From assembly GCA_964291285.2 (NCBI GenBank), contig OZ219785.1, positions 864,001 through 928,000 on the forward strand: a stretch of 64,000 nucleotides of DNA, in the 5' to 3' direction. Below are positions 1 to 64,000 of the stretch, piece by piece. The stretch comes from Alphaproteobacteria bacterium (lineage in GTDB: Bacteria; Pseudomonadota; Alphaproteobacteria; Bin95). The notes under the pieces were generated by a model. That model had not been told where the DNA came from. It was given only the letters and a program-made list of their open reading frames with translations, and did not search any database. Position 1 is the stretch's first letter; every line of letters starts with the position of its first letter. A program made the translations under genes and the position numbers.

Positions 1-330
1 ATCGGGCGGGTTGTGCGAGCCGGTGACCATGACGCCCGCGTCGAGGCCCAGATGGTACATGGCGAAATAGAGCATCGGCGTCGGCCCGAGGCCGATGCGG
101 GTGGCGTCGACGCCCACGGCGGCCAGCCCCTCGACCAGTGCCGCCTCGAGGCCGGGAGAGCTCAGCCGGCCGTCACGGCCCACCGCCGCGCTCCGCAGGC
201 CGCCCCGCGCCAGCACGGTGCCGAAGGCGCGGCCGAGGGCGTGCGCATCCGCCTCCGACAGGGTCTCGCCGACAATGCCGCGCGCGTCGTATTCCCGGAG
301 GAAGGTCGGGTGAAAAACATGCCCGGTCAC
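1..330 (-). CDS. Phosphomannomutase/phosphoglucomutase, N-terminal part (runs off the window start)
   Basis: Manual translation from GTG at 330 (GTGA overlap with the ugd stop): ...[12 protein letters not shown]...[10 protein letters not shown]...[10 protein letters not shown]...[11 protein letters not shown], which includes the phosphohexomutase catalytic TGSHNP motif. Not in the ORF track. Confidence 0.9.
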
Positions 331-1640
331 GGCGCCCGCCCCTTGCCGACGCCGCGATAGGAAAAGCCCGCTGCCGCCATTTCGGCGGGCTTGTAGACAT
401 TGCGCAGGTCCAGAAGCACGGGCGCGGCCATGACTCTGCGAAGGCGCCCCATGTCCACCGCGCGGAACTCGTTCCATTCCGTCACCAGCACGGCGCAATC
501 GGCGCCCTCGGCGGCGTCATAGACATCGCGGCACCAGGCGACATCCGGCAGCAGCGGCCGGGCGGTCTCCATGGCCTGCGGGTCGTAGGCGCGCACCTTC
601 GCCCCGGCCGCCTGCAAGGCCGGCACCAGCTCCAGGCTCGGCGCCTCGCGCATATCGTCCGTATTGGGCTTGAAGGCGAGGCCCAGCACCGCGACGGTCC
701 TGCCCGCCGCATCGCCGCCGAGCGCCTCCAGCACGCGCCCGGCCATCGCGCTCTTGCGGGCGTCGTTGACGGCGGCGGCCGTTTCCACCAGGCGCACCGG
801 AGCCCCGGCATCGCTGGCCGTCCGGGTCAGCGCCAGCGTGTCCTTCGGGAAGCAGGAGCCGCCATAGCCGGGGCCGGGATGCAGGAATTTGCCGCCGATG
901 CGCCGGTCGAGCCCCATGCCGCGCGCCACGTCCTGCACGTCCGCGCCCACGCACTCGCAGAGGTCCGCGATCTCGTTGATGAAGGTGATCTTGACCGCGA
1001 GGAAGGCATTGGCGGCGTATTTGGTGAGCTCCGCCGTCTCGCGGTCGGTGAACAGGATCGGCGTCTCGCGCAGGAAGAGCGGGCGGTAGAGCTCCTGCAT
1101 CGCGGCGCGGGCACGGTCGGTCTCGGCCCCGATCACCACCCGGTCGGGGTGCATGAAGTCCTCGATCGCCGCGCCCTCGCGCAGGAATTCCGGGTTGGAG
1201 ACGACATCGATCTCGGCGTCCGGGCGCAGTTCGCCGGCGATCCCGGCGACGCGGGCGCCCGTTCCCACCGGCACCGTCGATTTCGTCACCAGCACGGTGT
1301 AGCCCCGGACCGCCGCCACGACCTCGCGCGCCGCCTCGAGGACGAAGCTGAGATCCGCATGGCCGTCGCCGCGCCGGCTCGGCGTGCCGACGGCGATGAA
1401 CACGATATCCGCCCCGGCAACCGCCGCCGCAAGGTCGGTGGAAAAGGTCAGCCGCCCGGCCTCGACATTGCGCGCCACAAGGCCGTCGAGGCCCGGCTCG
1501 TAGATCGGCATCTCGCCCTGCCGAAGCCTCTCGATCCGCTCCGCGTCCTTGTCCACGCAGACCGCATCCGTGCCGAACTCGGTCAAACAGGCGCCCGTCA
1601 CCAGGCCGACATAGCCCGCGCCCACCATTGCAATGCGCAT
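327..1640 (-). CDS. ugd: UDP-glucose 6-dehydrogenase
   Basis: GAGYVG Rossmann motif, [19 protein letters not shown] catalytic Cys, [13 protein letters not shown]. Confidence 0.95.
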
Positions 1641-1680
1641 GTCCCGTCCCCCGCCGCCCTGTCCCGCGCCGGCCCCTGCT

Positions 1681-2550
1681 TCAAGCGAAGCGGGCCAGGA
1701 TTTCCCTTGCCGCCGGCGCGAGCTCGGGCCTTGCGAGCGCGCAGGCGATATTGGCTTCGAGAAAGCCCATCTTGTCGCCGCAGTCGAACCGCCGGCCCTC
1801 GAAGCGCAGGCCGTGGAAGGGCACGGCGCCGACCGTTCGCGCCATGGCGTCGGTCAACTGAATCTCCCCGCCGGCGCCCGTCTCATGCGCGTCTAAAGCC
1901 GTCAGCACCGAGGGATCGAGCACATAGCGCCCGACAATGGCGAGCGTCGAGGGGGCGTCGGCCGGGGCCGGCTTCTCCACAAGGCCCCGGACCGAGGCGA
2001 GCCGTCCGTCATCTTCTACAACGTCCAGCACGCCGTAGCGGCTCGTCTCTTCGCGCGGCACGTCCATGACCGCGACGACATTGCCGCCATGCGCGCGGTG
2101 GACGTCGAGAAGCTGGCCGAGGCAGGGCCGCTCCGAGAGCACGAGGTCGTCCGGCAGGATCACGGCGAAAGGTGCGGCGCCCACGACATGGCGCGCGCAC
2201 CAGACCGCATGGCCGAGGCCGAGCGGCGCCTGCTGGCGGACATGCACGACCGCGCCCGCCGCCGGCACCATCGCGGAAGCGGCGGCGCGCAAGTCCTCCT
2301 TGCCGCCCGCCGCCAGCGCTTCGTCGAGCTCCGCCGCGAGGTCGAAATGGTCCTCCATGGCCGCCTTGCCACGAGAGGTCACAAAGACGAACGTCTCGAT
2401 CCCGGCGGCCCGGGCCTCCTCGACCGCATACTGGATCAGGGGCTTGTCCACCACCGGCAGCATTTCCTTCGGCACGGCCTTGGTGGCCGGCAGGAAGCGC
2501 GTGCCGAGCCCGCCGGCAGGGATGACCGCCGTCTTTACCGGTCGCGTCAT
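1681..2550 (-). CDS. galU: UTP-glucose-1-phosphate uridylyltransferase
   Basis: Start MTRPVKTAVIPAGGLGTRFLPATKAVPKEMLP; VEKP and GGEIQLTDA motifs. Confidence 0.95.
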   Translation of the reverse strand: MTRPVKTAVIPAGGLGTRFLPATKAVPKEMLPVVDKPLIQYAVEEARAAGIETFVFVTSRGKAAMEDHFDLAAELDEALAAGGKEDLRAAASAMVPAAGAVVHVRQQAPLGLGHAVWCARHVVGAAPFAVILPDDLVLSERPCLGQLLDVHRAHGGNVVAVMDVPREETSRYGVLDVVEDDGRLASVRGLVEKPAPADAPSTLAIVGRYVLDPSVLTALDAHETGAGGEIQLTDAMARTVGAVPFHGLRFEGRRFDCGDKMGFLEANIACALARPELAPAAREILARFA

Positions 2551-2612
2551 GGATGAACGCCCCCTTCTTTCCCCGCATGCGCGAGTCCTGCGCCTCAGCT
2601 CGACTTTGTGCA

Positions 2613-4019
2613 TTATGCTGCGAAGCAGAGGGCGTACTGCATCCGCCTTATCTTGTCGGGCGGAATTATGTTTGGTTCCCGGTGTGGCGGGGAGCGCGAT
2701 AAATTGTTTCCAAGCCAGAGTTGGCATCGTATGGCCGCGATTGCATCGGAGAATGTGACGCTGGTTTTCTGGTACCAGGCGGCGGCGTAGGACAGGTGGT
2801 TTGTCGAGAGCACGTCTGTGGCCCAGAGGCAGACGAGGCTGTAGAGCCCGCAGAGGACGGGGGTGGTTCGTGCGATCGCCGCGTGTGACCACTGGCGTTG
2901 TGTTTCGAGCCCGAGATGGGCGCGCAGTTCCTGGAAGGTGACCTCGACCTGCCAGCGCCGCACGAAGGTGGCGATGATCTTGGCCGGCTCCATGTTGGTG
3001 TCGGTGCAGAAGAACGCCTGCGGGTCCCGCTCGCCTTCCGGGTCTCGCACCAGCACCCATCGGATGGCCTTGGGAGGTGTGCCGGGACGATACCAGAGCG
3101 CGGTATCGGAGATGATCTGGAGTGTCTTTTCCTTCGAACTTCCGTACCAGCGCGGAAGCGTGATGCTTGTCCAGCGGGCATCGGGGTCGTCAAGGCGGGT
3201 CTGGAGCTTGGGCGGGGGCGGCCCCTTTTGCCGGGGTCGACCGCGTTTGTTCGGGTCGCGCGGCGGCGGGGGCGCGAAGAGGTTGGCATCGAGCCTCAGC
3301 CTGCTGATGAGGGTTGCGCGCTGTCCGATGCGCCAGGCGAGTTCGTGGGTTCCGAAACTGCTGTCGGCGACGAAGACGATCGCGCGTTGCGGGACCCAGC
3401 GAAGGATTTGAAGCATGCCCTGTCGCGCCCAGTCGGTGAGTTGCTTGTGACGCCGGCCTTGCCTGGCGGCGAAGCGTTCGGACGGGGCCAGGATGGTCAG
3501 GAAGGGCAGGGCCCTGATGCCCGGCGACCAGGGCAGCGGGACAAGCAGCATGAAGCTGAGCCAGCGCAGCCCGCTGGTCTTGACGAAATGGCCATGGCTG
3601 GAACGCACCGGGTCGCGATAGATGCCGCGCGCCTTGATACGCGCGCCCCAGCGGCGCTCGATGGTGTCATCGAGCCCGATGATGATCGGTCCCTGCCCGG
3701 CAAGCCGCGCCACCAGCACGAGCACGAGCCGGCGTGAAAGGTCACGCGGGTCCCAGCGGGCGCGATTGAGAACCTGATGGTAGGACGAGAATGTCTCGCA
3801 CATCGCCCGCCCGGTCACCCGCAGGCAGGCCGACACGGTTCTCTTGCCCGGCGCCAGCAACGCTCCCATGACCAGAACCGCCACCAGCCGCCAGGTCGGG
3901 GATGAGAAGGCGCCTCGAAAGGGCTCCAGCCAGTCGATCAGGAACGGCGGAACCGGATCGCCGATGGCGCTCGAAGGGTCGTCGAAATGTGTCATGACGA
4001 CCTTCGAATCCAGAAGCAT
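2613..4019 (-). CDS. IS701-family DDE transposase
   Basis: LDDTIERRWG...GIYRDPVRSS, VADSSF and RWQVEVTFQE motifs; exact start uncertain. Confidence 0.85.
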   Translation of the reverse strand: MLLDSKVVMTHFDDPSSAIGDPVPPFLIDWLEPFRGAFSSPTWRLVAVLVMGALLAPGKRTVSACLRVTGRAMCETFSSYHQVLNRARWDPRDLSRRLVLVLVARLAGQGPIIIGLDDTIERRWGARIKARGIYRDPVRSSHGHFVKTSGLRWLSFMLLVPLPWSPGIRALPFLTILAPSERFAARQGRRHKQLTDWARQGMLQILRWVPQRAIVFVADSSFGTHELAWRIGQRATLISRLRLDANLFAPPPPRDPNKRGRPRQKGPPPPKLQTRLDDPDARWTSITLPRWYGSSKEKTLQIISDTALWYRPGTPPKAIRWVLVRDPEGERDPQAFFCTDTNMEPAKIIATFVRRWQVEVTFQELRAHLGLETQRQWSHAAIARTTPVLCGLYSLVCLWATDVLSTNHLSYAAAWYQKTSVTFSDAIAAIRCQLWLGNNLSRSPPHREPNIIPPDKIRRMQYALCFAA

Positions 4020-4104
4020 CCGGCATGCAAGGGCGCCCGCATGCGACCGGGTGAATCAGCATCGCTGCAGCGACAGAAGCCATCCAATCCGATATCACTG
4101 CTTC

Positions 4105-4392
4105 ATGGCCGCATCCGACCCCTGTCTGGCGCGCATCGAAGCGTTCAACAAATCCAGGGGCGGGGGCGTGACGGTCACCAGGGTGCGCGGCGGCTACAAT
4201 CTGTATCTCACGGCCACGCAGGCACCGATCGCAAGGCTCCAGCCGAAAGGCTCAGGTGACAAGATGAGGGTGCGCTACTGGTCCTGGCGCCAGTCCTGGC
4301 AGGACGTCGGAGACATGGGGGGCATCGTGCTCCCGCTCGAACAGGCCCTCGACGAAATCGCCAAAAACGAGATCTTCTGGACATGGACGTGA
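4105..4392 (+). CDS. Small hypothetical protein carried inside the IS701 element
   Basis: 95-aa ORF MAASDPCLARIEAF...NEIFWTWT ending 8 bp before the right IR. Confidence 0.6.
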   Translation: MAASDPCLARIEAFNKSRGGGVTVTRVRGGYNLYLTATQAPIARLQPKGSGDKMRVRYWSWRQSWQDVGDMGGIVLPLEQALDEIAKNEIFWTWT

Positions 4393-4415
4393 GGTAATTT
4401 TGTACAAAGTCGAGC

Positions 4416-5114
4416 TCAGGACCCGAGCAATATATCCTTCGCCTGGTTTATTTGCGCGGCGAAGAATGTCGAGCCGCCCCGGTCCGGGTGGTATTCCCGC
4501 ATCAGCCGGCGGTGGGCGGCGCGGATTTCGGCCGCGGCCGCCCCGGGGCTGAGGCCGAGCACCCTGTAGGCTTCGTCGCGGCTCATCCCGGCGCCGCCTG
4601 CGGCTGGCGCTTCGTGCGCGGCCCTGTCGCGCCAGTTCTCCGGTCCCTCGCGGTCCAGCCAGCTTTCCAGGAGCTGGGCCGAGCGCGGGTCGTTGCCGGT
4701 GTAGAAGCGCAAGAGGTCGAACAGCTGGCCCTCGGCGAGGTCGGAGAGGCTCGCGCCGGTATGCGGGCCGTCGATCACCCGTCCGTGCATGGCCCCGGAA
4801 TCGTGGTCGAGGCGCATGGAAAGGAAACGGGTCTGGACCTCCGATCCCTTGCCGGGCGTGGGGCCTCTCGCGGTCTTCGCCATGTTGCGCGCGCGCCGCC
4901 ACTGCATGAACAGGCCGAACAGCAGCGGCGCCAGCAGGCCCAGCACGAGGCCGCGCCCGAACACCAGCAGCAGGAGCACGGCCGCACCCATGACCAGTAC
5001 GGCCGCCAGCCTGAGCACGCGCAGGAGCACCCTGGGGTCGGCATTGGCGGCCCAGCGCGCAAGCAGCGGCAGGCAGACCAGCAGCGCCAGGACCAGGACG
5101 ACGACGCCGATCAC
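4416..5114 (-). CDS. Membrane-anchored J-domain (DnaJ-like) protein
   Basis: Hydrophobic N-terminus; C-terminal EAYRVLGL...YHPDRGGS...INQAKDILL with the HPD motif. Confidence 0.85.
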   Translation of the reverse strand: MIGVVVLVLALLVCLPLLARWAANADPRVLLRVLRLAAVLVMGAAVLLLLVFGRGLVLGLLAPLLFGLFMQWRRARNMAKTARGPTPGKGSEVQTRFLSMRLDHDSGAMHGRVIDGPHTGASLSDLAEGQLFDLLRFYTGNDPRSAQLLESWLDREGPENWRDRAAHEAPAAGGAGMSRDEAYRVLGLSPGAAAAEIRAAHRRLMREYHPDRGGSTFFAAQINQAKDILLGS

Positions 5115-5824
5115 CGCCGCCGGCTCCTCCCGCCACCCGGCAGGGCCTTCATCTGCCCGGCCAGTTGCTTCGCCGCGCTGCCGGGAAGCGACGTCAGCGC
5201 AGCCCGCCCGCCGGCCGCGAACGCCGCCACGGCCCGCAGCAGCGCGCGCAGCTGCTCGGCGCTCCCGGTGTCGAACCGGCAGCAGGCGCCGCCGGTCAGC
5301 CGGGCGATCTCGTTGAAGCCGCGCGTCGCCAGCGGGTCGCCCCCCTCCTGGAACAGGAAGGCCGGCGTGCCGAGCATGCCGAGCCGGCCGGCCTCATGCG
5401 AAACACGGTCGATATCCTCCTCGAACGCATCGCCCACGAAGACCAGCGCATCGACCTTGCGCTTGTTCGTCTCCTTGGCGGCATGGGCCAGCACGCGGCC
5501 AATCTGCGTCAGGCCGCCATAGCAGCGGATCTGCAGCATCCGTTTCAGCAGGTCGTTGGCATTGCGCACCCACCCGCTCGCCTTGCACTCGCGGAAACCG
5601 CGATAGAAGACGAGCTGCACTTCGAGCCCGCCCAGCGCTGCTGCGGTCTGGAACATCTCGGCCTGGAGGTGGCTCGCGCGGTCCCAGGTCGGTTCGCGGC
5701 TGGCGGTGGCGTCGAGCGCGAAGATCAGCCGCCCGCCGCCTTCCGGGCGCGGCGTCCGGGCCGCCTTTTTGAGGAAGGCGTCGATATCGCCCTCAGGCGA
5801 GAAGCGTGTCGGCGTTCCGGCCAT
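5111..5824 (-). CDS. VWA-domain protein
   Basis: LIFALDATASR MIDAS-like motif, GLTQIG, VFVGDAFEE; stop overlaps the J-domain gene start. Confidence 0.8.
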   Translation of the reverse strand: MAGTPTRFSPEGDIDAFLKKAARTPRPEGGGRLIFALDATASREPTWDRASHLQAEMFQTAAALGGLEVQLVFYRGFRECKASGWVRNANDLLKRMLQIRCYGGLTQIGRVLAHAAKETNKRKVDALVFVGDAFEEDIDRVSHEAGRLGMLGTPAFLFQEGGDPLATRGFNEIARLTGGACCRFDTGSAEQLRALLRAVAAFAAGGRAALTSLPGSAAKQLAGQMKALPGGGRSRRR

Positions 5825-5917
5825 AGCTGCGCGGAAACATACACTATCGCGCCGCCCCTGTGTCCCCGCCGCCCTCGGTTCACGGACGGGTTGCTCGATC
5901 CCGATCGGCACCGCCGC

Positions 5918-6517
5918 TCAGAACCACACGGCGGCGACCGACACGACCGTGACGATGGCGAGGACGAGATTGACTGTGAACCATTGTGCGTCCGTCCTGA
6001 GCATGCGTCCGAGCACCGCCCCGCCCAGGCACCAGAGGACCATCGCCCCCATTGCAGCGCAGCCGAAGCTCGCCGCCAGCAGCAGGGCCAGTTCCAGCGA
6101 GCTGCTGGTGAACTCGGCATAGGCGCCCGCCGCCGCCAGCCCCATCATCCAGGCTTTCGGTGCGAGAAACAGGACGGCCAGCCCCGTCACGAATCCCATG
6201 GCCCGTTCTCCGCCCGCATCCTCCGACGCGCGCGGCGCACCGCTTCGGAAGATCCGCCAGGCAAGCCATACGAGATAGCCGGAACCGAGGACCTTGATCG
6301 CGAGTTGCAGCGATGGCGCCGTTTGCAACAGGGCGGAGAGGCCGAAAGCCCCGGCTGCCGTGAGCAACGCGAGGCCTGCGGCGACCCCCGCCGCCAGAGG
6401 CAGGCTTCCGACGAGGCCGTACCGGACCCCGGAGGCTGCCGCCAACAGCGTGCTCGGCCCCGGCGTGATGGTCGTCGCAACGGCCAGCACCACCAGCGAG
6501 ATCAAGAACTCCGGCAT
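5918..6517 (-). CDS. LysE/RhtB-family exporter
   Basis: TPGP motif near the N-terminus, YLVWLAWRI, about 6 hydrophobic segments, 199 aa. Confidence 0.85.
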   Translation of the reverse strand: MPEFLISLVVLAVATTITPGPSTLLAAASGVRYGLVGSLPLAAGVAAGLALLTAAGAFGLSALLQTAPSLQLAIKVLGSGYLVWLAWRIFRSGAPRASEDAGGERAMGFVTGLAVLFLAPKAWMMGLAAAGAYAEFTSSSLELALLLAASFGCAAMGAMVLWCLGGAVLGRMLRTDAQWFTVNLVLAIVTVVSVAAVWF

Positions 6518-6547
6518 TGATTGTCCGCCTCCCGGAACGGCGCTGTC

Positions 6548-7048
6548 CTATTGCGGATGCCACGCCCGGAGTTCGCCTCGCGGCGCGGGAATGTCCGGGG
6601 CAAGCGCCATGTGGTGGACCCGATCCGCCGGTTCGCCCGCGACCCGGACGCCTGCCGCCGCTGCCGGGCCGAAGCCGAGCGGCGCGTAATAGTCCCGCTC
6701 GCCGAGCAGGAAGACATGGGGCCAGCCGGCGGCGCGCGCCGCATCCAGGGAATGGCGGAGCAGCGCCCGGCCGATCCCCTGCCCGCGAAGCGCCGGCTCA
6801 ACCGCGAGCGGGCCGAGCAGCAGGGCGCAGGCGCCCTTGTCCCCGATCGCGACCGGCGTCTGCTGCACGCTGCCGACCAGGCGTCCGTCCATCCGCGCGG
6901 CAAAGGAAAGCGCCGGGCAGGGCGGGTTGCCGGCGCGGAGGCGGTAGGAGGACTTGTTCCTGCGGTCCCGCCCGAACACAAGGTCGAGCAGCGCTTCCAC
7001 TGCGGGCCGGTCGGCGGATTCAAGCGGAGAAATCTGGAAAGAACGCAT
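6548..7048 (-). CDS. GNAT N-acetyltransferase (YhbS-like)
   Basis: LLGPLAVEPALRGQGIGRAL acetyl-CoA motif A; VFLLGERDYYAPLGF. Confidence 0.85.
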   Translation of the reverse strand: MRSFQISPLESADRPAVEALLDLVFGRDRRNKSSYRLRAGNPPCPALSFAARMDGRLVGSVQQTPVAIGDKGACALLLGPLAVEPALRGQGIGRALLRHSLDAARAAGWPHVFLLGERDYYAPLGFGPAAAAGVRVAGEPADRVHHMALAPDIPAPRGELRAWHPQ

Positions 7049-7111
7049 GGTCGGAAGGCTCCCGGACGGACAAAGCGGCGGCGATGCCGGCCGGAGCCGT
7101 GTCCGGCCGGT

Positions 7112-7181
7112 TCAGCCGCGCTTTCGTCGGAGCCAGCGAACCATGGATGCAAGACTAACCCGGATTTCCAGCCCTTGTCAC
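7112..7181 (-). promoter_or_regulatory. Putative sigma70 promoter plus near-leaderless Arg-rich uORF (MVRWLRRKRG) upstream of the GNAT gene
   Basis: GTGACA (7181-7176) and TAGTCT (7157-7152) on the minus strand, ATG at 7144, TGA ending 7112, followed by a CCGGCCGG-stem hairpin. Confidence 0.4.
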
Positions 7182-7198
7182 GGCCCGAACGGGACAGG

Positions 7199-7879
7199 TC
7201 ATTCCAGCCAGACGGGGTCCTTCAGGCCGGCGATGAACGCCTTGTGGGCGGCAAGCTCCTCCGCCGTCGGCGCATGGGACCGGGGCGGCCGGAAGGGGCT
7301 GCTCGTCTGTGTCTTCCCCACGGTTTCGGCATTGCCGCCGGCGCCGGCCTGGAAGGCAAGGCCCGGCTGGCGGCCGCCGGTCAGGTGCAGATAGACCTCC
7401 GCCAGCAGGCGGCAATCCACCAGCGCGCCATGCAGAGCGCGAACCGAGAGGTCGATCTCGAACCGCTTGCAGAGCGCATCCAGGCTGTTCGGCGCCCCGG
7501 CGAAGCGGCTGCGCGCCATCTGCAGCGTATCGACCAGCCGCTCCCCGGCGAGCGGCGGCAGGCCGAGCCGGGTGAATTCGGCGTTAAGGAAGCCGGCGTC
7601 GAAGGGCGCGTTGTGGATCACCAGCGGCGCATCGCCGACATATTCCAGAAAGCCTTCCGCGACCTCGGCGAAGCGCGGCTTGTCCCGGAGGAACTCTTCC
7701 GACAGCTCGTGGATGCGGTAGGCTTCCTCCGGCATGTCGCGCTCGGGATTGATATAGCTGTGCCAGTGCGAGCCGGTCGGAACGCGGTTCACGAGCTCCA
7801 GCGCGCCGATTTCCACGACACGATGCCCGTCCGACGGGTCGAGCCCGGTGGTCTCGGTGTCGAGGACGATCTCACGCAT
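7199..7879 (-). CDS. dnaQ: DNA polymerase III epsilon subunit
   Basis: VLDTETTG (ExoI), HNAPFD (ExoII), HGALVD (ExoIII). Confidence 0.95.
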   Translation of the reverse strand: MREIVLDTETTGLDPSDGHRVVEIGALELVNRVPTGSHWHSYINPERDMPEEAYRIHELSEEFLRDKPRFAEVAEGFLEYVGDAPLVIHNAPFDAGFLNAEFTRLGLPPLAGERLVDTLQMARSRFAGAPNSLDALCKRFEIDLSVRALHGALVDCRLLAEVYLHLTGGRQPGLAFQAGAGGNAETVGKTQTSSPFRPPRSHAPTAEELAAHKAFIAGLKDPVWLE

Positions 7880-8540
7880 TCCGCTTTCCTTCCTTGCCGA
7901 ACCGCCGCCGCGCCATACGCGGCGGACATTGCGAATGGCGCCGCCGGCGCAGCATGGCCCTCAGCCGGTCGCGGGTCAGCCGCCGGCCGGCGCCCGTCGG
8001 CACTACTATATCGGCGCGCTTGCGCTTTTCCGCATCTGCCATCTGTTTCGCACGCACGGAGTCGAGCAGCTCCCTTGTGACGCCGGGGCGGGCCAGCACG
8101 CGGGCCGCCTGGATATGCGCCGGCGCAGAGACGACGACGGTCCAGTCGCAGCGCTTCTCGCCGCCCGTTTCGAAGAGCAGCGGCACATCGCGCACCACCG
8201 CCCGCCGGCGCTCGCGCGCAGCCCGGCGCAGGAAGGCGCGTTCGGCCCGCCCGACCAAAGGATGCACGATGCGCTCCAGCCGCCGGAGCGCGTCCGCGTC
8301 TGCGAACACGACGTCCCCGAGCGCGCGCCGGTTGACCGCGCCATCGCTGACCGTGCCCGGAAAGGCCGCTTCGATGGGCGCCACGGCCGCCCCGCCGGCC
8401 GCCATCATGCGATGCACCGCGGCATCGGCGTCGAACACGGGCAGCCCGGCCTCGCGCAGCATGGCGGCGGCGGTGCTCTTGCCCATGCCGATGGAGCCGG
8501 TGAGGCCGAGCACGCGGGGCAGGGTGCGCCGGCGCTTCAC
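7872..8540 (-). CDS. coaE: Dephospho-CoA kinase
   Basis: GLTGSIGMGKST P-loop, DAD, VPLLFE. Confidence 0.95.
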   Translation of the reverse strand: MKRRRTLPRVLGLTGSIGMGKSTAAAMLREAGLPVFDADAAVHRMMAAGGAAVAPIEAAFPGTVSDGAVNRRALGDVVFADADALRRLERIVHPLVGRAERAFLRRAARERRRAVVRDVPLLFETGGEKRCDWTVVVSAPAHIQAARVLARPGVTRELLDSVRAKQMADAEKRKRADIVVPTGAGRRLTRDRLRAMLRRRRHSQCPPRMARRRFGKEGKRNA

Positions 8541-9376
8541 AGCCCGGCCAGCACGCTTTCGCGGAGCGCGTCATCCACTTCCGGGTCGGTGCCGAACCAG
8601 GCCGCGAAACCGGGCCGGGCCTGGTGCAGCAGCATGCCGAGCCCGTCCACTGCGGCGAGGCGGCGCCGGCGCGCGACGGCGAGCAGCGGCGTTTCAAGCG
8701 GCACATAGACGATGTCGTTCACCACCGCGTCTTCCGGCAGCGCGTCGAGGGAAATCTCCAGCGGCGGGCTGCCGGTCATGCCGAGGCTTGTGGTGTTGAC
8801 GAGAAGGCCCGCGCCGTCGAGCGCCGCATCCCGCTCCTCCCATGCTATCGCCGTCATCGGCCCGCCGATCTCGTCCACAACCGTTTCGGCCCGCGCGGCC
8901 GTTCGATTGGCGAGCCGCACTTCCGATGCACCGGCATCGACCAGCGCCGCCGCCACCGCGCGCGCCGAGCCGCCCGCGCCGAGCACGACCGCCACGCCCG
9001 GCCGCCAGTCCGGCGCGGAGGCGCGCAGATGCTCCAGGAAGCCGTAGGCGTCCGTATTGCTGCCATGCAACGAGCCGTCCTCGCGCGCCACGACCGTGTT
9101 GACTGCGCCGATGCGCCGGGCGACCGGGTCCGCCTCGTCCACTGCCCGGAGCGCGGTTTCCTTGTGCGGCAGGGTGACATTGGTGCCGGAGAAGCCCAGC
9201 CGCGGCAGCATGCGGATGGCGTCATAGCCGTCTTCGGGACGCACCGAATAGGGGATATAGGCGCCGTCTATGCCGTAGCGCGCGAGCCAGTGGCCGTGGA
9301 TCGCCGGCGAACGCGAATGCGAGACCGGCCAGCCCATGATGCCGGCCACCTTCGCCGCCCCGGTCAGCATGCCCAT
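8537..9376 (-). CDS. aroE: Shikimate dehydrogenase
   Basis: HSRSP, NVTLPHK, GAVNT, NTD, GAGGSA, GLGMLLHQA. Confidence 0.95.
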   Translation of the reverse strand: MGMLTGAAKVAGIMGWPVSHSRSPAIHGHWLARYGIDGAYIPYSVRPEDGYDAIRMLPRLGFSGTNVTLPHKETALRAVDEADPVARRIGAVNTVVAREDGSLHGSNTDAYGFLEHLRASAPDWRPGVAVVLGAGGSARAVAAALVDAGASEVRLANRTAARAETVVDEIGGPMTAIAWEERDAALDGAGLLVNTTSLGMTGSPPLEISLDALPEDAVVNDIVYVPLETPLLAVARRRRLAAVDGLGMLLHQARPGFAAWFGTDPEVDDALRESVLAGL

Positions 9377-9975
9377 GCCGGCACCCCCTCGCCGCGCAGG
9401 AATTTCAGCAGCGGCAGCAGCGGCAGCCCCAGCACGGTGAAGAAGTCTCCCTCCACGCGCTCGAACAATTGCGCCCCCGGCCCTTCCAATTGGTAGGCCC
9501 CGACCGAATCGAGCGCCGCGGGCCCGACGGTTGCCAGATAGGCGTCGATGGCCGCCGGGGTCAGGGACCGCACCGCGAGCCGGGCGCGCTCCGTCCGCTT
9601 CCAGAGAACGACCCCGTCCCTGAGCGCGGCGGCAGCCGTCACCAGTTCGTGTTCGCGCCCCGAGAATGCTGCGAGATGGGCGGCTGCTTCGCCCAGGTCC
9701 CGCGGCTTGTCGAAACGCCGGTTGCCCATGACCAGCAGTTGGTCCGCGCCGAGCACCAGCCGGCCGGGATGCGCTGCCGCGACGGCCGCCGCCTTGGCTT
9801 CCGCCAGCGCCAGCACAAGGGAGTCGTGATCGAGCTTGTCGAACGCCGCTTTCACCGGGTCTTCATCGACGCCGGAGGCGATCTGCTCCACCGGCACCCC
9901 GGCGGAGGCAAGCAGGCGCGCCCGCACCGTGCTGGCCGAAGCCAGGATCGGTGGTTCACCCGGCCGTACTGCCAT
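9364..9975 (-). CDS. maf: Maf-family nucleoside triphosphate pyrophosphatase
   Basis: ILASASTVR, LAEAKA, GADQ, SVGAYQLEG, GLPLLPLL. Confidence 0.9.
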   Translation of the reverse strand: MAVRPGEPPILASASTVRARLLASAGVPVEQIASGVDEDPVKAAFDKLDHDSLVLALAEAKAAAVAAAHPGRLVLGADQLLVMGNRRFDKPRDLGEAAAHLAAFSGREHELVTAAAALRDGVVLWKRTERARLAVRSLTPAAIDAYLATVGPAALDSVGAYQLEGPGAQLFERVEGDFFTVLGLPLLPLLKFLRGEGVPAWAC

Positions 9976-10786
9976 GGGCGCGCTCTTCCAGCAGGCGGAT
10001 GATGCCGGCCGCCGTTTCCTCGATGGACCGCCTGGTAACGTCGATGGACGGCCAGCCCTTTTCGGAAAAGAGGCGGCGCGAGGCGGCGACTTCGATCCGC
10101 ACCCGGTCGAGGTCCACATAGTTGGTTTCGCGCTGCTCATGCAGTGTGCGCAGACGGTTGCGCCGCACCTGCACCAGCCGGCCTGGATCGACCGTGAGGC
10201 CCACCACCAGCGGGCGCGTCAGTTGCATCACCTGCTCCGGAAGCGGCACTTCCGGCACGAAGGGCACATTCGCCGCCTTGTAGCCGAGATTGGCGAGATA
10301 GATGCAGGTCGGCGTCTTGGAGCTGCGGGAAACGCCGATCACGACAACATCCGCCTCGTCGAGGTCGTCGCTCATCTGGCCGTCGTCATGTACCATGGTA
10401 AACTGCATGGCGTCGATGCGGTCGAAATACCGGTCATCGAGCCTCTGGCGCCGGCCGGGGCGGTGATGGGCCCGCCGGCCGGCCCATTCGCTGATAGCCG
10501 TCACCGGCTCGTCAAGCAGCGAGACGAAGGGCGCGCCGGCCTCACGGCAGGCAACTTCGAGCAGGTGGCGGAGCTGGTCGTTGACAACCGTCGCGAGCAC
10601 CACGCCCGGGGTGGCGCGAATGCCTTCGATCACGCCCAGTAACTGGTCGGTATTGCGGATGAGGACCCAGAAATGCTCCCGGACCGCTATGCCGTCGAAC
10701 TGGCTGACACAGGCCCGGCCGAGCGTGCGCACGGTCTCTCCGGTCGCATCGGAGACCAGATGCAGGTGAACCACCGGATTATCCAC
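9956..10786 (-). CDS. ppsR: Pyruvate,water dikinase regulatory kinase/pyrophosphorylase (DUF299)
   Basis: HLVSDATGET, HDDG, GVSRSSKTPTCIYLA, DVTRRSIEETA; GTG start inferred. Confidence 0.9.
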   Translation of the reverse strand: MDNPVVHLHLVSDATGETVRTLGRACVSQFDGIAVREHFWVLIRNTDQLLGVIEGIRATPGVVLATVVNDQLRHLLEVACREAGAPFVSLLDEPVTAISEWAGRRAHHRPGRRQRLDDRYFDRIDAMQFTMVHDDGQMSDDLDEADVVVIGVSRSSKTPTCIYLANLGYKAANVPFVPEVPLPEQVMQLTRPLVVGLTVDPGRLVQVRRNRLRTLHEQRETNYVDLDRVRIEVAASRRLFSEKGWPSIDVTRRSIEETAAGIIRLLEERAHGSTAG

Positions 10787-11030
10787 GCAACCTCCGGGGA
10801 AAAGCGGTGCAGAACCGGAGGCCACTGATAACACACCCGACTCTCCCGCCGCGCCCCCAAACCGTCCCCAGCCGGAAAAGGACAACTTCAATCCCGTGGA
10901 TAACGGGAGCAGGCGCATCCCGGTGCAGCTTTCTCGAATGGCACGCAGGGGATAATGCCTGTTTCCACAGCCGGGAGCGGCTATATAGAAAAAACAAGAA
11001 TTCAGAATCTCTTCTATCCGGTTAAGGAAG
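10779..11030. other. oriC: Probable chromosomal replication origin (oriC)
   Basis: Lies between DUF299 and hemE, the known alphaproteobacterial origin position. DnaA-box-like 9-mers at 10779-10787 (TTATCCACG), 10895-10903 (rev TTATCCACG), 10947-10955 (rev TTATCCCCT) and 10961-10969 (GTTTCCACA), then an AT-rich tract at 10981-11025. Confidence 0.75.
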
Positions 11031-11044
11031 CGCTGCCGGCCGGT

Positions 11045-12049
11045 ATGGTCAAACCCCTCCTGAGAGCCCTTGCAGGCGAGACCGTGCGTCCGGCGCCGTT
11101 CTGGCTGATGCGCCAGGCCGGGCGCTACCTGCCGGAATACCGGAAACTGCGCGCCTCGGCGGACAGCTTCCTCGACCTCTGCTTCTCCCCGGCGCTCGCG
11201 GCGGAGATCACGCTGCAGCCGGTGCGCCGCTTCGATACCGATGCCGCGATCCTGTTCTCGGACATCCTGACGATTCCGCATGCGATGGGCCAGGAGGTGC
11301 GTTTCGTGGAAGGAAAGGGGCCTATCCTGGAGCCTCTCGATCCTGCCTCATTGCACCCCGTGGAAGACCGCCTGGATGCTGTTTACGAAGCGATCAGCCT
11401 GACACGAGCAAACCTGCCCGGCCAAACGGCGCTGATCGGCTTTGCAGGCGCGCCCTGGACGATGGCGGCCTATATGGTCGAAGGAGGCTCCAGCCGCGAC
11501 TGGCTCAAGGTCCGGCAGATGGCATCCGGCGACCCGGAGCGTTTCGCGGCGCTGATCGACCGTCTTGTGGACGCCACGGTCGATCATCTGGCGGCGCAGG
11601 CGGCGGCCGGGGCGGAGGCGCTGCAGCTGTTCGACAGCTGGGCGGGGCTGTTACCGCCTTCGGCCATGAGACGCTGGTGCCTGGAGCCGGCGCAGCGGAT
11701 CGCAGCGGCGTTGAGGGAACGCCATCCCTCCGTGCCGCTGATTCTCTTCCCGCGCGGTGCCGGTGTGCTTGCCGCCGAGTTCGCCGGAGTCGGCGATTGC
11801 GTCGGCCTCGACACGAGCACGGACCCGTGCTGGGCGGCGCAGGCCATTCAAGGTGACGCGGCCGTTCAGGGCAATCTCGATCCCATGCTCCTGGTCGTCG
11901 GCGGCGATGCAATGCAACGAGCGGCCCGGGAGATCCTCTCCGAACTCCGCAGTGGCCCGCATATTTTCAATCTCGGCCATGGCGTCCTGCCGATCACGCC
12001 GCCGGAGCATGTCGCCGCCCTGCGGCGGATCGTGCGGGAGACACCGTGA
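11045..12049 (+). CDS. hemE: Uroporphyrinogen decarboxylase
   Basis: WLMRQAGRYLPEY, AAILFSDIL, FNLGHG. Confidence 0.95.
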   Translation: MVKPLLRALAGETVRPAPFWLMRQAGRYLPEYRKLRASADSFLDLCFSPALAAEITLQPVRRFDTDAAILFSDILTIPHAMGQEVRFVEGKGPILEPLDPASLHPVEDRLDAVYEAISLTRANLPGQTALIGFAGAPWTMAAYMVEGGSSRDWLKVRQMASGDPERFAALIDRLVDATVDHLAAQAAAGAEALQLFDSWAGLLPPSAMRRWCLEPAQRIAAALRERHPSVPLILFPRGAGVLAAEFAGVGDCVGLDTSTDPCWAAQAIQGDAAVQGNLDPMLLVVGGDAMQRAAREILSELRSGPHIFNLGHGVLPITPPEHVAALRRIVRETP

Positions 12050-13062
12050 GCCGGCTGGCCGTCATCCTCTTCAACCTTGGCGGGCCCGACAGCCCGGAAG
12101 CCGTCAAGCCCTTCCTGCGCAACCTGTTTTCCGACCCCGCCATCCTGACGGTCCCGGCTCCCGTCCGCTTTTTTCTGTCGCGCTACATCGCCAGCCGGCG
12201 GGAAACACCGGCGCGCGCGGCCTATGAGCAGCTGGGCGGGGCCTCGCCGTTGCTGGCGCAGACCGAGGAACAGGCCCGGGCGCTTGAAGCCGCACTGGGG
12301 GCGCGGGGACAGGAGGCGCGCTGCTTCATTGCGATGCGCTACTGGCATCCGCACGCGGCGGCGGCGCTTGCGGCGGTTCGCGACTACCGCCCGGACGAAA
12401 TCGTGGCCCTGCCGCTCTATCCGCAGTTCTCGACCACTACTTCGGGGTCGTCGCTCGCCGAATGGCGGAAATTGGCGGGAGCGGATGCTCGGCTGCGGGT
12501 ATTGTGCTGCCATCCGCTGCTGGAGGGACTGGTCGAAGCCTGGGCGGAGCCGCTTGCCGAGGCTGTCCGGCGGGCGCGCGCCGCGGGCCCGGTCCGCGTG
12601 CTGTTCACCGCGCACGGCTTGCCGGAGCGGGTGATTGCGAAGGGGGATCCCTATGCGTGGCAGGTGGAGCGGACGGCCGAAGCGCTCCGCGCTGCTGCCG
12701 AGGCGAGGCTGGGCGAACTCAATGACATCGACTGGCGCGTGACCTGGCAGAGCCGGGCCACGCCGGAAAAATGGCTCGAGCCCGACACGGAGGCGGAGGT
12801 TGAAGCGGGCGCAAGGGAAGGGCTGGCGCTGGTGCTGGCGCCGATCGCGTTCGTCTCCGAACATTCCGAGACGCTGGTGGAGCTCGACATCGAATACCGG
12901 GCCGTGGCGGAGCGGGCCGGTGCCGCAGCCTGGGAGCGCGTGGCGACGCCGCGCACCGCGCCTTCCTATATCGAGGGCCTGGCGGCGCTGGTGCTCGACC
13001 GCCGGCCGCGAAAACGGCTCTGCCCGGTCTCCTGCACCGGCTGCCCGGTCGCCGCCCGATGA
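12046..13062 (+). CDS. hemH: Ferrochelatase
   Basis: NLGGP, MRYWHP, LPLYPQFS, TAHGLP, FVSEHSETLVELD. Confidence 0.95.
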   Translation: MSRLAVILFNLGGPDSPEAVKPFLRNLFSDPAILTVPAPVRFFLSRYIASRRETPARAAYEQLGGASPLLAQTEEQARALEAALGARGQEARCFIAMRYWHPHAAAALAAVRDYRPDEIVALPLYPQFSTTTSGSSLAEWRKLAGADARLRVLCCHPLLEGLVEAWAEPLAEAVRRARAAGPVRVLFTAHGLPERVIAKGDPYAWQVERTAEALRAAAEARLGELNDIDWRVTWQSRATPEKWLEPDTEAEVEAGAREGLALVLAPIAFVSEHSETLVELDIEYRAVAERAGAAAWERVATPRTAPSYIEGLAALVLDRRPRKRLCPVSCTGCPVAAR

Positions 13063-13505
13063 CCTGGCTCTTCGCGCTCTATCCCTGGATCAAGGCGCTG
13101 CATATCGCGGCCATCGTCTTCTGGATGGCCGGGATGCTCTATCTGCCGCGCCTCTTCATCTACCACCTGGAGACTAAACCCGGCGCCGCCGACAGCGAGC
13201 GTTTCAAGCGAATGGAGCGGCGCCTGCTCAGGGTCATCATCAACCCGGCGATGATCGCGGCCTTCCTGTTCGGCGGGCTCCTGCTCTGGGTCTCGCCGAA
13301 CATGGACTGGGCCGCCGGCTGGCTCTGGGGCAAGCTCGCCGCCGTCGCCGTCATGGCATGGCTGCACCACCTCTTCGCGCGCTGGCGCAAGCATCTCGAC
13401 GAAGACGGCAGAAGCCTTTCCGCGCGTCGCTGCCGCCTCGCCAACGAAGCCCCGGCGCTGCTGACCCTCGCCATCGTCATCCTGGTCGTCGTCAAGCCGT
13501 TCTGA
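13059..13505 (+). CDS. hemJ: Protoporphyrinogen oxidase HemJ
   Basis: KALHI...WMAGMLYLPRLFIYH, ERRL, NE, VVVKPF end. Confidence 0.92.
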   Translation: MTWLFALYPWIKALHIAAIVFWMAGMLYLPRLFIYHLETKPGAADSERFKRMERRLLRVIINPAMIAAFLFGGLLLWVSPNMDWAAGWLWGKLAAVAVMAWLHHLFARWRKHLDEDGRSLSARRCRLANEAPALLTLAIVILVVVKPF

Positions 13506-13548
13506 ATGCGAAAATTGGCGGTAGTATGGACGTGCAGGAGGGAGCCGC

Positions 13549-14994
13549 ATGGCCGTTGACGAACCGCGTTTCCTGATCGTGGCGATGGACGGGCTCCGGC
13601 CCGACATGATCTCGGAGGAGGCCTGCCCGGCAGTGGCGCGCTTCATGGGCGAGGGCTGCGTGTGGCCGAACGCGCGGACGGTGTTCCCGAGCGAGACCCG
13701 CGTCGTCACGCCGACCGTGGCCACGGGCGCCTGGCCCGCCCGGCACGGGCAGATCGCCAACACCTTCCCGACGCCCGGCAACGGGCCGCTCATCAACACC
13801 GCGCCGGTCGAGGGCCTGCTGGCGGCGGTGGAGCATTTCGGCGATGCGCTGGTCGCCGCGCCGTCGCTGGGGGACCGGCTGGCGGCCGCGGACAGGCGCT
13901 ATGTCGTCGTCTCGTCCGGCACGGCCGGCAATGCGTATTGCCTCAATCCCCGCGCGCGGGGGCGCAACCAGGCGACCTTCTCGGTGCAGGGGCCGGAGAT
14001 CAGCACGCCGGCGGCCGACCATGCGGGGATCGAGGAGCGGCTGGGGCCCGTGCCGGCGCAGGCGATGCCGAACAATGCGCGATGCCGCTACGCGACGCGC
14101 GTGCTCCTGGAGGAGATGTTTCCCCGGCACGACCCCCATGTCGCCGTGGTCTGGTATTCCGAGCCCGACATCGCCATGCACTATGCCGGCATCGGTTCGG
14201 ATGCCTGCCGGGAGGCGCTCGCCTGCGTGGACGCGGAATTCGCGCAGGTCCTCGCCGCGCTCGAAGCGAGGCCCGACGCCGCGCGCTGGAATGTCATCCT
14301 GCTCTCCGACCACGGACAGGTGACGATCCGCGAGAAGATCGACGTGGCCGCGGAAATGCGCGCTGCGGGCTTCCGCGCCGGGCCGCGGCTCGATGCCGAC
14401 ACCGACTATGCGGTCGTCTCGTCCTCCTGCGGCAATGTCGTGAGCCGCGACGGCCGGGTCGCGAAGCTGGCGGACTGGATGCGCGAGCAGCCCTGGGCGG
14501 GGCTGCTGTTCGCGCGCGGCGTCAACGAGGTGGAGGGCCATGTCGCCGGCAGCTTCTCGCTCGGGCTGGTGGGGCTCGACCATGAGCGCACGCCGCATCT
14601 GGTCTATACGCTCGGCCAGGACGACGGCGACAACCGCTGGGGCTTCGCCGGCGGCGCGCTTGCCGGCATGGACGACTCGCCGCCGCCGGAGTTCGGCGGC
14701 ATCCACGGCGGCCTGCACCCGAAGGAGCTGTCCTGCCTGCTGGCGGCGCGGGGGCCGCACTTTCCCGCAGCCGCCGCGGCCGAGGCAGCGGTCGGGCCCA
14801 TAGACATCGCGCCGACCGTGCTGGAGGCCTTCGGCATCGCGCCGGCGGAAACGGTCGCCGGCGGGCCGCTGGTGCGCCCGGGCATCCCGAAGCGCCGGGC
14901 GTTCGAGACCGGCGCGGGCAGCTATGCGGCGCGTATCGACATGCTGGAAATCGGCGGCCGGCGCTATCTGGACTCGGGCCGGCGGGCGAGCTGA
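13549..14994 (+). CDS. Alkaline phosphatase superfamily protein (NPP/phosphonoacetate hydrolase-like)
   Basis: MDGLRPD, FPSET nucleophile region, EPDIAMH, SDHG, GIHGG. Confidence 0.8.
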   Translation: MAVDEPRFLIVAMDGLRPDMISEEACPAVARFMGEGCVWPNARTVFPSETRVVTPTVATGAWPARHGQIANTFPTPGNGPLINTAPVEGLLAAVEHFGDALVAAPSLGDRLAAADRRYVVVSSGTAGNAYCLNPRARGRNQATFSVQGPEISTPAADHAGIEERLGPVPAQAMPNNARCRYATRVLLEEMFPRHDPHVAVVWYSEPDIAMHYAGIGSDACREALACVDAEFAQVLAALEARPDAARWNVILLSDHGQVTIREKIDVAAEMRAAGFRAGPRLDADTDYAVVSSSCGNVVSRDGRVAKLADWMREQPWAGLLFARGVNEVEGHVAGSFSLGLVGLDHERTPHLVYTLGQDDGDNRWGFAGGALAGMDDSPPPEFGGIHGGLHPKELSCLLAARGPHFPAAAAAEAAVGPIDIAPTVLEAFGIAPAETVAGGPLVRPGIPKRRAFETGAGSYAARIDMLEIGGRRYLDSGRRAS

Positions 14995-15806
14995 GCCTCG
15001 CGGCGGACGATGTAGAAGGTGGACGCGAAGATCACCGCGCCGCCCGCCAGCGCCCAGACCGAGGGCGTCTCGTCGAAGACCGCCATGGCGACCAGCACCA
15101 TCATCGGCAGCCGGGTGAACTCCCAGGGCATCACCACGGTCAGGTCGGCGAGCGCGAGCGCGCGGACGAACGCCACATGCCCGAGCGAGGCGACCCCGGC
15201 GAGCGCGAACAGCCACAACCAGGTCTCCGCGCCGGGCCACCGCCAGACGAACAGCGCCGGCGGGAGCGACAGCGCCGCGATGATGGCCGAGGCGAGGAAG
15301 ACGATGCGCTCCACCGGCTCGCGATGCGCCAGCCGCTTGATGACGAGCGTCGACGCGGCGATCATCACGGCATTGGCGAAAGCGAGGCCGGCGCCCGCAC
15401 CCAGGCCCGAGAAATCCGGGCGCAGCACCAGCATGGCGCCGAGGAAGCCGACCACGATGGCGGTCCAGCGCCGCGCGCGCACGGTCTCGCCCAGCACCAG
15501 CGCCGCGCCGGCCGTCGCGAAGAGCGGCATGGTGAAGGAGAGCGCGGTGACATCGGCGAGCGGCATGACGATGACCGCCCAGAAGCCGCAGATCATGCCC
15601 ACGGTGCCGAACGCGCCACGCATCGCGTAGAGGTGCCACGGGAAGCCCGGCCGCCGGAGCGCCGAGAGGTCCAGCCGGCGGAAGAACGGGGCCATGAAGG
15701 CCAGTACCAGCAGGTTGCGGAAGAAGACGATCTGGAACGGGTGCAGCTCGGTCGAGGCGAAGCGGATGCACACGCTCATGCCAGTGAACGCGGCCATCGC
15801 CGCCAT
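14964..15806 (-). CDS. DMT/EamA-family transporter
   Basis: About 10 hydrophobic segments; LGETV...RW...GFLG...LRP; start may lie slightly upstream. Confidence 0.85.
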   Translation of the reverse strand: MAAMAAFTGMSVCIRFASTELHPFQIVFFRNLLVLAFMAPFFRRLDLSALRRPGFPWHLYAMRGAFGTVGMICGFWAVIVMPLADVTALSFTMPLFATAGAALVLGETVRARRWTAIVVGFLGAMLVLRPDFSGLGAGAGLAFANAVMIAASTLVIKRLAHREPVERIVFLASAIIAALSLPPALFVWRWPGAETWLWLFALAGVASLGHVAFVRALALADLTVVMPWEFTRLPMMVLVAMAVFDETPSVWALAGGAVIFASTFYIVRREAQLARRPESR

Positions 15807-15856
15807 GGCAAGAATGCCGGCCTTCGCAAGGGCCGGCAGGCGGTTCCAGGCCGGGA

Positions 15857-16468
15857 TCAGCCGAATAGCGGGGACTCGTCCTCGACGGGCTCAGGGTCGA
15901 GCTGGGGCCGCTCCGCGGCCTCGAGCGCCTCGCGCTCCTCGGGCGGCAGCTTGGCGCGCGCCTTGGCCGTTTCCTCGGCAAGGTCGATATAGGTGCAGAG
16001 GCCGAGATCGACCGGGTGCTGCGGGCGGATATTGCTGGTGTTCCAGTGCGTGCGCTCGCGCACGGCGGTGATCGTGTTCTTGGTCGTGCCGATCAGCTTG
16101 CCGATCTGCGCGTCCGAGAGTTCGGCCCGGTTGCGGAGCAGCCAGGCGATTCCGTCCGGCTTGTCCTGCCGCTTGGAGACGGGCGTGTAGCGCGGACCGC
16201 TGCTTCGCGCCGTGGCGCGCGGCGAGTCGCGCCTGGCCATGACGAGCCTCTCATCGGGCAGGGCTTCGCAGCGGGCGATTTCCTCGCGGGTGAGTTCATC
16301 ATGCGTGATCGGGTCGCGGCCGTTGATACCGGCGCCGATATCGCCGTCCGCCAGCGCTTGCACTTCCAGCATGTGAAGGCCGCAAAACGCGCCGATCTGC
16401 TCGAAGGTGAGGCGCGTGTTGTCGATCAGCCAGACCGCGGTCGCCTTCGGCATAAGGGGCATGTCCAT
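15857..16468 (-). CDS. DUF1013 family protein (TrcR-like regulator)
   Basis: PLMPKATAVWLIDNT.LTF.QI..FCGLH.LEV, RYTPVSKRQDKPD, LIGTTK, RTHWN. Confidence 0.85.
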   Translation of the reverse strand: MDMPLMPKATAVWLIDNTRLTFEQIGAFCGLHMLEVQALADGDIGAGINGRDPITHDELTREEIARCEALPDERLVMARRDSPRATARSSGPRYTPVSKRQDKPDGIAWLLRNRAELSDAQIGKLIGTTKNTITAVRERTHWNTSNIRPQHPVDLGLCTYIDLAEETAKARAKLPPEEREALEAAERPQLDPEPVEDESPLFG

Positions 16469-16520
16469 GGGAGAGGCGCTTTCGGTTTCAGGAAAGTATT
16501 GCCGCCAGATTTAGGATGTT

Positions 16521-17393
16521 TCACTTCGGTTGCAAAGGCCGGGACGGCATGAGCGGGCCGGGAGCGTCCTCGTCGAACTGCGGAAGATCGTCGGTAATCC
16601 GATGCCAGGGGGCCATGGAGGCTGTGTGGATATGCCGGTCCACATTCCGCCCCGGATCGTCGTCCAGCGCCGCCATCGGCGTGACGGCAAGGCCGCGCTC
16701 CTGAGAGCGCCGGGGAACGCCGGAGCCGCAGTTTCGGCAGAAGGAGACGGCGAAATGCCGGGCTTCCGGCAGTTTCCATTCGGCCGCGAGTTCCTCGCCC
16801 CGGACAAAGCGCAGCCCGTCGATCGAGGTGAAGCCGTTGGTGGCATGGGCCGCTGCGCGCGCTCTCCGGCAGCGCGAGCAGTGACAGTTGTGGACACGCC
16901 CGAAGGGCTCCAGCACCTCCCAGACGATCCCGCCGCAAAGGCAGCTTCCGGCAAGCCCCTCCACGCCCTCCGGCCGGGCGCGCGGGATTTCCGGCAGCCC
17001 CTTGTTCGGCGGCCAGCCGTCGAAGCGGATGAGGTCGTCGTCGATCCTGTTCCAGGGCGGCGCCGAGGCGGCGAAGATATGGGCGTTCGGGCGCTTTTCG
17101 GGATCGTCCGCGAAGAGGCCCGCCGGCACGAACCAGCCGCCGGCCGGCGAGCGCCCCGGCAGCGAGGAGCCGCAGGTGCCGCAGAAGGAGCGGCGGAAAC
17201 CGGGCGAGGATTCGTAATGCCGGACCGCTTCCTCGCCGGCCGTCCACCGGAAGGCTTCCTCCCGGACCCGCGCCATGGTGGCAAAGGCGGCGCCGTGATG
17301 CTTGCGGCACATCGAGCAATGGCAGTGGGAGAGGTCGCGCACCGCGTCCACGGCGAAGCGCACGGTCCCGCAAAGACAGCGTCCCTCGATCAT
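16521..17393 (-). CDS. GFA (glutathione-dependent formaldehyde-activating)-family protein with two tandem domains
   Basis: CLCG...CHCSMCR...FCGTCGS, then CLCG...CHCSRCR...FCRNCGS. Confidence 0.85.
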   Translation of the reverse strand: MIEGRCLCGTVRFAVDAVRDLSHCHCSMCRKHHGAAFATMARVREEAFRWTAGEEAVRHYESSPGFRRSFCGTCGSSLPGRSPAGGWFVPAGLFADDPEKRPNAHIFAASAPPWNRIDDDLIRFDGWPPNKGLPEIPRARPEGVEGLAGSCLCGGIVWEVLEPFGRVHNCHCSRCRRARAAAHATNGFTSIDGLRFVRGEELAAEWKLPEARHFAVSFCRNCGSGVPRRSQERGLAVTPMAALDDDPGRNVDRHIHTASMAPWHRITDDLPQFDEDAPGPLMPSRPLQPK

Positions 17394-17455
17394 GTCGGTC
17401 CTCCCGGCGGAATGGCGGTGAGCATAGCGTAAACGGGGCCGGGCGGGATTACTCC

Positions 17456-17485
17456 TTGCCAATATTTGCCAATTGGCGTTAGCAT
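17456..17485 (+). promoter_or_regulatory. TA promoter/operator
   Basis: TTGCCA (-35-like, 17456) and TAGCAT (-10-like, 17480); TTGCCAAT direct repeat and GCCAATTGGC palindrome; ATG only 6 nt after the -10. Confidence 0.5.
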
Positions 17486-17491
17486 TGAGCC

Positions 17492-17731
17492 ATGACAACG
17501 ATGAACATATCGCTTCCGGACACCATGAAGGCGTTTGTGGACGATCAGGTCGGCGCGCGCGGCTACAGCAGTTCGAGCGAATATGTCCGCGAGTTGATCC
17601 GCAGGGAACAGGACCGCCAGAACCTGCGCAACATGCTCCTCGAAGGAGCGGCATCGCCGCTGGCGGTTACGGCCGATGCGGATTACTTCGACGGGGTGCG
17701 TCAGCGGATTCGCCAAGCGGCCCAAAAGTGA
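17492..17731 (+). CDS. ParD-family RHH antitoxin
   Basis: MNISLP...FVD.QV...GYSSSSEYVRELIR...LLEG. Confidence 0.9.
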   Translation: MTTMNISLPDTMKAFVDDQVGARGYSSSSEYVRELIRREQDRQNLRNMLLEGAASPLAVTADADYFDGVRQRIRQAAQK

Positions 17732-18057
17732 GCACCCGGCCGGTCGTCCTGCGAGGGCGGGCGCGGCGCGATTTCGACAATGCTGTGGAGCACTATCTGG
17801 AAGAGGCGGGGCCTGTGCTCGCGGAGGATTTCACAGACGCAGTGGAGGAAACACTGCGCCATGTTGGCGAATCGCCGGCGACTGGCTCTCCTCGTTACGC
17901 CCGCGAACTCGATATTCCCGGCTTGCGCTTCAGAATGACGGGAAAGTTTCCGTATCTCGTGCCTTACGTCGAAAAAGATTCGGTTGTCGAAGTCTGGCGT
18001 ATCCTGCATGGCTCACGGGAAATTCCGACGCGGATGCGGGAACCGGGCGAAGACTGA
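17728..18057 (+). CDS. ParE/RelE-family toxin
   Basis: GTGA overlap with the antitoxin; ARRDF, P.TG, FPYLV.Y, VWRILHGSR. Confidence 0.88.
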   Translation: MSTRPVVLRGRARRDFDNAVEHYLEEAGPVLAEDFTDAVEETLRHVGESPATGSPRYARELDIPGLRFRMTGKFPYLVPYVEKDSVVEVWRILHGSREIPTRMREPGED

Positions 18058-18106
18058 CCCGCAGTTCCCGCCGTGCGCCGGGTGAGTGCGGCAGAAAGGC
18101 GAAAGC

Positions 18107-19537
18107 ATGAGCAGCAAAACCACCGTCATCCGCAATGCGGCCTGGATCGCGGCCTGGGACGGCCGCGGGCACCGCTATCTGCGGGACGGGGACGTCGCCT
18201 TTGCGGGGGACAGCATCATTCAGGTGGGCGGCCGCTACGAAGGCGCGGCCGACCGGGTCGTGGACGGTTCGCGCCGCTTCGCCATGCCGGGCCTCGTCAA
18301 CCTGCATTCGCACCCCCACACCGAACCCGCCTACAAGGGGGTCCGCGAGGACCACGGCGTGCCCGAGATGTACGACACCGGGCTCTATGAGCGCATGTGC
18401 GCCTTCGTCCTGGACGCGGACGGCCGCCGCGCGGGAATGGAGATGGCCTATGCTGAGCTGCTGCTCTCCGGCGTCACCACCCTGGTCGATCTCTCGGGGC
18501 CGGTGGAGGGGTGGCTCGAATGCGCGGGCCGGAGCGGTCTTCGCTGTTACATCGGCCCCTATTTCGCCGACGCCCGCTGGTCGCTGCGGGACCGGCACCG
18601 GCTCCGCTTCGACTGGGACGAAGCTGCGGGGCGCCGCGCCTTCGAAGCGGCCGTTGGCGTCATCGAGGAAGCCGAGCGGCACCCGGGCGGGCGGCTGCGC
18701 GGCATCGTCTTTCCCGGACAGATCGAGACCTGCACGGAATCGACCTTGCGCGATGCAGCCGCCTTCGCGCGCGAGACGGGACGTCCGCTCACCACCCACA
18801 TTTCGCAGTCCAAGGTGGAATTCCACGAGATCGTCCGCCGGCACGGCAGGACGCCGCTCGAATATGCCGCCGATATCGGCTTTCTCGGCCCCGACGCCAT
18901 CCTCGGCCACGCCATATTCATCGATGAGCATCCGGACATACGCTGGCGCGGCAATGCCGACCTCGGCCGCCTCGCCGAGTCCGGGGCGTCGGTGGCGCAC
19001 TGTCCCTCGCCCTTCGCCCGCTACGGCCAGGCGATGGACCATTTCGGGCGCTACCGGGCGCGCGGGGTCAATGTCGGGCTCGGCACCGACGTCGCCCCGC
19101 ACAATCTCGCCGAGGAGATGCGGCTTGCCATCCTGCTGGCCCGGGTGATGGCGGGCGACTACCGCGCGGTGGATACATGCGAGATGTTCCGCGCCGCCAC
19201 GGTCGGCGGGGCGGACGCGCTCGGGCGCGGCGACCTCGGCAGGCTCGCGCCCGGCGCGAAGGCGGACATCGTGCTGCTCGACCTCGACCATCCCGCCATG
19301 CGCCCGGCGCGCGACCCGCTGCGCACCTTCGTGTTCGAGGCCGCGGACCGGGCCGTCCGCGAGGTCTTCGTGGACGGCCGGCCCGTGGTCGAGAACGGCC
19401 GGCCGCTCCATCTCGACCCGGAGGGCGCCGCGGCGCAGCTCGAAGAGTCGCAGGCGCGGATGCTGGCGGAGGCGCCCGCGCGCGACTTCCTGGGCCGCGC
19501 GGGCGACGAGATCGCGCCCCATTCGCTCCCCCTCTGA
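18107..19537 (+). CDS. Metal-dependent amidohydrolase (Atz/Trz/chlorohydrolase-like)
   Basis: PGLVNLHSH, THISQS, GHAI, VAHCP, GLGTD, GRLAPGAKADIV. Confidence 0.88.
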   Translation: MSSKTTVIRNAAWIAAWDGRGHRYLRDGDVAFAGDSIIQVGGRYEGAADRVVDGSRRFAMPGLVNLHSHPHTEPAYKGVREDHGVPEMYDTGLYERMCAFVLDADGRRAGMEMAYAELLLSGVTTLVDLSGPVEGWLECAGRSGLRCYIGPYFADARWSLRDRHRLRFDWDEAAGRRAFEAAVGVIEEAERHPGGRLRGIVFPGQIETCTESTLRDAAAFARETGRPLTTHISQSKVEFHEIVRRHGRTPLEYAADIGFLGPDAILGHAIFIDEHPDIRWRGNADLGRLAESGASVAHCPSPFARYGQAMDHFGRYRARGVNVGLGTDVAPHNLAEEMRLAILLARVMAGDYRAVDTCEMFRAATVGGADALGRGDLGRLAPGAKADIVLLDLDHPAMRPARDPLRTFVFEAADRAVREVFVDGRPVVENGRPLHLDPEGAAAQLEESQARMLAEAPARDFLGRAGDEIAPHSLPL

Positions 19538-19560
19538 CCCCTCGCAGCAGGACCGCCGCC

Positions 19561-20805
19561 ATGCCGACCCAGCTTCCCAACCTCTCCATCGACGCCGAAC
19601 GCCTCCGAGCGGCGCTCGACCGCTCCTCGGAGATCGGCGCCGGCCCCAAAGGCGGGTTGCGCCGGCTCGCGCTTTCGGACAGCGACGGGGAGATGCGCGA
19701 CCAATTCGTCGAGTGGTGCAAGGCCATCGGCTGCGGGGTGACGGTCGATGAAGCGGGCAGCATCTTCGCCCGGCGCGCAGGCCGGGAGGACGGCCTGCCG
19801 CCGGTCGTCATCGGCAGCCACCTCGACACCCAGGCGGCCGGCGGGCGCTTCGACGGCGTGCTGGGGGTGCTCGCCGGGCTGGAGGTCCTGCGCACGCTCG
19901 ACGACAACGGCATCGTGACGAAGCGGCCTGTCGAGGTCGTCAACTGGACCAACGAGGAGGGCGTGCGCTTTGCCCCGCCCATGGCGGCTTCGCGGGTCTT
20001 CGCAAGCCTCGCGACCGTCGAGTGGCTGCACGACCTGACCGACGACGACGGCATCCGTTACGGAGACGAGCTCCGGCGGATCGGCTATCTGGGCGACGCG
20101 CCGGTTGGCGGACGCGAGCTCGATTCCTATTTCGAGCTGCATATCGAGCAGGACTCGCTGCTGGAGGAAGCGGGCGTGTCGGTCGGCGTGGTGACCGGCG
20201 GCTATTACAGCCACGCGCTCAACTGTGTCTTCCGCGGCGAGTGCGCCCATACCGGGCCGACCGAGATGAAAAAACGCCGGAACGCGATGATGGGCGCGGC
20301 CTATTTCCTCGCCGCCGTCAACGACATCGGCTGGGACTACGAACCCGTCGGCCGCACTTCGGCTTCGCGCATGCAGATCTGGCCGAACCGTTTCGGCATC
20401 CTGCCGGAATATGCCGAGGTCACCGTCGATATGCGCCACACGGACCGCGCGGTCACCGACGAGATGGTGGAGAAGACGCGCGCGGCGCTGGACCGGGCGG
20501 CGGAAAGGGCGCAGGTCGAGGCCGAAATCACCGCCGAATGGACCTTCGGCGACGAGGCGTTCGACCCCGAATGCACCGGCCTCGTGCGCCGGGCGGCCGA
20601 GGCGCGCGGCACCTCCTGCATGGACATGCGCAGCATCGCCGGCCACGACGCCTATTACATCTCGCGCATCGCCCCCACGGCGCTCATATTCAGCCCCTGT
20701 ATCGGCGGCATCACCCACAATGAGGCCGAAGACATCCCCTGGGAGCCGACGGTCGAGGCGGTCACCGTGCTGCTCGACGCCGTCCTCGCCCGGGCGGACC
20801 GGTAG
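19561..20805 (+). CDS. M20-family N-carbamoyl-amino-acid amidohydrolase
   Basis: GSHLDTQ, GGRFDGVLGV, NEEG.RF, ELHIEQ, GHDA, HN.AE. Confidence 0.9.
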   Translation: MPTQLPNLSIDAERLRAALDRSSEIGAGPKGGLRRLALSDSDGEMRDQFVEWCKAIGCGVTVDEAGSIFARRAGREDGLPPVVIGSHLDTQAAGGRFDGVLGVLAGLEVLRTLDDNGIVTKRPVEVVNWTNEEGVRFAPPMAASRVFASLATVEWLHDLTDDDGIRYGDELRRIGYLGDAPVGGRELDSYFELHIEQDSLLEEAGVSVGVVTGGYYSHALNCVFRGECAHTGPTEMKKRRNAMMGAAYFLAAVNDIGWDYEPVGRTSASRMQIWPNRFGILPEYAEVTVDMRHTDRAVTDEMVEKTRAALDRAAERAQVEAEITAEWTFGDEAFDPECTGLVRRAAEARGTSCMDMRSIAGHDAYYISRIAPTALIFSPCIGGITHNEAEDIPWEPTVEAVTVLLDAVLARADR

Positions 20806-20816
20806 GACGCGCGGGC

Positions 20817-21221
20817 CTACAGGTAGTTCGAGACCTCGACGAGATTGCCGTCCGGGTCGCGGAAATAGACCGAGCGGATGGGGCCGAGCGCGCCGCTGCG
20901 CTCCGAGGGCGGGGTCTCGATCCCGACGCCGCAGGCTTCCAGATGCGCGACGACCTCCTCCAGCGGCGTATCCGTTATGAGGCAGAAATCCTCGCCGCCG
21001 CAGCGCGGGTCGCGCGCCCGGTACCAGTCGGTGTCGTCGGGGTGGAGGTTGATCTTGTGCTGTCCGAAGCGGAGCGCCTTGCGCACGATCCCGTCCTGGC
21101 CGATGCCGTCGCGCCCGAAGGTAATGACCTCCATGCCGAGCGCCCTGGCGTAGAACTCGCACGTGGCCTCGACATCCTTCACCCGCATCACGAAATGGTC
21201 GAGCCGGTCGATCCTGAACAT
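20817..21221 (-). CDS. VOC/glyoxalase family protein
   Basis: LDHFV, FY...LGM, KINLH, SVYFRDPDGNLVE. Confidence 0.88.
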   Translation of the reverse strand: MFRIDRLDHFVMRVKDVEATCEFYARALGMEVITFGRDGIGQDGIVRKALRFGQHKINLHPDDTDWYRARDPRCGGEDFCLITDTPLEEVVAHLEACGVGIETPPSERSGALGPIRSVYFRDPDGNLVEVSNYL

Positions 21222-21244
21222 GCCTGCCTCCCGTGTTCGGCGCG

Positions 21245-22879
21245 CTATCCCGGATTGCTTTCGAACCCGTCCAGCCGGTCGCGCTCGGCGAGGCCGGGAT
21301 CGCGTTCCTCTGCCGGGCCGTAGCCGCCCCCGCCGCCGGTGCGGACGATGAGCCGGTCGCCGCGGCCGAGCGGGAATTGCTGCTTCGAGCGGAGCGGAAT
21401 TCGCTGGCCGCCGCGCTCGACGAGGGTTTCCGCCTTCGCCCCGGGGCCGCCGCCGAACAGGCCCTGCGCGGCGAAGCGGAAGCGGTCCCCGTAGGTCGCA
21501 AAGGTCACGCCCTCGTCAAGGATGCGGTAGATGCGCTGGAAGCCCATGCCGCCGCGCTGGCGCCCGCCGCCGCCCGAGGCCGCGCGCAGGCTGTAGTCCT
21601 CGACGCGGAAGAACGGATAGTCGCTCTCCATCGCCTCGATCGGGATGTTCGAGCAGTTGGACAGCATCGAGTCCACTGCATCGCAGCCGTCATTGCCGGG
21701 GCCCGCCCCGTAGCCGCCGCCGAAGATCTCCAGATAGATGTTGTAGCCGCCGTCATGCTTGTGGCTGATGCAGCTCACCGTCGTCGTGTCGAAACCGGGC
21801 GCAATCACCTTCTCCGGCACGGCGCCGGCAAGCGCGTTCATCACCGCGTTCACCACCCGGTAGCTCGGCAGCAGGCGGGCGCGCACCGGCGCCGGCGGGC
21901 GCGGATTGACGAGGCAGCCATAGGGGGCGGTGACCGCAATGGCGCGTTCCGCGCCCTCATTGAACGGGATGTCGGGGTCCGTCAGCACCGCCTTGATGCA
22001 GGCGATGGCCGAGGAGACGGTGGAGGCGAAGGGGCTGTTCATGTTGGTGGCGACCTGCGGGGCGGTGCCCTCGAAATCGACCGCGATCGAATCCCCGTCG
22101 ATGGTGAGCGTCGCGCGGACCGGCACCGGGTCCTCGCCCCGGCCGTCATCGTCGAGCCATGCCTCGCCCCGGTAGCTGCCGTCGGGCGCGGCCGCAATCG
22201 CGGCCCGGACGCGCCGCTCGGAGTAGTCCAGCATTTCGTCCATCGCCGCGAACACCGTGTCCCGCCCGAACTTGCGGCATAGGCCCTTGAGCCGTTCGCC
22301 GCCAACGGCATTGGCGGCGAACTGCGCGTTGATGTCACCGATGGTGGCCTCCGGCATGCGCACATTGGCGCGCACCAGCCGCTCGAACGGGCCGCCGTTC
22401 CAGTCCCGCTCGACCGAATAGCGGCTCGGCGGCAGGGTGATGCCCTCCTCATGGACGTCGCCGGCATCCGGGTTGAGGCCGGGCGCGCCGCCGCCGAGGT
22501 CTATGTGGTGGACGACCGTCGCCGTGACGCCGACCAGCGCGCCCTGCAGGAAGATCGGCGAGAACAGGAAGATGTCCGGCAGGTGCTGCCCGCCGGAATA
22601 GGGGTCGTTGTTGACGAGGAAATCCCCCTCCCGGAGCGTCTCCAGCGGGTGGTGCTCCAGGCAGGCGCGGAAGGTGTGCGTGACGGAGCCGAGCTGGATC
22701 GGGATGAGGTCGGCCTGGGCCACGACCCGCCCCTTGCGGTCGAGAATGGCGGCCGAGCAGTCCTGGGCTTCGCGCACCACCGGGGAATGGGCCGAGCGGA
22801 TGAGCTTGATCCCCATCTCGTCGGCGGCCGCGATCAGCGCCTGGGTGATGACGGCCTGATCGACCGGCGAAACCTTCAT
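21245..22879 (-). CDS. Hydantoinase B/oxoprolinase subunit
   Basis: E.QDCS, NDPYSGGQHLPD, HH.DLGG, SGG.GRQRGG.G, TGGGGGYG. Confidence 0.9.
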   Translation of the reverse strand: MKVSPVDQAVITQALIAAADEMGIKLIRSAHSPVVREAQDCSAAILDRKGRVVAQADLIPIQLGSVTHTFRACLEHHPLETLREGDFLVNNDPYSGGQHLPDIFLFSPIFLQGALVGVTATVVHHIDLGGGAPGLNPDAGDVHEEGITLPPSRYSVERDWNGGPFERLVRANVRMPEATIGDINAQFAANAVGGERLKGLCRKFGRDTVFAAMDEMLDYSERRVRAAIAAAPDGSYRGEAWLDDDGRGEDPVPVRATLTIDGDSIAVDFEGTAPQVATNMNSPFASTVSSAIACIKAVLTDPDIPFNEGAERAIAVTAPYGCLVNPRPPAPVRARLLPSYRVVNAVMNALAGAVPEKVIAPGFDTTTVSCISHKHDGGYNIYLEIFGGGYGAGPGNDGCDAVDSMLSNCSNIPIEAMESDYPFFRVEDYSLRAASGGGGRQRGGMGFQRIYRILDEGVTFATYGDRFRFAAQGLFGGGPGAKAETLVERGGQRIPLRSKQQFPLGRGDRLIVRTGGGGGYGPAEERDPGLAERDRLDGFESNPG

Positions 22880-24897
22880 GGCCCTGCCCCTTTCCTCAGG
22901 ATCGCATTGCCGTCCCCGTCAGCCGCGGCCGTCCAGCCCGGCGGCGCGTAGATCGTCGCGCTGCCGTCGTCGATCAGCAACGGCCCCGCCACGGCGTCCG
23001 GGCCGAGGTCCGCGCGGGCGAGCAGCCCGGCCTCGAGCGCCTTGCCGCGTTCGGTTAGCGCCGTGCTGCGGGGCGCGGCCCGGCCGTTCGCCGGCGCCCG
23101 GCCCATGGACGGCATGGGCGGCGTCGGCGCCCGGACGCCCACGCGAAAGGACACCACCTCGACCGGGTCGCCGGGCGGTTTCGCGAATTCGAACACCCGC
23201 CGGTGCGCCTCGGCGAACAGCCGGGCAAGCTCCTCCGCCTGCAAGCGGTTGAGGTCCATGCCGGAGAGCGAAACCGGGACCTCGAAAGCCTGGCCCAGAT
23301 AGCGCATCTCCAGCACCCGGTCGAAATCCGCCGCCGCCTCGATCCCGAGTCCGGCCAGATAATCCCGCGCTTCGGCCTGCAGCGCTTCCACCGTATCGCG
23401 GACGGCGCCCATGCTGGCCTCCGAGACCGCAAGCCGCCGGGTCCGGGTCCGGTAATGCACATGGTCCGAAAGCAGCAGACCGGACGCGGAGAGCACGCCG
23501 GCATTGGGCGGCACGACGACGGTCCCGATGGCGAGGTCTTCGGCCACTCTTGCCGCATGCAGCGGACCCGCGCCGCCATAGGGCACCAGCACATAGTCGC
23601 GCGGGTCGCGTCCGCGTTCGGTGGAGACCCGCTGGATGGCGCGCACGATGCTGACTTCGGCGAGGCGGACCACGCTGTCGGCGATTTCCTCCAGGGGCAG
23701 CCCGAAGCGGGCGGCCAGCGGCTCCAGCACCCGGCAGGCCGCCTCGCGGTCCACCGCCATGCGCCCGCCGAGGAAAGCATCCGCCCGGAGCGTGCCGCGC
23801 ACCAGATGGGCGTCCGTCACCGTCGGCCGGTCGCCGCCCCGCCCGTAGCAGGCCGGCCCCGGCGCGGCGCCGGCGGAACTCGGGCCGACGCGCAGCAGGC
23901 CGCCGTCATCGACCCAGGCCAGCGAGCCGCCGCCGGCCCCGACCGAAACGATGTCGATGACCGGCGTCTTCACCGGCAGGCCGTCGATCCGGGTCATGGA
24001 GGCAAGCTCGGGCCGGCCGTCGGCGATCAGCGCCACATCGGTGCTGGTGCCGCCCATGTCGAGCGTGATCAGGTCTCGGAAGCCCGCGCGGGCAACGCTG
24101 CGCACCGCGCCGACCGCGCCCGCCGCGGGGCCGGAGAACAGTGCCGAGATGGCGTTGCGCTCCATGGCTTCGGCCGGCATCCGCCCGCCATTGGACTGCA
24201 TGATCGAGAACCGCCCGGTGAAACCCCGCCCGGCGAGCGCGGCGGAAAACCGGCTGACATATCCCGCCATGACCGGCTGCACATAGGCCGCGAGCGCAGC
24301 GGTCGAGGCGCGCTCATACTCGCGGAATTCCCGCGTGACGTCGCTCGAGCAGGTGACCGGCAACGCCGGCGCCGCCTCGCGGACGATCGCCGCCACCGCT
24401 CGCTCGTGGTCGGGATTGGCGTAGGCATGCAGGAAACAGAGCGCGGCTGCTTCGTATCCGCCCTCCGCCAGCGCCTGCCGGACGAGGCGGGCAGTGGCGG
24501 CGCGGTCCGGCGCCTTGAGCACCCTGCCGTCGGCGGCGATGCGCTCGTCGATCTCGAAGATGTCGCGCCGCGCCACGACCGGCTCGGGCTTGCGGTAGCG
24601 GAGGTCGTAGATCGCCTCCTTGTCGTGGCGCTGGAGCAGCAGAAGGTCGCGCGTGCCCTTCGTCACGAACAGGCAGACCGCGGCGCCCTTGCGTTCGAGC
24701 ACGGCATTGGTCGCCACGGTCGAGCCGTGGACGAGTTCCTCGATCCCGGCCGGGTCGAGGCCGGCGGCGTCGAGCGCGTGCATGGCGCCAAGATCGGGGC
24801 TGGCCGGCGTGCTCGGCACCTTCGCCGTCAGCACGGTCCCGCCCTCGACCGCCACCAGGTCGGTAAAGGTCCCGCCTACTTCAATGCCGACGCGCAT
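22876..24897 (-). CDS. Hydantoinase A/oxoprolinase subunit
   Basis: GGTFTD, HGSTVATNA, SGPAAG, DMGGTSTD, GAGGGS, GPACYG. Confidence 0.9.
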   Translation of the reverse strand: MRVGIEVGGTFTDLVAVEGGTVLTAKVPSTPASPDLGAMHALDAAGLDPAGIEELVHGSTVATNAVLERKGAAVCLFVTKGTRDLLLLQRHDKEAIYDLRYRKPEPVVARRDIFEIDERIAADGRVLKAPDRAATARLVRQALAEGGYEAAALCFLHAYANPDHERAVAAIVREAAPALPVTCSSDVTREFREYERASTAALAAYVQPVMAGYVSRFSAALAGRGFTGRFSIMQSNGGRMPAEAMERNAISALFSGPAAGAVGAVRSVARAGFRDLITLDMGGTSTDVALIADGRPELASMTRIDGLPVKTPVIDIVSVGAGGGSLAWVDDGGLLRVGPSSAGAAPGPACYGRGGDRPTVTDAHLVRGTLRADAFLGGRMAVDREAACRVLEPLAARFGLPLEEIADSVVRLAEVSIVRAIQRVSTERGRDPRDYVLVPYGGAGPLHAARVAEDLAIGTVVVPPNAGVLSASGLLLSDHVHYRTRTRRLAVSEASMGAVRDTVEALQAEARDYLAGLGIEAAADFDRVLEMRYLGQAFEVPVSLSGMDLNRLQAEELARLFAEAHRRVFEFAKPPGDPVEVVSFRVGVRAPTPPMPSMGRAPANGRAAPRSTALTERGKALEAGLLARADLGPDAVAGPLLIDDGSATIYAPPGWTAAADGDGNAILRKGAGP

Positions 24898-24972
24898 GCC
24901 CGCTCCCGCTCCCCGACAGCCCCCAGCGGCGTGCTAGAGTGCATCCGCGCACACGGGAATGGAAGGCAGGGA

Positions 24973-25107
24973 GTGAAGGCGCCGCGCTTCTCCTACGTCC
25001 GGCCGGAAAGCCGCGAGTTCCTGTCGGGCAATTCCTGCCGCTGCACCGGCTGTCACGCCATTGTCGATACCATTGAGGCGGTCATGGGGGAGCGCGTCCG
25101 TGGCTGA
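24973..25107 (+). pseudogene. Deletion scar: N-terminus of a CoxM-like FAD subunit fused in frame to the C-terminus of a CoxS-like 2Fe-2S subunit
   Basis: GTG start after a purine-rich RBS: VKAPRFSYVRPES (CoxM-type start) then REFLSGNSCRCTGCHAIVDTIEAV (CoxS-type end); stop overlaps the large-subunit start. Confidence 0.7.
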
Positions 25108-27457
25108 CCGGCCCGAAGCCGTCGGGCGGCCCCTGCCGCGCAGCGGCGCGAGGCGGCTTGCCGCCGGCCGCGGCAAATATGCCGGCGACCTCCTATTCCC
25201 CGGCCTGCTCCACCTCGTCTTCGTCAGAAGCCCCTATGCGCATGCCCGGATCGCGAAGATCGACCCGGCGCCGGCGCTCGCCGCCGTGCCGGGTGCAAGG
25301 GTGTTCACCGGGGCCGACATTGCCCGGGTCTGCACGCCCTGGCAGGGGAAAATGGACCATCTGCCGACGCTGGTCTCGCCGCCGCAGCATGCCGTCGCGG
25401 TGGACCGCGCGGTCTGGCAGGGCGAGCCCGTCGCCGCGGTCGTCGCCGCCAGCCGCGCGCGCGCCGAGGACGCCGCGGCTGCCGTCGCTGTCGAGTGGGA
25501 GCCGCTGGCGCCGGCAGCGGTCCGCGACCGCACGCTGGACGAGGGTGCCGCGCCGGCCCATCCCGAGCTCGGCGGCAATCTCGCTTATGCCGCCGCGGTC
25601 CGGGCCGGCGACCCGGAGGCCGCGCTTGCCGGGGCGGCGCATGTCGTGGAGGGCCGCTTCTCCTTCGCGCGGCATACCGGCGTGCCGCTCGAACCGAGGA
25701 CGGTGATTGCCGACTACGACCCGGGCGAGGGCCGGCTCACCGTCCATGGCAGCCACCAGGCGCCCTGGCACCAGCAGGACACGCTGTCGCGCCATCTCGG
25801 CATCCCCGAACACCTCGTCCGCGTGGTGACGCCCGATATCGGCGGCGGGTTCGGCATCAAGCTGCACATCTATGGCGAGGAGATTGCGGTCTCGGCCGTC
25901 AGCAGGATCCTCGGCCGGCCGGTCAAATATGCCGCCGACCGCCTGGAATCCTTCGTCAGCGACATCCAGGCCCGCGACCAGAGGGTGGAGGCGCGGCTGG
26001 GCGTGGATGCGGACGGCGTCATCCGGGGGCTCACCGTGGACGCGCTCTCCTCCTTCGGCGCCTATGCCTCCTACGGCCGCGCGCCGGTGAATGAAGGCAT
26101 GATGACGATTTCGATGGCCGGCGGCCCCTACGCCAACGGGCACTATGAGGGCCGGCTGCGCATCGCCTTCCAGAACAAGCCGCCGTCCGGCATGTACCGC
26201 GCGGTCGGCCAGCCGATCGCCTGCGCGGTGACCGAGCAGCTTCTCGACCGGGCGGCGCACGCCGCCGGCATCGACCCGGTGGAGATGCGCCGGCGCAACT
26301 ACTGGGCCGGGGACGCCTTTCCGCTGAGGACGCCCGGCGGCATCGCCATGGACCGGCTGAGCCTCCGGCAATGCCTCGACAGGCTGGTCTCCATGATGGG
26401 CTATGACACGCTCCGGGCTGAGCAGGCGGCGCTGCGCCGGAACGGGGTCCATCGCGGCATCGGGGTCGCGACCTTCCTCGAAATGACCGCCATCGGCGCG
26501 GAGCGCTACGGCCCGGCGGGGGCCCGCATCAGCACCCAGGACGGCGCGACGGTGCGGCTGGAGCCGTCCGGCAGGGTGCGCTGCGTCACCTCCGTCATCG
26601 AGATCGGGCAGGGAACCCTGAGCGCGCTCGCACAGATCGTCGCCGACCGCCTGGGCGTGGCGCCGGAGGATGTCGGCGTGGTGGGCGGGGACACGGCGCT
26701 CGCCCCCTATGGCGGCGGCGCCTGGGCCTCGCGCGGGCTGACCATAGGCGGCGAGGCCGCCTGGCGCGCGGCGGAGGGCCTGCGCGGGAACATCCTCGAA
26801 CTCGCCGGCTCGATCCTCCAGGCCGATCCCGCCGGGCTCGACCTTGCCGGCGGCGCGGTCTGCGACCGGGCGACGCGAGAGGCCCGGATCACGCTCGCCG
26901 AAATCGGGCGCATCGGCCATTTCCGCCAGGACACCCTGCCGCCGGGCGTGCAGCCGGAACTCGCCGTCACCCGCCACTATGCGCCCGACGACGTGCCCTT
27001 CGCGCTCGCCAACGGCGTGCAGGGCTCGTCGCTGGAGGTCGATGCACAGACCGGCGGGGTGCGGCTGCTCGGCCACTGGGTGGTCGAGGATTGCGGGCGG
27101 ATCGTCAACCCGCTCCTGGTCGAGGAGCAGATCAGGGGCGGCGTCGTGCAGGGCATCGGCGGGGCGCTGTTCGAGGAATGCCGCTACGACGAGCACGGCC
27201 AGTTGCAGAACGGCAGCCTTGCCGATTACCTGGTTCCGATGGCGGCGGAGCTGCCGGACATCCATGTCGGCCATGTCGAGACCCCGCTCAGGGGCACCGC
27301 GCTCGGCGCCAAGGGGGCGGGCGAGGCCGGGACGGTCGGCGCGCCGGCGGCCGTCCTGCTCGCGGTGAACGACGCGCTCAGGCCGCTCGGCGCGCAGGTC
27401 TCGAGCCTGCCGATCACGCCCGAGGCCGTGCTCAACGCCATCGCGGCGGCGGCCTGA
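25100..27457 (+). CDS. Xanthine dehydrogenase-family molybdopterin-binding subunit (CoxL-like)
   Basis: RSPYAHA, GGGFGIK, MYRAVG active-site loop, GQG, QIRGG..QGIG, KGAGEAG. Confidence 0.9.
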   Translation: MADRPEAVGRPLPRSGARRLAAGRGKYAGDLLFPGLLHLVFVRSPYAHARIAKIDPAPALAAVPGARVFTGADIARVCTPWQGKMDHLPTLVSPPQHAVAVDRAVWQGEPVAAVVAASRARAEDAAAAVAVEWEPLAPAAVRDRTLDEGAAPAHPELGGNLAYAAAVRAGDPEAALAGAAHVVEGRFSFARHTGVPLEPRTVIADYDPGEGRLTVHGSHQAPWHQQDTLSRHLGIPEHLVRVVTPDIGGGFGIKLHIYGEEIAVSAVSRILGRPVKYAADRLESFVSDIQARDQRVEARLGVDADGVIRGLTVDALSSFGAYASYGRAPVNEGMMTISMAGGPYANGHYEGRLRIAFQNKPPSGMYRAVGQPIACAVTEQLLDRAAHAAGIDPVEMRRRNYWAGDAFPLRTPGGIAMDRLSLRQCLDRLVSMMGYDTLRAEQAALRRNGVHRGIGVATFLEMTAIGAERYGPAGARISTQDGATVRLEPSGRVRCVTSVIEIGQGTLSALAQIVADRLGVAPEDVGVVGGDTALAPYGGGAWASRGLTIGGEAAWRAAEGLRGNILELAGSILQADPAGLDLAGGAVCDRATREARITLAEIGRIGHFRQDTLPPGVQPELAVTRHYAPDDVPFALANGVQGSSLEVDAQTGGVRLLGHWVVEDCGRIVNPLLVEEQIRGGVVQGIGGALFEECRYDEHGQLQNGSLADYLVPMAAELPDIHVGHVETPLRGTALGAKGAGEAGTVGAPAAVLLAVNDALRPLGAQVSSLPITPEAVLNAIAAAA

Positions 27458-27477
27458 GGGGCCGGCGGGGCAACCGG

Positions 27478-28470
27478 GTGGCGGAAGAAGCGCGCAGGTC
27501 CGTCCGCTTCCTTTCCGGGGCCGACCTTGACGGCCTCGGCCTCGGCATGGGCGAACTGGTGGACATTCTGGAGGAGGCGTTCCGGGCGAAGGCGGCGGGC
27601 GGGGCGGCGATGCCGCCCAAAATCTTCTTCCACCGGGACGGGCCGCGCTTCTACAGCGCGATGGTCTCGGCCAGCCCCGCGCTCGGCTATGCCGGCTGCA
27701 AGTGGCAGAGCGGCGACCCGGACAACCCGGCCGGGGGCCTGCCCTACATACAGGGCCTCTACATCCTCACCGAGGACGCCACGGGGCGCATGTGCGCGGT
27801 GATGGACGCGGAGTGGATCACCGGGCGGCGCACGGCCGCCGCCTCCGCGCTGGTCGTCCGGCATCTGGCGAAGGCGGGCGCCCGCACCCTCGGCATTCTC
27901 GGCTGCGGCCTGCAGGCGCGGGCGCATCTGGAAGCCGTCCACGCCGTCCGGCCCGGGTTCGACCGCTGCCTGTGCTACGACATCCACCCGGAACGCCAGC
28001 AGCGCTTCGTCGCGGAGATGAGGGGACGGTTCGGCTTCGCGTCCGTCGAGGGGACGGACGGGCCCGAAGGGGTCGCGCGCCGCGCGGATGTGCTGGTCAC
28101 CGGCGGGCCGATCGAGAAGGACCGCAGGCCCGTCATCCGGCCGGACTGGATCGGGGCCGGCGCGCTGGTCGTCACCATCGACTATGACAGCTATGTCACG
28201 GACGAGGCGATCCGGGCGATGGACCTGCTGCTGACCGACGATTTCGCCCAGATCGAGGACGCGCGGCTGCATGAGGGGAAGTTCCCGGCGGTGGACCGCG
28301 TGGATGCGACACTCGCGGAGCTGGTGGCGCATGGCAGGGGCGCCAGAACCTCCGATACGCAGCGGATTCTGGCCTTCAATCTCGGCATTGCGCTCGAGGA
28401 CCTGGCGACGGCCGTCGAGCTCCTGAAACGGGCCGAGCGGAGCGGCGCCGGGACGGTGCTGCCCCTGTAG
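27478..28470 (+). CDS. Ornithine cyclodeaminase/mu-crystallin family protein
   Basis: ITGRRTAAAS, GCGLQA, G.ALEDLA; GTG start inferred. Confidence 0.85.
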   Translation: MAEEARRSVRFLSGADLDGLGLGMGELVDILEEAFRAKAAGGAAMPPKIFFHRDGPRFYSAMVSASPALGYAGCKWQSGDPDNPAGGLPYIQGLYILTEDATGRMCAVMDAEWITGRRTAAASALVVRHLAKAGARTLGILGCGLQARAHLEAVHAVRPGFDRCLCYDIHPERQQRFVAEMRGRFGFASVEGTDGPEGVARRADVLVTGGPIEKDRRPVIRPDWIGAGALVVTIDYDSYVTDEAIRAMDLLLTDDFAQIEDARLHEGKFPAVDRVDATLAELVAHGRGARTSDTQRILAFNLGIALEDLATAVELLKRAERSGAGTVLPL

Positions 28471-28478
28471 CCGCCGTG

Positions 28479-29474
28479 TCAGGGCACGAGCAGGATCTTG
28501 CCGATATGCGCGCTCGACTCCATCAGCCGATGGGCCTCCGCGGCCTGCGTGAGCGGGAAGCGGGCATGGGTTACGGCGCGGAACGCGCCCGAGGCGAAGC
28601 GCGGCCAGGCATAGTCCGCGACCTCCTTGCAGATTTGCCCCTTCTCCTCGACGGAGCGCGGCCTCAGCATCGAGCCGGTCACGATCAGGTGCTTGCGCTG
28701 GACGAGGCCGAAATTCACCTCCGCCTCCGAGCCCCGCATGAAGGCCACGAAGCAGAGCCGCCCGCCATGGTTCAGCAATTCGAGCTGGCGCGGGATGTAG
28801 TCGCCGCCCACCATGTCGAGGATGACGTCGGCGCCGCCCGCCGCCTCGCGCGCGGCCGCCACGAAATCCTCCTCGCGGTAGTTGATCGCCCGGTCGGCGC
28901 CGAGCGCCTCGCAGGCCGCGACCTTCTCCGCGCTGCCGGCGGTCGCGAGCACGGTGCAGCCCCAGGCCTTGGCGAGCTGGATCGCGGTCGTGCCGATGCC
29001 GCTGGAGCCGCCCTGCACCAGGAAGGTCTCGCCGGGCCGGAGCGCGCAGGTCTGGAAGACATTGGCCCAGACGGTGGCGTAGGTCTCCGGCAGGCCGGCC
29101 GCATCGACCAGGTCCACGCCGTCGGGCACCGCCATGCACTGCGCGGCCGGCACGGCGGTGTATTCGCAGTAGCCGTCGCCGGACAAGAGCGCGCAGACCG
29201 GCTCGCCCACCGCCCGGCCCTCGACGCCCGCGCCGAGGGCGGCCACGGTGCCGGAGCATTCGAGGCCGATGATGTCGGAGGCGCCGGGCGGCAGCGGGTA
29301 GCTGCCGGCGCGCTGCATGCAGTCGGCGCGGTTGATGCCGGCGGCCGCGATGCGGATCAGCACCTCGCCGGGGCCGGGCGTCGGCACCGGGCGGCGTCCG
29401 GGCACCAGCGCCTCCGGGCCTCCGGGCACCGGGGTTTCCATAACGGTCATTTCGGCGGGCAATGCGTTGGCCAT
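28479..29474 (-). CDS. NAD(P)H:quinone oxidoreductase (PIG3 family)
   Basis: GINRAD..QRAG.YP, GLECSG, LPET..TVW.N, GGSSGIG, HIGKI. Confidence 0.9.
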   Translation of the reverse strand: MANALPAEMTVMETPVPGGPEALVPGRRPVPTPGPGEVLIRIAAAGINRADCMQRAGSYPLPPGASDIIGLECSGTVAALGAGVEGRAVGEPVCALLSGDGYCEYTAVPAAQCMAVPDGVDLVDAAGLPETYATVWANVFQTCALRPGETFLVQGGSSGIGTTAIQLAKAWGCTVLATAGSAEKVAACEALGADRAINYREEDFVAAAREAAGGADVILDMVGGDYIPRQLELLNHGGRLCFVAFMRGSEAEVNFGLVQRKHLIVTGSMLRPRSVEEKGQICKEVADYAWPRFASGAFRAVTHARFPLTQAAEAHRLMESSAHIGKILLVP

Positions 29475-29531
29475 CTCGGTCCATTCCGGGTAAAGGGCAG
29501 GGCCCGCGACATTCGCAAGCGGAGGCCCGCC

Positions 29532-29717
29532 ATGCAAGACGAAGACGAGAAACCCCGCCCGCCGGACTACACGCTCGGCGACGACCTCGCCCGGCTCTCG
29601 GTCGGCGACCTGGAGGAGCTCGCCGCCCGGCTCCGCGCCGAGGCCGACCGCGTCGACGAGGAGCGCGAGCGGAAAAAAGGCGCCATCGGCGGGGCGGCCG
29701 CCCTGTTCAGGAACTGA
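29532..29717 (+). CDS. DUF1192 family small protein
   Basis: GDDLARLSVGDLEE...L.AE..R...KK...AAALF; divergent from the quinone oxidoreductase. Confidence 0.8.
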   Translation: MQDEDEKPRPPDYTLGDDLARLSVGDLEELAARLRAEADRVDEERERKKGAIGGAAALFRN

Positions 29718-29797
29718 GCCGCAGCGTTGTTCAAGAAGCCAACCGGACATGCTAACATCCCTTGCAAGCCTGTACCGGAGCGGAGGAGCCGAGGGCT

Positions 29798-29998
29798 GTG
29801 AGAATCAAGGTCGATCCCGATCTCTGCGAGGGCCACAACCGCTGTTATGCGCTGGCGCCGGACCTGTTCGAGGTCGATGACTACGGGCTCTCCCGGGCGC
29901 AGAACGAAGGCATCGTGCCGCCGGGCCGGGAGGACGAGGCCCGGCTCGCTATCGACAATTGTCCCGAATTCGCGATTTCGGTCGTCGAAGAGGACTGA
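29798..29998 (+). CDS. 3Fe-4S-type ferredoxin (P450 partner)
   Basis: CEGHNRC...APDLF...CPE.AI. Confidence 0.88.
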   Translation: MRIKVDPDLCEGHNRCYALAPDLFEVDDYGLSRAQNEGIVPPGREDEARLAIDNCPEFAISVVEED

Positions 29999-30013
29999 AG
30001 GGGGGACAGGCTG

Positions 30014-31249
30014 ATGACCGACGCGCCGGAAAGCTGCCCGGTCCACGACTGGGCGTCCGACTACGACATTTTCGACCCCGGCTATGTGCGCGACCCGGCG
30101 CCGGTCTGGGACGAGCTGCGCGAACGCTGCCCGATTGCGCACACGGAGCGCTGGGGCGGCTCCTGGATGCCGACCCGCTACGAGGACCTGCAGGCGCTCG
30201 TCAAGATGGTGCCGACGCTCTCCTCGCGCTCGGCGGTGGTGGTGCCGCCCTCGCCGGAGCTGCGCGAGGTGCTGGTGGCGGAGGCGAAGAAATACGGCAG
30301 CGAGAACCCGCCGATCACCGCCGACCCGCCCGAGCACCAGCCCTTCCGGCGGCTGATCCTGCCCTTCTTCTCGCCGCGCGCGGTGGAGGGGCACCTCCCC
30401 TATACGCAGGACCTCTGCAACAGCCTGATCGACGGGTTCGCGGACAGGGGCCGGGCCGACGCCGCGGCCGACTACGCCCAGCAGATCACGCCGCGCGTCA
30501 TCGCGCATGTGCTCGGCATCGACCCGGCGCGCGCCGGCGATTTCGTCGAGTGGGTGCGCGGCATCCTGGAGCTCGGCCAGACGCAGCCGGAAATGCGCAT
30601 CAAATATCGCGGCATCATCCGCGACTTCTTCCAGGAGATGGTGACCGAGCGGCGCAAGCATCCCCGCGGCGACGCGATCTCGACCCTGATCGAGGCCGAG
30701 GTCGAGGGCGAGAAGCTCGACGACTACAAGGTCGTCGGCGTTTGCTTCCTGCTGCTGGTGGCGGGCATCGACACCACCTGGAGCTCGATCTCCGCCTCGC
30801 TGCTGCATTTCGCGACCCACCCGGAGGACCAGGCGCGGCTCCGCGCCGAGCCGGAGCTGCTGCAGACGGCGGTGGAGGAGATGCTGCGCTTCTATTCGCC
30901 GGTCACCATGGGCCGCAAGGTGATGGAGCCGGTGGCGTTCGGCGGCGTCGAGATGAAGCCCGGCGACAAGGTGCTGCTCAACTTCCCCGGCGCCAACCGC
31001 GACCCGGCGGCGTTCGAGAAGCCCGACGAGGTGATCCTCGACCGCAAGCGCAACCGCCACATGGCGTTCGGCCTCGGCATCCACCGCTGCGCCGGCTCCA
31101 ACCTCGCGCGCATGGAGATGCAGGTGGCGCTGCGCACATGGTTCGAGCGCATCGGCCCCTTCGAGCTCGAGGACCCGGACGCGGTCACCTGGGCCGGCGG
31201 GCAGGTGCGGGGCCCGCGCACGGTGCCGGTCCGCTTCGCCGCCGCCTGA
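30014..31249 (+). CDS. Cytochrome P450
   Basis: AGIDTT I-helix, EEMLR, FGLGIHRCAG heme Cys. Confidence 0.95.
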   Translation: MTDAPESCPVHDWASDYDIFDPGYVRDPAPVWDELRERCPIAHTERWGGSWMPTRYEDLQALVKMVPTLSSRSAVVVPPSPELREVLVAEAKKYGSENPPITADPPEHQPFRRLILPFFSPRAVEGHLPYTQDLCNSLIDGFADRGRADAAADYAQQITPRVIAHVLGIDPARAGDFVEWVRGILELGQTQPEMRIKYRGIIRDFFQEMVTERRKHPRGDAISTLIEAEVEGEKLDDYKVVGVCFLLLVAGIDTTWSSISASLLHFATHPEDQARLRAEPELLQTAVEEMLRFYSPVTMGRKVMEPVAFGGVEMKPGDKVLLNFPGANRDPAAFEKPDEVILDRKRNRHMAFGLGIHRCAGSNLARMEMQVALRTWFERIGPFELEDPDAVTWAGGQVRGPRTVPVRFAAA

Positions 31250-31281
31250 GGCGGGCGCAGGGCCCGCGGGAGGGAACGCCC

Positions 31282-32526
31282 ATGACCGACAGTCCGGAAC
31301 GCTGCCCGGTCGAGGACTGGGCCAGCGACTACGACATTTTCGACCCCGGCTATGTGCGCGACCCGGCGCCGGTGTGGAAGGAGCTTCGCGGGCGCTGCCC
31401 GATCGCGCACACCGAGCGCTGGGGCGGCTCCTGGCTGCCGACCCGCTACGAGCACCTGCAGCAGATGGTGAAGATGGTGCCGGCGCTCTCCTCCGCCTCG
31501 CCGCTGGTGGTGCCGCCCTCGCCGGAGATGCTGGAGATCCTGGAGGCGGAGACGGAGAAGCACGGCGAGACCAGCCGCACCCCGCCGATCACCTCCGACC
31601 CGCCGCGCCACCGGCCCTACCGGCGCCTCATCATGCCGCTGTTCAGCCCGCATGCGGTGGAGGGTTACATCCCCTACACGCGCACCCTCTGCAACCGGCT
31701 GATCGACGGCTTCGTCGCCGGGGGCCGGGCCGATGCGGCGGCGGACTATGCGGAGCAGATCACCCCGCGCGTCATCGCGCATATCCTCGGCATCGACCCG
31801 GCGCGCGCCGAGGAGTTCGTCGGCTGGGTGCGCGGCGTGCTGGAGATCGGGCTGACCGAGCCGGAGGAGATGGTGCGCTGCCGGACCGCCATCCGCAGCT
31901 TCTTCCAGGAGATGGTGACCGAGCGGCGCCGGAACCCCTGCGGCGACGCCATCTCCCTGCTGATCGACTCGGAGGCCGAGGGCGAGAAGCTGACCGACTA
32001 CCGCATCCTCGGCATGTGCTCGCTGCTGCTGATCGCCGGCATCGACACGACCTGGAGCGCGATCTCCTCCTCGCTCTACCATTTTGCGACCCATCCTGAG
32101 GACCAGGCGCGGCTTCGCGCGGAGCCCGAGCTGCTGCCGACGGCGGTGGAGGAGCTGCTGCGCTTCTACTCGCCCGTCACCATGGGCCGCATCGTGACCG
32201 AGCCGGTCGAGATCGACGGGGCGCGGATGCAGGAGGGCGACAGGGTGCTGCTCAACTTCCCCGGCGCCAACCGCGACCCGGAGGCGTTCGAGCGCGCCGA
32301 CGAGGTGGTGCTGGACCGCGCGCGCAACCGCCACATGGCCTTCGGCCTCGGCATCCACCGCTGCGCCGGCTCCAACCTCGCCCGCATGGAAATGCAGGTG
32401 GCGCTCCGCACCTGGTTCGACCGCATCGGCGCGTTCGAACTGGAGGACGCCGAGGCGGTCACCTGGGCCGGCGGCCAGGTGCGCGGGCCGAGGAAAGTGC
32501 CGGTTCGGTTCGAGGCGACGGGGTAG
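31282..32526 (+). CDS. Cytochrome P450 (tandem paralog)
   Basis: ATG after GGAGGG RBS; AGIDTT, EELLR, FGLGIHRCAG; collinear with the upstream P450. Confidence 0.95.
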   Translation: MTDSPERCPVEDWASDYDIFDPGYVRDPAPVWKELRGRCPIAHTERWGGSWLPTRYEHLQQMVKMVPALSSASPLVVPPSPEMLEILEAETEKHGETSRTPPITSDPPRHRPYRRLIMPLFSPHAVEGYIPYTRTLCNRLIDGFVAGGRADAAADYAEQITPRVIAHILGIDPARAEEFVGWVRGVLEIGLTEPEEMVRCRTAIRSFFQEMVTERRRNPCGDAISLLIDSEAEGEKLTDYRILGMCSLLLIAGIDTTWSAISSSLYHFATHPEDQARLRAEPELLPTAVEELLRFYSPVTMGRIVTEPVEIDGARMQEGDRVLLNFPGANRDPEAFERADEVVLDRARNRHMAFGLGIHRCAGSNLARMEMQVALRTWFDRIGAFELEDAEAVTWAGGQVRGPRKVPVRFEATG

Positions 32527-32580
32527 GCGGGCCGCCGCCGGCCCTTGCCGCGCGCCGGCCGGGTTCCTATGCTGCGGGGC

Positions 32581-33084
32581 ATGACCGGGGCCATCGCCTT
32601 CGACACCCACCGCTTCGTGAAGCGCCTGACGGAGGGCGGCTTCACCGAGAAGCAGGCCGAGACCCTGGCCGAAGAGCAGGTCGCCCTGCTCAACACCAAC
32701 CTGGCGACCAAGGCCGACATCGCAGCGGCGCAGACCGACATCGCGGCAGTCGAGGCCGGGCTGAAGGCCGACCTCGCGGCAGTCGAGGCCGGGCTCAAGG
32801 CCGATCTCGCAAATGTCGAGGCCGGGCTGAAGGCCGATCTCGCAAATGTCGAGGCCGGGCTCAAGGCCGATCTCGCGAAGGTCGAGGCCGGGCTCAAGGC
32901 CGAGATCGCGAGGGTCGAAGGCGGACTCAAGACCGAGATCGCGAGGGTCGAAGGCGGGCTCAAGGCCGAGATCGCGAGGGTCGAAGGCAGCATCGAGGCT
33001 GTCAAGGCCGACCTTCTGAAATGGATGTTCGGCGCGCTGATCGCCCAGGGCGGGCTGATCGTCGCCCTGGTCAAGCTGCTGTAG
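32581..33084 (+). CDS. DUF1640/CCDC90-like coiled-coil membrane-anchored protein
   Basis: FDTHRFVKRL...GFTEKQAE, LATKAD, 11-aa repeats, C-terminal LLKWMFGALIAQGGLIVALVKLL. Confidence 0.85.
   Translation: MTGAIAFDTHRFVKRLTEGGFTEKQAETLAEEQVALLNTNLATKADIAAAQTDIAAVEAGLKADLAAVEAGLKADLANVEAGLKADLANVEAGLKADLAKVEAGLKAEIARVEGGLKTEIARVEGGLKAEIARVEGSIEAVKADLLKWMFGALIAQGGLIVALVKLL
32749..32979 (+). repeat. Seven tandem 33-bp coding repeats (VEAGLKADLAx / VEGGLKxEIAR)
   Basis: Read directly in DNA and protein. Confidence 0.9.
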
Positions 33085-33111
33085 CACCGGTCGGGTTCCG
33101 GGAGGCCGCCG

Positions 33112-33350
33112 CGCCGGCCCTTGCCGCCTGCCGGCCGGATTCCTATGCTTCGGACTATGACCGGGGCCGATATGGAGGCGCCGCGCGTCGATGTCACGGG
33201 AAACGCGGCCCGGCTCAGGGCCGAGTTTGCCGAGGTCGTGGGGGGATTGGGATCGTGCTCGCAAAGTTCAAGGCGGATTTCCTGAAATGCATGTTCGGCG
33301 CGATGATCGTCCAGACTGTGGCGATCGTCGCCCTGACTAAGCTGCTGTAG
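33112..33350 (+). pseudogene. Degenerate second copy of the DUF1640-like gene
   Basis: Upstream and start sequence GCCGGCCCTTGCCGC...TTCCTATGCT...ATGACCGGGGCC repeats 32537-32592; the 3' end encodes KADFLKCMFGAMIVQTVAIVALTKLL-stop; the middle is deleted or frameshifted. Confidence 0.7.
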
Positions 33351-33378
33351 CGCCGGGCTTGAATTGCTGCGACCAGAG

Positions 33379-33708
33379 ATGGCTGACAGGTTCAAGAGGT
33401 CGGCAGCCGTGCCGTTCAATCACAACATGCTCCTCCGCTTGCCGAGCGTTGAGCATACCGTTTACCTGTTTTGGTCGACATCGAAGACCCGGGCGGTATA
33501 TGTGGGCAAGACGGACCGGCCTATACGCCACCGGATGCGGGAGCACTGGCGAGATAGCAGCAATCCGATACTGAAGACTTGGATCGATTGGGCTGCTGAC
33601 GACCTCCTGATGTGCTATATGGAGGTGCCGTGGCCCGATGTGGTCAAGGTGGAGCGTCGGATGATTCGGGCGCTCGATCCTATAGCAAACGACCAGTACA
33701 AACGCTGA
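33379..33708 (+). CDS. Stand-alone GIY-YIG nuclease
   Basis: VYLF...VYVGKT..IRHRMREH...E..MI...PIAN matches the GIY-YIG Tyr/Tyr-Gly/Arg/His/Glu/Asn pattern. Confidence 0.8.
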   Translation: MADRFKRSAAVPFNHNMLLRLPSVEHTVYLFWSTSKTRAVYVGKTDRPIRHRMREHWRDSSNPILKTWIDWAADDLLMCYMEVPWPDVVKVERRMIRALDPIANDQYKR

Positions 33709-34575
33709 ACTGAGGGAATTGGTATGGCCAGCACACTTCCGGCGATGAAGGGCAGCATGGGTGGGACTGAGTACTATCTGATTTCATTGAAGGCCAGTGA
33801 ACTAGTAAATTTGGTCAAGCTGCCGAAGGATATGCCGGGTTGGGACAACCAAACAATCGAGGAAATTTACCAGCGGAATATCAACGAAACGAGGGTGAGA
33901 AATCAAATCGCTCCCTATTTGGCAAAAAACAAGGATACGCGCTTCTTTGGTGCATTGATTGTAGCCGCCTTTAATTTCGATGAGAATGTATATTTTACTC
34001 CTTTGCGGCAAATCGGCGCCGTTTCGGAAAACCGCTTGAGGCCGGAAGAAAAAGAGGCAGCCGACAAGATAGGTATATTGACGCTTGGAGGAGGAGTGAT
34101 GATGGTGCCATTGGATGGGCAGCATCGTTTGCGAGCGCTTGATTTCGCTATGCGCGGCAAAGACCATGCAAACAAAGATATCCCAGGGATCGATGTAGAC
34201 CCCGATCTGGCCAATGAAGACATTTCGGTTATCCTCGTCCCTTATGAGGCGCAAAAGGCGAGGAGGATATTTACCAGGGTAAACAGATATGCGCGACAGC
34301 CAACAGCCTCTGAAACCTATGTGACCGACGATGAGGATGTGTATGCGGTTTTAGCCCGCCGAGTAGCAAATCAGATTGGCGGGCGACTGGTAAAGTATAC
34401 AAGCCCAACCCTTACCCCTACAGACGAGGAATTTACGACACTTGCGATTTTACGTTCGTGTTGTCAGAACATTGTGAAGGCAAGCTTTCCCGATAAGCTT
34501 GTGGCTGCTGCTGAGGGATTGGATGAAGGGGCCGTCGATGCATGTACAAGGAAGGTGTTAGAAATCTGGAGAAGA

Positions 34576-35357
34576 TTAGGTCCTGTGGACGGATTTGATC
34601 AAGATGAAGGCAGCGGCGAGTGCGACGAAGGAGCTGAAGTTTGTGGCGGTCTTTTCGCAGCGCAGGGCGATGCGTTTGAAGCGTTTGAGCTTGCCGACGG
34701 CCTGTTCGATGCGCGCCCGTCCTCTGTAGAGCGCGCTTGCGAAGCGCTTTGGCCTGTTTTTGATGTTCTTCCGGTAGGGAATGACGGTCAGGGCGCCTCT
34801 TTTCCGGGCGAGTTGGCGGTTTCCGGCGCTGTCATAGCCCTTGTCGGCGACGATGGCGCGGGGCCGGACATCGGGGCCGATGTCCATCAGGGTCTCGAAA
34901 TGCGGACTGTCGGCTGCCTCGCCGCCGGTCAGGTCGAAGGCGATCGGCAGGCCGTCGAAATCGGTCTTCAGGTGGATTTTGGTGCTGAAACCGCCCCGCG
35001 AGCGTCCAAGCGCCTGACCCTGCTGCCCCCTTTTGCGCCGGCCGCCGATACATGCGCGCGGGTCACGGTCGAATCGAACATCTGAACCAGGTGCGCCGTG
35101 CTGCTCAAATCCGCCAGCGTGGCGAAAAAGTCCTCGAACACCCCTGAACGGCTCAGACGGTGAAAACGCCGCCATACCGTATTCCAGTGCCCGAACCGCT
35201 CCGGCAGCGCCCGCCAGGTGATGTTGTGAACCGCAAAGAAGTGCAGCGCCTCCAGAAACAGACGGTCGTCCTTCGCCTTCGCACCCCGCCTCGGAAGGCA
35301 AAGCCGGAAAACCTCCAGCGCAACCTCCCAGTCTCCATTCGTCATCTTCGTCGACAT
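34576..35357 (-). CDS. IS5-family transposase, two ORFs joined by a probable programmed frameshift
   Basis: OrfA WRALPERFGHWNTV..RF, DST; OrfB GRSRGGFSTKIH, ADKGYD, R.RIE..KRFKRIA.R; slippery AAAAGGGGG at 35034-35026. Confidence 0.85.
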
Positions 35358-35453
35358 CAACGAAACCCCCGAATCGCCGACGCCTCATGATTCAGACAAA
35401 TCCTCGCACGGGAATCCCTGAACACGCTCCTGAGTCAATACGTCCACAGGGCC
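34579..35453. mobile_element. IS5-family (IS427-like) insertion sequence
   Basis: IRs GGTCCTGTGGACG (34579-34591) / CGTCCACAGGGCC (35441-35453); TA duplication at 34577-34578 and 35454-35455. Confidence 0.88.
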
Positions 35454-35775
35454 TAGTCACGAAGGTGGAGGTCTTTGCAGATTTAACTGCAGACATATCT
35501 GAAGCTGGAGATGGAAAGCGCAAGGATATTAGAAGAATCAATCTGTTGGGTAAGCCTGTGCCGCAGGAATGTCTTGTGTCGGCCTACTTGGCACTGGTAG
35601 ATGATCCGACCAACATGAGCTGGGAAGACGCTTGTCGAGCTCTGAATGCGCTGCCGTGGGAGATTAACGAACGGAATACGGGAGAGATTTGGCAGAATGT
35701 CCTTTGGACAGGGGGGATGGATGGGCGAATTATTACAAATTCGAAAAATCGCTCTATTTCGTCCCGTATGATTAG

Positions 35776-37725
35776 TTATATGGCGGGAGAAATTTTGACC
35801 GAGGAGCAGCAAGACGGATTGTTACAAGAATTCCGCACCTTGTTCCCGGAGGATGTGGCCGCAAGAAAGAGCTTGCCGGAGAAAGTCCAAATAGCAGAAC
35901 CGGAATAGACTAGTACGATTAGTAAGCGGTCACACAGGGCGCGAAAACGCCATAGTTTTGCCGCTGCAAGAGCAAAGGTTTCTGATCGGGCGTCTATATT
36001 GGCAGGGGACCATTCTCGGTATTTGGCCAAGTCTCTGGTTATACGGAATGGGCTATCCTCGAATACCGGTCGCTTGCTTTCGAAGGATGCGTTGAAGCGG
36101 CCACGAGAGTAACTGTCATTGTGACCGAGAAGGGTCAAGTTTCCGAGCCGTGGGATCCAATCACCCAGGTCCGGCCCGATGTCACCGAATTCCTGCCATC
36201 CGGACCAGTGTTGAGCAGATTGGGGCAGCACGTGTTCCACGCTGCATCCAGCGTAGCTGAGTGCAGTGGCGTCGCGTTGCTGTTGTCCGTTCACTCCAAA
36301 CAGCAATCTCTTGGCTCTGCGGCGGTCGGTCAGGCGCGCATTTTTCAGTCGGTCGATGAAGTTTGCATCGGACATGATCTGCGACGAGTCGCAAGCAGAG
36401 AGATCGTCGAGAACGTCTAGGTCCTCGGCGTCTGTGTGCCCGATACCTGCTGCAATTCGCTGGGCACAATTCGCCAAAGCCGGTTCCACGCGGGAAGGCT
36501 CGAATTTGCCTTCGACAAAGGTGGTTCTCATTATGAACGTGGTAAGGTCGGCTATCGCTCGATAGACTGCTATCGCGACGGGGCGCTGAGTGGCGCGTTG
36601 GTGTAAGGCGATGGAGGTGAAGCGTCGAAGAAGAGCGAACAGGAGGGGATAGGTAACGGAGTATCCCCGGAGCTCGTCAAGGAATACGGAGAGATTTCGC
36701 TTATTGCTGGTGGTGCGGGATGCTCTATTGAAGTCCAAAAGGAATTCAGGGTTTGGATTTGTGGAGAATATTGTTCGGAACAATTCGACATTCTTGAGAT
36801 CGGTAAGGTCGTTTACAAGGGCAAGCACATAGTTTTTGGCGTGCTGACCGGTGGTTCGGTTTGAGGACGCATGCAAGATTGCAACGCGAGCGTTTCTGTA
36901 GAATCTGGTTTTCTGTAAATATCCATACCGATTTTGGAGATAGCATCTGAAATAATCTTGAGCGCGTTTGGGACTTCTTAAGGCCGCGAGCGCATTTTCT
37001 ATGTTGTAGTGAACAGATTCATATTGTTGAGTATCGCTGCCTCTGGAAAAATACGAATATATATGATTACGGATCAAATCTATATCTTCGAGAGGTTTAC
37101 CACGAGCATTTAGGGCCTCGAAAACTGCATTGGCGTCTTCGGTGGCAGGTATATAGAGAATTGTTATCTCGACTTTTTGTGTCACGAAGTCGAAAAATGT
37201 TTCGAATTCGCCTTCCTTCAGCGTCAGCAGAAATGAAGTAATGTCAGACCATGCAGACACAAGCTTGCCATTTGTGCCGACCTCATGCCCTTGTATGATT
37301 TGATGAAAGCGGGATCGATCTGAACGAGGGGGCGTAAGCCTAGGGGTTTCATTTTCCAGATTGTCGGAGTCGATTTCACGGTATATCGGCACATCGAATA
37401 AAGTTTTAAGTGAAATATCTTTGCGTTTTCCGTCCAAGTGTGGAGGGGTCTCAAAATGTCTGGCAAAGGCCGCGAAAATAAGCGACAAGGTCATCAACCG
37501 TTGCTGCCCGTCGTTGATTTCCCAATAACCCCCTCGTTGAATGAGCATGATCGAACCGAGAAAATACGATGGGCGGCTTGCGTCATGCGCTTCTTTTATG
37601 TCGGTCAGAAGCTCGTGCACATGCTCTGCGGTCCAGTCGTAGAAGCGTTGATGCCAAGGAACCTGGAAGCGTCCCTTGGCAAGAAGGTCCGGTACGAGAA
37701 GGACCTCGGACGAAATGGAGGTCAT
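35776..37725 (-). CDS. DUF262 + DUF1524 (GmrSD/SspE-type) NTPase-HNH nuclease
   Basis: VPWHQRFYDW, FLGSI, INDGQQRLMT, VFEALNARGKPL; C-terminal SVEHVLPQ...LGNLTLL...N..F..K; ATG overlaps the dndC stop (ATGA). Confidence 0.88.
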   Translation of the reverse strand: MTSISSEVLLVPDLLAKGRFQVPWHQRFYDWTAEHVHELLTDIKEAHDASRPSYFLGSIMLIQRGGYWEINDGQQRLMTLSLIFAAFARHFETPPHLDGKRKDISLKTLFDVPIYREIDSDNLENETPRLTPPRSDRSRFHQIIQGHEVGTNGKLVSAWSDITSFLLTLKEGEFETFFDFVTQKVEITILYIPATEDANAVFEALNARGKPLEDIDLIRNHIYSYFSRGSDTQQYESVHYNIENALAALRSPKRAQDYFRCYLQNRYGYLQKTRFYRNARVAILHASSNRTTGQHAKNYVLALVNDLTDLKNVELFRTIFSTNPNPEFLLDFNRASRTTSNKRNLSVFLDELRGYSVTYPLLFALLRRFTSIALHQRATQRPVAIAVYRAIADLTTFIMRTTFVEGKFEPSRVEPALANCAQRIAAGIGHTDAEDLDVLDDLSACDSSQIMSDANFIDRLKNARLTDRRRAKRLLFGVNGQQQRDATALSYAGCSVEHVLPQSAQHWSGWQEFGDIGPDLGDWIPRLGNLTLLGHNDSYSRGRFNASFESKRPVFEDSPFRITRDLAKYREWSPANIDARSETFALAAAKLWRFRALCDRLLIVLVYSGSAIWTFSGKLFLAATSSGNKVRNSCNNPSCCSSVKISPAI

Positions 37726-38888
37726 GCAGGAGCGGCTGCTGCAGTAAGAGCGAGGCGAGCGCGCTCGGCGGCTTCGTCGCGCCACCACACATCCCGGATG
37801 CTCTCGATTTCCGCCGGGAGAATCAGCGTTTCGCCGAGTGTCTCTTGCAAGGCCAGCAATTTGTCGAGGATTGTCTGGCGCACCTCAAGGCGGAACGGCC
37901 CCATCACATAAGAACCGTCCGCGCGGCGGCGGGGGTTGCCGTCGCGCCGCACGGGCAGACGGTTGCCGTCGTCCTCGCGGAGTTCCACGAGCCACTCGCG
38001 GAAATCGAGCAGGGATTCCATCGTCTCCGTCTCGGCATGACCGGAGTCTATCAGGCCTTGCAGACTGCGGTCCTTCTTGACCACGGTGCAGGTCCAGCAG
38101 CCGAAGCGGGGCGAGGAGGTGCCGCAGGATGGCGCATCCTCCTTCGTCATCACCAGGGGGCACTCGCCGCCGCCGGCCGAGCGGTAGAGCGCGATCAGCC
38201 GGCGGTGGCTGCCGCCCCAGGGCGGCCGGCGCTGCATGAGCACCATCCACACGTCCTCGTCGTCGAGATCGGCGAGCGGCGCGAACATCCGGCATTCCTC
38301 GATGGAGCCGTGCGGATTGAGCGCCGTCGCGGTGACCTCCCGGCGCTCCATGCTGCGCTGCCGGTTCTGCGATTCGCTGCGTCGCGTGCCGATCAGCAGC
38401 ACGGCCCCGCCGTGCCGGGCGACCACGCCGCGGATGAGGCGGTCGGTCGGCAGGATTTTCATGCGGTCGGTGCACCACCGGAAATTGCGGGTCGGCGGGA
38501 TATAGCCCCGCCCGATGACACTGACCCAGAATGTCTGGTCTATGGCCGGCGTCGTGATGCGGACTGTGAGCGGTATGTTGTCGGCTTCGGCGGCGGCGCG
38601 GATCGCGTCGGCGGAGTCCCGGAGATGCCGGATCACCAGGGGCGATTCGACCCGCGTATCGTTGCCCACCACGATGATGTCGCGCCGGGCCTGCTCCGGG
38701 GGAAGGGCCGCGACCGTCTCCCAGACCAGTTGCAACAGCAGGGTCGAATCCTTGCCGCCCGAATAAGCGACCAGCCATGGATGCGAATGTTCCCGGCAAT
38801 ATTCTTCCCGAAGCACGTCCCGGATGCGGTCCAGCCGCTCCGGCAAGCTGGCAAGGTCGTCCCGGAGTGCCGGGGAGGCCGCGCTCAT
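37722..38888 (-). CDS. dndC: DNA phosphorothioation sulfurtransferase DndC (PAPS-reductase family)
   Basis: PWLVAYSGGKDS, DTRVESP, TFWVSVIGRGY.PP..FRWCTDRMKI.P, LY..A.GGECP, SCG..RFGCWTCTVV.KDRS, GPF..E.R; 388 aa. Confidence 0.9.
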   Translation of the reverse strand: MSAASPALRDDLASLPERLDRIRDVLREEYCREHSHPWLVAYSGGKDSTLLLQLVWETVAALPPEQARRDIIVVGNDTRVESPLVIRHLRDSADAIRAAAEADNIPLTVRITTPAIDQTFWVSVIGRGYIPPTRNFRWCTDRMKILPTDRLIRGVVARHGGAVLLIGTRRSESQNRQRSMERREVTATALNPHGSIEECRMFAPLADLDDEDVWMVLMQRRPPWGGSHRRLIALYRSAGGGECPLVMTKEDAPSCGTSSPRFGCWTCTVVKKDRSLQGLIDSGHAETETMESLLDFREWLVELREDDGNRLPVRRDGNPRRRADGSYVMGPFRLEVRQTILDKLLALQETLGETLILPAEIESIRDVWWRDEAAERARLALTAAAAPA

Positions 38889-40069
38889 GCGGCGATGCTC
38901 CGCAGCACGGACACGGCTTCCGCAACCCGGCCGGCGGCAAGGTCGATCTCCGCCCCGGTCGTATAGCGTCCGAAGCTGAACCGCACCGAGGACAGCGCGG
39001 CCGTGGGGCTCATTCCCATGCCCAGCAGCACATGGGACGGCTCGACCGCTTCCGAAGTGCAGGCGGAGCCGGTCGCCAGGGCAACGCCGTCCAAAGCCAG
39101 CAGCAGCGACTCCGCCGCCACGCCGTCGAAACACATATTGAGGATGCCGGGCGCCCGGTCGACCGCGCCTGCATTGACCGCTGCGCCGGCAATCCCTTCC
39201 AGCTTCCGCAGCAGGCGCGCATCCAGCGCGGCGATCCGGCGCGAGTCGCATTCGAGGCGTTCGCGCACAAGGCGCGCGGCGGCGCCCATGCCCACGATCT
39301 GGTGCGTCGGCAGCGTGCCCGGCCGGAAGCCCCTCTCCTGCCCGCCGCCATGCGTCTGCGGGACGAGGGCCGGCAGCAGCCCGCGCCGGACATAGAGCGC
39401 GCCCACGCCCTTGGGGCCGTACATCTTGTGGCCGCTCAGCGAAAGCATGTCGCAACCGAGCCGGGACACGTCGAGCGGGAGGCGGGCGGCGCTCTGCACG
39501 GCGTCCACATGGAGCATCGCACCCGCCTTGCACACGACGCGAGAGACGGCCGGAATATCCGTGACTGCCCCGGTCTCGTTGTTGACATGCATGAGCGAGA
39601 CGAGGGCGGTGTCCGCGCGCAACACGGAAGCGACGGCATCCGGTCCGATCCGGCCTTCGGCGTCCGGCTGGACGGCGGTGACTTCGAAACCCGCCCCGGA
39701 GAGCCAGTGCGCGGTGTCGAGGACCGCCTTGTGCTCCAGTGCCGAGACCACGAGGTGGCGGCCCCGCGCCTGCCGGGAGAGCAGCAGGCCCTTGAGGGCG
39801 AGATTGATGGATTCGGTCGCCCCGGAGGTCCACAGGATTTCCCCGGCCCCGGCCCCGACCAGCGCGGCGACTTCCCGGCGAGCCGTCTCGACGGCTTCCA
39901 GTGCCGCATGGCCGAAACTGTGGGTGATCGAGGACGGGTTCCCGAATATGCCGTCCGCCGTGAGGCAGTCGGCCATCGCTTCCGCGACTTCCGGCGCAAC
40001 CGGCGTCGTTGCGGCGTAGTCCAGATAGACTCCGCCTGCCGGCTGTCCCCCGGTTTTCCGGCGCCCCAT
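38885..40069 (-). CDS. dndA: Cysteine desulfurase (DndA/IscS-like)
   Basis: YLDYAATTP, GNPSS, TSGATES, HVNNETG, HVDAVQ, SGHKMYGPKG (PLP Lys), GSACTS catalytic Cys; ATGA overlap with dndC. The dndA name rests on context. Confidence 0.85.
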   Translation of the reverse strand: MGRRKTGGQPAGGVYLDYAATTPVAPEVAEAMADCLTADGIFGNPSSITHSFGHAALEAVETARREVAALVGAGAGEILWTSGATESINLALKGLLLSRQARGRHLVVSALEHKAVLDTAHWLSGAGFEVTAVQPDAEGRIGPDAVASVLRADTALVSLMHVNNETGAVTDIPAVSRVVCKAGAMLHVDAVQSAARLPLDVSRLGCDMLSLSGHKMYGPKGVGALYVRRGLLPALVPQTHGGGQERGFRPGTLPTHQIVGMGAAARLVRERLECDSRRIAALDARLLRKLEGIAGAAVNAGAVDRAPGILNMCFDGVAAESLLLALDGVALATGSACTSEAVEPSHVLLGMGMSPTAALSSVRFSFGRYTTGAEIDLAAGRVAEAVSVLRSIAA

Positions 40070-40150
40070 GCTCTGTGGCCTTTCCGCGTCGGGATGTCCG
40101 CCACCGTTCCTGACGCTCTCCCGCCATTGTGGTCCGGCCCGGAATCGCCG

Positions 40151-40193
40151 GTCAAGCCCCCCCGACCCGCTTGACAATGTTCCCTCTATGTGC
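40151..40193. promoter_or_regulatory. Divergent promoter region with back-to-back -35 boxes and a LexA-box-like site
   Basis: GTCAAGC (40151-40157) / GCTTGAC (40169-40175) inverted repeat; TTGACA at 40171; GTTC-N7-GTGC at 40179-40193. Confidence 0.45.
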
Positions 40194-40229
40194 TTTTCCC
40201 GCGCCACCCAGGCAAGGAGGACGGCTACT

Positions 40230-40607
40230 ATGCCGCGTGCGTTTTCTCTCGACCTGCGCAAGCGGGTGGTCGAGGCGGTGGAGGCGGGGATGAGCCAGCG
40301 GGCGGCGGCGCGGCGGTTCGCCGTCGGCAAGTCCACCGTTGCGGAATGGCACAAGCTCCGGCGCGAGCGCGGCCACCTGCGCCCCGGAAAGCCCGGCGGC
40401 CCCCGTCCCTCGCCGGTCGAGGACGAGCGCTGCTTCCTGCTCGGCCTGCTGGAGGGCGACCCGAACCTCTCCATCGCGGAGTTGCGCGCGGCGCTGGCGG
40501 AACGGGGCGTGGTCGTGAGCATGACCGCCGTGCAGAAATTCCTCAAGCGCCACGGCGTCAAGCGCTGGCCGGGGCGCCGCCCGCTCAAGCCGCGGCGGCG
40601 GCGCTGA
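40230..40607 (+). CDS. Stand-alone IS630-type helix-turn-helix protein (no DDE domain)
   Basis: AAGGAGG RBS; FSLDLRKRVV...G.S.RAAARRF.VGKSTV..W...G...P..L.ELRAAL.ERGV.VS; basic C-tail then stop. Confidence 0.75.
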   Translation: MPRAFSLDLRKRVVEAVEAGMSQRAAARRFAVGKSTVAEWHKLRRERGHLRPGKPGGPRPSPVEDERCFLLGLLEGDPNLSIAELRAALAERGVVVSMTAVQKFLKRHGVKRWPGRRPLKPRRRR

Positions 40608-40865
40608 ACCGGCCGGGCGGCCGGACTACAGGGGATCATTGCCAGGCCGGTTCCGGACGGCGGGCAAACGGAGGACGCACGTCTCCTGTCTGGCGGCCGA
40701 CACCGGCCTTCACCCTTCCGGTTCCTTCGAGAACGGCGCCCCGCCGCCGTCCTATGCCCAAGTCATGCCCCCGCTCTCCCGTTGCGGCAGGCCCCGTATA
40801 TGGGGCGGACGCGCGGGAATTCAAGCATCTGGAAGGAAATAAATCCAGATTCGTGCCCGCCCGCC

Positions 40866-41570
40866 TCAGCCGAGCGCCGTCAGCGCCGCTTCGCGGGTTT
40901 CGAAATAGTCGATGATCGACGTGAAGCCGCCCATGTCGATGACCGCAAGGCATTCCGGCGAGAGGGCGGCGAGGACCAGCCGCCCGCCCTTCTCGTTGCA
41001 CAGCTTGGCCGAGACCAGCAGGGCGCGCAGCCCGCTGCTGTCCACATAGCCCATGCCCCCGCAGTCCAGCACGACGCGGGTGCTGCCGCGCCCGACGGCG
41101 GCGAAGATCCGCTCCGTCAGTATCGGCGCGTTCCTGCCCTCCAGCCGCCCGTCCAGCGAGAGCAGCACCGCCCGCTCCAATTGGCGTTCCGCAACGGCGA
41201 ACCCGCGCCCCTCTTCCGCCTCCCGGGGGCTTTCGGCGGCGGGCGCGGCAAGCGCGTCCTCGACGGTCTCGGGGCAGTCGAGGACCATCAGCAGGCCGGT
41301 CGCGTCCAGGACCGCCCGGCATTCGGGCCGGAGCGCCGCGACGGCGAAATCGCAGCCGGTCTGGAGGCATGCCCTGGCGCCGAGCAGCAGGGCGCGCAAG
41401 CCGGCGCTGCTGACATAGGCGACCTCGCGGCAGTCCACCACCAGGCGGCCGGGGCCGGTCTTCGCGACGGCGGCGAGCCTGGCCTCCAGGTCGGGAGCCC
41501 CGATCGCGTCCAGACGCCCGGCCGGGGAGACGACAACCGCCGGGCCCTCGCTCCGCTCCTCGATTTTCAT
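40866..41570 (-). CDS. Tandem STAS-domain anti-sigma-factor antagonist
   Basis: Two copies of GRL...D...YVSSAGLRALL / YVDSSGLRALL. Confidence 0.85.
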   Translation of the reverse strand: MKIEERSEGPAVVVSPAGRLDAIGAPDLEARLAAVAKTGPGRLVVDCREVAYVSSAGLRALLLGARACLQTGCDFAVAALRPECRAVLDATGLLMVLDCPETVEDALAAPAAESPREAEEGRGFAVAERQLERAVLLSLDGRLEGRNAPILTERIFAAVGRGSTRVVLDCGGMGYVDSSGLRALLVSAKLCNEKGGRLVLAALSPECLAVIDMGGFTSIIDYFETREAALTALG

Positions 41571-41795
41571 CGCGCCGCGTCCGTCATCGCCGGCCCTTCG
41601 ATGCCTCCGGGATATGCACGGACTATACAGGGATATGCCGGAATTTACAGGGGTTCCGCTGCCGGGGAGCGGTTGCGGAAACGGAATTGCGGGTCCCTTT
41701 TCTAGCCTGCCGCCTTCGATGGCAGGCGTGCATCTCGACCCGGGCGCGCCGCTGTTGTAGCAATGCGGGATGCAGGCGACGGGAGAGCCGACGAC

Positions 41796-42410
41796 ATGGC
41801 CCCAGATACTGGCGACAGCGCCCCCCTGATCCGACCGAGCCGCGCACAGGCCGAAGAGGCGGTGCGCATCCTGCTGCGCTGGGCAGGCGACGACCCCTCG
41901 CGCGAGGGCCTGGTCGGCACGCCGGACCGGGTGCTCCGGGCCTATGGCGAATTCTTCGCGGGCTACAGCGAAGACCCGGTCGCCGTGCTGGAGCGCACCT
42001 TCGAGGAAACCGCCGACTATGACGAGATGATCGTGGTGCGCGACATCCGCCTGGAAAGCCATTGCGAGCACCATATCGTGCCGATCATCGGCAAGGCGCA
42101 TGTCGGCTACCTGCCGGCCGGGCGTGTGGTCGGCATCTCCAAGCTCGCGCGCGTGGTGGACATCTTCGCCAAGCGCCTGCAGATCCAGGAACGGCTCACC
42201 ACCGAGATCGCCGACGCCATCGACCGTGTGCTGAGGCCGCGCGGCGTGGCGGTGGTCGTCGAGGCCACGCATATGTGCATGTCGACGCGCGGCATCCACA
42301 AGACCGCGTCCTCCACCGTGACCAGCCGGATGCTGGGCAGCTTCCGCTCCGACCCGACGACGCGGCGCGAGTTCCTGACCATGATCGGCAGAGGTGGCGA
42401 TTCCGTCTGA
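41796..42410 (+). CDS. folE: GTP cyclohydrolase I
   Basis: [33 protein letters not shown]. Confidence 0.95.
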
Positions 42411-42454
42411 GCCGCGCTAACCTTCCCGGCGACAAACTGCCGGAGGGGAACGCG

Positions 42455-42979
42455 ATGACCTACACGCTTGACCAATTCGCCGCCGAATGCCGCGAGGCGC
42501 TGGCCGCCGACGGCGGACGGGCCGGCAGGGAGGGCGTGCTCGCCTGCGTGAAGAAGGCGCTGGCGAGCCCGGAGTTCCTGGAGACGCATCTCGGGCCGGA
42601 CGCGACCGCCGAGCGCGAGATCATCTACGAGGACCCGGATTACGGCTTCTGTATCTGCGCCCATGTCTACCAGGGGGCGCGGACGGGCGGGCCGCACGAC
42701 CACGGGCCGACATGGGCGATCTACGGCCAGGCCTTCGGCGAGACCGAGATGACCGACTGGCGCATCGTCCGGCCGCCGGAAGGGGAGAAGCCGGGCCGGG
42801 TCGCGCTCTCGCGCGTCTACACGATGAAGCCGGGCGACGCGCATCTCTACGATGTGGGCGACGTGCACGCGCCGCGGCGCATGTCGGCGACGCGCCTCAT
42901 CCGCATCGAGGGCTGCGACACCATGAAGGTGAAGCGCACGCCGCTGATGGCGGTGGAAGCAGCGGACGCCGCGCAATGA
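42455..42979 (+). CDS. Cupin, cysteine-dioxygenase-like
   Basis: PHDHG.TWAIYG..G...VHAP. Confidence 0.7.
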   Translation: MTYTLDQFAAECREALAADGGRAGREGVLACVKKALASPEFLETHLGPDATAEREIIYEDPDYGFCICAHVYQGARTGGPHDHGPTWAIYGQAFGETEMTDWRIVRPPEGEKPGRVALSRVYTMKPGDAHLYDVGDVHAPRRMSATRLIRIEGCDTMKVKRTPLMAVEAADAAQ

Positions 42980-43863
42980 GTGTGCAGATCCGGCGCCTGA
43001 CGCCGGCCTTTGCGGGCGAGGTCTCCGGCGTCGACACCACCCGGCCGCTGCCGGCGGGCGTGGCGGCGGCGCTCGACGCGGGCATGGCGGAGCACGGCGT
43101 GCTGGTGTTCCCCGGCCAGGCGCTGACGGACGAGCAGCAGGCGGCGTTCTCGCAGAATTTCGGCCGGCTGGAGATGCCGTCCGCGGTGTCCAACATCACC
43201 AAGGAGCATGAGCGCCGGCTCGGCCCCGCCATGGCGGACGTGTCCAACCTGACGAAGGAGCACCGGCCCTTCGACCGCGAGGACCGGCGGCGCATGTTCA
43301 ATCTCGGCAACCGCCTCTGGCACTCGGATTCCTCCTTCCGGGCGGTGCCGGCGAAGCTCAGCCTTCTTTCCGGGCGTATCCTGCCGTCGAGCGGCGGCAA
43401 CACCGAGTTCGCCGACATGGCGGGGGCTTACGATGCGCTCGACGCGGCGATGAAGGCGCGGGTCGAGGACCTTGTCTGCGAGCACTCGCTGCTCTATTCG
43501 CGCGGCCGGCTGGGCTTCGAGGGCCTGACCGAGGAGGAGAAGGCCAATTTCCGCCCCGTGCGCCAGGCGCTGGTGCGCGTCCACCCGCAGAACGGGCGGA
43601 AGTCGCTGTACCTCTCCGCCCACGCCGGCAGGATCGTCGGCTGGCCGGTCCCCGAAGGCCGCCTCCTGCTGGAAGAGCTCACCGAGCACGCGACGCAGAG
43701 GCAGTTCGTCTATGCGCATGAATGGCGCGTGAACGACCTCGTGATCTGGGATAACCGGCGCACCATGCACCGCGCGCGCCCCTTCGACGATGTGAACGAG
43801 GTCCGCGACATGCGCCGCACCACCGTGGCCGGCGAGGAAATGACGGCCGCCCAGGCGGCCTGA
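42976..43863 (+). CDS. TauD/TfdA-family alpha-ketoglutarate dioxygenase (TfdA-like)
   Basis: WHSDSSF, GGNTEFADM, HPQNGRKSLY, WDNRRTMHR. Confidence 0.9.
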   Translation: MSVQIRRLTPAFAGEVSGVDTTRPLPAGVAAALDAGMAEHGVLVFPGQALTDEQQAAFSQNFGRLEMPSAVSNITKEHERRLGPAMADVSNLTKEHRPFDREDRRRMFNLGNRLWHSDSSFRAVPAKLSLLSGRILPSSGGNTEFADMAGAYDALDAAMKARVEDLVCEHSLLYSRGRLGFEGLTEEEKANFRPVRQALVRVHPQNGRKSLYLSAHAGRIVGWPVPEGRLLLEELTEHATQRQFVYAHEWRVNDLVIWDNRRTMHRARPFDDVNEVRDMRRTTVAGEEMTAAQAA

Positions 43864-43868
43864 GGACC

Positions 43869-45287
43869 GTGCCGGACAGCGGCGGCCCGGCCCCCAACCC
43901 GGCGGAACGGCTGGCGGCCTTTGCTGCGGCGTTGCGCGCGGAGGATGTGCCGGCGGCGGTCCGGGAGCGGGCACGGCATCTGATACTCGATGCGCTCGGC
44001 GTGGCCGCGGCCTCCAGCCGGCAGGAGTTCGCGCGCGTCATGCTGGAGGGCTTCCGGGCGACCGCCGGCGGGGGGGGGTCCGGCGTGGTGGCGATGGGCG
44101 CGCGGCTCTCGCTCCGCGATGCGGCCGCGCTCAATGCCGCGCTCATCCACGGCCTCGATTTCGACGACACCCATCCGGGCGCGGTGGTGCATTGCACGGC
44201 CGTTTCTCTGCCCGCCGCGCTGGCGCTGGGGGAAGAGCGCGACGCGGCCGGCGCGGAAATCCTCACCGCCTATATCGCCGCGATGGAATGCGCCGCGCGG
44301 ATCGGCCTTGCCGCCGATTACGGCTTCCACCGGCGCGGCTTCCACGCCACCGGGATCGCGGGACACTTTTCCTCCGCGCTCGCCGCCGGGCGGCTCATGG
44401 GCCTCGATGCGGCGGCGCTCGCCTCGGCGCAGGGCGTGTGCGTCTCGACGGCGGCGGCAAGCCGCGAGTTCTGGTCGGACGGCGCCTGGAACAAGCGCCT
44501 CCACCCCGGCTGGGCGGCGGAGGCCGGCATTACCGCGGCGGGCCTTGCCGGCGCCGGTTTCAAGGGCTGCGAGCGCCCCTATGACGGACGCTTCGGCCTC
44601 TTCCGGATGCTGATGGGCGCCGACGCGGACGGCGTCGATTACGCGCTTCTGGCCGGCGGGCTGGGAGAGCGCTGGGAGCTGCTCGAATCGGCCGTCAAGC
44701 CCTTCCCGACCTGCCATTACACCCATGCGATCATCGACAGCGCGATTGCGCTCCGCCGGGATCGCGGCCTCGGGCTCGATGACATCGCCCGCATTACGGT
44801 GCTGGTGCATGAGGACCTGATCGGAGCGCTGATGGAGCCGGAGGCGCTGAAACGCAGGCCGCCGGACGACTATGCGGCCCGCTTCAGCGCCCCCTGGGCG
44901 GCGGCCTGCGGGCTGGCGCTCGGAAGGCTCGGGCTCCGGGAACTGGAGCCGGAGGCGCTGCAAGACCCGCAAGTGCTGGCGCTGGCGGCGCGTGTCGAGT
45001 GCCGGCCCGATCCGGACTCGCTCTTCCCGCGCTGTTTCTCGGCAGGCGTCGAGGTCGAGACCCGGTCGGGCGCGCGCTTCAGGCACCATGAGCCGGTCAA
45101 TCGCGGCGCCGGCGACCGGGCGCTCGCCAATGCCGAGATCGTGGAGAAGTTCCACGCCAACGCCGCTCCGGCGCTGGGCGAAGCGCGCGCCGAAGCCATG
45201 GCCGCCCATGTGCTGGACATGGAGAAGCTGACGGGAAGGGAGTTGATGAGGGGGCTGATACCGGCGGCGCCGGGTAGCGGCTTATGA
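43869..45287 (+). CDS. MmgE/PrpD family protein
   Basis: ILDALG, HGLDFDDTH, GFHATG, KRLHPG, KPFPTCHYTH. Confidence 0.88.
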   Translation: MPDSGGPAPNPAERLAAFAAALRAEDVPAAVRERARHLILDALGVAAASSRQEFARVMLEGFRATAGGGGSGVVAMGARLSLRDAAALNAALIHGLDFDDTHPGAVVHCTAVSLPAALALGEERDAAGAEILTAYIAAMECAARIGLAADYGFHRRGFHATGIAGHFSSALAAGRLMGLDAAALASAQGVCVSTAAASREFWSDGAWNKRLHPGWAAEAGITAAGLAGAGFKGCERPYDGRFGLFRMLMGADADGVDYALLAGGLGERWELLESAVKPFPTCHYTHAIIDSAIALRRDRGLGLDDIARITVLVHEDLIGALMEPEALKRRPPDDYAARFSAPWAAACGLALGRLGLRELEPEALQDPQVLALAARVECRPDPDSLFPRCFSAGVEVETRSGARFRHHEPVNRGAGDRALANAEIVEKFHANAAPALGEARAEAMAAHVLDMEKLTGRELMRGLIPAAPGSGL

Positions 45288-45516
45288 GGGGCGCCGCGCT
45301 GCCGACGCGCCGTCCGGGACTGTTCGGCAACAGGACCCTAGCCAATGCGTTTCCGCCATGTTTCAATCCTGTAATGCGAAGCCGCGACGCAATCGAACCC
45401 ACAAAGGAAAACGGCGTCGCCATACCGGGAGCGGACGCGCCGCCGGCGATCGCAGCCTGAGGGGGCCGCAACACCTCGAACCGACAAGCAACAGGCGACC
45501 AGGGAGGAATAACGCC

Positions 45517-46701
45517 ATGACGCTTTCTCGACGCGATTTTCTGCGCATTTCCGCAGACTACGGGACCAAGGCGGCCGTCTTTGCCGCCGTTGCCGGAACG
45601 ACGTCCGCCACGCTCATCAGCCAGTTCGCTGCCAGGGACGCGCAGGCTGCCAAGAAGGCCAAATATACGATCCGCCACGGCGTCAGCGTGGTAAATCCGA
45701 AGAACGAAGAATTCCTGCAGACCCGCGCCTATGACTTCGCCAAATGGATCGAGGAAGGATCGGACGGCGAAATCGCCGTGCAGACCCTCGACAGCGGCCA
45801 GGCCTGCGCGGAAAACCAGTGCGTCGAGCGGGTCGGGGCCGGCGTGCTCGATATGGGCAATTCCTCGGCGCAGAATGCCGCCGCCATCATCTACCACGCG
45901 CAGGCGCTCGACTGGCCCTTCCTGTGGCGGGATCCGCAATCGCTTCTCAACCTGCTGCACGATCCGGCCATGAACCCGGTTTACCGGGATGTCTGGCGGG
46001 AAAAGTACGGCGTCGAGTTCCTCTATTGCACGAACGAGCTGCGCGACATCTTCATGGGGTTGAAATACAGCGACCTGCCGGAGGTCCGTCACCCGGACGG
46101 CCTGAAGGGCCGCAAGCTCCGGATCACCAACTCCACCATGATCCAGAATTTCGCCGAGTCGCTCGGCATGAGCCCGGTGCCGCTCGCCTGGACCGAGACG
46201 CTGGAAGGCATGAAGTCCGGCGTCGTCGATGGCATGGAGACCTGGGGCGGCGCGGCCGCGAGCTTCGGCATGACCAAGGTCACGGCTCAGGTGCTCGAGC
46301 TGGACTTCTGCCCCGGAACGGGCTCGTGTTTCATGAATTTGCGGGCGATGGAGCGCATGCCCGGGCGCCTGCAGGACGTGGTTCGCGAAGCCGCCCGCAG
46401 GGCGAGCGAAGAATCGTACCAAAATCTGCTGGTCGCCTTGAACACCGTCACCGGCGCCGGGCCGAACCCGACGCCGGAGAGCAACTATGTGCAGATGCAG
46501 GACACGATGCGCCATGTCCGCCTGACCGAGGACGAGATGGAGGCGTTCCGCGAGCGCGGCTCGGTCGAGCGCAACGGGCAGATCTACAGCGGGATCCGCA
46601 AGGAACTGGACAATCTGGCGGGCCTCGACGTGTTCGGCGCTATTGCCGAGTTCGAGAAGAAAGTCCGCGGCAAACCGCTGAATGCCCAGAAGTGGTGGTA
46701 G
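45517..46701 (+). CDS. TRAP transporter substrate-binding protein DctP (Tat signal)
   Basis: SRRDFLR twin-arginine motif; LKGRKLR, PVPLAW.E...G.VDG.E. Confidence 0.88.
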   Translation: MTLSRRDFLRISADYGTKAAVFAAVAGTTSATLISQFAARDAQAAKKAKYTIRHGVSVVNPKNEEFLQTRAYDFAKWIEEGSDGEIAVQTLDSGQACAENQCVERVGAGVLDMGNSSAQNAAAIIYHAQALDWPFLWRDPQSLLNLLHDPAMNPVYRDVWREKYGVEFLYCTNELRDIFMGLKYSDLPEVRHPDGLKGRKLRITNSTMIQNFAESLGMSPVPLAWTETLEGMKSGVVDGMETWGGAAASFGMTKVTAQVLELDFCPGTGSCFMNLRAMERMPGRLQDVVREAARRASEESYQNLLVALNTVTGAGPNPTPESNYVQMQDTMRHVRLTEDEMEAFRERGSVERNGQIYSGIRKELDNLAGLDVFGAIAEFEKKVRGKPLNAQKWW

Positions 46702-46714
46702 TCGCGTAGCCGGA

Positions 46715-46756
46715 CCCCGGAAGCCGCCAGGCTTCCGGGGGCTCTTTCATTCTTTT
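46715..46756 (+). terminator. Stem-loop after dctP (terminator or mRNA stabiliser)
   Basis: CCCCGGAAGCC-GCCA-GGCTTCCGGGG followed by a T-rich tail. Confidence 0.65.
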
Positions 46757-46809
46757 CCGGACGGAAATCCCGGACTGCCTGACGGCGTCCGGGAAAGCGG
46801 GTGTGTCTG

Positions 46810-47316
46810 ATGGGCCAGCGATTCGACGACCTGATTACCTGGATCGAAAAGGCGGTGATGCTGCTCGCCTATCTGACGATCATCCTGGTGGTGGGGCTGG
46901 AGACGATCCGGCGGATGATCACGGGCGAGCAGGCGGCCTGGGGGCCGGAGATCGCCATGGGCGCGTTCGTCTGGCTCTCGTGGTTCGCCATGTCCGCCGG
47001 CGTGCGCACCGGCGCGCATCTCTCTTTCACCACCGTGCGGGACCGCGTGCCCGACGGGATTCGCCGGGGTATGGAGGTCTTCGACTGCCTGCTCTGGTTC
47101 GTGCTGGGCGCTGTCGTCATCGTCGCCTCGTGGGATGTCGTGATGCTGAATGAGCGCTTCAACATCAAGATCTTCGGCACCGACATCCCGATCGCCGCGA
47201 TCTCCATCGCCGTGCCGCTCGGCTGGGGCTTCACCATGGTGCGGGTGTTCCAACAGCTGGTCCGGGTGTTGCAGGGCAAGACCGGCCCGCATATCGCGGC
47301 GGAGGAAATCCGATGA
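46810..47316 (+). CDS. TRAP small permease DctQ
   Basis: 4 TM segments; W..E, HL.F; located between dctP and dctM. Confidence 0.85.
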   Translation: MGQRFDDLITWIEKAVMLLAYLTIILVVGLETIRRMITGEQAAWGPEIAMGAFVWLSWFAMSAGVRTGAHLSFTTVRDRVPDGIRRGMEVFDCLLWFVLGAVVIVASWDVVMLNERFNIKIFGTDIPIAAISIAVPLGWGFTMVRVFQQLVRVLQGKTGPHIAAEEIR

Positions 47317-48656
47317 GCGAAGGCGATCTTTCGACCCTGCAACTCCTCGTCGATTGGCTCCGCGAGGTTCTGAACGTCTGGAACATCACCGCCATCGCCG
47401 TCCTGCTGTTCTTTCTCGGTACCCCCGTCGTGCTGGTGCTGGCTGCCTGGGTGGTGGCGTCCTCCTATTTCGTCGTGGAGTTCCCGTTGACCAATGTCGG
47501 CATCGCGGCAAACGACTCGATCAAGAACTTCATCTTCCTGGCCGTACCACTGTTCGTCATCACCGGCGACTTCCTGACGGAGGGCGGCATCAGCCGCAGG
47601 CTGATCGCGTTCTCGCGCTCCTGCGTTGGCTTCATGCATGGCGCCACGGCGGCGACGGCGATGTTCTCCTGCGGCCTGTTTGCGGCGATCTCCGGCTCCA
47701 ATGCCGCGACCGCGGCGACCATGGGGCGGCTGCTCGGGCCGGAAATGGTCGAGCGCGGCGTCAGCCCGGGCCTGTCGGGCGCGATCATTGCGGCGGGCGG
47801 CACCGTCGGCGTCATCATCCCGCCGAGCGTGATCTTCCTGATCTACGGCGTCACGATGGAGGTGCCGAGCGTCGACCTGTTTATCGGCGGCATGATTCCG
47901 GGCCTGTTGATGGTCATAGCGCTGATCGGCAGTGCGGTGGTACTGACCGGGAAGGTGGAGCGCGGGATCGGCCTGCGTAACCTGAGCCCCCGGCGGATCG
48001 TCGAATCGGCGTTGGCGGCCTGGGCGGGGTTCATCGCGATCGGGGTGATCTTTTTCGGCATTTACTGGGGCTATTTCAGCCCGACGGAGGCGGCCGGGGT
48101 CGTCGCCATCTACTGCTTCATCGTCGGCTCCGTGCCGTTTCTTGGGGGCCGGCTCCACCTGCGCCAGATACCGGGCATCATGCTGAACAGCGCGCGGCTG
48201 GCCGGTCTGCTGGTGCCGCTGGTGGTGTTTTCCATCCAGTTTCAACAGGTCTCCAGCGTTATGGGCCTGCCGGTGGCGATCCAGGACTTTCTGGGCGACC
48301 TCGGCGAGAACTACGGCTCGACGGTGCTGATCGCCGTCATGATGCTGTTGATCCTGCTCGTGGGCGCGATCACCGAATCGGTTGCCGTGGTCCTCATTCT
48401 CGGTCCCATCCTGGCGCCGGTGGCGGAGAGTATCGGCATCGATCCGGTCCATTGGGGCGTGGTCTTCGTCGTCGGCACCACGATCGGATTCATCACGCCG
48501 CCCTACGGCCTGAACCTGTTCGTGGTTTCGGGGGTCCTGAGGATCAACTACGACCTGATCATCCGGCAGATCTTCAAATTGCTGATCCCGCTGATGATCG
48601 TGTGGACCATCGTGACGGCGGTGCCCTGGTTGTCTCTGGTGCTGCTCGGCGGCTAG
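47313..48656 (+). CDS. TRAP large permease DctM
   Basis: LAVPLF, SGSNAAT, IIPPS, SPTEAA, GIDPVH, ITPPYGLNLFV. Confidence 0.92.
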   Translation: MSEGDLSTLQLLVDWLREVLNVWNITAIAVLLFFLGTPVVLVLAAWVVASSYFVVEFPLTNVGIAANDSIKNFIFLAVPLFVITGDFLTEGGISRRLIAFSRSCVGFMHGATAATAMFSCGLFAAISGSNAATAATMGRLLGPEMVERGVSPGLSGAIIAAGGTVGVIIPPSVIFLIYGVTMEVPSVDLFIGGMIPGLLMVIALIGSAVVLTGKVERGIGLRNLSPRRIVESALAAWAGFIAIGVIFFGIYWGYFSPTEAAGVVAIYCFIVGSVPFLGGRLHLRQIPGIMLNSARLAGLLVPLVVFSIQFQQVSSVMGLPVAIQDFLGDLGENYGSTVLIAVMMLLILLVGAITESVAVVLILGPILAPVAESIGIDPVHWGVVFVVGTTIGFITPPYGLNLFVVSGVLRINYDLIIRQIFKLLIPLMIVWTIVTAVPWLSLVLLGG

Positions 48657-48665
48657 GAGGAACGA

Positions 48666-49034
48666 ATGAGCGAGCGCAAAGAAGCGACCGAAAAGCTGTT
48701 CAAGGCGTTCGTGAAAGGCTTCGCGAAGCACGACACGGCGCTGGTTGCGCCGACGCTGGCCGACGATTTCGTCTGGAGCCAGCCGACGGGCGAGAACTTT
48801 GTCGGCAAGGAGGCCGCCCTGCAGGCCATGGCCGACCGCTGGTCCGCGCCCGGCGGCGGACCGGTGTTCGGCAATGGCGGTTTCGAGGTGGTCGGCGACA
48901 CCGTGATCCAGACCTACGAGGTGACGGCCGACGCGCCGGACGGCGGCAAAAGGACCGTGCGCGGCATGGACATCTACAAGGTCCGCGACGGCCTGCTCAC
49001 ACGAAAGGACGCCTTCTGGAAGCAGCCGGGGTAG
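48666..49034 (+). CDS. NTF2/SnoaL-like protein
   Basis: F..HD, DDFVW, GKEA, RGMDIY..RDG...KDAFWK. Confidence 0.75.
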   Translation: MSERKEATEKLFKAFVKGFAKHDTALVAPTLADDFVWSQPTGENFVGKEAALQAMADRWSAPGGGPVFGNGGFEVVGDTVIQTYEVTADAPDGGKRTVRGMDIYKVRDGLLTRKDAFWKQPG

Positions 49035-49155
49035 TGTTGCCGGCTCGTCGGCTCCCGGGCGGTTTTCGACAGTAATCCATGCCCCGGTTTGCGCCCGGCT
49101 CGCGGCGCCCGCTATTCTCGCCGCCCCGACCCGAAGATCCTGCAAGGCGGCCCCC

Positions 49156-49944
49156 ATGACCTCCGAGACGGCCCTCTACGAACGCGACGGCGCGATCGTC
49201 ATGATCACGCTCAACCGGCCCGAGAAGCTGAACGCCTTCGACGACGCGGCGGTGGAGGCGCTGTCGGAGGCGCTGGCCCGCTTCGACACCGACCCCGACG
49301 CCAATGTCGCGATCCTGCACGGGGCGGGGCGCGCCTTCTCCACCGGGGCGGATGTGCTGCGCCGGCAGCTGCGCCCCCGCGAGGAGCTGGAGCGCTTCGG
49401 CGGCCCGCAGGGGCGCGGGGCGGATTCCGGGCGCCTTTTCACCCACGCGGTCAACTGGAAGCCGGTGGTCGCCGCCGTGCATGGCTATGTCATGGGGCTC
49501 GCGGTCGGCATCGCGCTCGACTGTGACCTGCTGGTGGCCGAGGCCGGCACGCGCTTCCAGATCACCGAGACCTCGCGCGGCCTCGGCGGGTCGGTCTATT
49601 GGGGGCTGATGCGGCTGCGCGGGGCCGGCGCCTTCGGCGATGAGGTGGCGCTGACCGGACGATGGTTCACGGCCGAGGAGGCCGCGGCCGCCGGCGCGGT
49701 CAACCGCCTTGCGCCCGCTGGCGGCCATCTCGAGGCCGCCCGCGAGCTCGCGGAGACGCTGAACGCCAACCCGCCGCTCAGCGTGCGTTCGACCGTCCGG
49801 GCGCGCCGGCGCGAGATTGCGCGGGTGCGCTCCGAACTCTCCGCCGCCGCGCAGCCGGAACGGCTCTATCTGACCGAGGATTTCCACGAGGCGGCGCTCG
49901 CCTTCAAGGAGAAGCGCGCGCCCCGGCCGTTCAGGGGCCGTTGA
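49156..49944 (+). CDS. Enoyl-CoA hydratase/isomerase family protein
   Basis: ITLNRPEKLNA, AFSTGAD, KPVVAAVHG, F.EKRAP.F.GR. Confidence 0.88.
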   Translation: MTSETALYERDGAIVMITLNRPEKLNAFDDAAVEALSEALARFDTDPDANVAILHGAGRAFSTGADVLRRQLRPREELERFGGPQGRGADSGRLFTHAVNWKPVVAAVHGYVMGLAVGIALDCDLLVAEAGTRFQITETSRGLGGSVYWGLMRLRGAGAFGDEVALTGRWFTAEEAAAAGAVNRLAPAGGHLEAARELAETLNANPPLSVRSTVRARRREIARVRSELSAAAQPERLYLTEDFHEAALAFKEKRAPRPFRGR

Positions 49945-50788
49945 GCGGGGCCAGCCCCTCCAGGACCGGGCGGAAGCCGACCAGGATGTGCTTCAGCCCG
50001 GCCGGGCGGCTGTGGCGGGCCGCCGGGCGGCAGACGCCGCAGCCGCTGTCGTCCCAGGACCCGCCTTTGACCAGGAAACGCCCGGGCCGGGCCTCGGTCG
50101 CGGTCCACTCGAAGACCTGGCCCGCGGCGTCCAGCAGGCCGAAGGGCGAGGCGCTGTCCGGGAACCGGCCGACAGGCAGCGTGTCGAACGGTCCGCCGTC
50201 ATGGCTGTTGAGGCGCCAGGGCGCGAATTCGTCGCCCCAGGGGAACCTGCGGCCATCCGTGCCGCGCGCCGCCTTCTCCCATTCCAGTTCGGTCGGCAGC
50301 CGCCAGACGCGCCCGGTGCGCGCTGAGAGCCACGCCGTATAGGCCCGCGCGTCCTCATGCGAGACCAGCACGACGGGGTGCGCCTTCCGGTCTTCCGGCG
50401 GGTAGCCGCCGATCCAGGCATGGCGGCGGGTGCGGGGATAGGGGTGGATCAGGCCGTAACCCTTCCAGGTCTCGGCATCGACATCGGGTGCCCCGCGCCC
50501 TGTCTCGGCGATGAAGGCCGCATATTGCGCATTGGTGACGGGCGTGCGGGCGATCCGGAAGCCCGGCAGGCTCAGCGTCCCGCGGTCGCGCTCGCCATCA
50601 TACCAGCCCTGCCGGCGGGTGACCGAATGGCCGTAGGCGGCTTCGTCCAGCCGGTAGGCGGCCTCGCGCTCTGCCGCATCGGAGCCGGCGATGAACGTTC
50701 CGGCCGGCACCGGGACCGTTTCCGGCAGGTCCGCGGCTGCCGTTCCGAAGGCCGCCAGAATCAGTGCTCCCGCTTGCACAACGCGCAT
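49931..50788 (-). CDS. Exported FGE-sulfatase-domain (SUMF1/EgtB/PvdO) protein
   Basis: Signal-like N-terminus; VTNAQY, HPVV.VS, RLPTELEWEKAARG, FPWG, GQVFEW, KGGSW, GFR. Confidence 0.85.
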   Translation of the reverse strand: MRVVQAGALILAAFGTAAADLPETVPVPAGTFIAGSDAAEREAAYRLDEAAYGHSVTRRQGWYDGERDRGTLSLPGFRIARTPVTNAQYAAFIAETGRGAPDVDAETWKGYGLIHPYPRTRRHAWIGGYPPEDRKAHPVVLVSHEDARAYTAWLSARTGRVWRLPTELEWEKAARGTDGRRFPWGDEFAPWRLNSHDGGPFDTLPVGRFPDSASPFGLLDAAGQVFEWTATEARPGRFLVKGGSWDDSGCGVCRPAARHSRPAGLKHILVGFRPVLEGLAPLNGP

Positions 50789-50965
50789 CTATCCGCCCTT
50801 TCCGATGGTCAGGCGAACCTTCCTGCGCGCCGCGCGCAAGGCCCGCTCACGCAGTTGTGACCCGATTCGTCCATTTTTCCGGTCTCCATATCGGTTAGCA
50901 TGATGGCAGGCGATTTTCGGATCGTCCGGCGCGTTATCGGGAAAACCAAGAATGGGAGAACTGCC

Positions 50966-51301
50966 ATGAAATCCTATAAGGCCCGCCTGCTTTCCACGGC
51001 GGTCATCGGCGTTGGCATGGCTGTCGGCGCCGTCGGCGCGGCAAGCCTCGCCGGCACCGCCTACGCCACCTGCAAGCCCGCGGCCGCGGCCTGCAAGGCC
51101 TGCGGCGCGTGCAATCCCTGCAAGCCGAAAAAGGCCTGCGGCGCATGCAACCCCTGCAAGCCCGCCTGCGGCGCGTGCAACCCGTGCAAGCCCGCCTGCG
51201 GCGCGTGCAACCCGTGCAAGCCCGCCTGTGGCGCGTGCAACCCCTGCAAGCCGAAAAAAGCGTGCGGCGCTTGCAATCCCTGCAAGCCCAAGAGCAACTA
51301 A
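50966..51301 (+). CDS. Secreted Cys/Lys-rich repeat peptide
   Basis: GGGAGA RBS; 34-aa signal ending AYA; 77-aa mature part with six [10 protein letters not shown] units; variation between repeats is synonymous. Confidence 0.8.
51098..51289 (+). repeat. Six 30-bp coding repeats (two KK spacers)
   Basis: GCCTGCGGCGCGTGCAACCC(C/G)TGCAAGCC(C/G) units. Confidence 0.9.
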
Positions 51302-52820
51302 CCCGACTTCCGCAACTCGGGGGTCATGAGGATGCTAACTCATTGAATAGCCTTGATCGTCTCCCCGAGGGTCGGCACTACAAGGCGGCGAACGGAGAGG
51401 CGGCGCCGTGTGCCGTCAGGCGGAGATCCGGGGTGCGGGTTGCTGCGGCCAGGTCATGCCGAGCTGTTGCAGCAGTAGCTCGTGCTCCTTGTTCGGCCGG
51501 GTGTGGCGCGGCAGGACGAGGTGCCGGCCGTCGGTGGTTGGCAGATGGACGTCCACCATCTGGATGGTGGCGAAGGCCTCAAGGATGGCGCGTGGGGTGA
51601 GGCCCGGGGCGCGCGGCCGGGCGAGGTTCTTCAGGGTCACCAGCAGGCAGTAGGCGATGAACGAGACGAAGATATGCGCCTCGATGCGCTCTTGGCGCTG
51701 ATGGAAGATGGGGCGGATCGCGAGGTCGTGCTTGAGTTCCTTGAACGCCTGCTCGATCTCGACGAGCTGCATGTACAGATGCCACAGCGTGGCGGGGTCT
51801 TCGGCGACCATGTTGGATCGCAGCAGGTAACGGCCCTCGCGGCGGCGGACCTGGCGCAGCCGGTCGCGCTGCAGGCGGAATGAGAAGCCGTTGGCGGCGA
51901 GTTCGCTGTCGGTCCCGGGCACGGTGATGTCGACCAGGCTCCAGGCCCGGCCGGCCTCCTTCCTGGCGGCGCCGAGCTTGAGCAACAACTGATCCCGGCT
52001 GTTCGACTGCCCTTGCAACTCGGCCAATCGACGCCACAGCCTCTTCAGCCGGCGCCGGCGCATGCCGCGTTCCTTCACCTGCCGCCCCTCGCTGCGCACC
52101 AGGACGTAGAGCTCGCCATCCTCGACCAGAAGCTTGACAGTCACGGACTGGCGCACCTCCTGCCAGGGCAGGCCCAGGAACACCTTCTCGAGCCGCGTCA
52201 GCCGGCCCTTGGGCGTGCCCACCAGGTAGCGCACCGGCGCCTCGCCCTCGCGCATCGCGGCCAGCGTCTCCTCGGTGGGGATGCCGCGGTCCATGATCCA
52301 CACCCGCTCGGAGCGGCCATACTGATCCTCGATCTTCTTGAGGAACGCCGCCAGCGTGGTGTCGTCGGAGGTGTTGCCCGGCATCACCTCATAGGCCAGC
52401 GGAAAGCCCTGCGGCGTAACGATCAGGGCGATCACCACCTGCACGCAGTCGGGCCGCTTGTCCCGGCTGTAGCCGAAGCGGCGCTTGTCATCGAACGGCG
52501 GATCGCTCTCGAAGTAGGTCGAGGTCAGGTCGTAGAGCAGCACGTCGAAGCGCGCCTCGAACAGCGTCGCCCAGCGGTCGCGCAGAAACGAGAAGAAGCC
52601 CTGCTTGTGCGCCAGCAGCTTGTCGAGACAGCGATAGAGTGTGTCGTCGGCGATCGCCCGCTCGCCACCCAGAAGATCGCGAAGCGCGCTGTGCTCATAC
52701 CAGTGACGGTGAAGGCGCCACTCGCTGCCCGGGTCGATCAGCCGGTAGCAGACCTGGATCTTCAGGATGTCCAGCCACCGCGTGCCTTGCCGGCTCGCCG
52801 GCAGCCGCTCTTCCCAGAAG

Positions 52821-54272
52821 GGTCGTGCCCCCAGGCGTGGTGTAGGAGCTGGAGCCACCATCGGTAGCTGTGGGTAAGTGGCCCGCCGCCGCGACCGTCT
52901 GGAGTCTGGCGGCGGCGGGCCACTTATCCATAGCGGATGGCCATCGCGGTGCCGGTAGGGTTGGGCTTCCACAGTCCATCCGACCGGAGGAGTACCACGA
53001 TGACCACCACCGACATGATGACCCTGCGGGCGCTGTTGGAGAAGAGTTCCGACGCCGATCTGCTTCGCGAGATGATCGGGTTCACGGCCGCGCGTCTGAT
53101 GGCGCTTGAGGTTGAGGGCCTTGCGGGCGCCGGGCACGGCGAGCGTTCGCCGGACCGGATCACGCACCGCAACGGCTACCGCGACCGGGTCTGGGAGACG
53201 CGCGCCGGCACGGTCGAGCTGAAGATCCCGAAGCTGCGCAAGGGGAGCTACTTCCCGGGCTTCCTTGAGCCGCGGCGGATGGCGGAGAAGGCGCTGACGG
53301 CGGTGATCCAGGAGGCCTACATCAAGGGCGTATCCACCCGCTCGGTCGACGACCTGGTGCAGGCGATGGGCATGTCGGGCATCTCCAAGAGCCAGGTGTC
53401 CAGGCTGTGCGGCGAGATCGACGACAAGATCCGCGACTTCCTCGACCGGCCGCTGGAGGGCGACTGGCCGTATCTGTGGCTGGACGCGACCTATGTGAAG
53501 ATGCGCGAGGCCGGGCGCATCGTCTCGGTCGCGGTCACCATCGCGGTGGCGGTCAACGACCAGGGCCGGCGCGAGGTGCTCGGCATGGCGATCGGCGCGT
53601 CCGAGGCCGAGACCTTCTGGACCGACTTCCTGCGCTCGCTCGCCCGGCGCGGCCTGCGCGGCGTCAAGCTGGTGATCTCCGACGACCACAAGGGCCTGAA
53701 GGCCGCCGCGACCCGCATCCTCGGCGCCACATGGCAGAGATGCCGCGTGCATTTCATGCGCAACCTGCTCGCCCATGCCGGCAAGCAGGGCCGGCGCGTC
53801 GTCTCCGCCTTCGTCACCACCGCCTTCGCCCAGGAGGATGCAGACAGCGCCTCCGCCCAGTGGCGCCAGGTCGCCGACCAGCTCAGGCCCAAGGCGCCGA
53901 AGCTCGCCGCCATCATGGACGAGGCCGAGCACGATGTTCTCGCCTACATGACCTTCCCGGCCGCGCATCGCGCCAAGCTGCACTCCACAAACCCGCTCGA
54001 ACGCCTCCATGGCGAGATCAAGCGGCGCACCAACACCGTCGGCATCTTCCCCAACGAGAACGCCATCACCCGCCTGATCGGTGCCATCCTGCTCGAGCAG
54101 AACGACGAATGGGCCGTCCAGAGAGCCAGATACGTAACGCTGGAATCCATCGCTCCCGTGAGCGACAATGCAACCGTCAAGCTGCCCGCCGTGGCAGCCT
54201 GAGCCTACCGGCCCTACCCGCCGGACACCGCCACGGGCGCCAGGCTCTTACACCACGGCTCGGGACACGATC
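52821..54272 (+). mobile_element. IS256-family element, copy 1 (1452 bp)
   Basis: Imperfect IRs GGTCGTGCCCC.../...GGGACACGATC; 8-bp duplication CCCAGAAG (52813-52820, 54273-54280). Confidence 0.92.
53000..54202 (+). CDS. IS256-family transposase
   Basis: [53 protein letters not shown]. Confidence 0.95.
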
Positions 54273-54793
54273 CCCAGAAGCGGTCCAGGTCCAGGCGGTC
54301 CCACAAGGACAGCGCCAGCCAGCACGCCCCCCACTGGCGCGGGTCGTGAAGCGCCACCTGCGAGAGGTCGATCTTCACCACTTCGCAAGTCAGCGCCGGC
54401 GCCTCCCGGTCCTCGGGAAACAGCGCCATCTGCCGTGATCGCGACTTGCCCTCCACCACCTCGATCGAGCGGCACCACGCCGCTCGCTGGCTGTCGTTGA
54501 TCTCCCCGAGATAGAGCACCTGACGCTGAACAACCCGACCGCCGTGGACCCGGACGTTCTCCACAACGCTCCAGTAGCGGTGCTCCTTGCCGTCCTTGAA
54601 GCGTCTCTTGCAGCGCACGAACATCAGCGCAGCGTCCGGATCTTCGCCAGCCCGATCAAGGGGGTAGGTCGGCACTACAAGCCGGTCCCGAGAGGTACTG
54701 CACCGAAATCCGACACTTCTCGCGCCGGAAAACCGTCAAATCAGTCGATTCTCAAGCCGAGTTGCGGAAGTCGGGCTAAGCCCTCATGGGCAG

Positions 54794-54823
54794 CGGCCGG
54801 CCTTCGGGCCGGCCGCGCTTTTC
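54794..54823 (+). terminator. Intrinsic terminator, originally just downstream of the Cys-rich peptide gene
   Basis: GCGGCCGGCC-TTCG-GGCCGGCCGC then GCTTTT. Confidence 0.7.
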
Positions 54824-54857
54824 CGGGACCGCGGCGCCGAAAGGCGCCGCACCCGTT

Positions 54858-55412
54858 TCAGGCGGCGTCGAGAGCCGCCTGCGCCTCCGGCTCCATGTCG
54901 AGCCGCAGGGCGTCGTTGAAGCGGTTGAACGCCCCGCAGAGCGCGATCCGCCAGGTCAGTTCGACGATCTGCTCCTCGCTGAAATGCGTTTTCAGCCGCT
55001 CGAAAATGCCGTCCCGCATTCTCCCCGCACTGTCGTTGACCTGGACGGCGTAATCGACCACCAGGCGGTCGATCTCGTCCAGTTCCGGATGGTTCGCCGG
55101 ATCTTCCAGCAGAGTGGCGACGCCGGCGGCGCTCATGCCCTCCACGGCCAGCATCGGCCCGTGATGGGCCACGCAATAGTCGCAGGCATTGCGCTGCGAG
55201 ACCGCGACCAGCGCCAGTTCCAGATAGCGCCGCGGGAGCACCGCCTCCCGCCTGAGCGCGGTCAGGAGCCCGAATGTGTGCTCCAGAATCGGCGGCCGCC
55301 GGCCGAGCGCGCCGACAAGGCTGGCGAAGGGACCGTAGGATACCGCGTCGTCCGCCAGCGGATGCAGGGCGGGCGGCAGGTCTTCGCGGGCGGCGTAGGC
55401 GATGCGGGCCAT
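54858..55412 (-). CDS. Carboxymuconolactone decarboxylase/AhpD-like protein
   Basis: ELA..AVS..NACDYCVAHH, F.EEQIVEL...FNRFNDAL. Confidence 0.85.
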   Translation of the reverse strand: MARIAYAAREDLPPALHPLADDAVSYGPFASLVGALGRRPPILEHTFGLLTALRREAVLPRRYLELALVAVSQRNACDYCVAHHGPMLAVEGMSAAGVATLLEDPANHPELDEIDRLVVDYAVQVNDSAGRMRDGIFERLKTHFSEEQIVELTWRIALCGAFNRFNDALRLDMEPEAQAALDAA

Positions 55413-55426
55413 GGGGGGAACCTCCG

Positions 55427-57520
55427 TCAGCCGATTTCGACGATGATGTTGCCATAGCCGTCCAGCCGGGCCGAATCCTGCGGCGGGACGAGGCAGGTGG
55501 CGTCGTATTCCTCGACGATGAGCGGACCCGGAACCGGGTCCGGGCCGAGGTCGCCGCGCGCGAGCACCGCGGCGTCCCGCCACCCGTGCTCGCGGCCGAA
55601 CCAGGCGCGGCGGCTGCCGGCCCCGCCCGAGGGCTCGGGCGGCGGCGGGGGCGGTGTGCTGTCATTCGAGAACCCGCGCCCGACCACCTGGACGGTCATC
55701 AGCTCCACGGGCTCCTCCGGCCCGGCGCGGTGGCCGTAGGTGCGCTCATGCTCGACGCCGAAGGCCTCCTCCAGCGCGGCAACCCACGCCGTGTCCACCG
55801 GCCCCGGCGGTGCCGCGACCTGCAGCTCGAAAATCTGGCCGTGATAGTGGAGTTGCGCGCTGCGCACGAGTGTGCGCCGTTCGGTCGGGATTCCGTCGGC
55901 CTCCAGCTGCGCGTTCGCCTCGGCCTCCAGCGCGGCCCATGCCGCTTCGAGCTCCGCCGGGTCGGCCCCGCTGAGGATGCGCCTGTGCGCATGGGAGTAG
56001 TGGTGCTCGACCTCGGCATGGAGCAGGCCGAAGGAGGAGAACAGGCCGGGCGAGGGCGGCACCAGCACCGTCCGGATCGCGAGTTCGCGCGCCATGCCGG
56101 CGGCGAAGAGCGGCCCGTTGCCGCCGAAGGCGAACAGGGCGTAGTCGCGCGGGTCGCGGCCCCGCTCGGAAGAGACGGCGCGAATGGCGCGGATCATGTT
56201 CGAGGCGGCGATGCGGTGGGCGCCGAGCGCGGCGTCTTCCGGCGCCAGGCCCATCGGCTGCGCCACGGAGCGCTCGAAGGCCTCGCGCGCCGCCTCGAAG
56301 TCGAGCTTCAGCGCGCCGCCGACGAGATGGCCCGGGTTGAGGTATCCGAGCAGCAGGTTGGCGTCGGTGAGCGTGGGTTCCGTGCCGCCCGCGCCGTAGC
56401 AGACGGGGCCCGGATCGGCGCCTGCGCTCTCCGGCCCTACCTGCAGGCCGCCCGCGGCGTCGAGGCGGAGCAGCGAGCCGCCGCCTGCGCCGACTTCCGC
56501 GAGGTCGATGGCCGGCGTCTTGACCACATAGCCCGCACCGGTCATCAGCCGGGAACCGGCGATCACACCGGCGCCGACGCTGAATTCGAGCGCGCGCGAA
56601 ACCGTGCCGCGCTCGACGATGGACGCCTTCGCCGTCGTGCCGCCCATGTCGAAGGTGAGGACATTGTCCAGGCCGGCGGATCTGGCCAGGGCCTGCGCGC
56701 CGATGACCCCGCCGGCAGGACCGGATTCGACGATATGCATGGGCAGGTTGCGCGCCGCCTGCGACGGCATCAGCCCGCCGCTCGACTGCATCAGCAACAG
56801 CGGCGCGCGCGTGCCGATATCGGCGAAGCCTTCCTCCAGCCCGGCCAGGTAACGCGAGACCACCGGCTTCAGGCAGGCGTTCACGACCGTGGTGGAGGTG
56901 CGCTCATATTCCTTCGCCTCGGGCAGCACGCGGTGGCTGATGCTGGTCTCGACATCCGGCGCGAGGCGCTCGACGATCCCGGCGACGGTTTCCTCATGCG
57001 CGGGGTTGGCGTAGCTGTGCAGCAGCGCTACGGCGATGGCCTCCACGCCTTCGTCGAGCAGCCGCCGGACGGCCGCCTCCGCCTCTTCCGGATCGAGCGG
57101 CGCCTGTGTCCTGCCGTCATGCGTCACGCGCTCGGCCACCGTGCGGCGCAGATAGCGCGGCACCAGCGGCGGCGGCTTCTGCCAGGCGATGTCGTAGAGG
57201 CGCGGCATGCGGAGATTGCGGATCTCCAGGATGTCGCGGAAGCCTTCGGTGGCGATCAGCCCGGTCTTTGCCCCCTTGCCTTCCAGGATGGCGTTGGAGG
57301 CGACCGTGGTGCCGTGGCGCAGCTCGGCGATGTCCTCGCCCGCGAACGCGCCCTCGGCGATCAGGCCGGCAAGCGCCTCGACGATCGCGCGGGCGTAATT
57401 GTCCACCGACGAGGAAACCTTGCGGGTGAGCAGCCGTCCGTCCCCGTCGAGGCAGACGATATCGGTGAAGGTGCCGCCGATGTCGATCCCGAGGCGCCAG
57501 CGGGCTTCAGCATGTTCCAT
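55427..57520 (-). CDS. Hydantoinase A/oxoprolinase subunit (no B subunit adjacent)
   Basis: DIGGTFTD, HGTTVASNA, ESGPAGG, DMGGTT, GAGGGS, GPVCYG. Confidence 0.9.
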   Translation of the reverse strand: MEHAEARWRLGIDIGGTFTDIVCLDGDGRLLTRKVSSSVDNYARAIVEALAGLIAEGAFAGEDIAELRHGTTVASNAILEGKGAKTGLIATEGFRDILEIRNLRMPRLYDIAWQKPPPLVPRYLRRTVAERVTHDGRTQAPLDPEEAEAAVRRLLDEGVEAIAVALLHSYANPAHEETVAGIVERLAPDVETSISHRVLPEAKEYERTSTTVVNACLKPVVSRYLAGLEEGFADIGTRAPLLLMQSSGGLMPSQAARNLPMHIVESGPAGGVIGAQALARSAGLDNVLTFDMGGTTAKASIVERGTVSRALEFSVGAGVIAGSRLMTGAGYVVKTPAIDLAEVGAGGGSLLRLDAAGGLQVGPESAGADPGPVCYGAGGTEPTLTDANLLLGYLNPGHLVGGALKLDFEAAREAFERSVAQPMGLAPEDAALGAHRIAASNMIRAIRAVSSERGRDPRDYALFAFGGNGPLFAAGMARELAIRTVLVPPSPGLFSSFGLLHAEVEHHYSHAHRRILSGADPAELEAAWAALEAEANAQLEADGIPTERRTLVRSAQLHYHGQIFELQVAAPPGPVDTAWVAALEEAFGVEHERTYGHRAGPEEPVELMTVQVVGRGFSNDSTPPPPPPEPSGGAGSRRAWFGREHGWRDAAVLARGDLGPDPVPGPLIVEEYDATCLVPPQDSARLDGYGNIIVEIG

Positions 57521-58240
57521 GTGTCATCGCTCTTGTCCGGATTGGGCGGCGGTCCGCCCATGGCGCGGGACAAGGTAGCAACGGATATGGAGGCCGTCAC
57601 CATGACCGGCGGCCGGAGCCGGACTCTGCGGGCCGCGGTGCGTTATCCGCTTCGTTCGAGGGCCGTCTCGCGCACGATCTGCAGCAGGCGGCGGAACGGG
57701 GGCAGCTCCTCGGCGGAGCGGCGCACGACATAACCCGACCGGTAACGGGAAAGCCCGATCTCCGCCGGCAATGGTCGAATGAACTGTCCCGGGAGGCGTT
57801 CCAGAAAGGAAAACGGCAGCAGGGCGAGATAGGGACCGCCGTTCAGGACCGACAGGCAGGCGCTGCCGGTCTGGACGACGGTTTTCGCGCGGACATTCGT
57901 GGCCTGGTAGAGCTGGTCCAGAAGGGCAGCCAGCGAGGGCTCGCTGCAAAAGTCGATCCAGGGATAGCGGACGAGGTCTTCATTGGAGACGTCGCGGGAG
58001 AAGAGCGGGTGGTCGCGCCAGGCGGCGATGCCTGCGGTCACATCCAGAAAGCGCTCGCGTCTGAGCGATGCGTGCAGGATTTCACTGGTGTCGACACCGC
58101 CGCAATGCAGGTCGCTTTCGCCGTCGACGAGCAGCCGCAGCCCTTCATGGCGGCTGGCCATGTCGACCTTGACCTCGGTTCCCGGACAGTCCTCATGGAA
58201 GCGGGCCAGTGCTGCCGGCACGACCGTTTCGACCCATGTC

Positions 58241-59692
58241 GATCGTGCCCCCGCGGGTGGTGTAAGAGCCTGGCGTCCGTAGCGGTGTCCGGCGGGTAGG
58301 GCCGGAACGCTCAGGCTGCCACGGCGGGCAACTTGACGGTTGTATTGTCGCTCACGGGAGCGATGGATTCCAGCGTCATGTATCTGGCTCTCTGGACTGC
58401 CCATTCATCGTTCTGCTCGAGCAGGATTGCGCCGATCAGCCGGGTGATGGCGTCCTCGTTGGGGAAGATGCCGACGGTGTTTGTGCGCCGCTTGATCTCG
58501 CCGTGGAGGCGTTCGAGCGGGTTTGTCGAGTGCAGCTTGGCGCGGTGCGCGGCCGGGAAGGTCATGTAGGCGAGAACATCGTGCTCGGCCTCGTCCATGA
58601 TGGCGGCGAGCTTTGGCGCCTTGGGCCTGAGCTGGTCGGCGACCTGGCGCCACTGGGCGGAGGCGCTGTCTGCATCCTCCTGGGCGAAGGCGGTAGTGAC
58701 GAAGGCGGAGACGACGCGCCGGCCCTGCTTGCCGGCATGGGCGAGCAGGTTGCGCATGAAGTGGACGCGGCATCTCTGCCAGGTGGCGCCGAAGATGCGG
58801 GTGGCGGCGGCCTTCAGGCCCTTGTGGTCGTCGGAGATCACCAGCTTGACGCCGCGCAGGCCGCGGCGGGCGAGCGAGCGCAGGAAGTCGGTCCAGAAGG
58901 TCTCGGCCTCGGACGCGCCGATCGCCATGCCGAGCACCTCGCGCCGGCCCTGATCGTTGACCGCCACCGCGATGGTGACCGCGACCGAGACGACGCGCCC
59001 GGCCTCGCGCATCTTCACATAGGTCGCGTCAAGCCAGAGATACGGCCAGTCGCCCTCCAGCGGCCGGTCGAGGAAGTCGCGGATCTTGTCGTCGATCTCG
59101 CCGCACAGCCGCGACACCTGGCTCTTGGAGATGCCCGACATGCCCATCGCCTGCACCAGGTCGTCCACCGAGCGGGTCGATACGCCCTTGATGTAGGCCT
59201 CCTGGATCACCGCCGTCAGCGCCTTCTCCGCCATCCGCCGCGGTTCAAGGAAGCCCGGGAAGTAGCTCCCCTTGCGCAGCTTCGGGATCTTCAGTTCGAC
59301 CGTGCCGGCCCGCGTCTCCCAGACCCGGTCCCGGTAGCCGTTGCGCTGCGTGATCCGGTCCGGCGAGCGCTCGCCGTGCGCGGCGCCCGCAAGGCCCTCA
59401 ACCTCAAGCGCCATCAGACGCGCGGCCGTGAACCCGATCATCTCGCGAAGCAGGTCGGCGTCGGAACTCTTCTCCAACAGCGCCCGCAGGGTCATCATGT
59501 CGGTGGTGGTCATCGTGGTACTCCTCCGGTCAGGTGGACTGTGACAGCCCAACCCTAACCGGCACCGCGATGGCCTCCGCTGTGGGTAAGTGGCCCGCCG
59601 CCGCCTGACTCCAGACGGTCGCGGCGGCGGGCCACTTACCCACAGCTACCACCGGAAGCTTCAGCTCCTACACCACCCCTGGGGACACGACC
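58241..59692 (-). mobile_element. IS256-family element, copy 2 (1452 bp, opposite orientation)
   Basis: Same ends as copy 1; 8-bp duplication CCCATGTC (58233-58240, 59693-59700). Confidence 0.92.
58311..59513 (-). CDS. IS256-family transposase
   Basis: Near-identical to 53000-54202 with a few substitutions. Confidence 0.95.
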
Positions 59693-60183
59693 CCCATGTC
59701 GGGCTGGCGGTAACGCGGAAGCTGCCGGTTCGCCCCGACCGGGCCGCGTCCAGAACCTCTTCGGCAGCCTCGATTTCCCGCAGAATGCGCCTTGCGAGGC
59801 CGCTGGCGGTATCGCCCAGCGCGGTCAGGCGCACGCCATGGGGCAGGCGTTCGAACAGCCGGCCCCCGAATTGGCGCTCAAGCCGGGCGATGACGCGGGT
59901 GAGCGCCGGTTGGGTGATCGCCAGCCTGTCGGCCGCCGTCGCGATCCTGCCCGCTTCAACGACTGCAAGGAACCGGACCAGATCGCTGCGTTTCTCGAAC
60001 ATGTTACGATTCAGCGAGTAACCCGGACGAACAAATTCGTAGAATGCGGAACATGTATTGCCTGACCATCCAGCATCGAACCCGCGCGCCGGTTTGCGGA
60101 CCAAAGAGCAGGCTTGTCGCCGGAAGCCCGATACGGCGCACACTTAAAACCGATTGAATAAAGGACTGAAAACCGAAATGTAA

Positions 60184-60219
60184 ATGCCGGAACGGTAAAA
60201 GTCCATGCCGGAAGTGCAT
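60184..60219. promoter_or_regulatory. Putative LysR binding site
   Basis: ATGC-N7-GCAT (60205-60219, T-N11-A type) with an ATGCCGGAA direct repeat at 60184, in an AT-richer region upstream of the lysR gene. Confidence 0.45.
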
Positions 60220-60438
60220 AGGCTGCAATCTGCCGTCGTTATGCTCCGGATTCGTTCATTCCTGATTTAAATCAGATCCCCCTGTCTGCCCTCGGGCGGG
60301 CCGGGGGTCCGGCATGCGCTCAAATGCCGCTGTTCAAGCTGCGCCCGCGGCAGGCCCGAAGAACGGATAGCGGCAATTCCTCGGTCCCGTCGCCGCTGCG
60401 TTCGGAAAGCCTGCGCCGCCGGGACGCCGCCTCCGGGG

Positions 60439-61200
60439 TCAGCCGCGCATGGAGTCGAAGCCCGCCCTGGCCGCCTGGAGGAGAAGGCTCGCATCGGTGC
60501 CGTAGCAGATGAAATCCACGCCCTCGCCGATCAGGCGCCGGCCGTCTTCCGGCGATCCAACCAGGCGGCCGATGCTCTTGCCGGCGCCGTGGGCCGCCGC
60601 GACGATACGCTCATGGGCGGCAACAAAGTCCGGGTGGTCGAACGCGCCCGGCACGCCCAGGCTGCAGCTCAGGTCGAAATGGCCGATCCAGAGCAGGTCC
60701 ACCTGGGGCAGGGCGGCGATGGCCTCGACGTTCTCGACGCCCTCCGCCGTCTCGATCAGCGGGATGCAGACGGTGCGGGCGTTGGCGGCGGCGAGCGCCT
60801 CTGCCGGCGGCCCGGCGGCATAGCGGTCGTGGGCGATGCCGAGCGCCACGCCGCGTACGCCGTCGGGCGGGTATTTCATGTAGCCCGCCAGCTCCCGCAC
60901 CTCCTCGGCCGACCCGGCCATCGGCAGCAGCAGCCCTTCCGCGCCGGCGTCGAGCGCGGTCGCGATGTCGGGGTAGGTCTTGCCCGCCCGGCGCACGAAA
61001 TGCGGCATGCCGGCGGCTTCCAGGTAGCGCAGGATGCGCTTCAGACCCTCGATGCCGATGCCGCTGTGCTCGCAATCGACGAAGACGAAATCCGCCCCCG
61101 CCGCCCGGTAGATATGGCCGATGCCGGGGCTCTCGAACTCCATGATGCAGGCGCCGAGCTTGACGCCCCGGTGCCCGGCCATTTCTTTCAGGCTCGCCAT
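60439..61200 (-). CDS. HpcH/HpaI aldolase family protein
   Basis: FVDCEH, LDAGA.G, YPP.G.RG, IET..GV.N, IG.FDLS.S.G. Confidence 0.88.
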   Translation of the reverse strand: MASLKEMAGHRGVKLGACIMEFESPGIGHIYRAAGADFVFVDCEHSGIGIEGLKRILRYLEAAGMPHFVRRAGKTYPDIATALDAGAEGLLLPMAGSAEEVRELAGYMKYPPDGVRGVALGIAHDRYAAGPPAEALAAANARTVCIPLIETAEGVENVEAIAALPQVDLLWIGHFDLSCSLGVPGAFDHPDFVAAHERIVAAAHGAGKSIGRLVGSPEDGRRLIGEGVDFICYGTDASLLLQAARAGFDSMRG

Positions 61201-61274
61201 AGCGGCCCCCCATGTTGCAGGCTTGTGCGCTACGCTATCCCGGAAGCCGGGACGGGGGAAAGGCGGGAGAGGCC

Positions 61275-62024
61275 ATGACGGCGCGATACGACTTCACGAA
61301 CCAGACGGCCATAGTCACAGGCGGGGCGCGCGGCATCGGCCTTGCGATAGCGCACCGCCTGCATTGCGACGGCGCGGCTGTTGCGGTCTGGGACATGGAT
61401 GCGGCGGCGGGCGAGGCGGCCGCGGCCGGACTCGGCGGGCGGGCGGCCGCCTTCGCCGTCGATGTGACGGACTACGCCGCCGTCGAGGCCGCGCTCGCGG
61501 CGACGGAAGCCCGGCTCGGCCCGGTCTCGATCCTCTGCAACAATGCCGGCATCGCGGGGCCGGCCGGGCCCGCCTGGGACTATGCGCTCGAGGACTGGCA
61601 CGCCGTCATCGACCTGGACCTGAACGGCGTCTATTACGGCTGCCGCGCCGCCCTGCCGGGGATGATGCGACGCGGTTACGGGCGCATCGTCAACACCGCC
61701 TCCATCGCCGGCAAGGAGGGCAACGCCAACGCCGCCGCCTACAGCGCCGCCAAGGCGGCCGTCATCGGGCTCACCAAGTCGCTCGGCAAGGAGACGGTGG
61801 GAACCGGCGTGCTGGTCAATTGCGTCGCCCCGGCGGCGGTCGAAACGGACATCTTCAAGCAGATCACCGAGGCGCATATCGAGATGATGCGCTCCAAGAT
61901 CCCGATGGGCCGCTTCGGCACCGTCGAGGAGGTGGCCAACATCATCGCCTGGCTCTGCTCGTCGGAATGCAGCTTCCAGACCGGGGCCGTCTTCGACGTA
62001 TCCGGCGGCCGCGCGACCTATTAG
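61275..62024 (+). CDS. Short-chain dehydrogenase/reductase
   Basis: TGGARGIG, NNAG, YSAAK, KIPMGRFG. Confidence 0.92.
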   Translation: MTARYDFTNQTAIVTGGARGIGLAIAHRLHCDGAAVAVWDMDAAAGEAAAAGLGGRAAAFAVDVTDYAAVEAALAATEARLGPVSILCNNAGIAGPAGPAWDYALEDWHAVIDLDLNGVYYGCRAALPGMMRRGYGRIVNTASIAGKEGNANAAAYSAAKAAVIGLTKSLGKETVGTGVLVNCVAPAAVETDIFKQITEAHIEMMRSKIPMGRFGTVEEVANIIAWLCSSECSFQTGAVFDVSGGRATY

Positions 62025-62112
62025 AGCGCGCCCCGTCCAGGCTGAGACGGCAGGGATGGGCCCCGGATCGCAGTCCGGGGCGACGATAGCTGGGCCCGGA
62101 GCGAAATCCGGC

Positions 62113-62892
62113 TCAGCGGTGCTGCCAGACGGGCTCGCGCTTGGCGATGAAGGCATCGACGCCCTCTTCGGCGTCGCGCATCTCCATGTTCGCCGCGATG
62201 ACGCCGCTGGTGTAGTCGTAGGCCTCGTCGAGCTCCATTTCTAGCTGGCGGTAGAAGGCTTCCTTGCCGATCTTGACCACCGCGCCCGACTTGCCGGCGA
62301 TCTTCGCGGCAAGCGCCTGCGTCTCGGCCCTGAGTTCGGCGGCCGGCACCACCCGGTTGACGAGGCCGAAGCGCCGCGCCGTCCCGGCATCCATGAGGTC
62401 GCCGGTCAGCAGCATCTCCATGGCGTGCTTGCGCGATACCACACGGGAGAGCGCCACCATCGGCGTCGAGCAGAACAGGCCGATATTGACGCCGGGCGTG
62501 GCGAAGCGGGCGTCCTCGCTTGCAATGGCGAGGTCGCAGCTCGCGACCAGCTGGCAGCCGGCCGCGGTCGCGATGCCGTGGACGCTGGCGATCACGGGCT
62601 GGGGCTGGCGCACGATGCGCGTCATCAGCCGGCTGCATTCGGCGAACAGCAGGTCGTAGAAGGCGCGGTCGGGCCGCGCGCGGATTTCCTTCAGGTCGTG
62701 CCCGGCGCAGTAGCCGGGGCCGTTGGCGGCAATCACCACGGCGCGCACCGAGCGGTCCTCGCCGATCTCCTCCAGCGCCGAGGACAGCGCCGCGATCATC
62801 GGGCGGGACAGCGCATTGCGCTGCGCCGGCCGGTTCAGCGTCAGGGTGGCGACGGCGTCCGCATCGTCGCGCAACAGGATCGGCTCGCTCAT
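62113..62892 (-). CDS. Enoyl-CoA hydratase (ECHDC3-like)
   Basis: LTLNRP, CAGHDLKE, ATAAGCQLVASCDLA, TPGVNIGLFCSTP. Confidence 0.9.
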   Translation of the reverse strand: MSEPILLRDDADAVATLTLNRPAQRNALSRPMIAALSSALEEIGEDRSVRAVVIAANGPGYCAGHDLKEIRARPDRAFYDLLFAECSRLMTRIVRQPQPVIASVHGIATAAGCQLVASCDLAIASEDARFATPGVNIGLFCSTPMVALSRVVSRKHAMEMLLTGDLMDAGTARRFGLVNRVVPAAELRAETQALAAKIAGKSGAVVKIGKEAFYRQLEMELDEAYDYTSGVIAANMEMRDAEEGVDAFIAKREPVWQHR

Positions 62893-62929
62893 GGCTTCGG
62901 TCTCCCGGCGGCAAACGGGCCGCGGCTCG

Positions 62930-62957
62930 TTGACAGGCGCTCTGATGCCGCTATGTT
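62930..62957 (+). promoter_or_regulatory. sigma70 promoter of rplM-rpsI
   Basis: TTGACA (62930-62935), 16 bp spacer, GC-TATGTT. Confidence 0.6.
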
Positions 62958-62991
62958 GCGCCGCCCAAGCCGCTCCAGGGAAGAGTGACGG

Positions 62992-63453
62992 ATGAACACA
63001 TACTCCGCCAGGCCGGCAGACGTCGAGCGGAAATGGTGGCTGATCGACGCCGACGGGCTGGTGCTCGGCCGCCTCGCCTCCATCGTCGCCATGCGGCTGC
63101 GCGGCAAGCACAAGGCGCTGTACACGCCGCATATCGACTGCGGCGACCATGTCGTCGTCGTCAACGCGGACAAGGTGGCGCTGACCGGCGCGAAGGAAGA
63201 CGACAAGGTCTATAACTGGCACACCGGCTATCCGGGCGGCATCCGCTCGCGGACGGTGCGCGAGCAGCGCGCCCGGCGCCCCGAGCAGATCGTCGTCAAG
63301 GCCGTCGAACGGATGCTGCCCAAGACGAAGCTCGGCCGGCAGGTCATCTCGAAGCTGCATGTCTATGCGGGCCCCGAGCACCGCCATGCCGGCCAGAAGC
63401 CCGCGCCGCTCGACATCGCCGCCATGAACCCCAAGAACGCCAGGAGGGCCTGA
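62992..63453 (+). CDS. rplM: 50S ribosomal protein L13
   Basis: W.LIDA..LGRLAS, LRGKHK..YTPH.DCGD, HTGYPGG, MLPK. Confidence 0.98.
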
Positions 63454-63458
63454 AGGCC

Positions 63459-63953
63459 ATGGCCGAGGACACCCGCGCGCTCGCCGACCTGAAGCAGGTC
63501 CTCGAAGGCGAGGAGGCGCCCGAGCGCCCGGCCCCGGCCGCCCCCGCGGCGCCGGAGATCGACAATTTCGGGCGGGCCTACGCCACGGGCAAGCGCAAGG
63601 AGTCGGTGGCGCGCGTCTGGATCCGCCCCGGCGCCGGCCGGGTGACGGTGAACGGCAGGCCGGAGGACACCTATTTCCCGCGGCCGACCCACCGCATGCT
63701 GATCGCCCAGCCCTTCGTCGCGGTGAACCGCACGAACCAGTATGACGTTATCTGCACGGTGCGCGGCGGCGGCCAGTCCGGCCAGGCCGGCGCGGTGCGC
63801 CACGGCATCGCCAAGGCGCTCACCTGCTTCGAGCCGGGCTTGCGCCCGGCGCTCAAGCAGGGCGGGTTCCTGACCCGCGATGCGCGCCGCGTCGAGCGCA
63901 AGAAATACGGCAAGCCGAAGGCGCGGCGCAGCTTCCAGTTCTCGAAACGGTAG
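63459..63953 (+). CDS. rpsI: 30S ribosomal protein S9
   Basis: [43 protein letters not shown]. Confidence 0.98.
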
Positions 63954-64000
63954 CGCCATTCCGGCGCGGGGGTCCGCGCCAGAGGGAAGGGAGAGCGCCT

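Follow-up and report, generated by a model that had tools for sequence, protein, structure and literature searches.

An island in the window, the whole 64,000-nucleotide stretch of contig OZ219785.1 analysed here from an alphaproteobacterium of the Bin95 lineage, raises the question of whether DndA and DndC homologs can serve a DNA phosphorothioation (PT)-like system without DndD and DndE. Genes encoding DndA, a short form of DndC and a DUF262/DUF1524 protein are located on the minus strand and converge on plus-strand GIY-YIG and DGQHR genes, as the initial annotation had described, and the two ATGA overlaps by which it had chained the first three genes are present in the sequence, at 38885-38888 (dndA/dndC) and 37722-37725 (dndC/DUF262). 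It had further recognised no dndD, dndE, dndFGH, sspB or sspC in the window, with which the profile searches agree: the corresponding proteins were found neither among the island ORFs nor among the 121 other window ORFs (≥180 aa, E≤1e-8), where a DEDDh exonuclease was the sole match. GC content drops from ~0.67-0.70 to ~0.50 in a step located exactly at the dndC/DUF262 junction. The island occupies the same chromosomal site in two related loci, L006 and L007. An N-terminal (HTH) fragment of an IS630-family transposase upstream of dndA (40068..40607, plus strand; NF033545 positions 2-116 of 299 only; HTH_Tnp_IS630), a stretch that is 83% conserved in L007, is part of the flank and lies outside the system.

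The intact dndA gene (38885..40069, minus strand) codes for a 394 aa cysteine desulfurase of the IscS/NifS/DndA type (Pfam Aminotran_5, 276.8 bits), which shares 92% and 84% amino acid identity over residues 1-394 with its counterparts in L006 and L007, respectively. The NCBIfam models for IscS (434 bits) and DndA (TIGR03235; 375 bits) each score under their equivalog cut-offs, and the PADLOC models matched include SspA (1.9e-140) and DndA (2.2e-136). The intact dndC gene (37722..38888, minus strand) encodes a 388 aa PP-loop ATP pyrophosphatase scoring 331.1 bits against TIGR03183 (cut-off: 290.4). The match spans model positions 7-364 of 447, and the short form thus lacks positions 365-447. 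The SGGKDS motif and six cysteines (C139, C199, C243, C255, C264 and C267) are invariant in 20 sequences. The protein shares 40-50% identity with DndC proteins from canonical dndCDE clusters, such as that of a Mesorhizobium plasmid, and PADLOC assigns it to DndC (6e-111) rather than SspD (3.5e-5). In a comparison that included no DndC or TdpC structure, the folds nearest to its model are those of APS reductase, TtuA and NcsA (E 1e-6 to 1e-5), all PP-loop enzymes with a 4Fe-4S cluster.

The DUF262/DUF1524 gene (35776..37725, minus strand) codes for a GmrSD-family, DndI-like NTPase-nuclease (Pfam GmrSD_N: 101.5 bits; GmrSD_C: 63.7 bits). Its PADLOC matches are to HEC-06 (3.7e-62), a PADLOC candidate family, to Orf5 (5.6e-50), whose models we presume to be of the DndI type, and to SspE (6e-14), the last reaching the N-terminal 70-90 residues only. 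The best PDB sequence match is DndI (9JFL; E 8e-10), over the N-terminal part, and the likeness to DndI is remote. The GmrSD-family motifs, taken from the list in PMC4619093 (DGQQR, QR, FxxxN, EHxxP and N...N), are invariant in 19 sequences. Tyr25, described as the PT-sensing residue of DndI (PMC11662687), aligns with a nearly invariant His across the DUF262/DUF1524 clade of the window protein, and as such the reading of PT cannot be transferred from DndI. The ORF ends in a 55-residue tail that is present in none of 18 homologs; the conserved protein stops near 35944, and the allele of sister run X2 has one base more near 35947, yielding a 598 aa product. The last 55 codons are therefore a false tail created by a 1-bp deletion relative to the X2 allele, which changes only the extreme C-terminus of the DndI-like protein. 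Relative to L006 and L007, this gene (dN/dS 0.075-0.079), dndA (0.18-0.20) and dndC (0.14-0.18) are all under purifying selection. The synonymous divergence of the DUF262/DUF1524 gene between close relatives is ~6x that of dndC.

The three-gene order recurs widely. From 552 relatives the 80 closest dndC loci were retained, all in metagenome-assembled genomes and representing 12 named phyla. A DUF262/DUF1524 gene is located directly downstream of dndC in 75/80 of these and missing from five, while dndA is directly upstream in 64/80, the remaining 16 having no adjacent dndA. In-frame NTGA overlaps join dndC to the DUF262/DUF1524 gene in 55/75 loci (33 of them ATGA) and dndA to dndC in 42/64 (37 of them ATGA). 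The identities of the DndC and DUF262/DUF1524 proteins correlate (Spearman 0.75, n=75), and the GC content of the latter gene is below that of dndC in 74/75 loci. Downstream, 65/75 loci harbor either of two cassettes, type A in 41 and type B in 24; the variable cassettes comprise GIY-YIG and DGQHR genes here and, in other loci, SNF2 and ParB genes as well as two unknown genes. The core genes stand alone in 10/75, some of these on cut contigs. The three-gene module is conserved and horizontally spread, and the recurrence of dndA-dndC beside a DUF262/DUF1524 gene without dndDE, a check proposed in the initial annotation, is borne out by the closest loci.

The genome contents of the carriers support a module that would operate independently of DndD and DndE. 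Among the 30 carrier genomes within the 80 whose record titles indicate a chromosome or complete sequence, DndE (PF08870) was detected in two and was missing from 28, and DndD (TIGR03185) was above the cut-off in two and reached E≤1e-10 in seven. The three-gene recurrence, together with carriers lacking DndE (28/30) and above-cut-off DndD (28/30), leads us to reject the module as a deletion remnant of a canonical dnd locus, a scenario for which canonical dndBCDE would be expected at all close homolog loci; instead, 75/80 show the three-gene order. The initial annotation had also held that dndD or dndE elsewhere in the genome would count against its reading. Such genes do occur, on a separate contig (C3:1520000-1528000), but they adjoin a dndC of their own that belongs to another clade. 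This second locus encodes DndC, a DndD/PbeC-like ABC ATPase (TIGR03185: 198 bits, below the cut-off of 245.85; PADLOC PbeC: 1.3e-207) and a fusion of DndE to a HerA/FtsK-like ATPase. Loci of the C3 type have the DndD-like gene next to dndC in 78/80 cases and the DndE::ATPase fusion in 72/80, with DUF262 or dndA in 0/80. Conversely, the C3 DndD-like protein finds weak partial matches in only 3/80 window-type loci, where they lie either on the other strand or past the end of the DUF262/DUF1524 gene. In a FastTree phylogeny of 173 rows, the 81 window-type dndC rows form one clade (support 89) and the C3 dndC falls in a different one, a separation that is partly by construction since each set of 80 loci was chosen by similarity to its respective query dndC. 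The C3 DndD-like ATPase and DndE fusion could nevertheless act in trans on the window module.

The remaining genes form a pair. The intact GIY-YIG gene (33379..33708, plus strand) encodes a small nuclease of 109 aa (Pfam GIY-YIG: 23.1 bits; cut-off: 22.6), in which Y29, Y41, R52, E92 and N104 are conserved across 18 sequences. Its predicted structure (pLDDT 92) confirms the GIY-YIG fold, with the GIY-YIG domain of UvrC as the best PDB match (TM 0.66/0.75; rmsd 2.5 Å). The adjacent DGQHR gene codes for a DndB-like, ParB-fold protein, of which the 5′ fragment (33724..34578, plus strand; TIGR03187: 87.5 bits, cut-off 58.85; Pfam DndB: 94.6 bits) comprises codons 1-285, matches the corresponding stretch (residues 1-285) in intact orthologs and shares 74% identity with that of locus L031. 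A 3′ fragment of ~150 codons (35457..35908, plus strand) aligns to the C-terminal third of the orthologs. The DGQHR gene is present in 24/75 loci with the DUF262/DUF1524 gene and in 2/5 loci without it, and has GIY-YIG as its immediate neighbour in each of the 23 loci with both genes detected. For the intact L031 pair a complex is predicted with an ipSAE of 0.76 (best of three controls: 0.00), three runs having ≥97% of contacts in common and the partner a pLDDT of at least 78; this mark was attained by 58/80 solved complexes and by 2/110 mismatched pairs, counts which hold roughly for the L031 pair because our own alignments were used. A homologous small protein also precedes the DGQHR gene of the C3 locus itself (hhalign 93%, E 3.3e-7). 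The pair is an exchangeable accessory, not a core part, and would supply a second nuclease. The proposal in the initial annotation of a GIY-YIG nuclease served by a DGQHR sensor gains from the conserved pairing and the predicted complex, but the pair is accessory and is broken in this strain.

The break is caused by an IS5-family insertion sequence of 877 bp (34577..35453, minus strand; NF033580 IS5 transposase, DDE_Tnp_1, DUF4096) with two overlapping transposase frames, which splits the DGQHR gene after codon 285. It has inverted repeats of 31 nt (34574-34604 and 35428-35458) and is flanked by a TAG target duplication, its ends being ambiguous by 3 bp; removal of the element and one TAG places both DGQHR fragments in one frame. 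The genome holds 37 matches to the element, of which 17 are full-length and 99-100% identical. Furthermore, in contigs of sister runs X2 and X3 position 34576 is directly followed by 35454 with no IS in between, at a depth over the empty site resembling that of the flanks, and the 1-bp deletion in the DUF262/DUF1524 gene is missing from the X2 contig. Both lesions are therefore recent, and the IS5-family element is active and has recently disabled the GIY-YIG/DGQHR arm in this strain. Lesions in two nuclease genes could also mean that the system is decaying here. The inserted element, the false tail, the GC step and the DndD-like and DndE-domain genes of C3 had been overlooked in the initial annotation.

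As a whole, these data are best explained, with a probability of roughly 0.55, by a DndD/E-independent DndA and DndC writer combined with a DndI-like nuclease and a swappable GIY-YIG/DGQHR second arm. We infer its substrate, mark, reading and role in defence as follows. DndA would draw sulfur from cysteine and hand it to DndC, which, with its PP-loop and iron-sulfur-type cysteine set, would adenylate a DNA backbone phosphate and swap oxygen for sulfur, a chemistry modelled on its tRNA-acting fold relatives TtuA and NcsA and on the reported single-enzyme TdpC; family membership suggests PT on DNA as the product. The DUF262/DUF1524 protein, coupled in translation to DndC and putatively a fusion of a ParB-fold NTPase with a His-Me nuclease, would read the mark and nick unmarked foreign DNA, like DndI in Salmonella. 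A second restriction arm would come from GIY-YIG and DGQHR, forming a separate nuclease of two proteins with a ParB-fold sensor bound to a minimal nuclease.

Among the closest known systems is IscS-DndBCDE-DndI of Salmonella enterica Cerro 87, shown to be a PT-sensing defence (PMC11662687), in which a cysteine desulfurase and DndC likewise accompany a nuclease that combines DUF262 (DGQQR NTPase) with DUF1524 (HNH-type); of the solved structures, this DndI is nearest in sequence to the window protein. However, DndB, DndD and DndE are absent from the window module and from most carrier genomes, its nuclease gene shows translational coupling to dndC and does not sit with dndFGH, its nuclease has His at the Tyr25 position, and its DndC is short. 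In SspABCD-SspE, too, a cysteine desulfurase and an enzyme of the PAPS-reductase type belong to one system with a PT-sensing DUF262/DUF1524 nuclease, but SspB and SspC are absent from the window module, its enzyme is of the DndC and not the SspD type, and SspE models cover only the start of its nuclease. The minimal DndA and DndC writer with an SspE/GmrSD-type nuclease, as initially annotated, is thus supported by comparative genomics, while calling it a Dnd-Ssp hybrid is inappropriate, since the enzyme is DndC-type and the nuclease nearest to DndI. TdpABC, in which PT synthesis is said to require tdpC alone (An et al., Nat Chem Biol 2025, via PMC12914056), resembles the module as described: it too has no DndD/E-type partners, and the adenylated-intermediate mechanism in its title suits a PP-loop enzyme, but it is reported from extremophiles, and its restriction partners are given as TdpA and TdpB and not a DUF262/DUF1524 protein. 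GmrS/GmrD, GmrSD and BrxU, type IV restriction enzymes combining a ParB-fold NTPase and a nuclease, share the DUF262/DUF1524 architecture and motifs, but their targets are modified cytosines and no sulfur-transfer genes accompany them; the GIY-YIG and DGQHR pair resembles a split enzyme of the GmrSD/BrxU type with a different nuclease fold.

Among the alternatives, it is conceivable, though unlikely, that the DUF262/DUF1524 protein is itself a part of the writer that replaces DndD/DndE (or SspC/SspB), the downstream cassettes of 65/75 loci being the real restriction arms. Counting against a DndA and DndC writer, Dnd modification is held to require both an ATPase and a partner that recognises DNA (PMC12707154, PMC10853773), and the core module encodes none besides the DUF262 NTPase domain. 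Reviews likewise list three requirements for PT installation, namely an enzyme of the PAPS-reductase type, an ATPase and a component that recognises or nicks DNA (PMC12707154); for the latter two, the DUF262/DUF1524 protein is the sole candidate in the core module. Stop/start coupling with dndC in 55/75 loci and the correlated identities point the same way, as does the loss of the GIY-YIG/DGQHR arm to the IS, which the strain tolerates as would be predicted for a loss of restriction. However, the closest characterised relatives, DndI, SspE, GmrSD and BrxU, are all restriction effectors (PMC11662687, PMC12707154), the core stands alone in 10/75 loci (albeit on some cut contigs), and the higher synonymous divergence and lower GC content of this gene, a sign of faster exchange, better fit an arms-race effector than a subunit within a fixed writer complex. 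The neighbours may also be functionally unrelated, the protein being a type IV (modification-dependent) enzyme like GmrSD that acts by itself and merely shares a defence island with genes of sulfur metabolism. HEC-06 as best PADLOC model and the abrupt GC and dS step at the dndC/DUF262 boundary would be compatible with this, but adjacency in 75/80 loci across 12 named phyla and in-frame 4-nt overlaps in 55/75 make it highly implausible.

That the DndC-like enzyme writes a product other than PT, such as a stable DNA adenylate or another sulfur adduct, an RNA thiolation or a nuclease-regulating thio-nucleotide, is improbable. Among solved structures (excluding DndC and TdpC), the folds closest to it belong to tRNA thiolases and APS reductase and to no DNA enzyme, a scanning ATPase is absent, the PT-sensing Tyr of DndI is replaced by His, and Dnd-type cores have been argued to be able to recruit other modifications (PMC10853773). 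Against this, the protein exceeds the NCBIfam DndC equivalog cut-off and resembles canonical-cluster DndCs, and its gene is always located beside DNA nuclease genes and usually beside a dedicated cysteine desulfurase. Somewhat less credence still is given to the window DndA and DndC being redundant, decaying or idle, or dependent on the C3 ATPase and DndE fusion. The C3 locus and the lesions in two island nuclease genes of this strain speak for it, but the module is found in genomes without DndE (28/30) and without a DndD-like gene at E≤1e-10 (23/30), its three genes are under purifying selection, the ATPase pair of C3 is accompanied by a separate dndC from a different clade, and neither lesion occurs in the sister samples or reaches the conserved core.

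The proposed DndD/E-independent writer and nuclease is best placed against the survey of Rakesh, Aravind and Krishnan (2024, PMC10853773), where the pair of DndD/CxC ATPase and DndE is presented as the indispensable core and anchor. Members of the DndA and DndC families are shared with the canonical DndABCDE system, and that survey also records GIY-YIG (URI) nucleases and DndB-like members of the ParB superfamily near Dnd genes. The C3 locus of the same genome fits its CxC/DndE scheme, while the window module has neither component of the pair. A module of this kind has already been glimpsed in the literature, and we suggest that it would represent a widespread sulfur-marking relative that works without two parts, DndD and DndE, deemed indispensable.

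Three minus-strand genes of the window form the module considered here, namely dndA (38885-40069), dndC (37722-38888) and a gene encoding a DUF262/DUF1524 protein (35776-37725). The ATGA stop/start overlaps claimed in the initial annotation for dndA/dndC and dndC/DUF262 are both found in the sequence. The dndA product (Aminotran_5; Bitscore: 276.8) is IscS/DndA-like, yet falls under every NCBIfam equivalog cut-off. The dndC product passes the DndC equivalog cut-off (TIGR03183; Bitscore: 331.1; cut-off: 290.4) and, with PADLOC e-values of 6e-111 for DndC versus 3.5e-5 for SspD, is of the DndC rather than the SspD type. The TIGR03183 match spans only model positions 7-364 of 447. As the DndC paralog in the same genome covers positions 3-364, and a plasmid DndC in a dndCDE cluster is likewise short, this partial coverage represents a common short form. 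Most DndC ORFs in the clade are ~385-400 aa in size, and the 388-aa window protein is therefore full length; a truncated dndC was rejected accordingly. Two alphaproteobacterial DndC matches, in L089 (genome G094) and L091 (G340), span model positions 9/10-444/445 with one in-frame stop each. In these two, the C-terminal region that the short form lacks may be encoded separately, or the gene may be disrupted.

The PP-loop motif (SGGKDS) of DndC and six cysteines, as expected for an Fe-S centre or sulfur relay, are invariant in an alignment of 20 sequences, while the nearest folds to its structural model (pLDDT 77) are APS reductase and the 4Fe-4S tRNA thiolases TtuA and NcsA. The predicted fold, together with these motifs, fits an adenylation followed by sulfur substitution. 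Sequence and profile searches of the PDB with DndC gave no match beyond PP-loop enzymes (e-value > 0.01), and no chain related to the Tdp system was among the PDB matches. In the plasmid collection no DndC relatives with more than 60% identity were found, and the best one (49% identity) belongs to a canonical dndA-C-D-E cluster. The three core genes occupy the same chromosomal site in two close relatives (L006 and L007), with both flanks shared, and their dN/dS values of 0.075-0.20 indicate purifying selection. A further sequencing run (X4), labelled as sponge metagenome, contains a relative ~91% alike across dndC and the DUF262 gene. One promoter-like site lies 57-86 nt upstream of dndA, derived from a promoter/terminator scan whose counts were not above those of shuffled sequence, and it does not count as evidence. 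A fragment of an IS630-family element comprising only the HTH (40166-40662) is also located upstream of dndA. Given its conservation at 83% in L007, it is an old remnant and makes up the present upstream region of this gene.

The DUF262/DUF1524 protein contains the Pfam GmrSD_N and GmrSD_C domains and is matched by the PADLOC models HEC-06 (e-value: 3.7e-62), Orf5 (e-value: 5.6e-50) and SspE (e-value: 6e-14). The DGQQR motif of the N-terminal DUF262 domain and the EHxxP and N...N motifs of the C-terminal DUF1524 His-Me nuclease domain are invariant, and every GmrSD-family motif listed in PMC4619093 is retained. Among solved structures, the best relative of the protein is DndI (9JFL; e-value: 8e-10), whose layout of DUF262 with DGQQR plus the DUF1524 motifs it shares. 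Opposite the PT (phosphorothioate)-sensing Y25 of DndI stands H25, a histidine that hardly varies within the clade, although the alignment is a remote phmmer match and the equivalence is tentative. The window ORF carries a 55-residue tail that is absent from 18/18 homologs. In a contig from run X2, which bears the same organism label and derives from the same study, one additional base is present behind position 35947, with which the protein would be 598 aa in size, like its relatives. From this allele, a 1-bp deletion supersedes a recombination breakpoint as the origin of the tail, and the conserved part of the protein is otherwise complete. A separate breakpoint near the end of the gene, relative to L006 and L007, still stands.

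Of 552 relatives of the window DndC in the genome collection, the best 80 were used to follow the linkage of these genes; all 80 are MAG records, and they fall into 12 named phyla. A DUF262/DUF1524 homolog immediately follows dndC in 75/80 of these loci and dndA immediately precedes it in 64/80, with in-frame NTGA overlaps in 55/75 (dndC/DUF262) and 42/64 (dndA/dndC) cases, while weak partial matches to the DndD-like protein encoded elsewhere in the window's own genome occur in only three. The recurrence of dndA-dndC beside DUF262 without dndDE, raised in the initial annotation, was thus observed. In L056 and L060, which belong to the window-type clade, a DGQHR gene is found downstream of dndC, directly after it in the former and at ~1.7 kb in the latter, and the DUF262/DUF1524 gene is absent. 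Profile searches furthermore bore out the stated absence of DndD, SspB and SspC from the window, none of which was matched there. The module as such lacks the DndD and DndE which, with DndA/IscS and DndC, define the canonical Dnd systems. Thirty of the 80 carrier genomes, with titles indicating a chromosome or complete sequence, were also searched, and DndE (PF08870) was found in two, DndD above the cut-off in the same two, and any DndD-like match (e-value ≤ 1e-10) in seven.

A second, lower-GC Dnd-type locus is present on another contig (C3) of the genome (L005; G000:C3:1514000-1533999, genes at 6255-14001, minus strand). It encodes a DndC likewise of the short form (415 aa), an ABC ATPase matching PbeC (PADLOC e-value: 1.3e-207) and, below the cut-off, DndD (Bitscore: 198), a DndE::HerA/FtsK-like fusion (510 aa) whose N-terminal domain is the only DndE in the genome, as well as a 162-aa protein, a DGQHR protein (425 aa) and a 265-aa unknown protein. 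A dndD or dndE elsewhere in the genome had been named as evidence against an independent module and, to the letter, such genes exist, with the DndD/PbeC-like gene lying beside another dndC. They do not explain the window module, since the C3-type clade shows the opposite linkage and clade and architecture correlate strictly. In this clade a DndD-like gene is adjacent in 78/80 loci and the DndE fusion in 72/80, while DUF262 or dndA is found in 0/80. The dndC-ATPase-fusion core accordingly recurs in 72-78/80 loci, including those of cultured Elioraea, Paracoccus and Stenotrophomonas. In a FastTree phylogeny of 173 rows, from which one row of fewer than 300 residues was left out, the 81 window-type rows group together in one clade (support 89) and the C3-type rows, with four sampled alphaproteobacterial rows, the other (support 93). 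Both sets were chosen by similarity and their separation is partly by construction; the informative part is the strict correlation between clade and architecture. The interpretation of the window module as a deletion remnant was rejected on the linkage in the 80 loci, the 30 carrier genomes and the opposite pattern in the C3-type clade. A genome of the same genus (G342) has no DndC match at all, and both Dnd-type loci are therefore accessory within the genus.

Converging on the minus-strand core genes is a DGQHR gene on the plus strand. Its product exceeds the cut-off for TIGR03187 (Bitscore: 87.5; cut-off: 58.85) and falls below that of the DndB equivalog TIGR03233 (Bitscore: 55.4; cut-off: 328), and is therefore a DGQHR-domain protein rather than DndB proper. 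An IS5-family element of 877 bp (34577-35453) interrupts the gene behind codon 285. This element contains two transposase frames and shows both terminal inverted repeats of 31 nt and a TAG target duplication, and on intact orthologs the two gene fragments align as direct continuations of one another. Across the genome 37 matches to the element were counted, of which 17 are full-length copies with 99-100% identity and many are partial, and it is an actively expanding IS there. In contigs of X2 and X3, two runs that share the organism label and the study, position 34576 is joined to 35454 with no IS in between and at a depth similar to that of the flanks, while contigs of run X1 end at the IS ends. 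The absence from X2/X3 and the near-identical genomic copies indicate a recent, strain-specific insertion. The layout of convergent GIY-YIG and DGQHR genes given in the initial annotation holds, but both the IS split and the false DUF262/DUF1524 tail were overlooked there. The module is real and conserved, and its copy in the window is partly damaged.

The neighbouring GIY-YIG gene (33379-33708, plus strand; 109 aa) has a marginal Pfam match (23.1 versus 22.6) and was assigned on its fold and catalytic residues. Its model (pLDDT 92) best matches the UvrC GIY-YIG domain in the PDB (TM 0.66/0.75), and the catalytic Tyr, Tyr, Arg, Glu and Asn of the superfamily are conserved. The ortholog in L031, a relative with an intact DGQHR gene, lacks a Pfam match. 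For the intact L031 pair, the predicted complex reached a median ipSAE of 0.76, against 0.00 for the best of three controls, with at least 97% of contacts common to the runs and a partner pLDDT of at least 78. This mark is reached in 58/80 solved complexes and 2/110 mismatched pairs, and is only a rough guide here, where own alignments were used. The prediction favours binding of the GIY-YIG protein to the DGQHR protein and does not show it. The predicted interface on the latter (residues 256-282 and 335-343) flanks the IS insertion point. Furthermore, the 162-aa protein of the C3 locus is a remote homolog of the window GIY-YIG family (hhalign 93%; E: 3.3e-7), and a small nuclease is thus paired with a DGQHR protein in both Dnd-type loci of the genome.

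The genes downstream of the core vary among the 80 loci. A cassette with genes for an SNF2 helicase and a ParB_N protein, plus one or two unknown genes, is found in 41/80, while 24/80 contain a DGQHR gene, with GIY-YIG detected in 23 of these 24 (20 co-directional, three convergent, the latter being the orientation in the window). The core without a cassette is found in 10/80, and a further five loci lack the DUF262/DUF1524 gene. In the 41-locus group (L008, L013, L022 and 38 others), the cassette lies downstream of the DUF262/DUF1524 gene and encodes an SNF2-family helicase of ~465 aa (PADLOC ZorD/DpdE-like helicase region), a ParB_N protein of ~275 aa and proteins of 240 and 345 aa without a family match. 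DndC identity to the window tracks that of the DUF262/DUF1524 protein (Spearman 0.75, n=75) but not that of the DGQHR protein (Spearman 0.06, n=26), values which are descriptive only, the relatives not being independent. Relative to L006 and L007, only 33356-35960 is without nucleotide similarity, and the window DGQHR protein shares 42% amino acid identity with those of L006/L007 versus 72-74% with those of L018 and L031, and the GIY-YIG/DGQHR pair was therefore exchanged as a cassette.

The window has a G+C content of ~70%, which falls to ~0.50-0.55 over 33.4-37.7 kb. The GC of the DUF262/DUF1524 gene is below that of dndC in 74/75 loci, by a median of 5.9 points and by 17 points in the window. 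The dS values relative to L006 and L007 are 0.13 and 0.37 for dndC and 0.81 and 2.36 for the DUF262/DUF1524 gene, a roughly six-fold difference. Judging from these sequence comparisons, the writer half evidently turns over more slowly than the nuclease half. The jump in dS and the 17-point drop in GC are located at the dndC/DUF262 ATGA overlap (37722-37725), with the same step in L006. Flanking direct repeats or a tRNA were looked for as marks of an integration site and none were found. In a DUF1640/CCDC90-like coiled-coil gene (32545-33356), a 33-nt unit is repeated in tandem seven to nine times (32699-33028). Further on, both ends of the gene recur in a shortened second copy, the 5′ end at 33112-33168 (88%) and the 3′ end at 33268-33356 (81%). 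This copy borders the exchanged cassette on its left side and may be a recombination scar.

Components of the module have surfaced previously. Horn et al. (2016) noted an enrichment of Dnd in sponge metagenomes, "even though not functionally complete" (PMC5099237), and for sponge Thaumarchaeota, genes for dndA, dndC and DUF262/DUF1524 are mentioned by Moeller et al. (2019; PMC6790972). "DUF262" appears among potential new PT neighbourhoods, with a DUF262 gene near a dndC, in PMC12914056, where TdpC is also reported as a precedent for a single-enzyme PT writer. The survey of Rakesh, Aravind and Krishnan is anchored on DndD/CxC-DndE, and a system without that core is called nonfunctional (PMC10853773). 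Within the article texts searched, no description or test of the three-gene module was found beyond single sentences. DndI with IscS-DndBCDE is described as a demonstrated PT-sensing defence (PMC11662687); the window module differs from this iscS-dndBCDE-coupled system in its context of dndA-dndC only.

We favour, as somewhat more likely than not, a reading in which a putative DndD/E-independent writer is joined to a DndI-like reader-nuclease, while the GIY-YIG/DGQHR pair would serve as a further arm that can be exchanged. In a bolder version, to which we give a probability of roughly 40%, the module would constitute a self-contained PT restriction-modification system of three genes. A short PP-loop/Fe-S enzyme with its own desulfurase would write the backbone mark without the ABC ATPase-DndE scanning apparatus, while the ParB-fold/His-Me partner would provide site choice and restriction, and the system would have spread by transfer over at least 12 phyla of sponge-associated bacteria. 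In the main rival explanation, which we regard as unlikely, the DUF262/DUF1524 protein would instead provide the writer with the missing NTPase and nicking functions, and the cassettes would be the restriction arms.

Current models of PT modification consider an ATPase and a DNA-recognising protein (DndD/DndE or SspC/SspB) central to the machinery. A module retaining only a sulfur donor and a PP-loop enzyme amounts to a natural test of the minimal writer and of target-site choice; the present one is conserved, evolves under purifying selection and occurs in genomes without any DndD/DndE. It also offers a tangible candidate for the "incomplete" Dnd genes that abound in sponge microbiomes and an example of cassette exchange at gene boundaries in the evolution of defence modules, while the widespread GIY-YIG/DGQHR gene pair gains a predicted physical partnership. 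If the three genes do form a self-contained system, this would explain the "not functionally complete" Dnd signal long observed in sponge metagenomes (PMC5099237), and the view of DndD/DndE as an indispensable core would be overturned.
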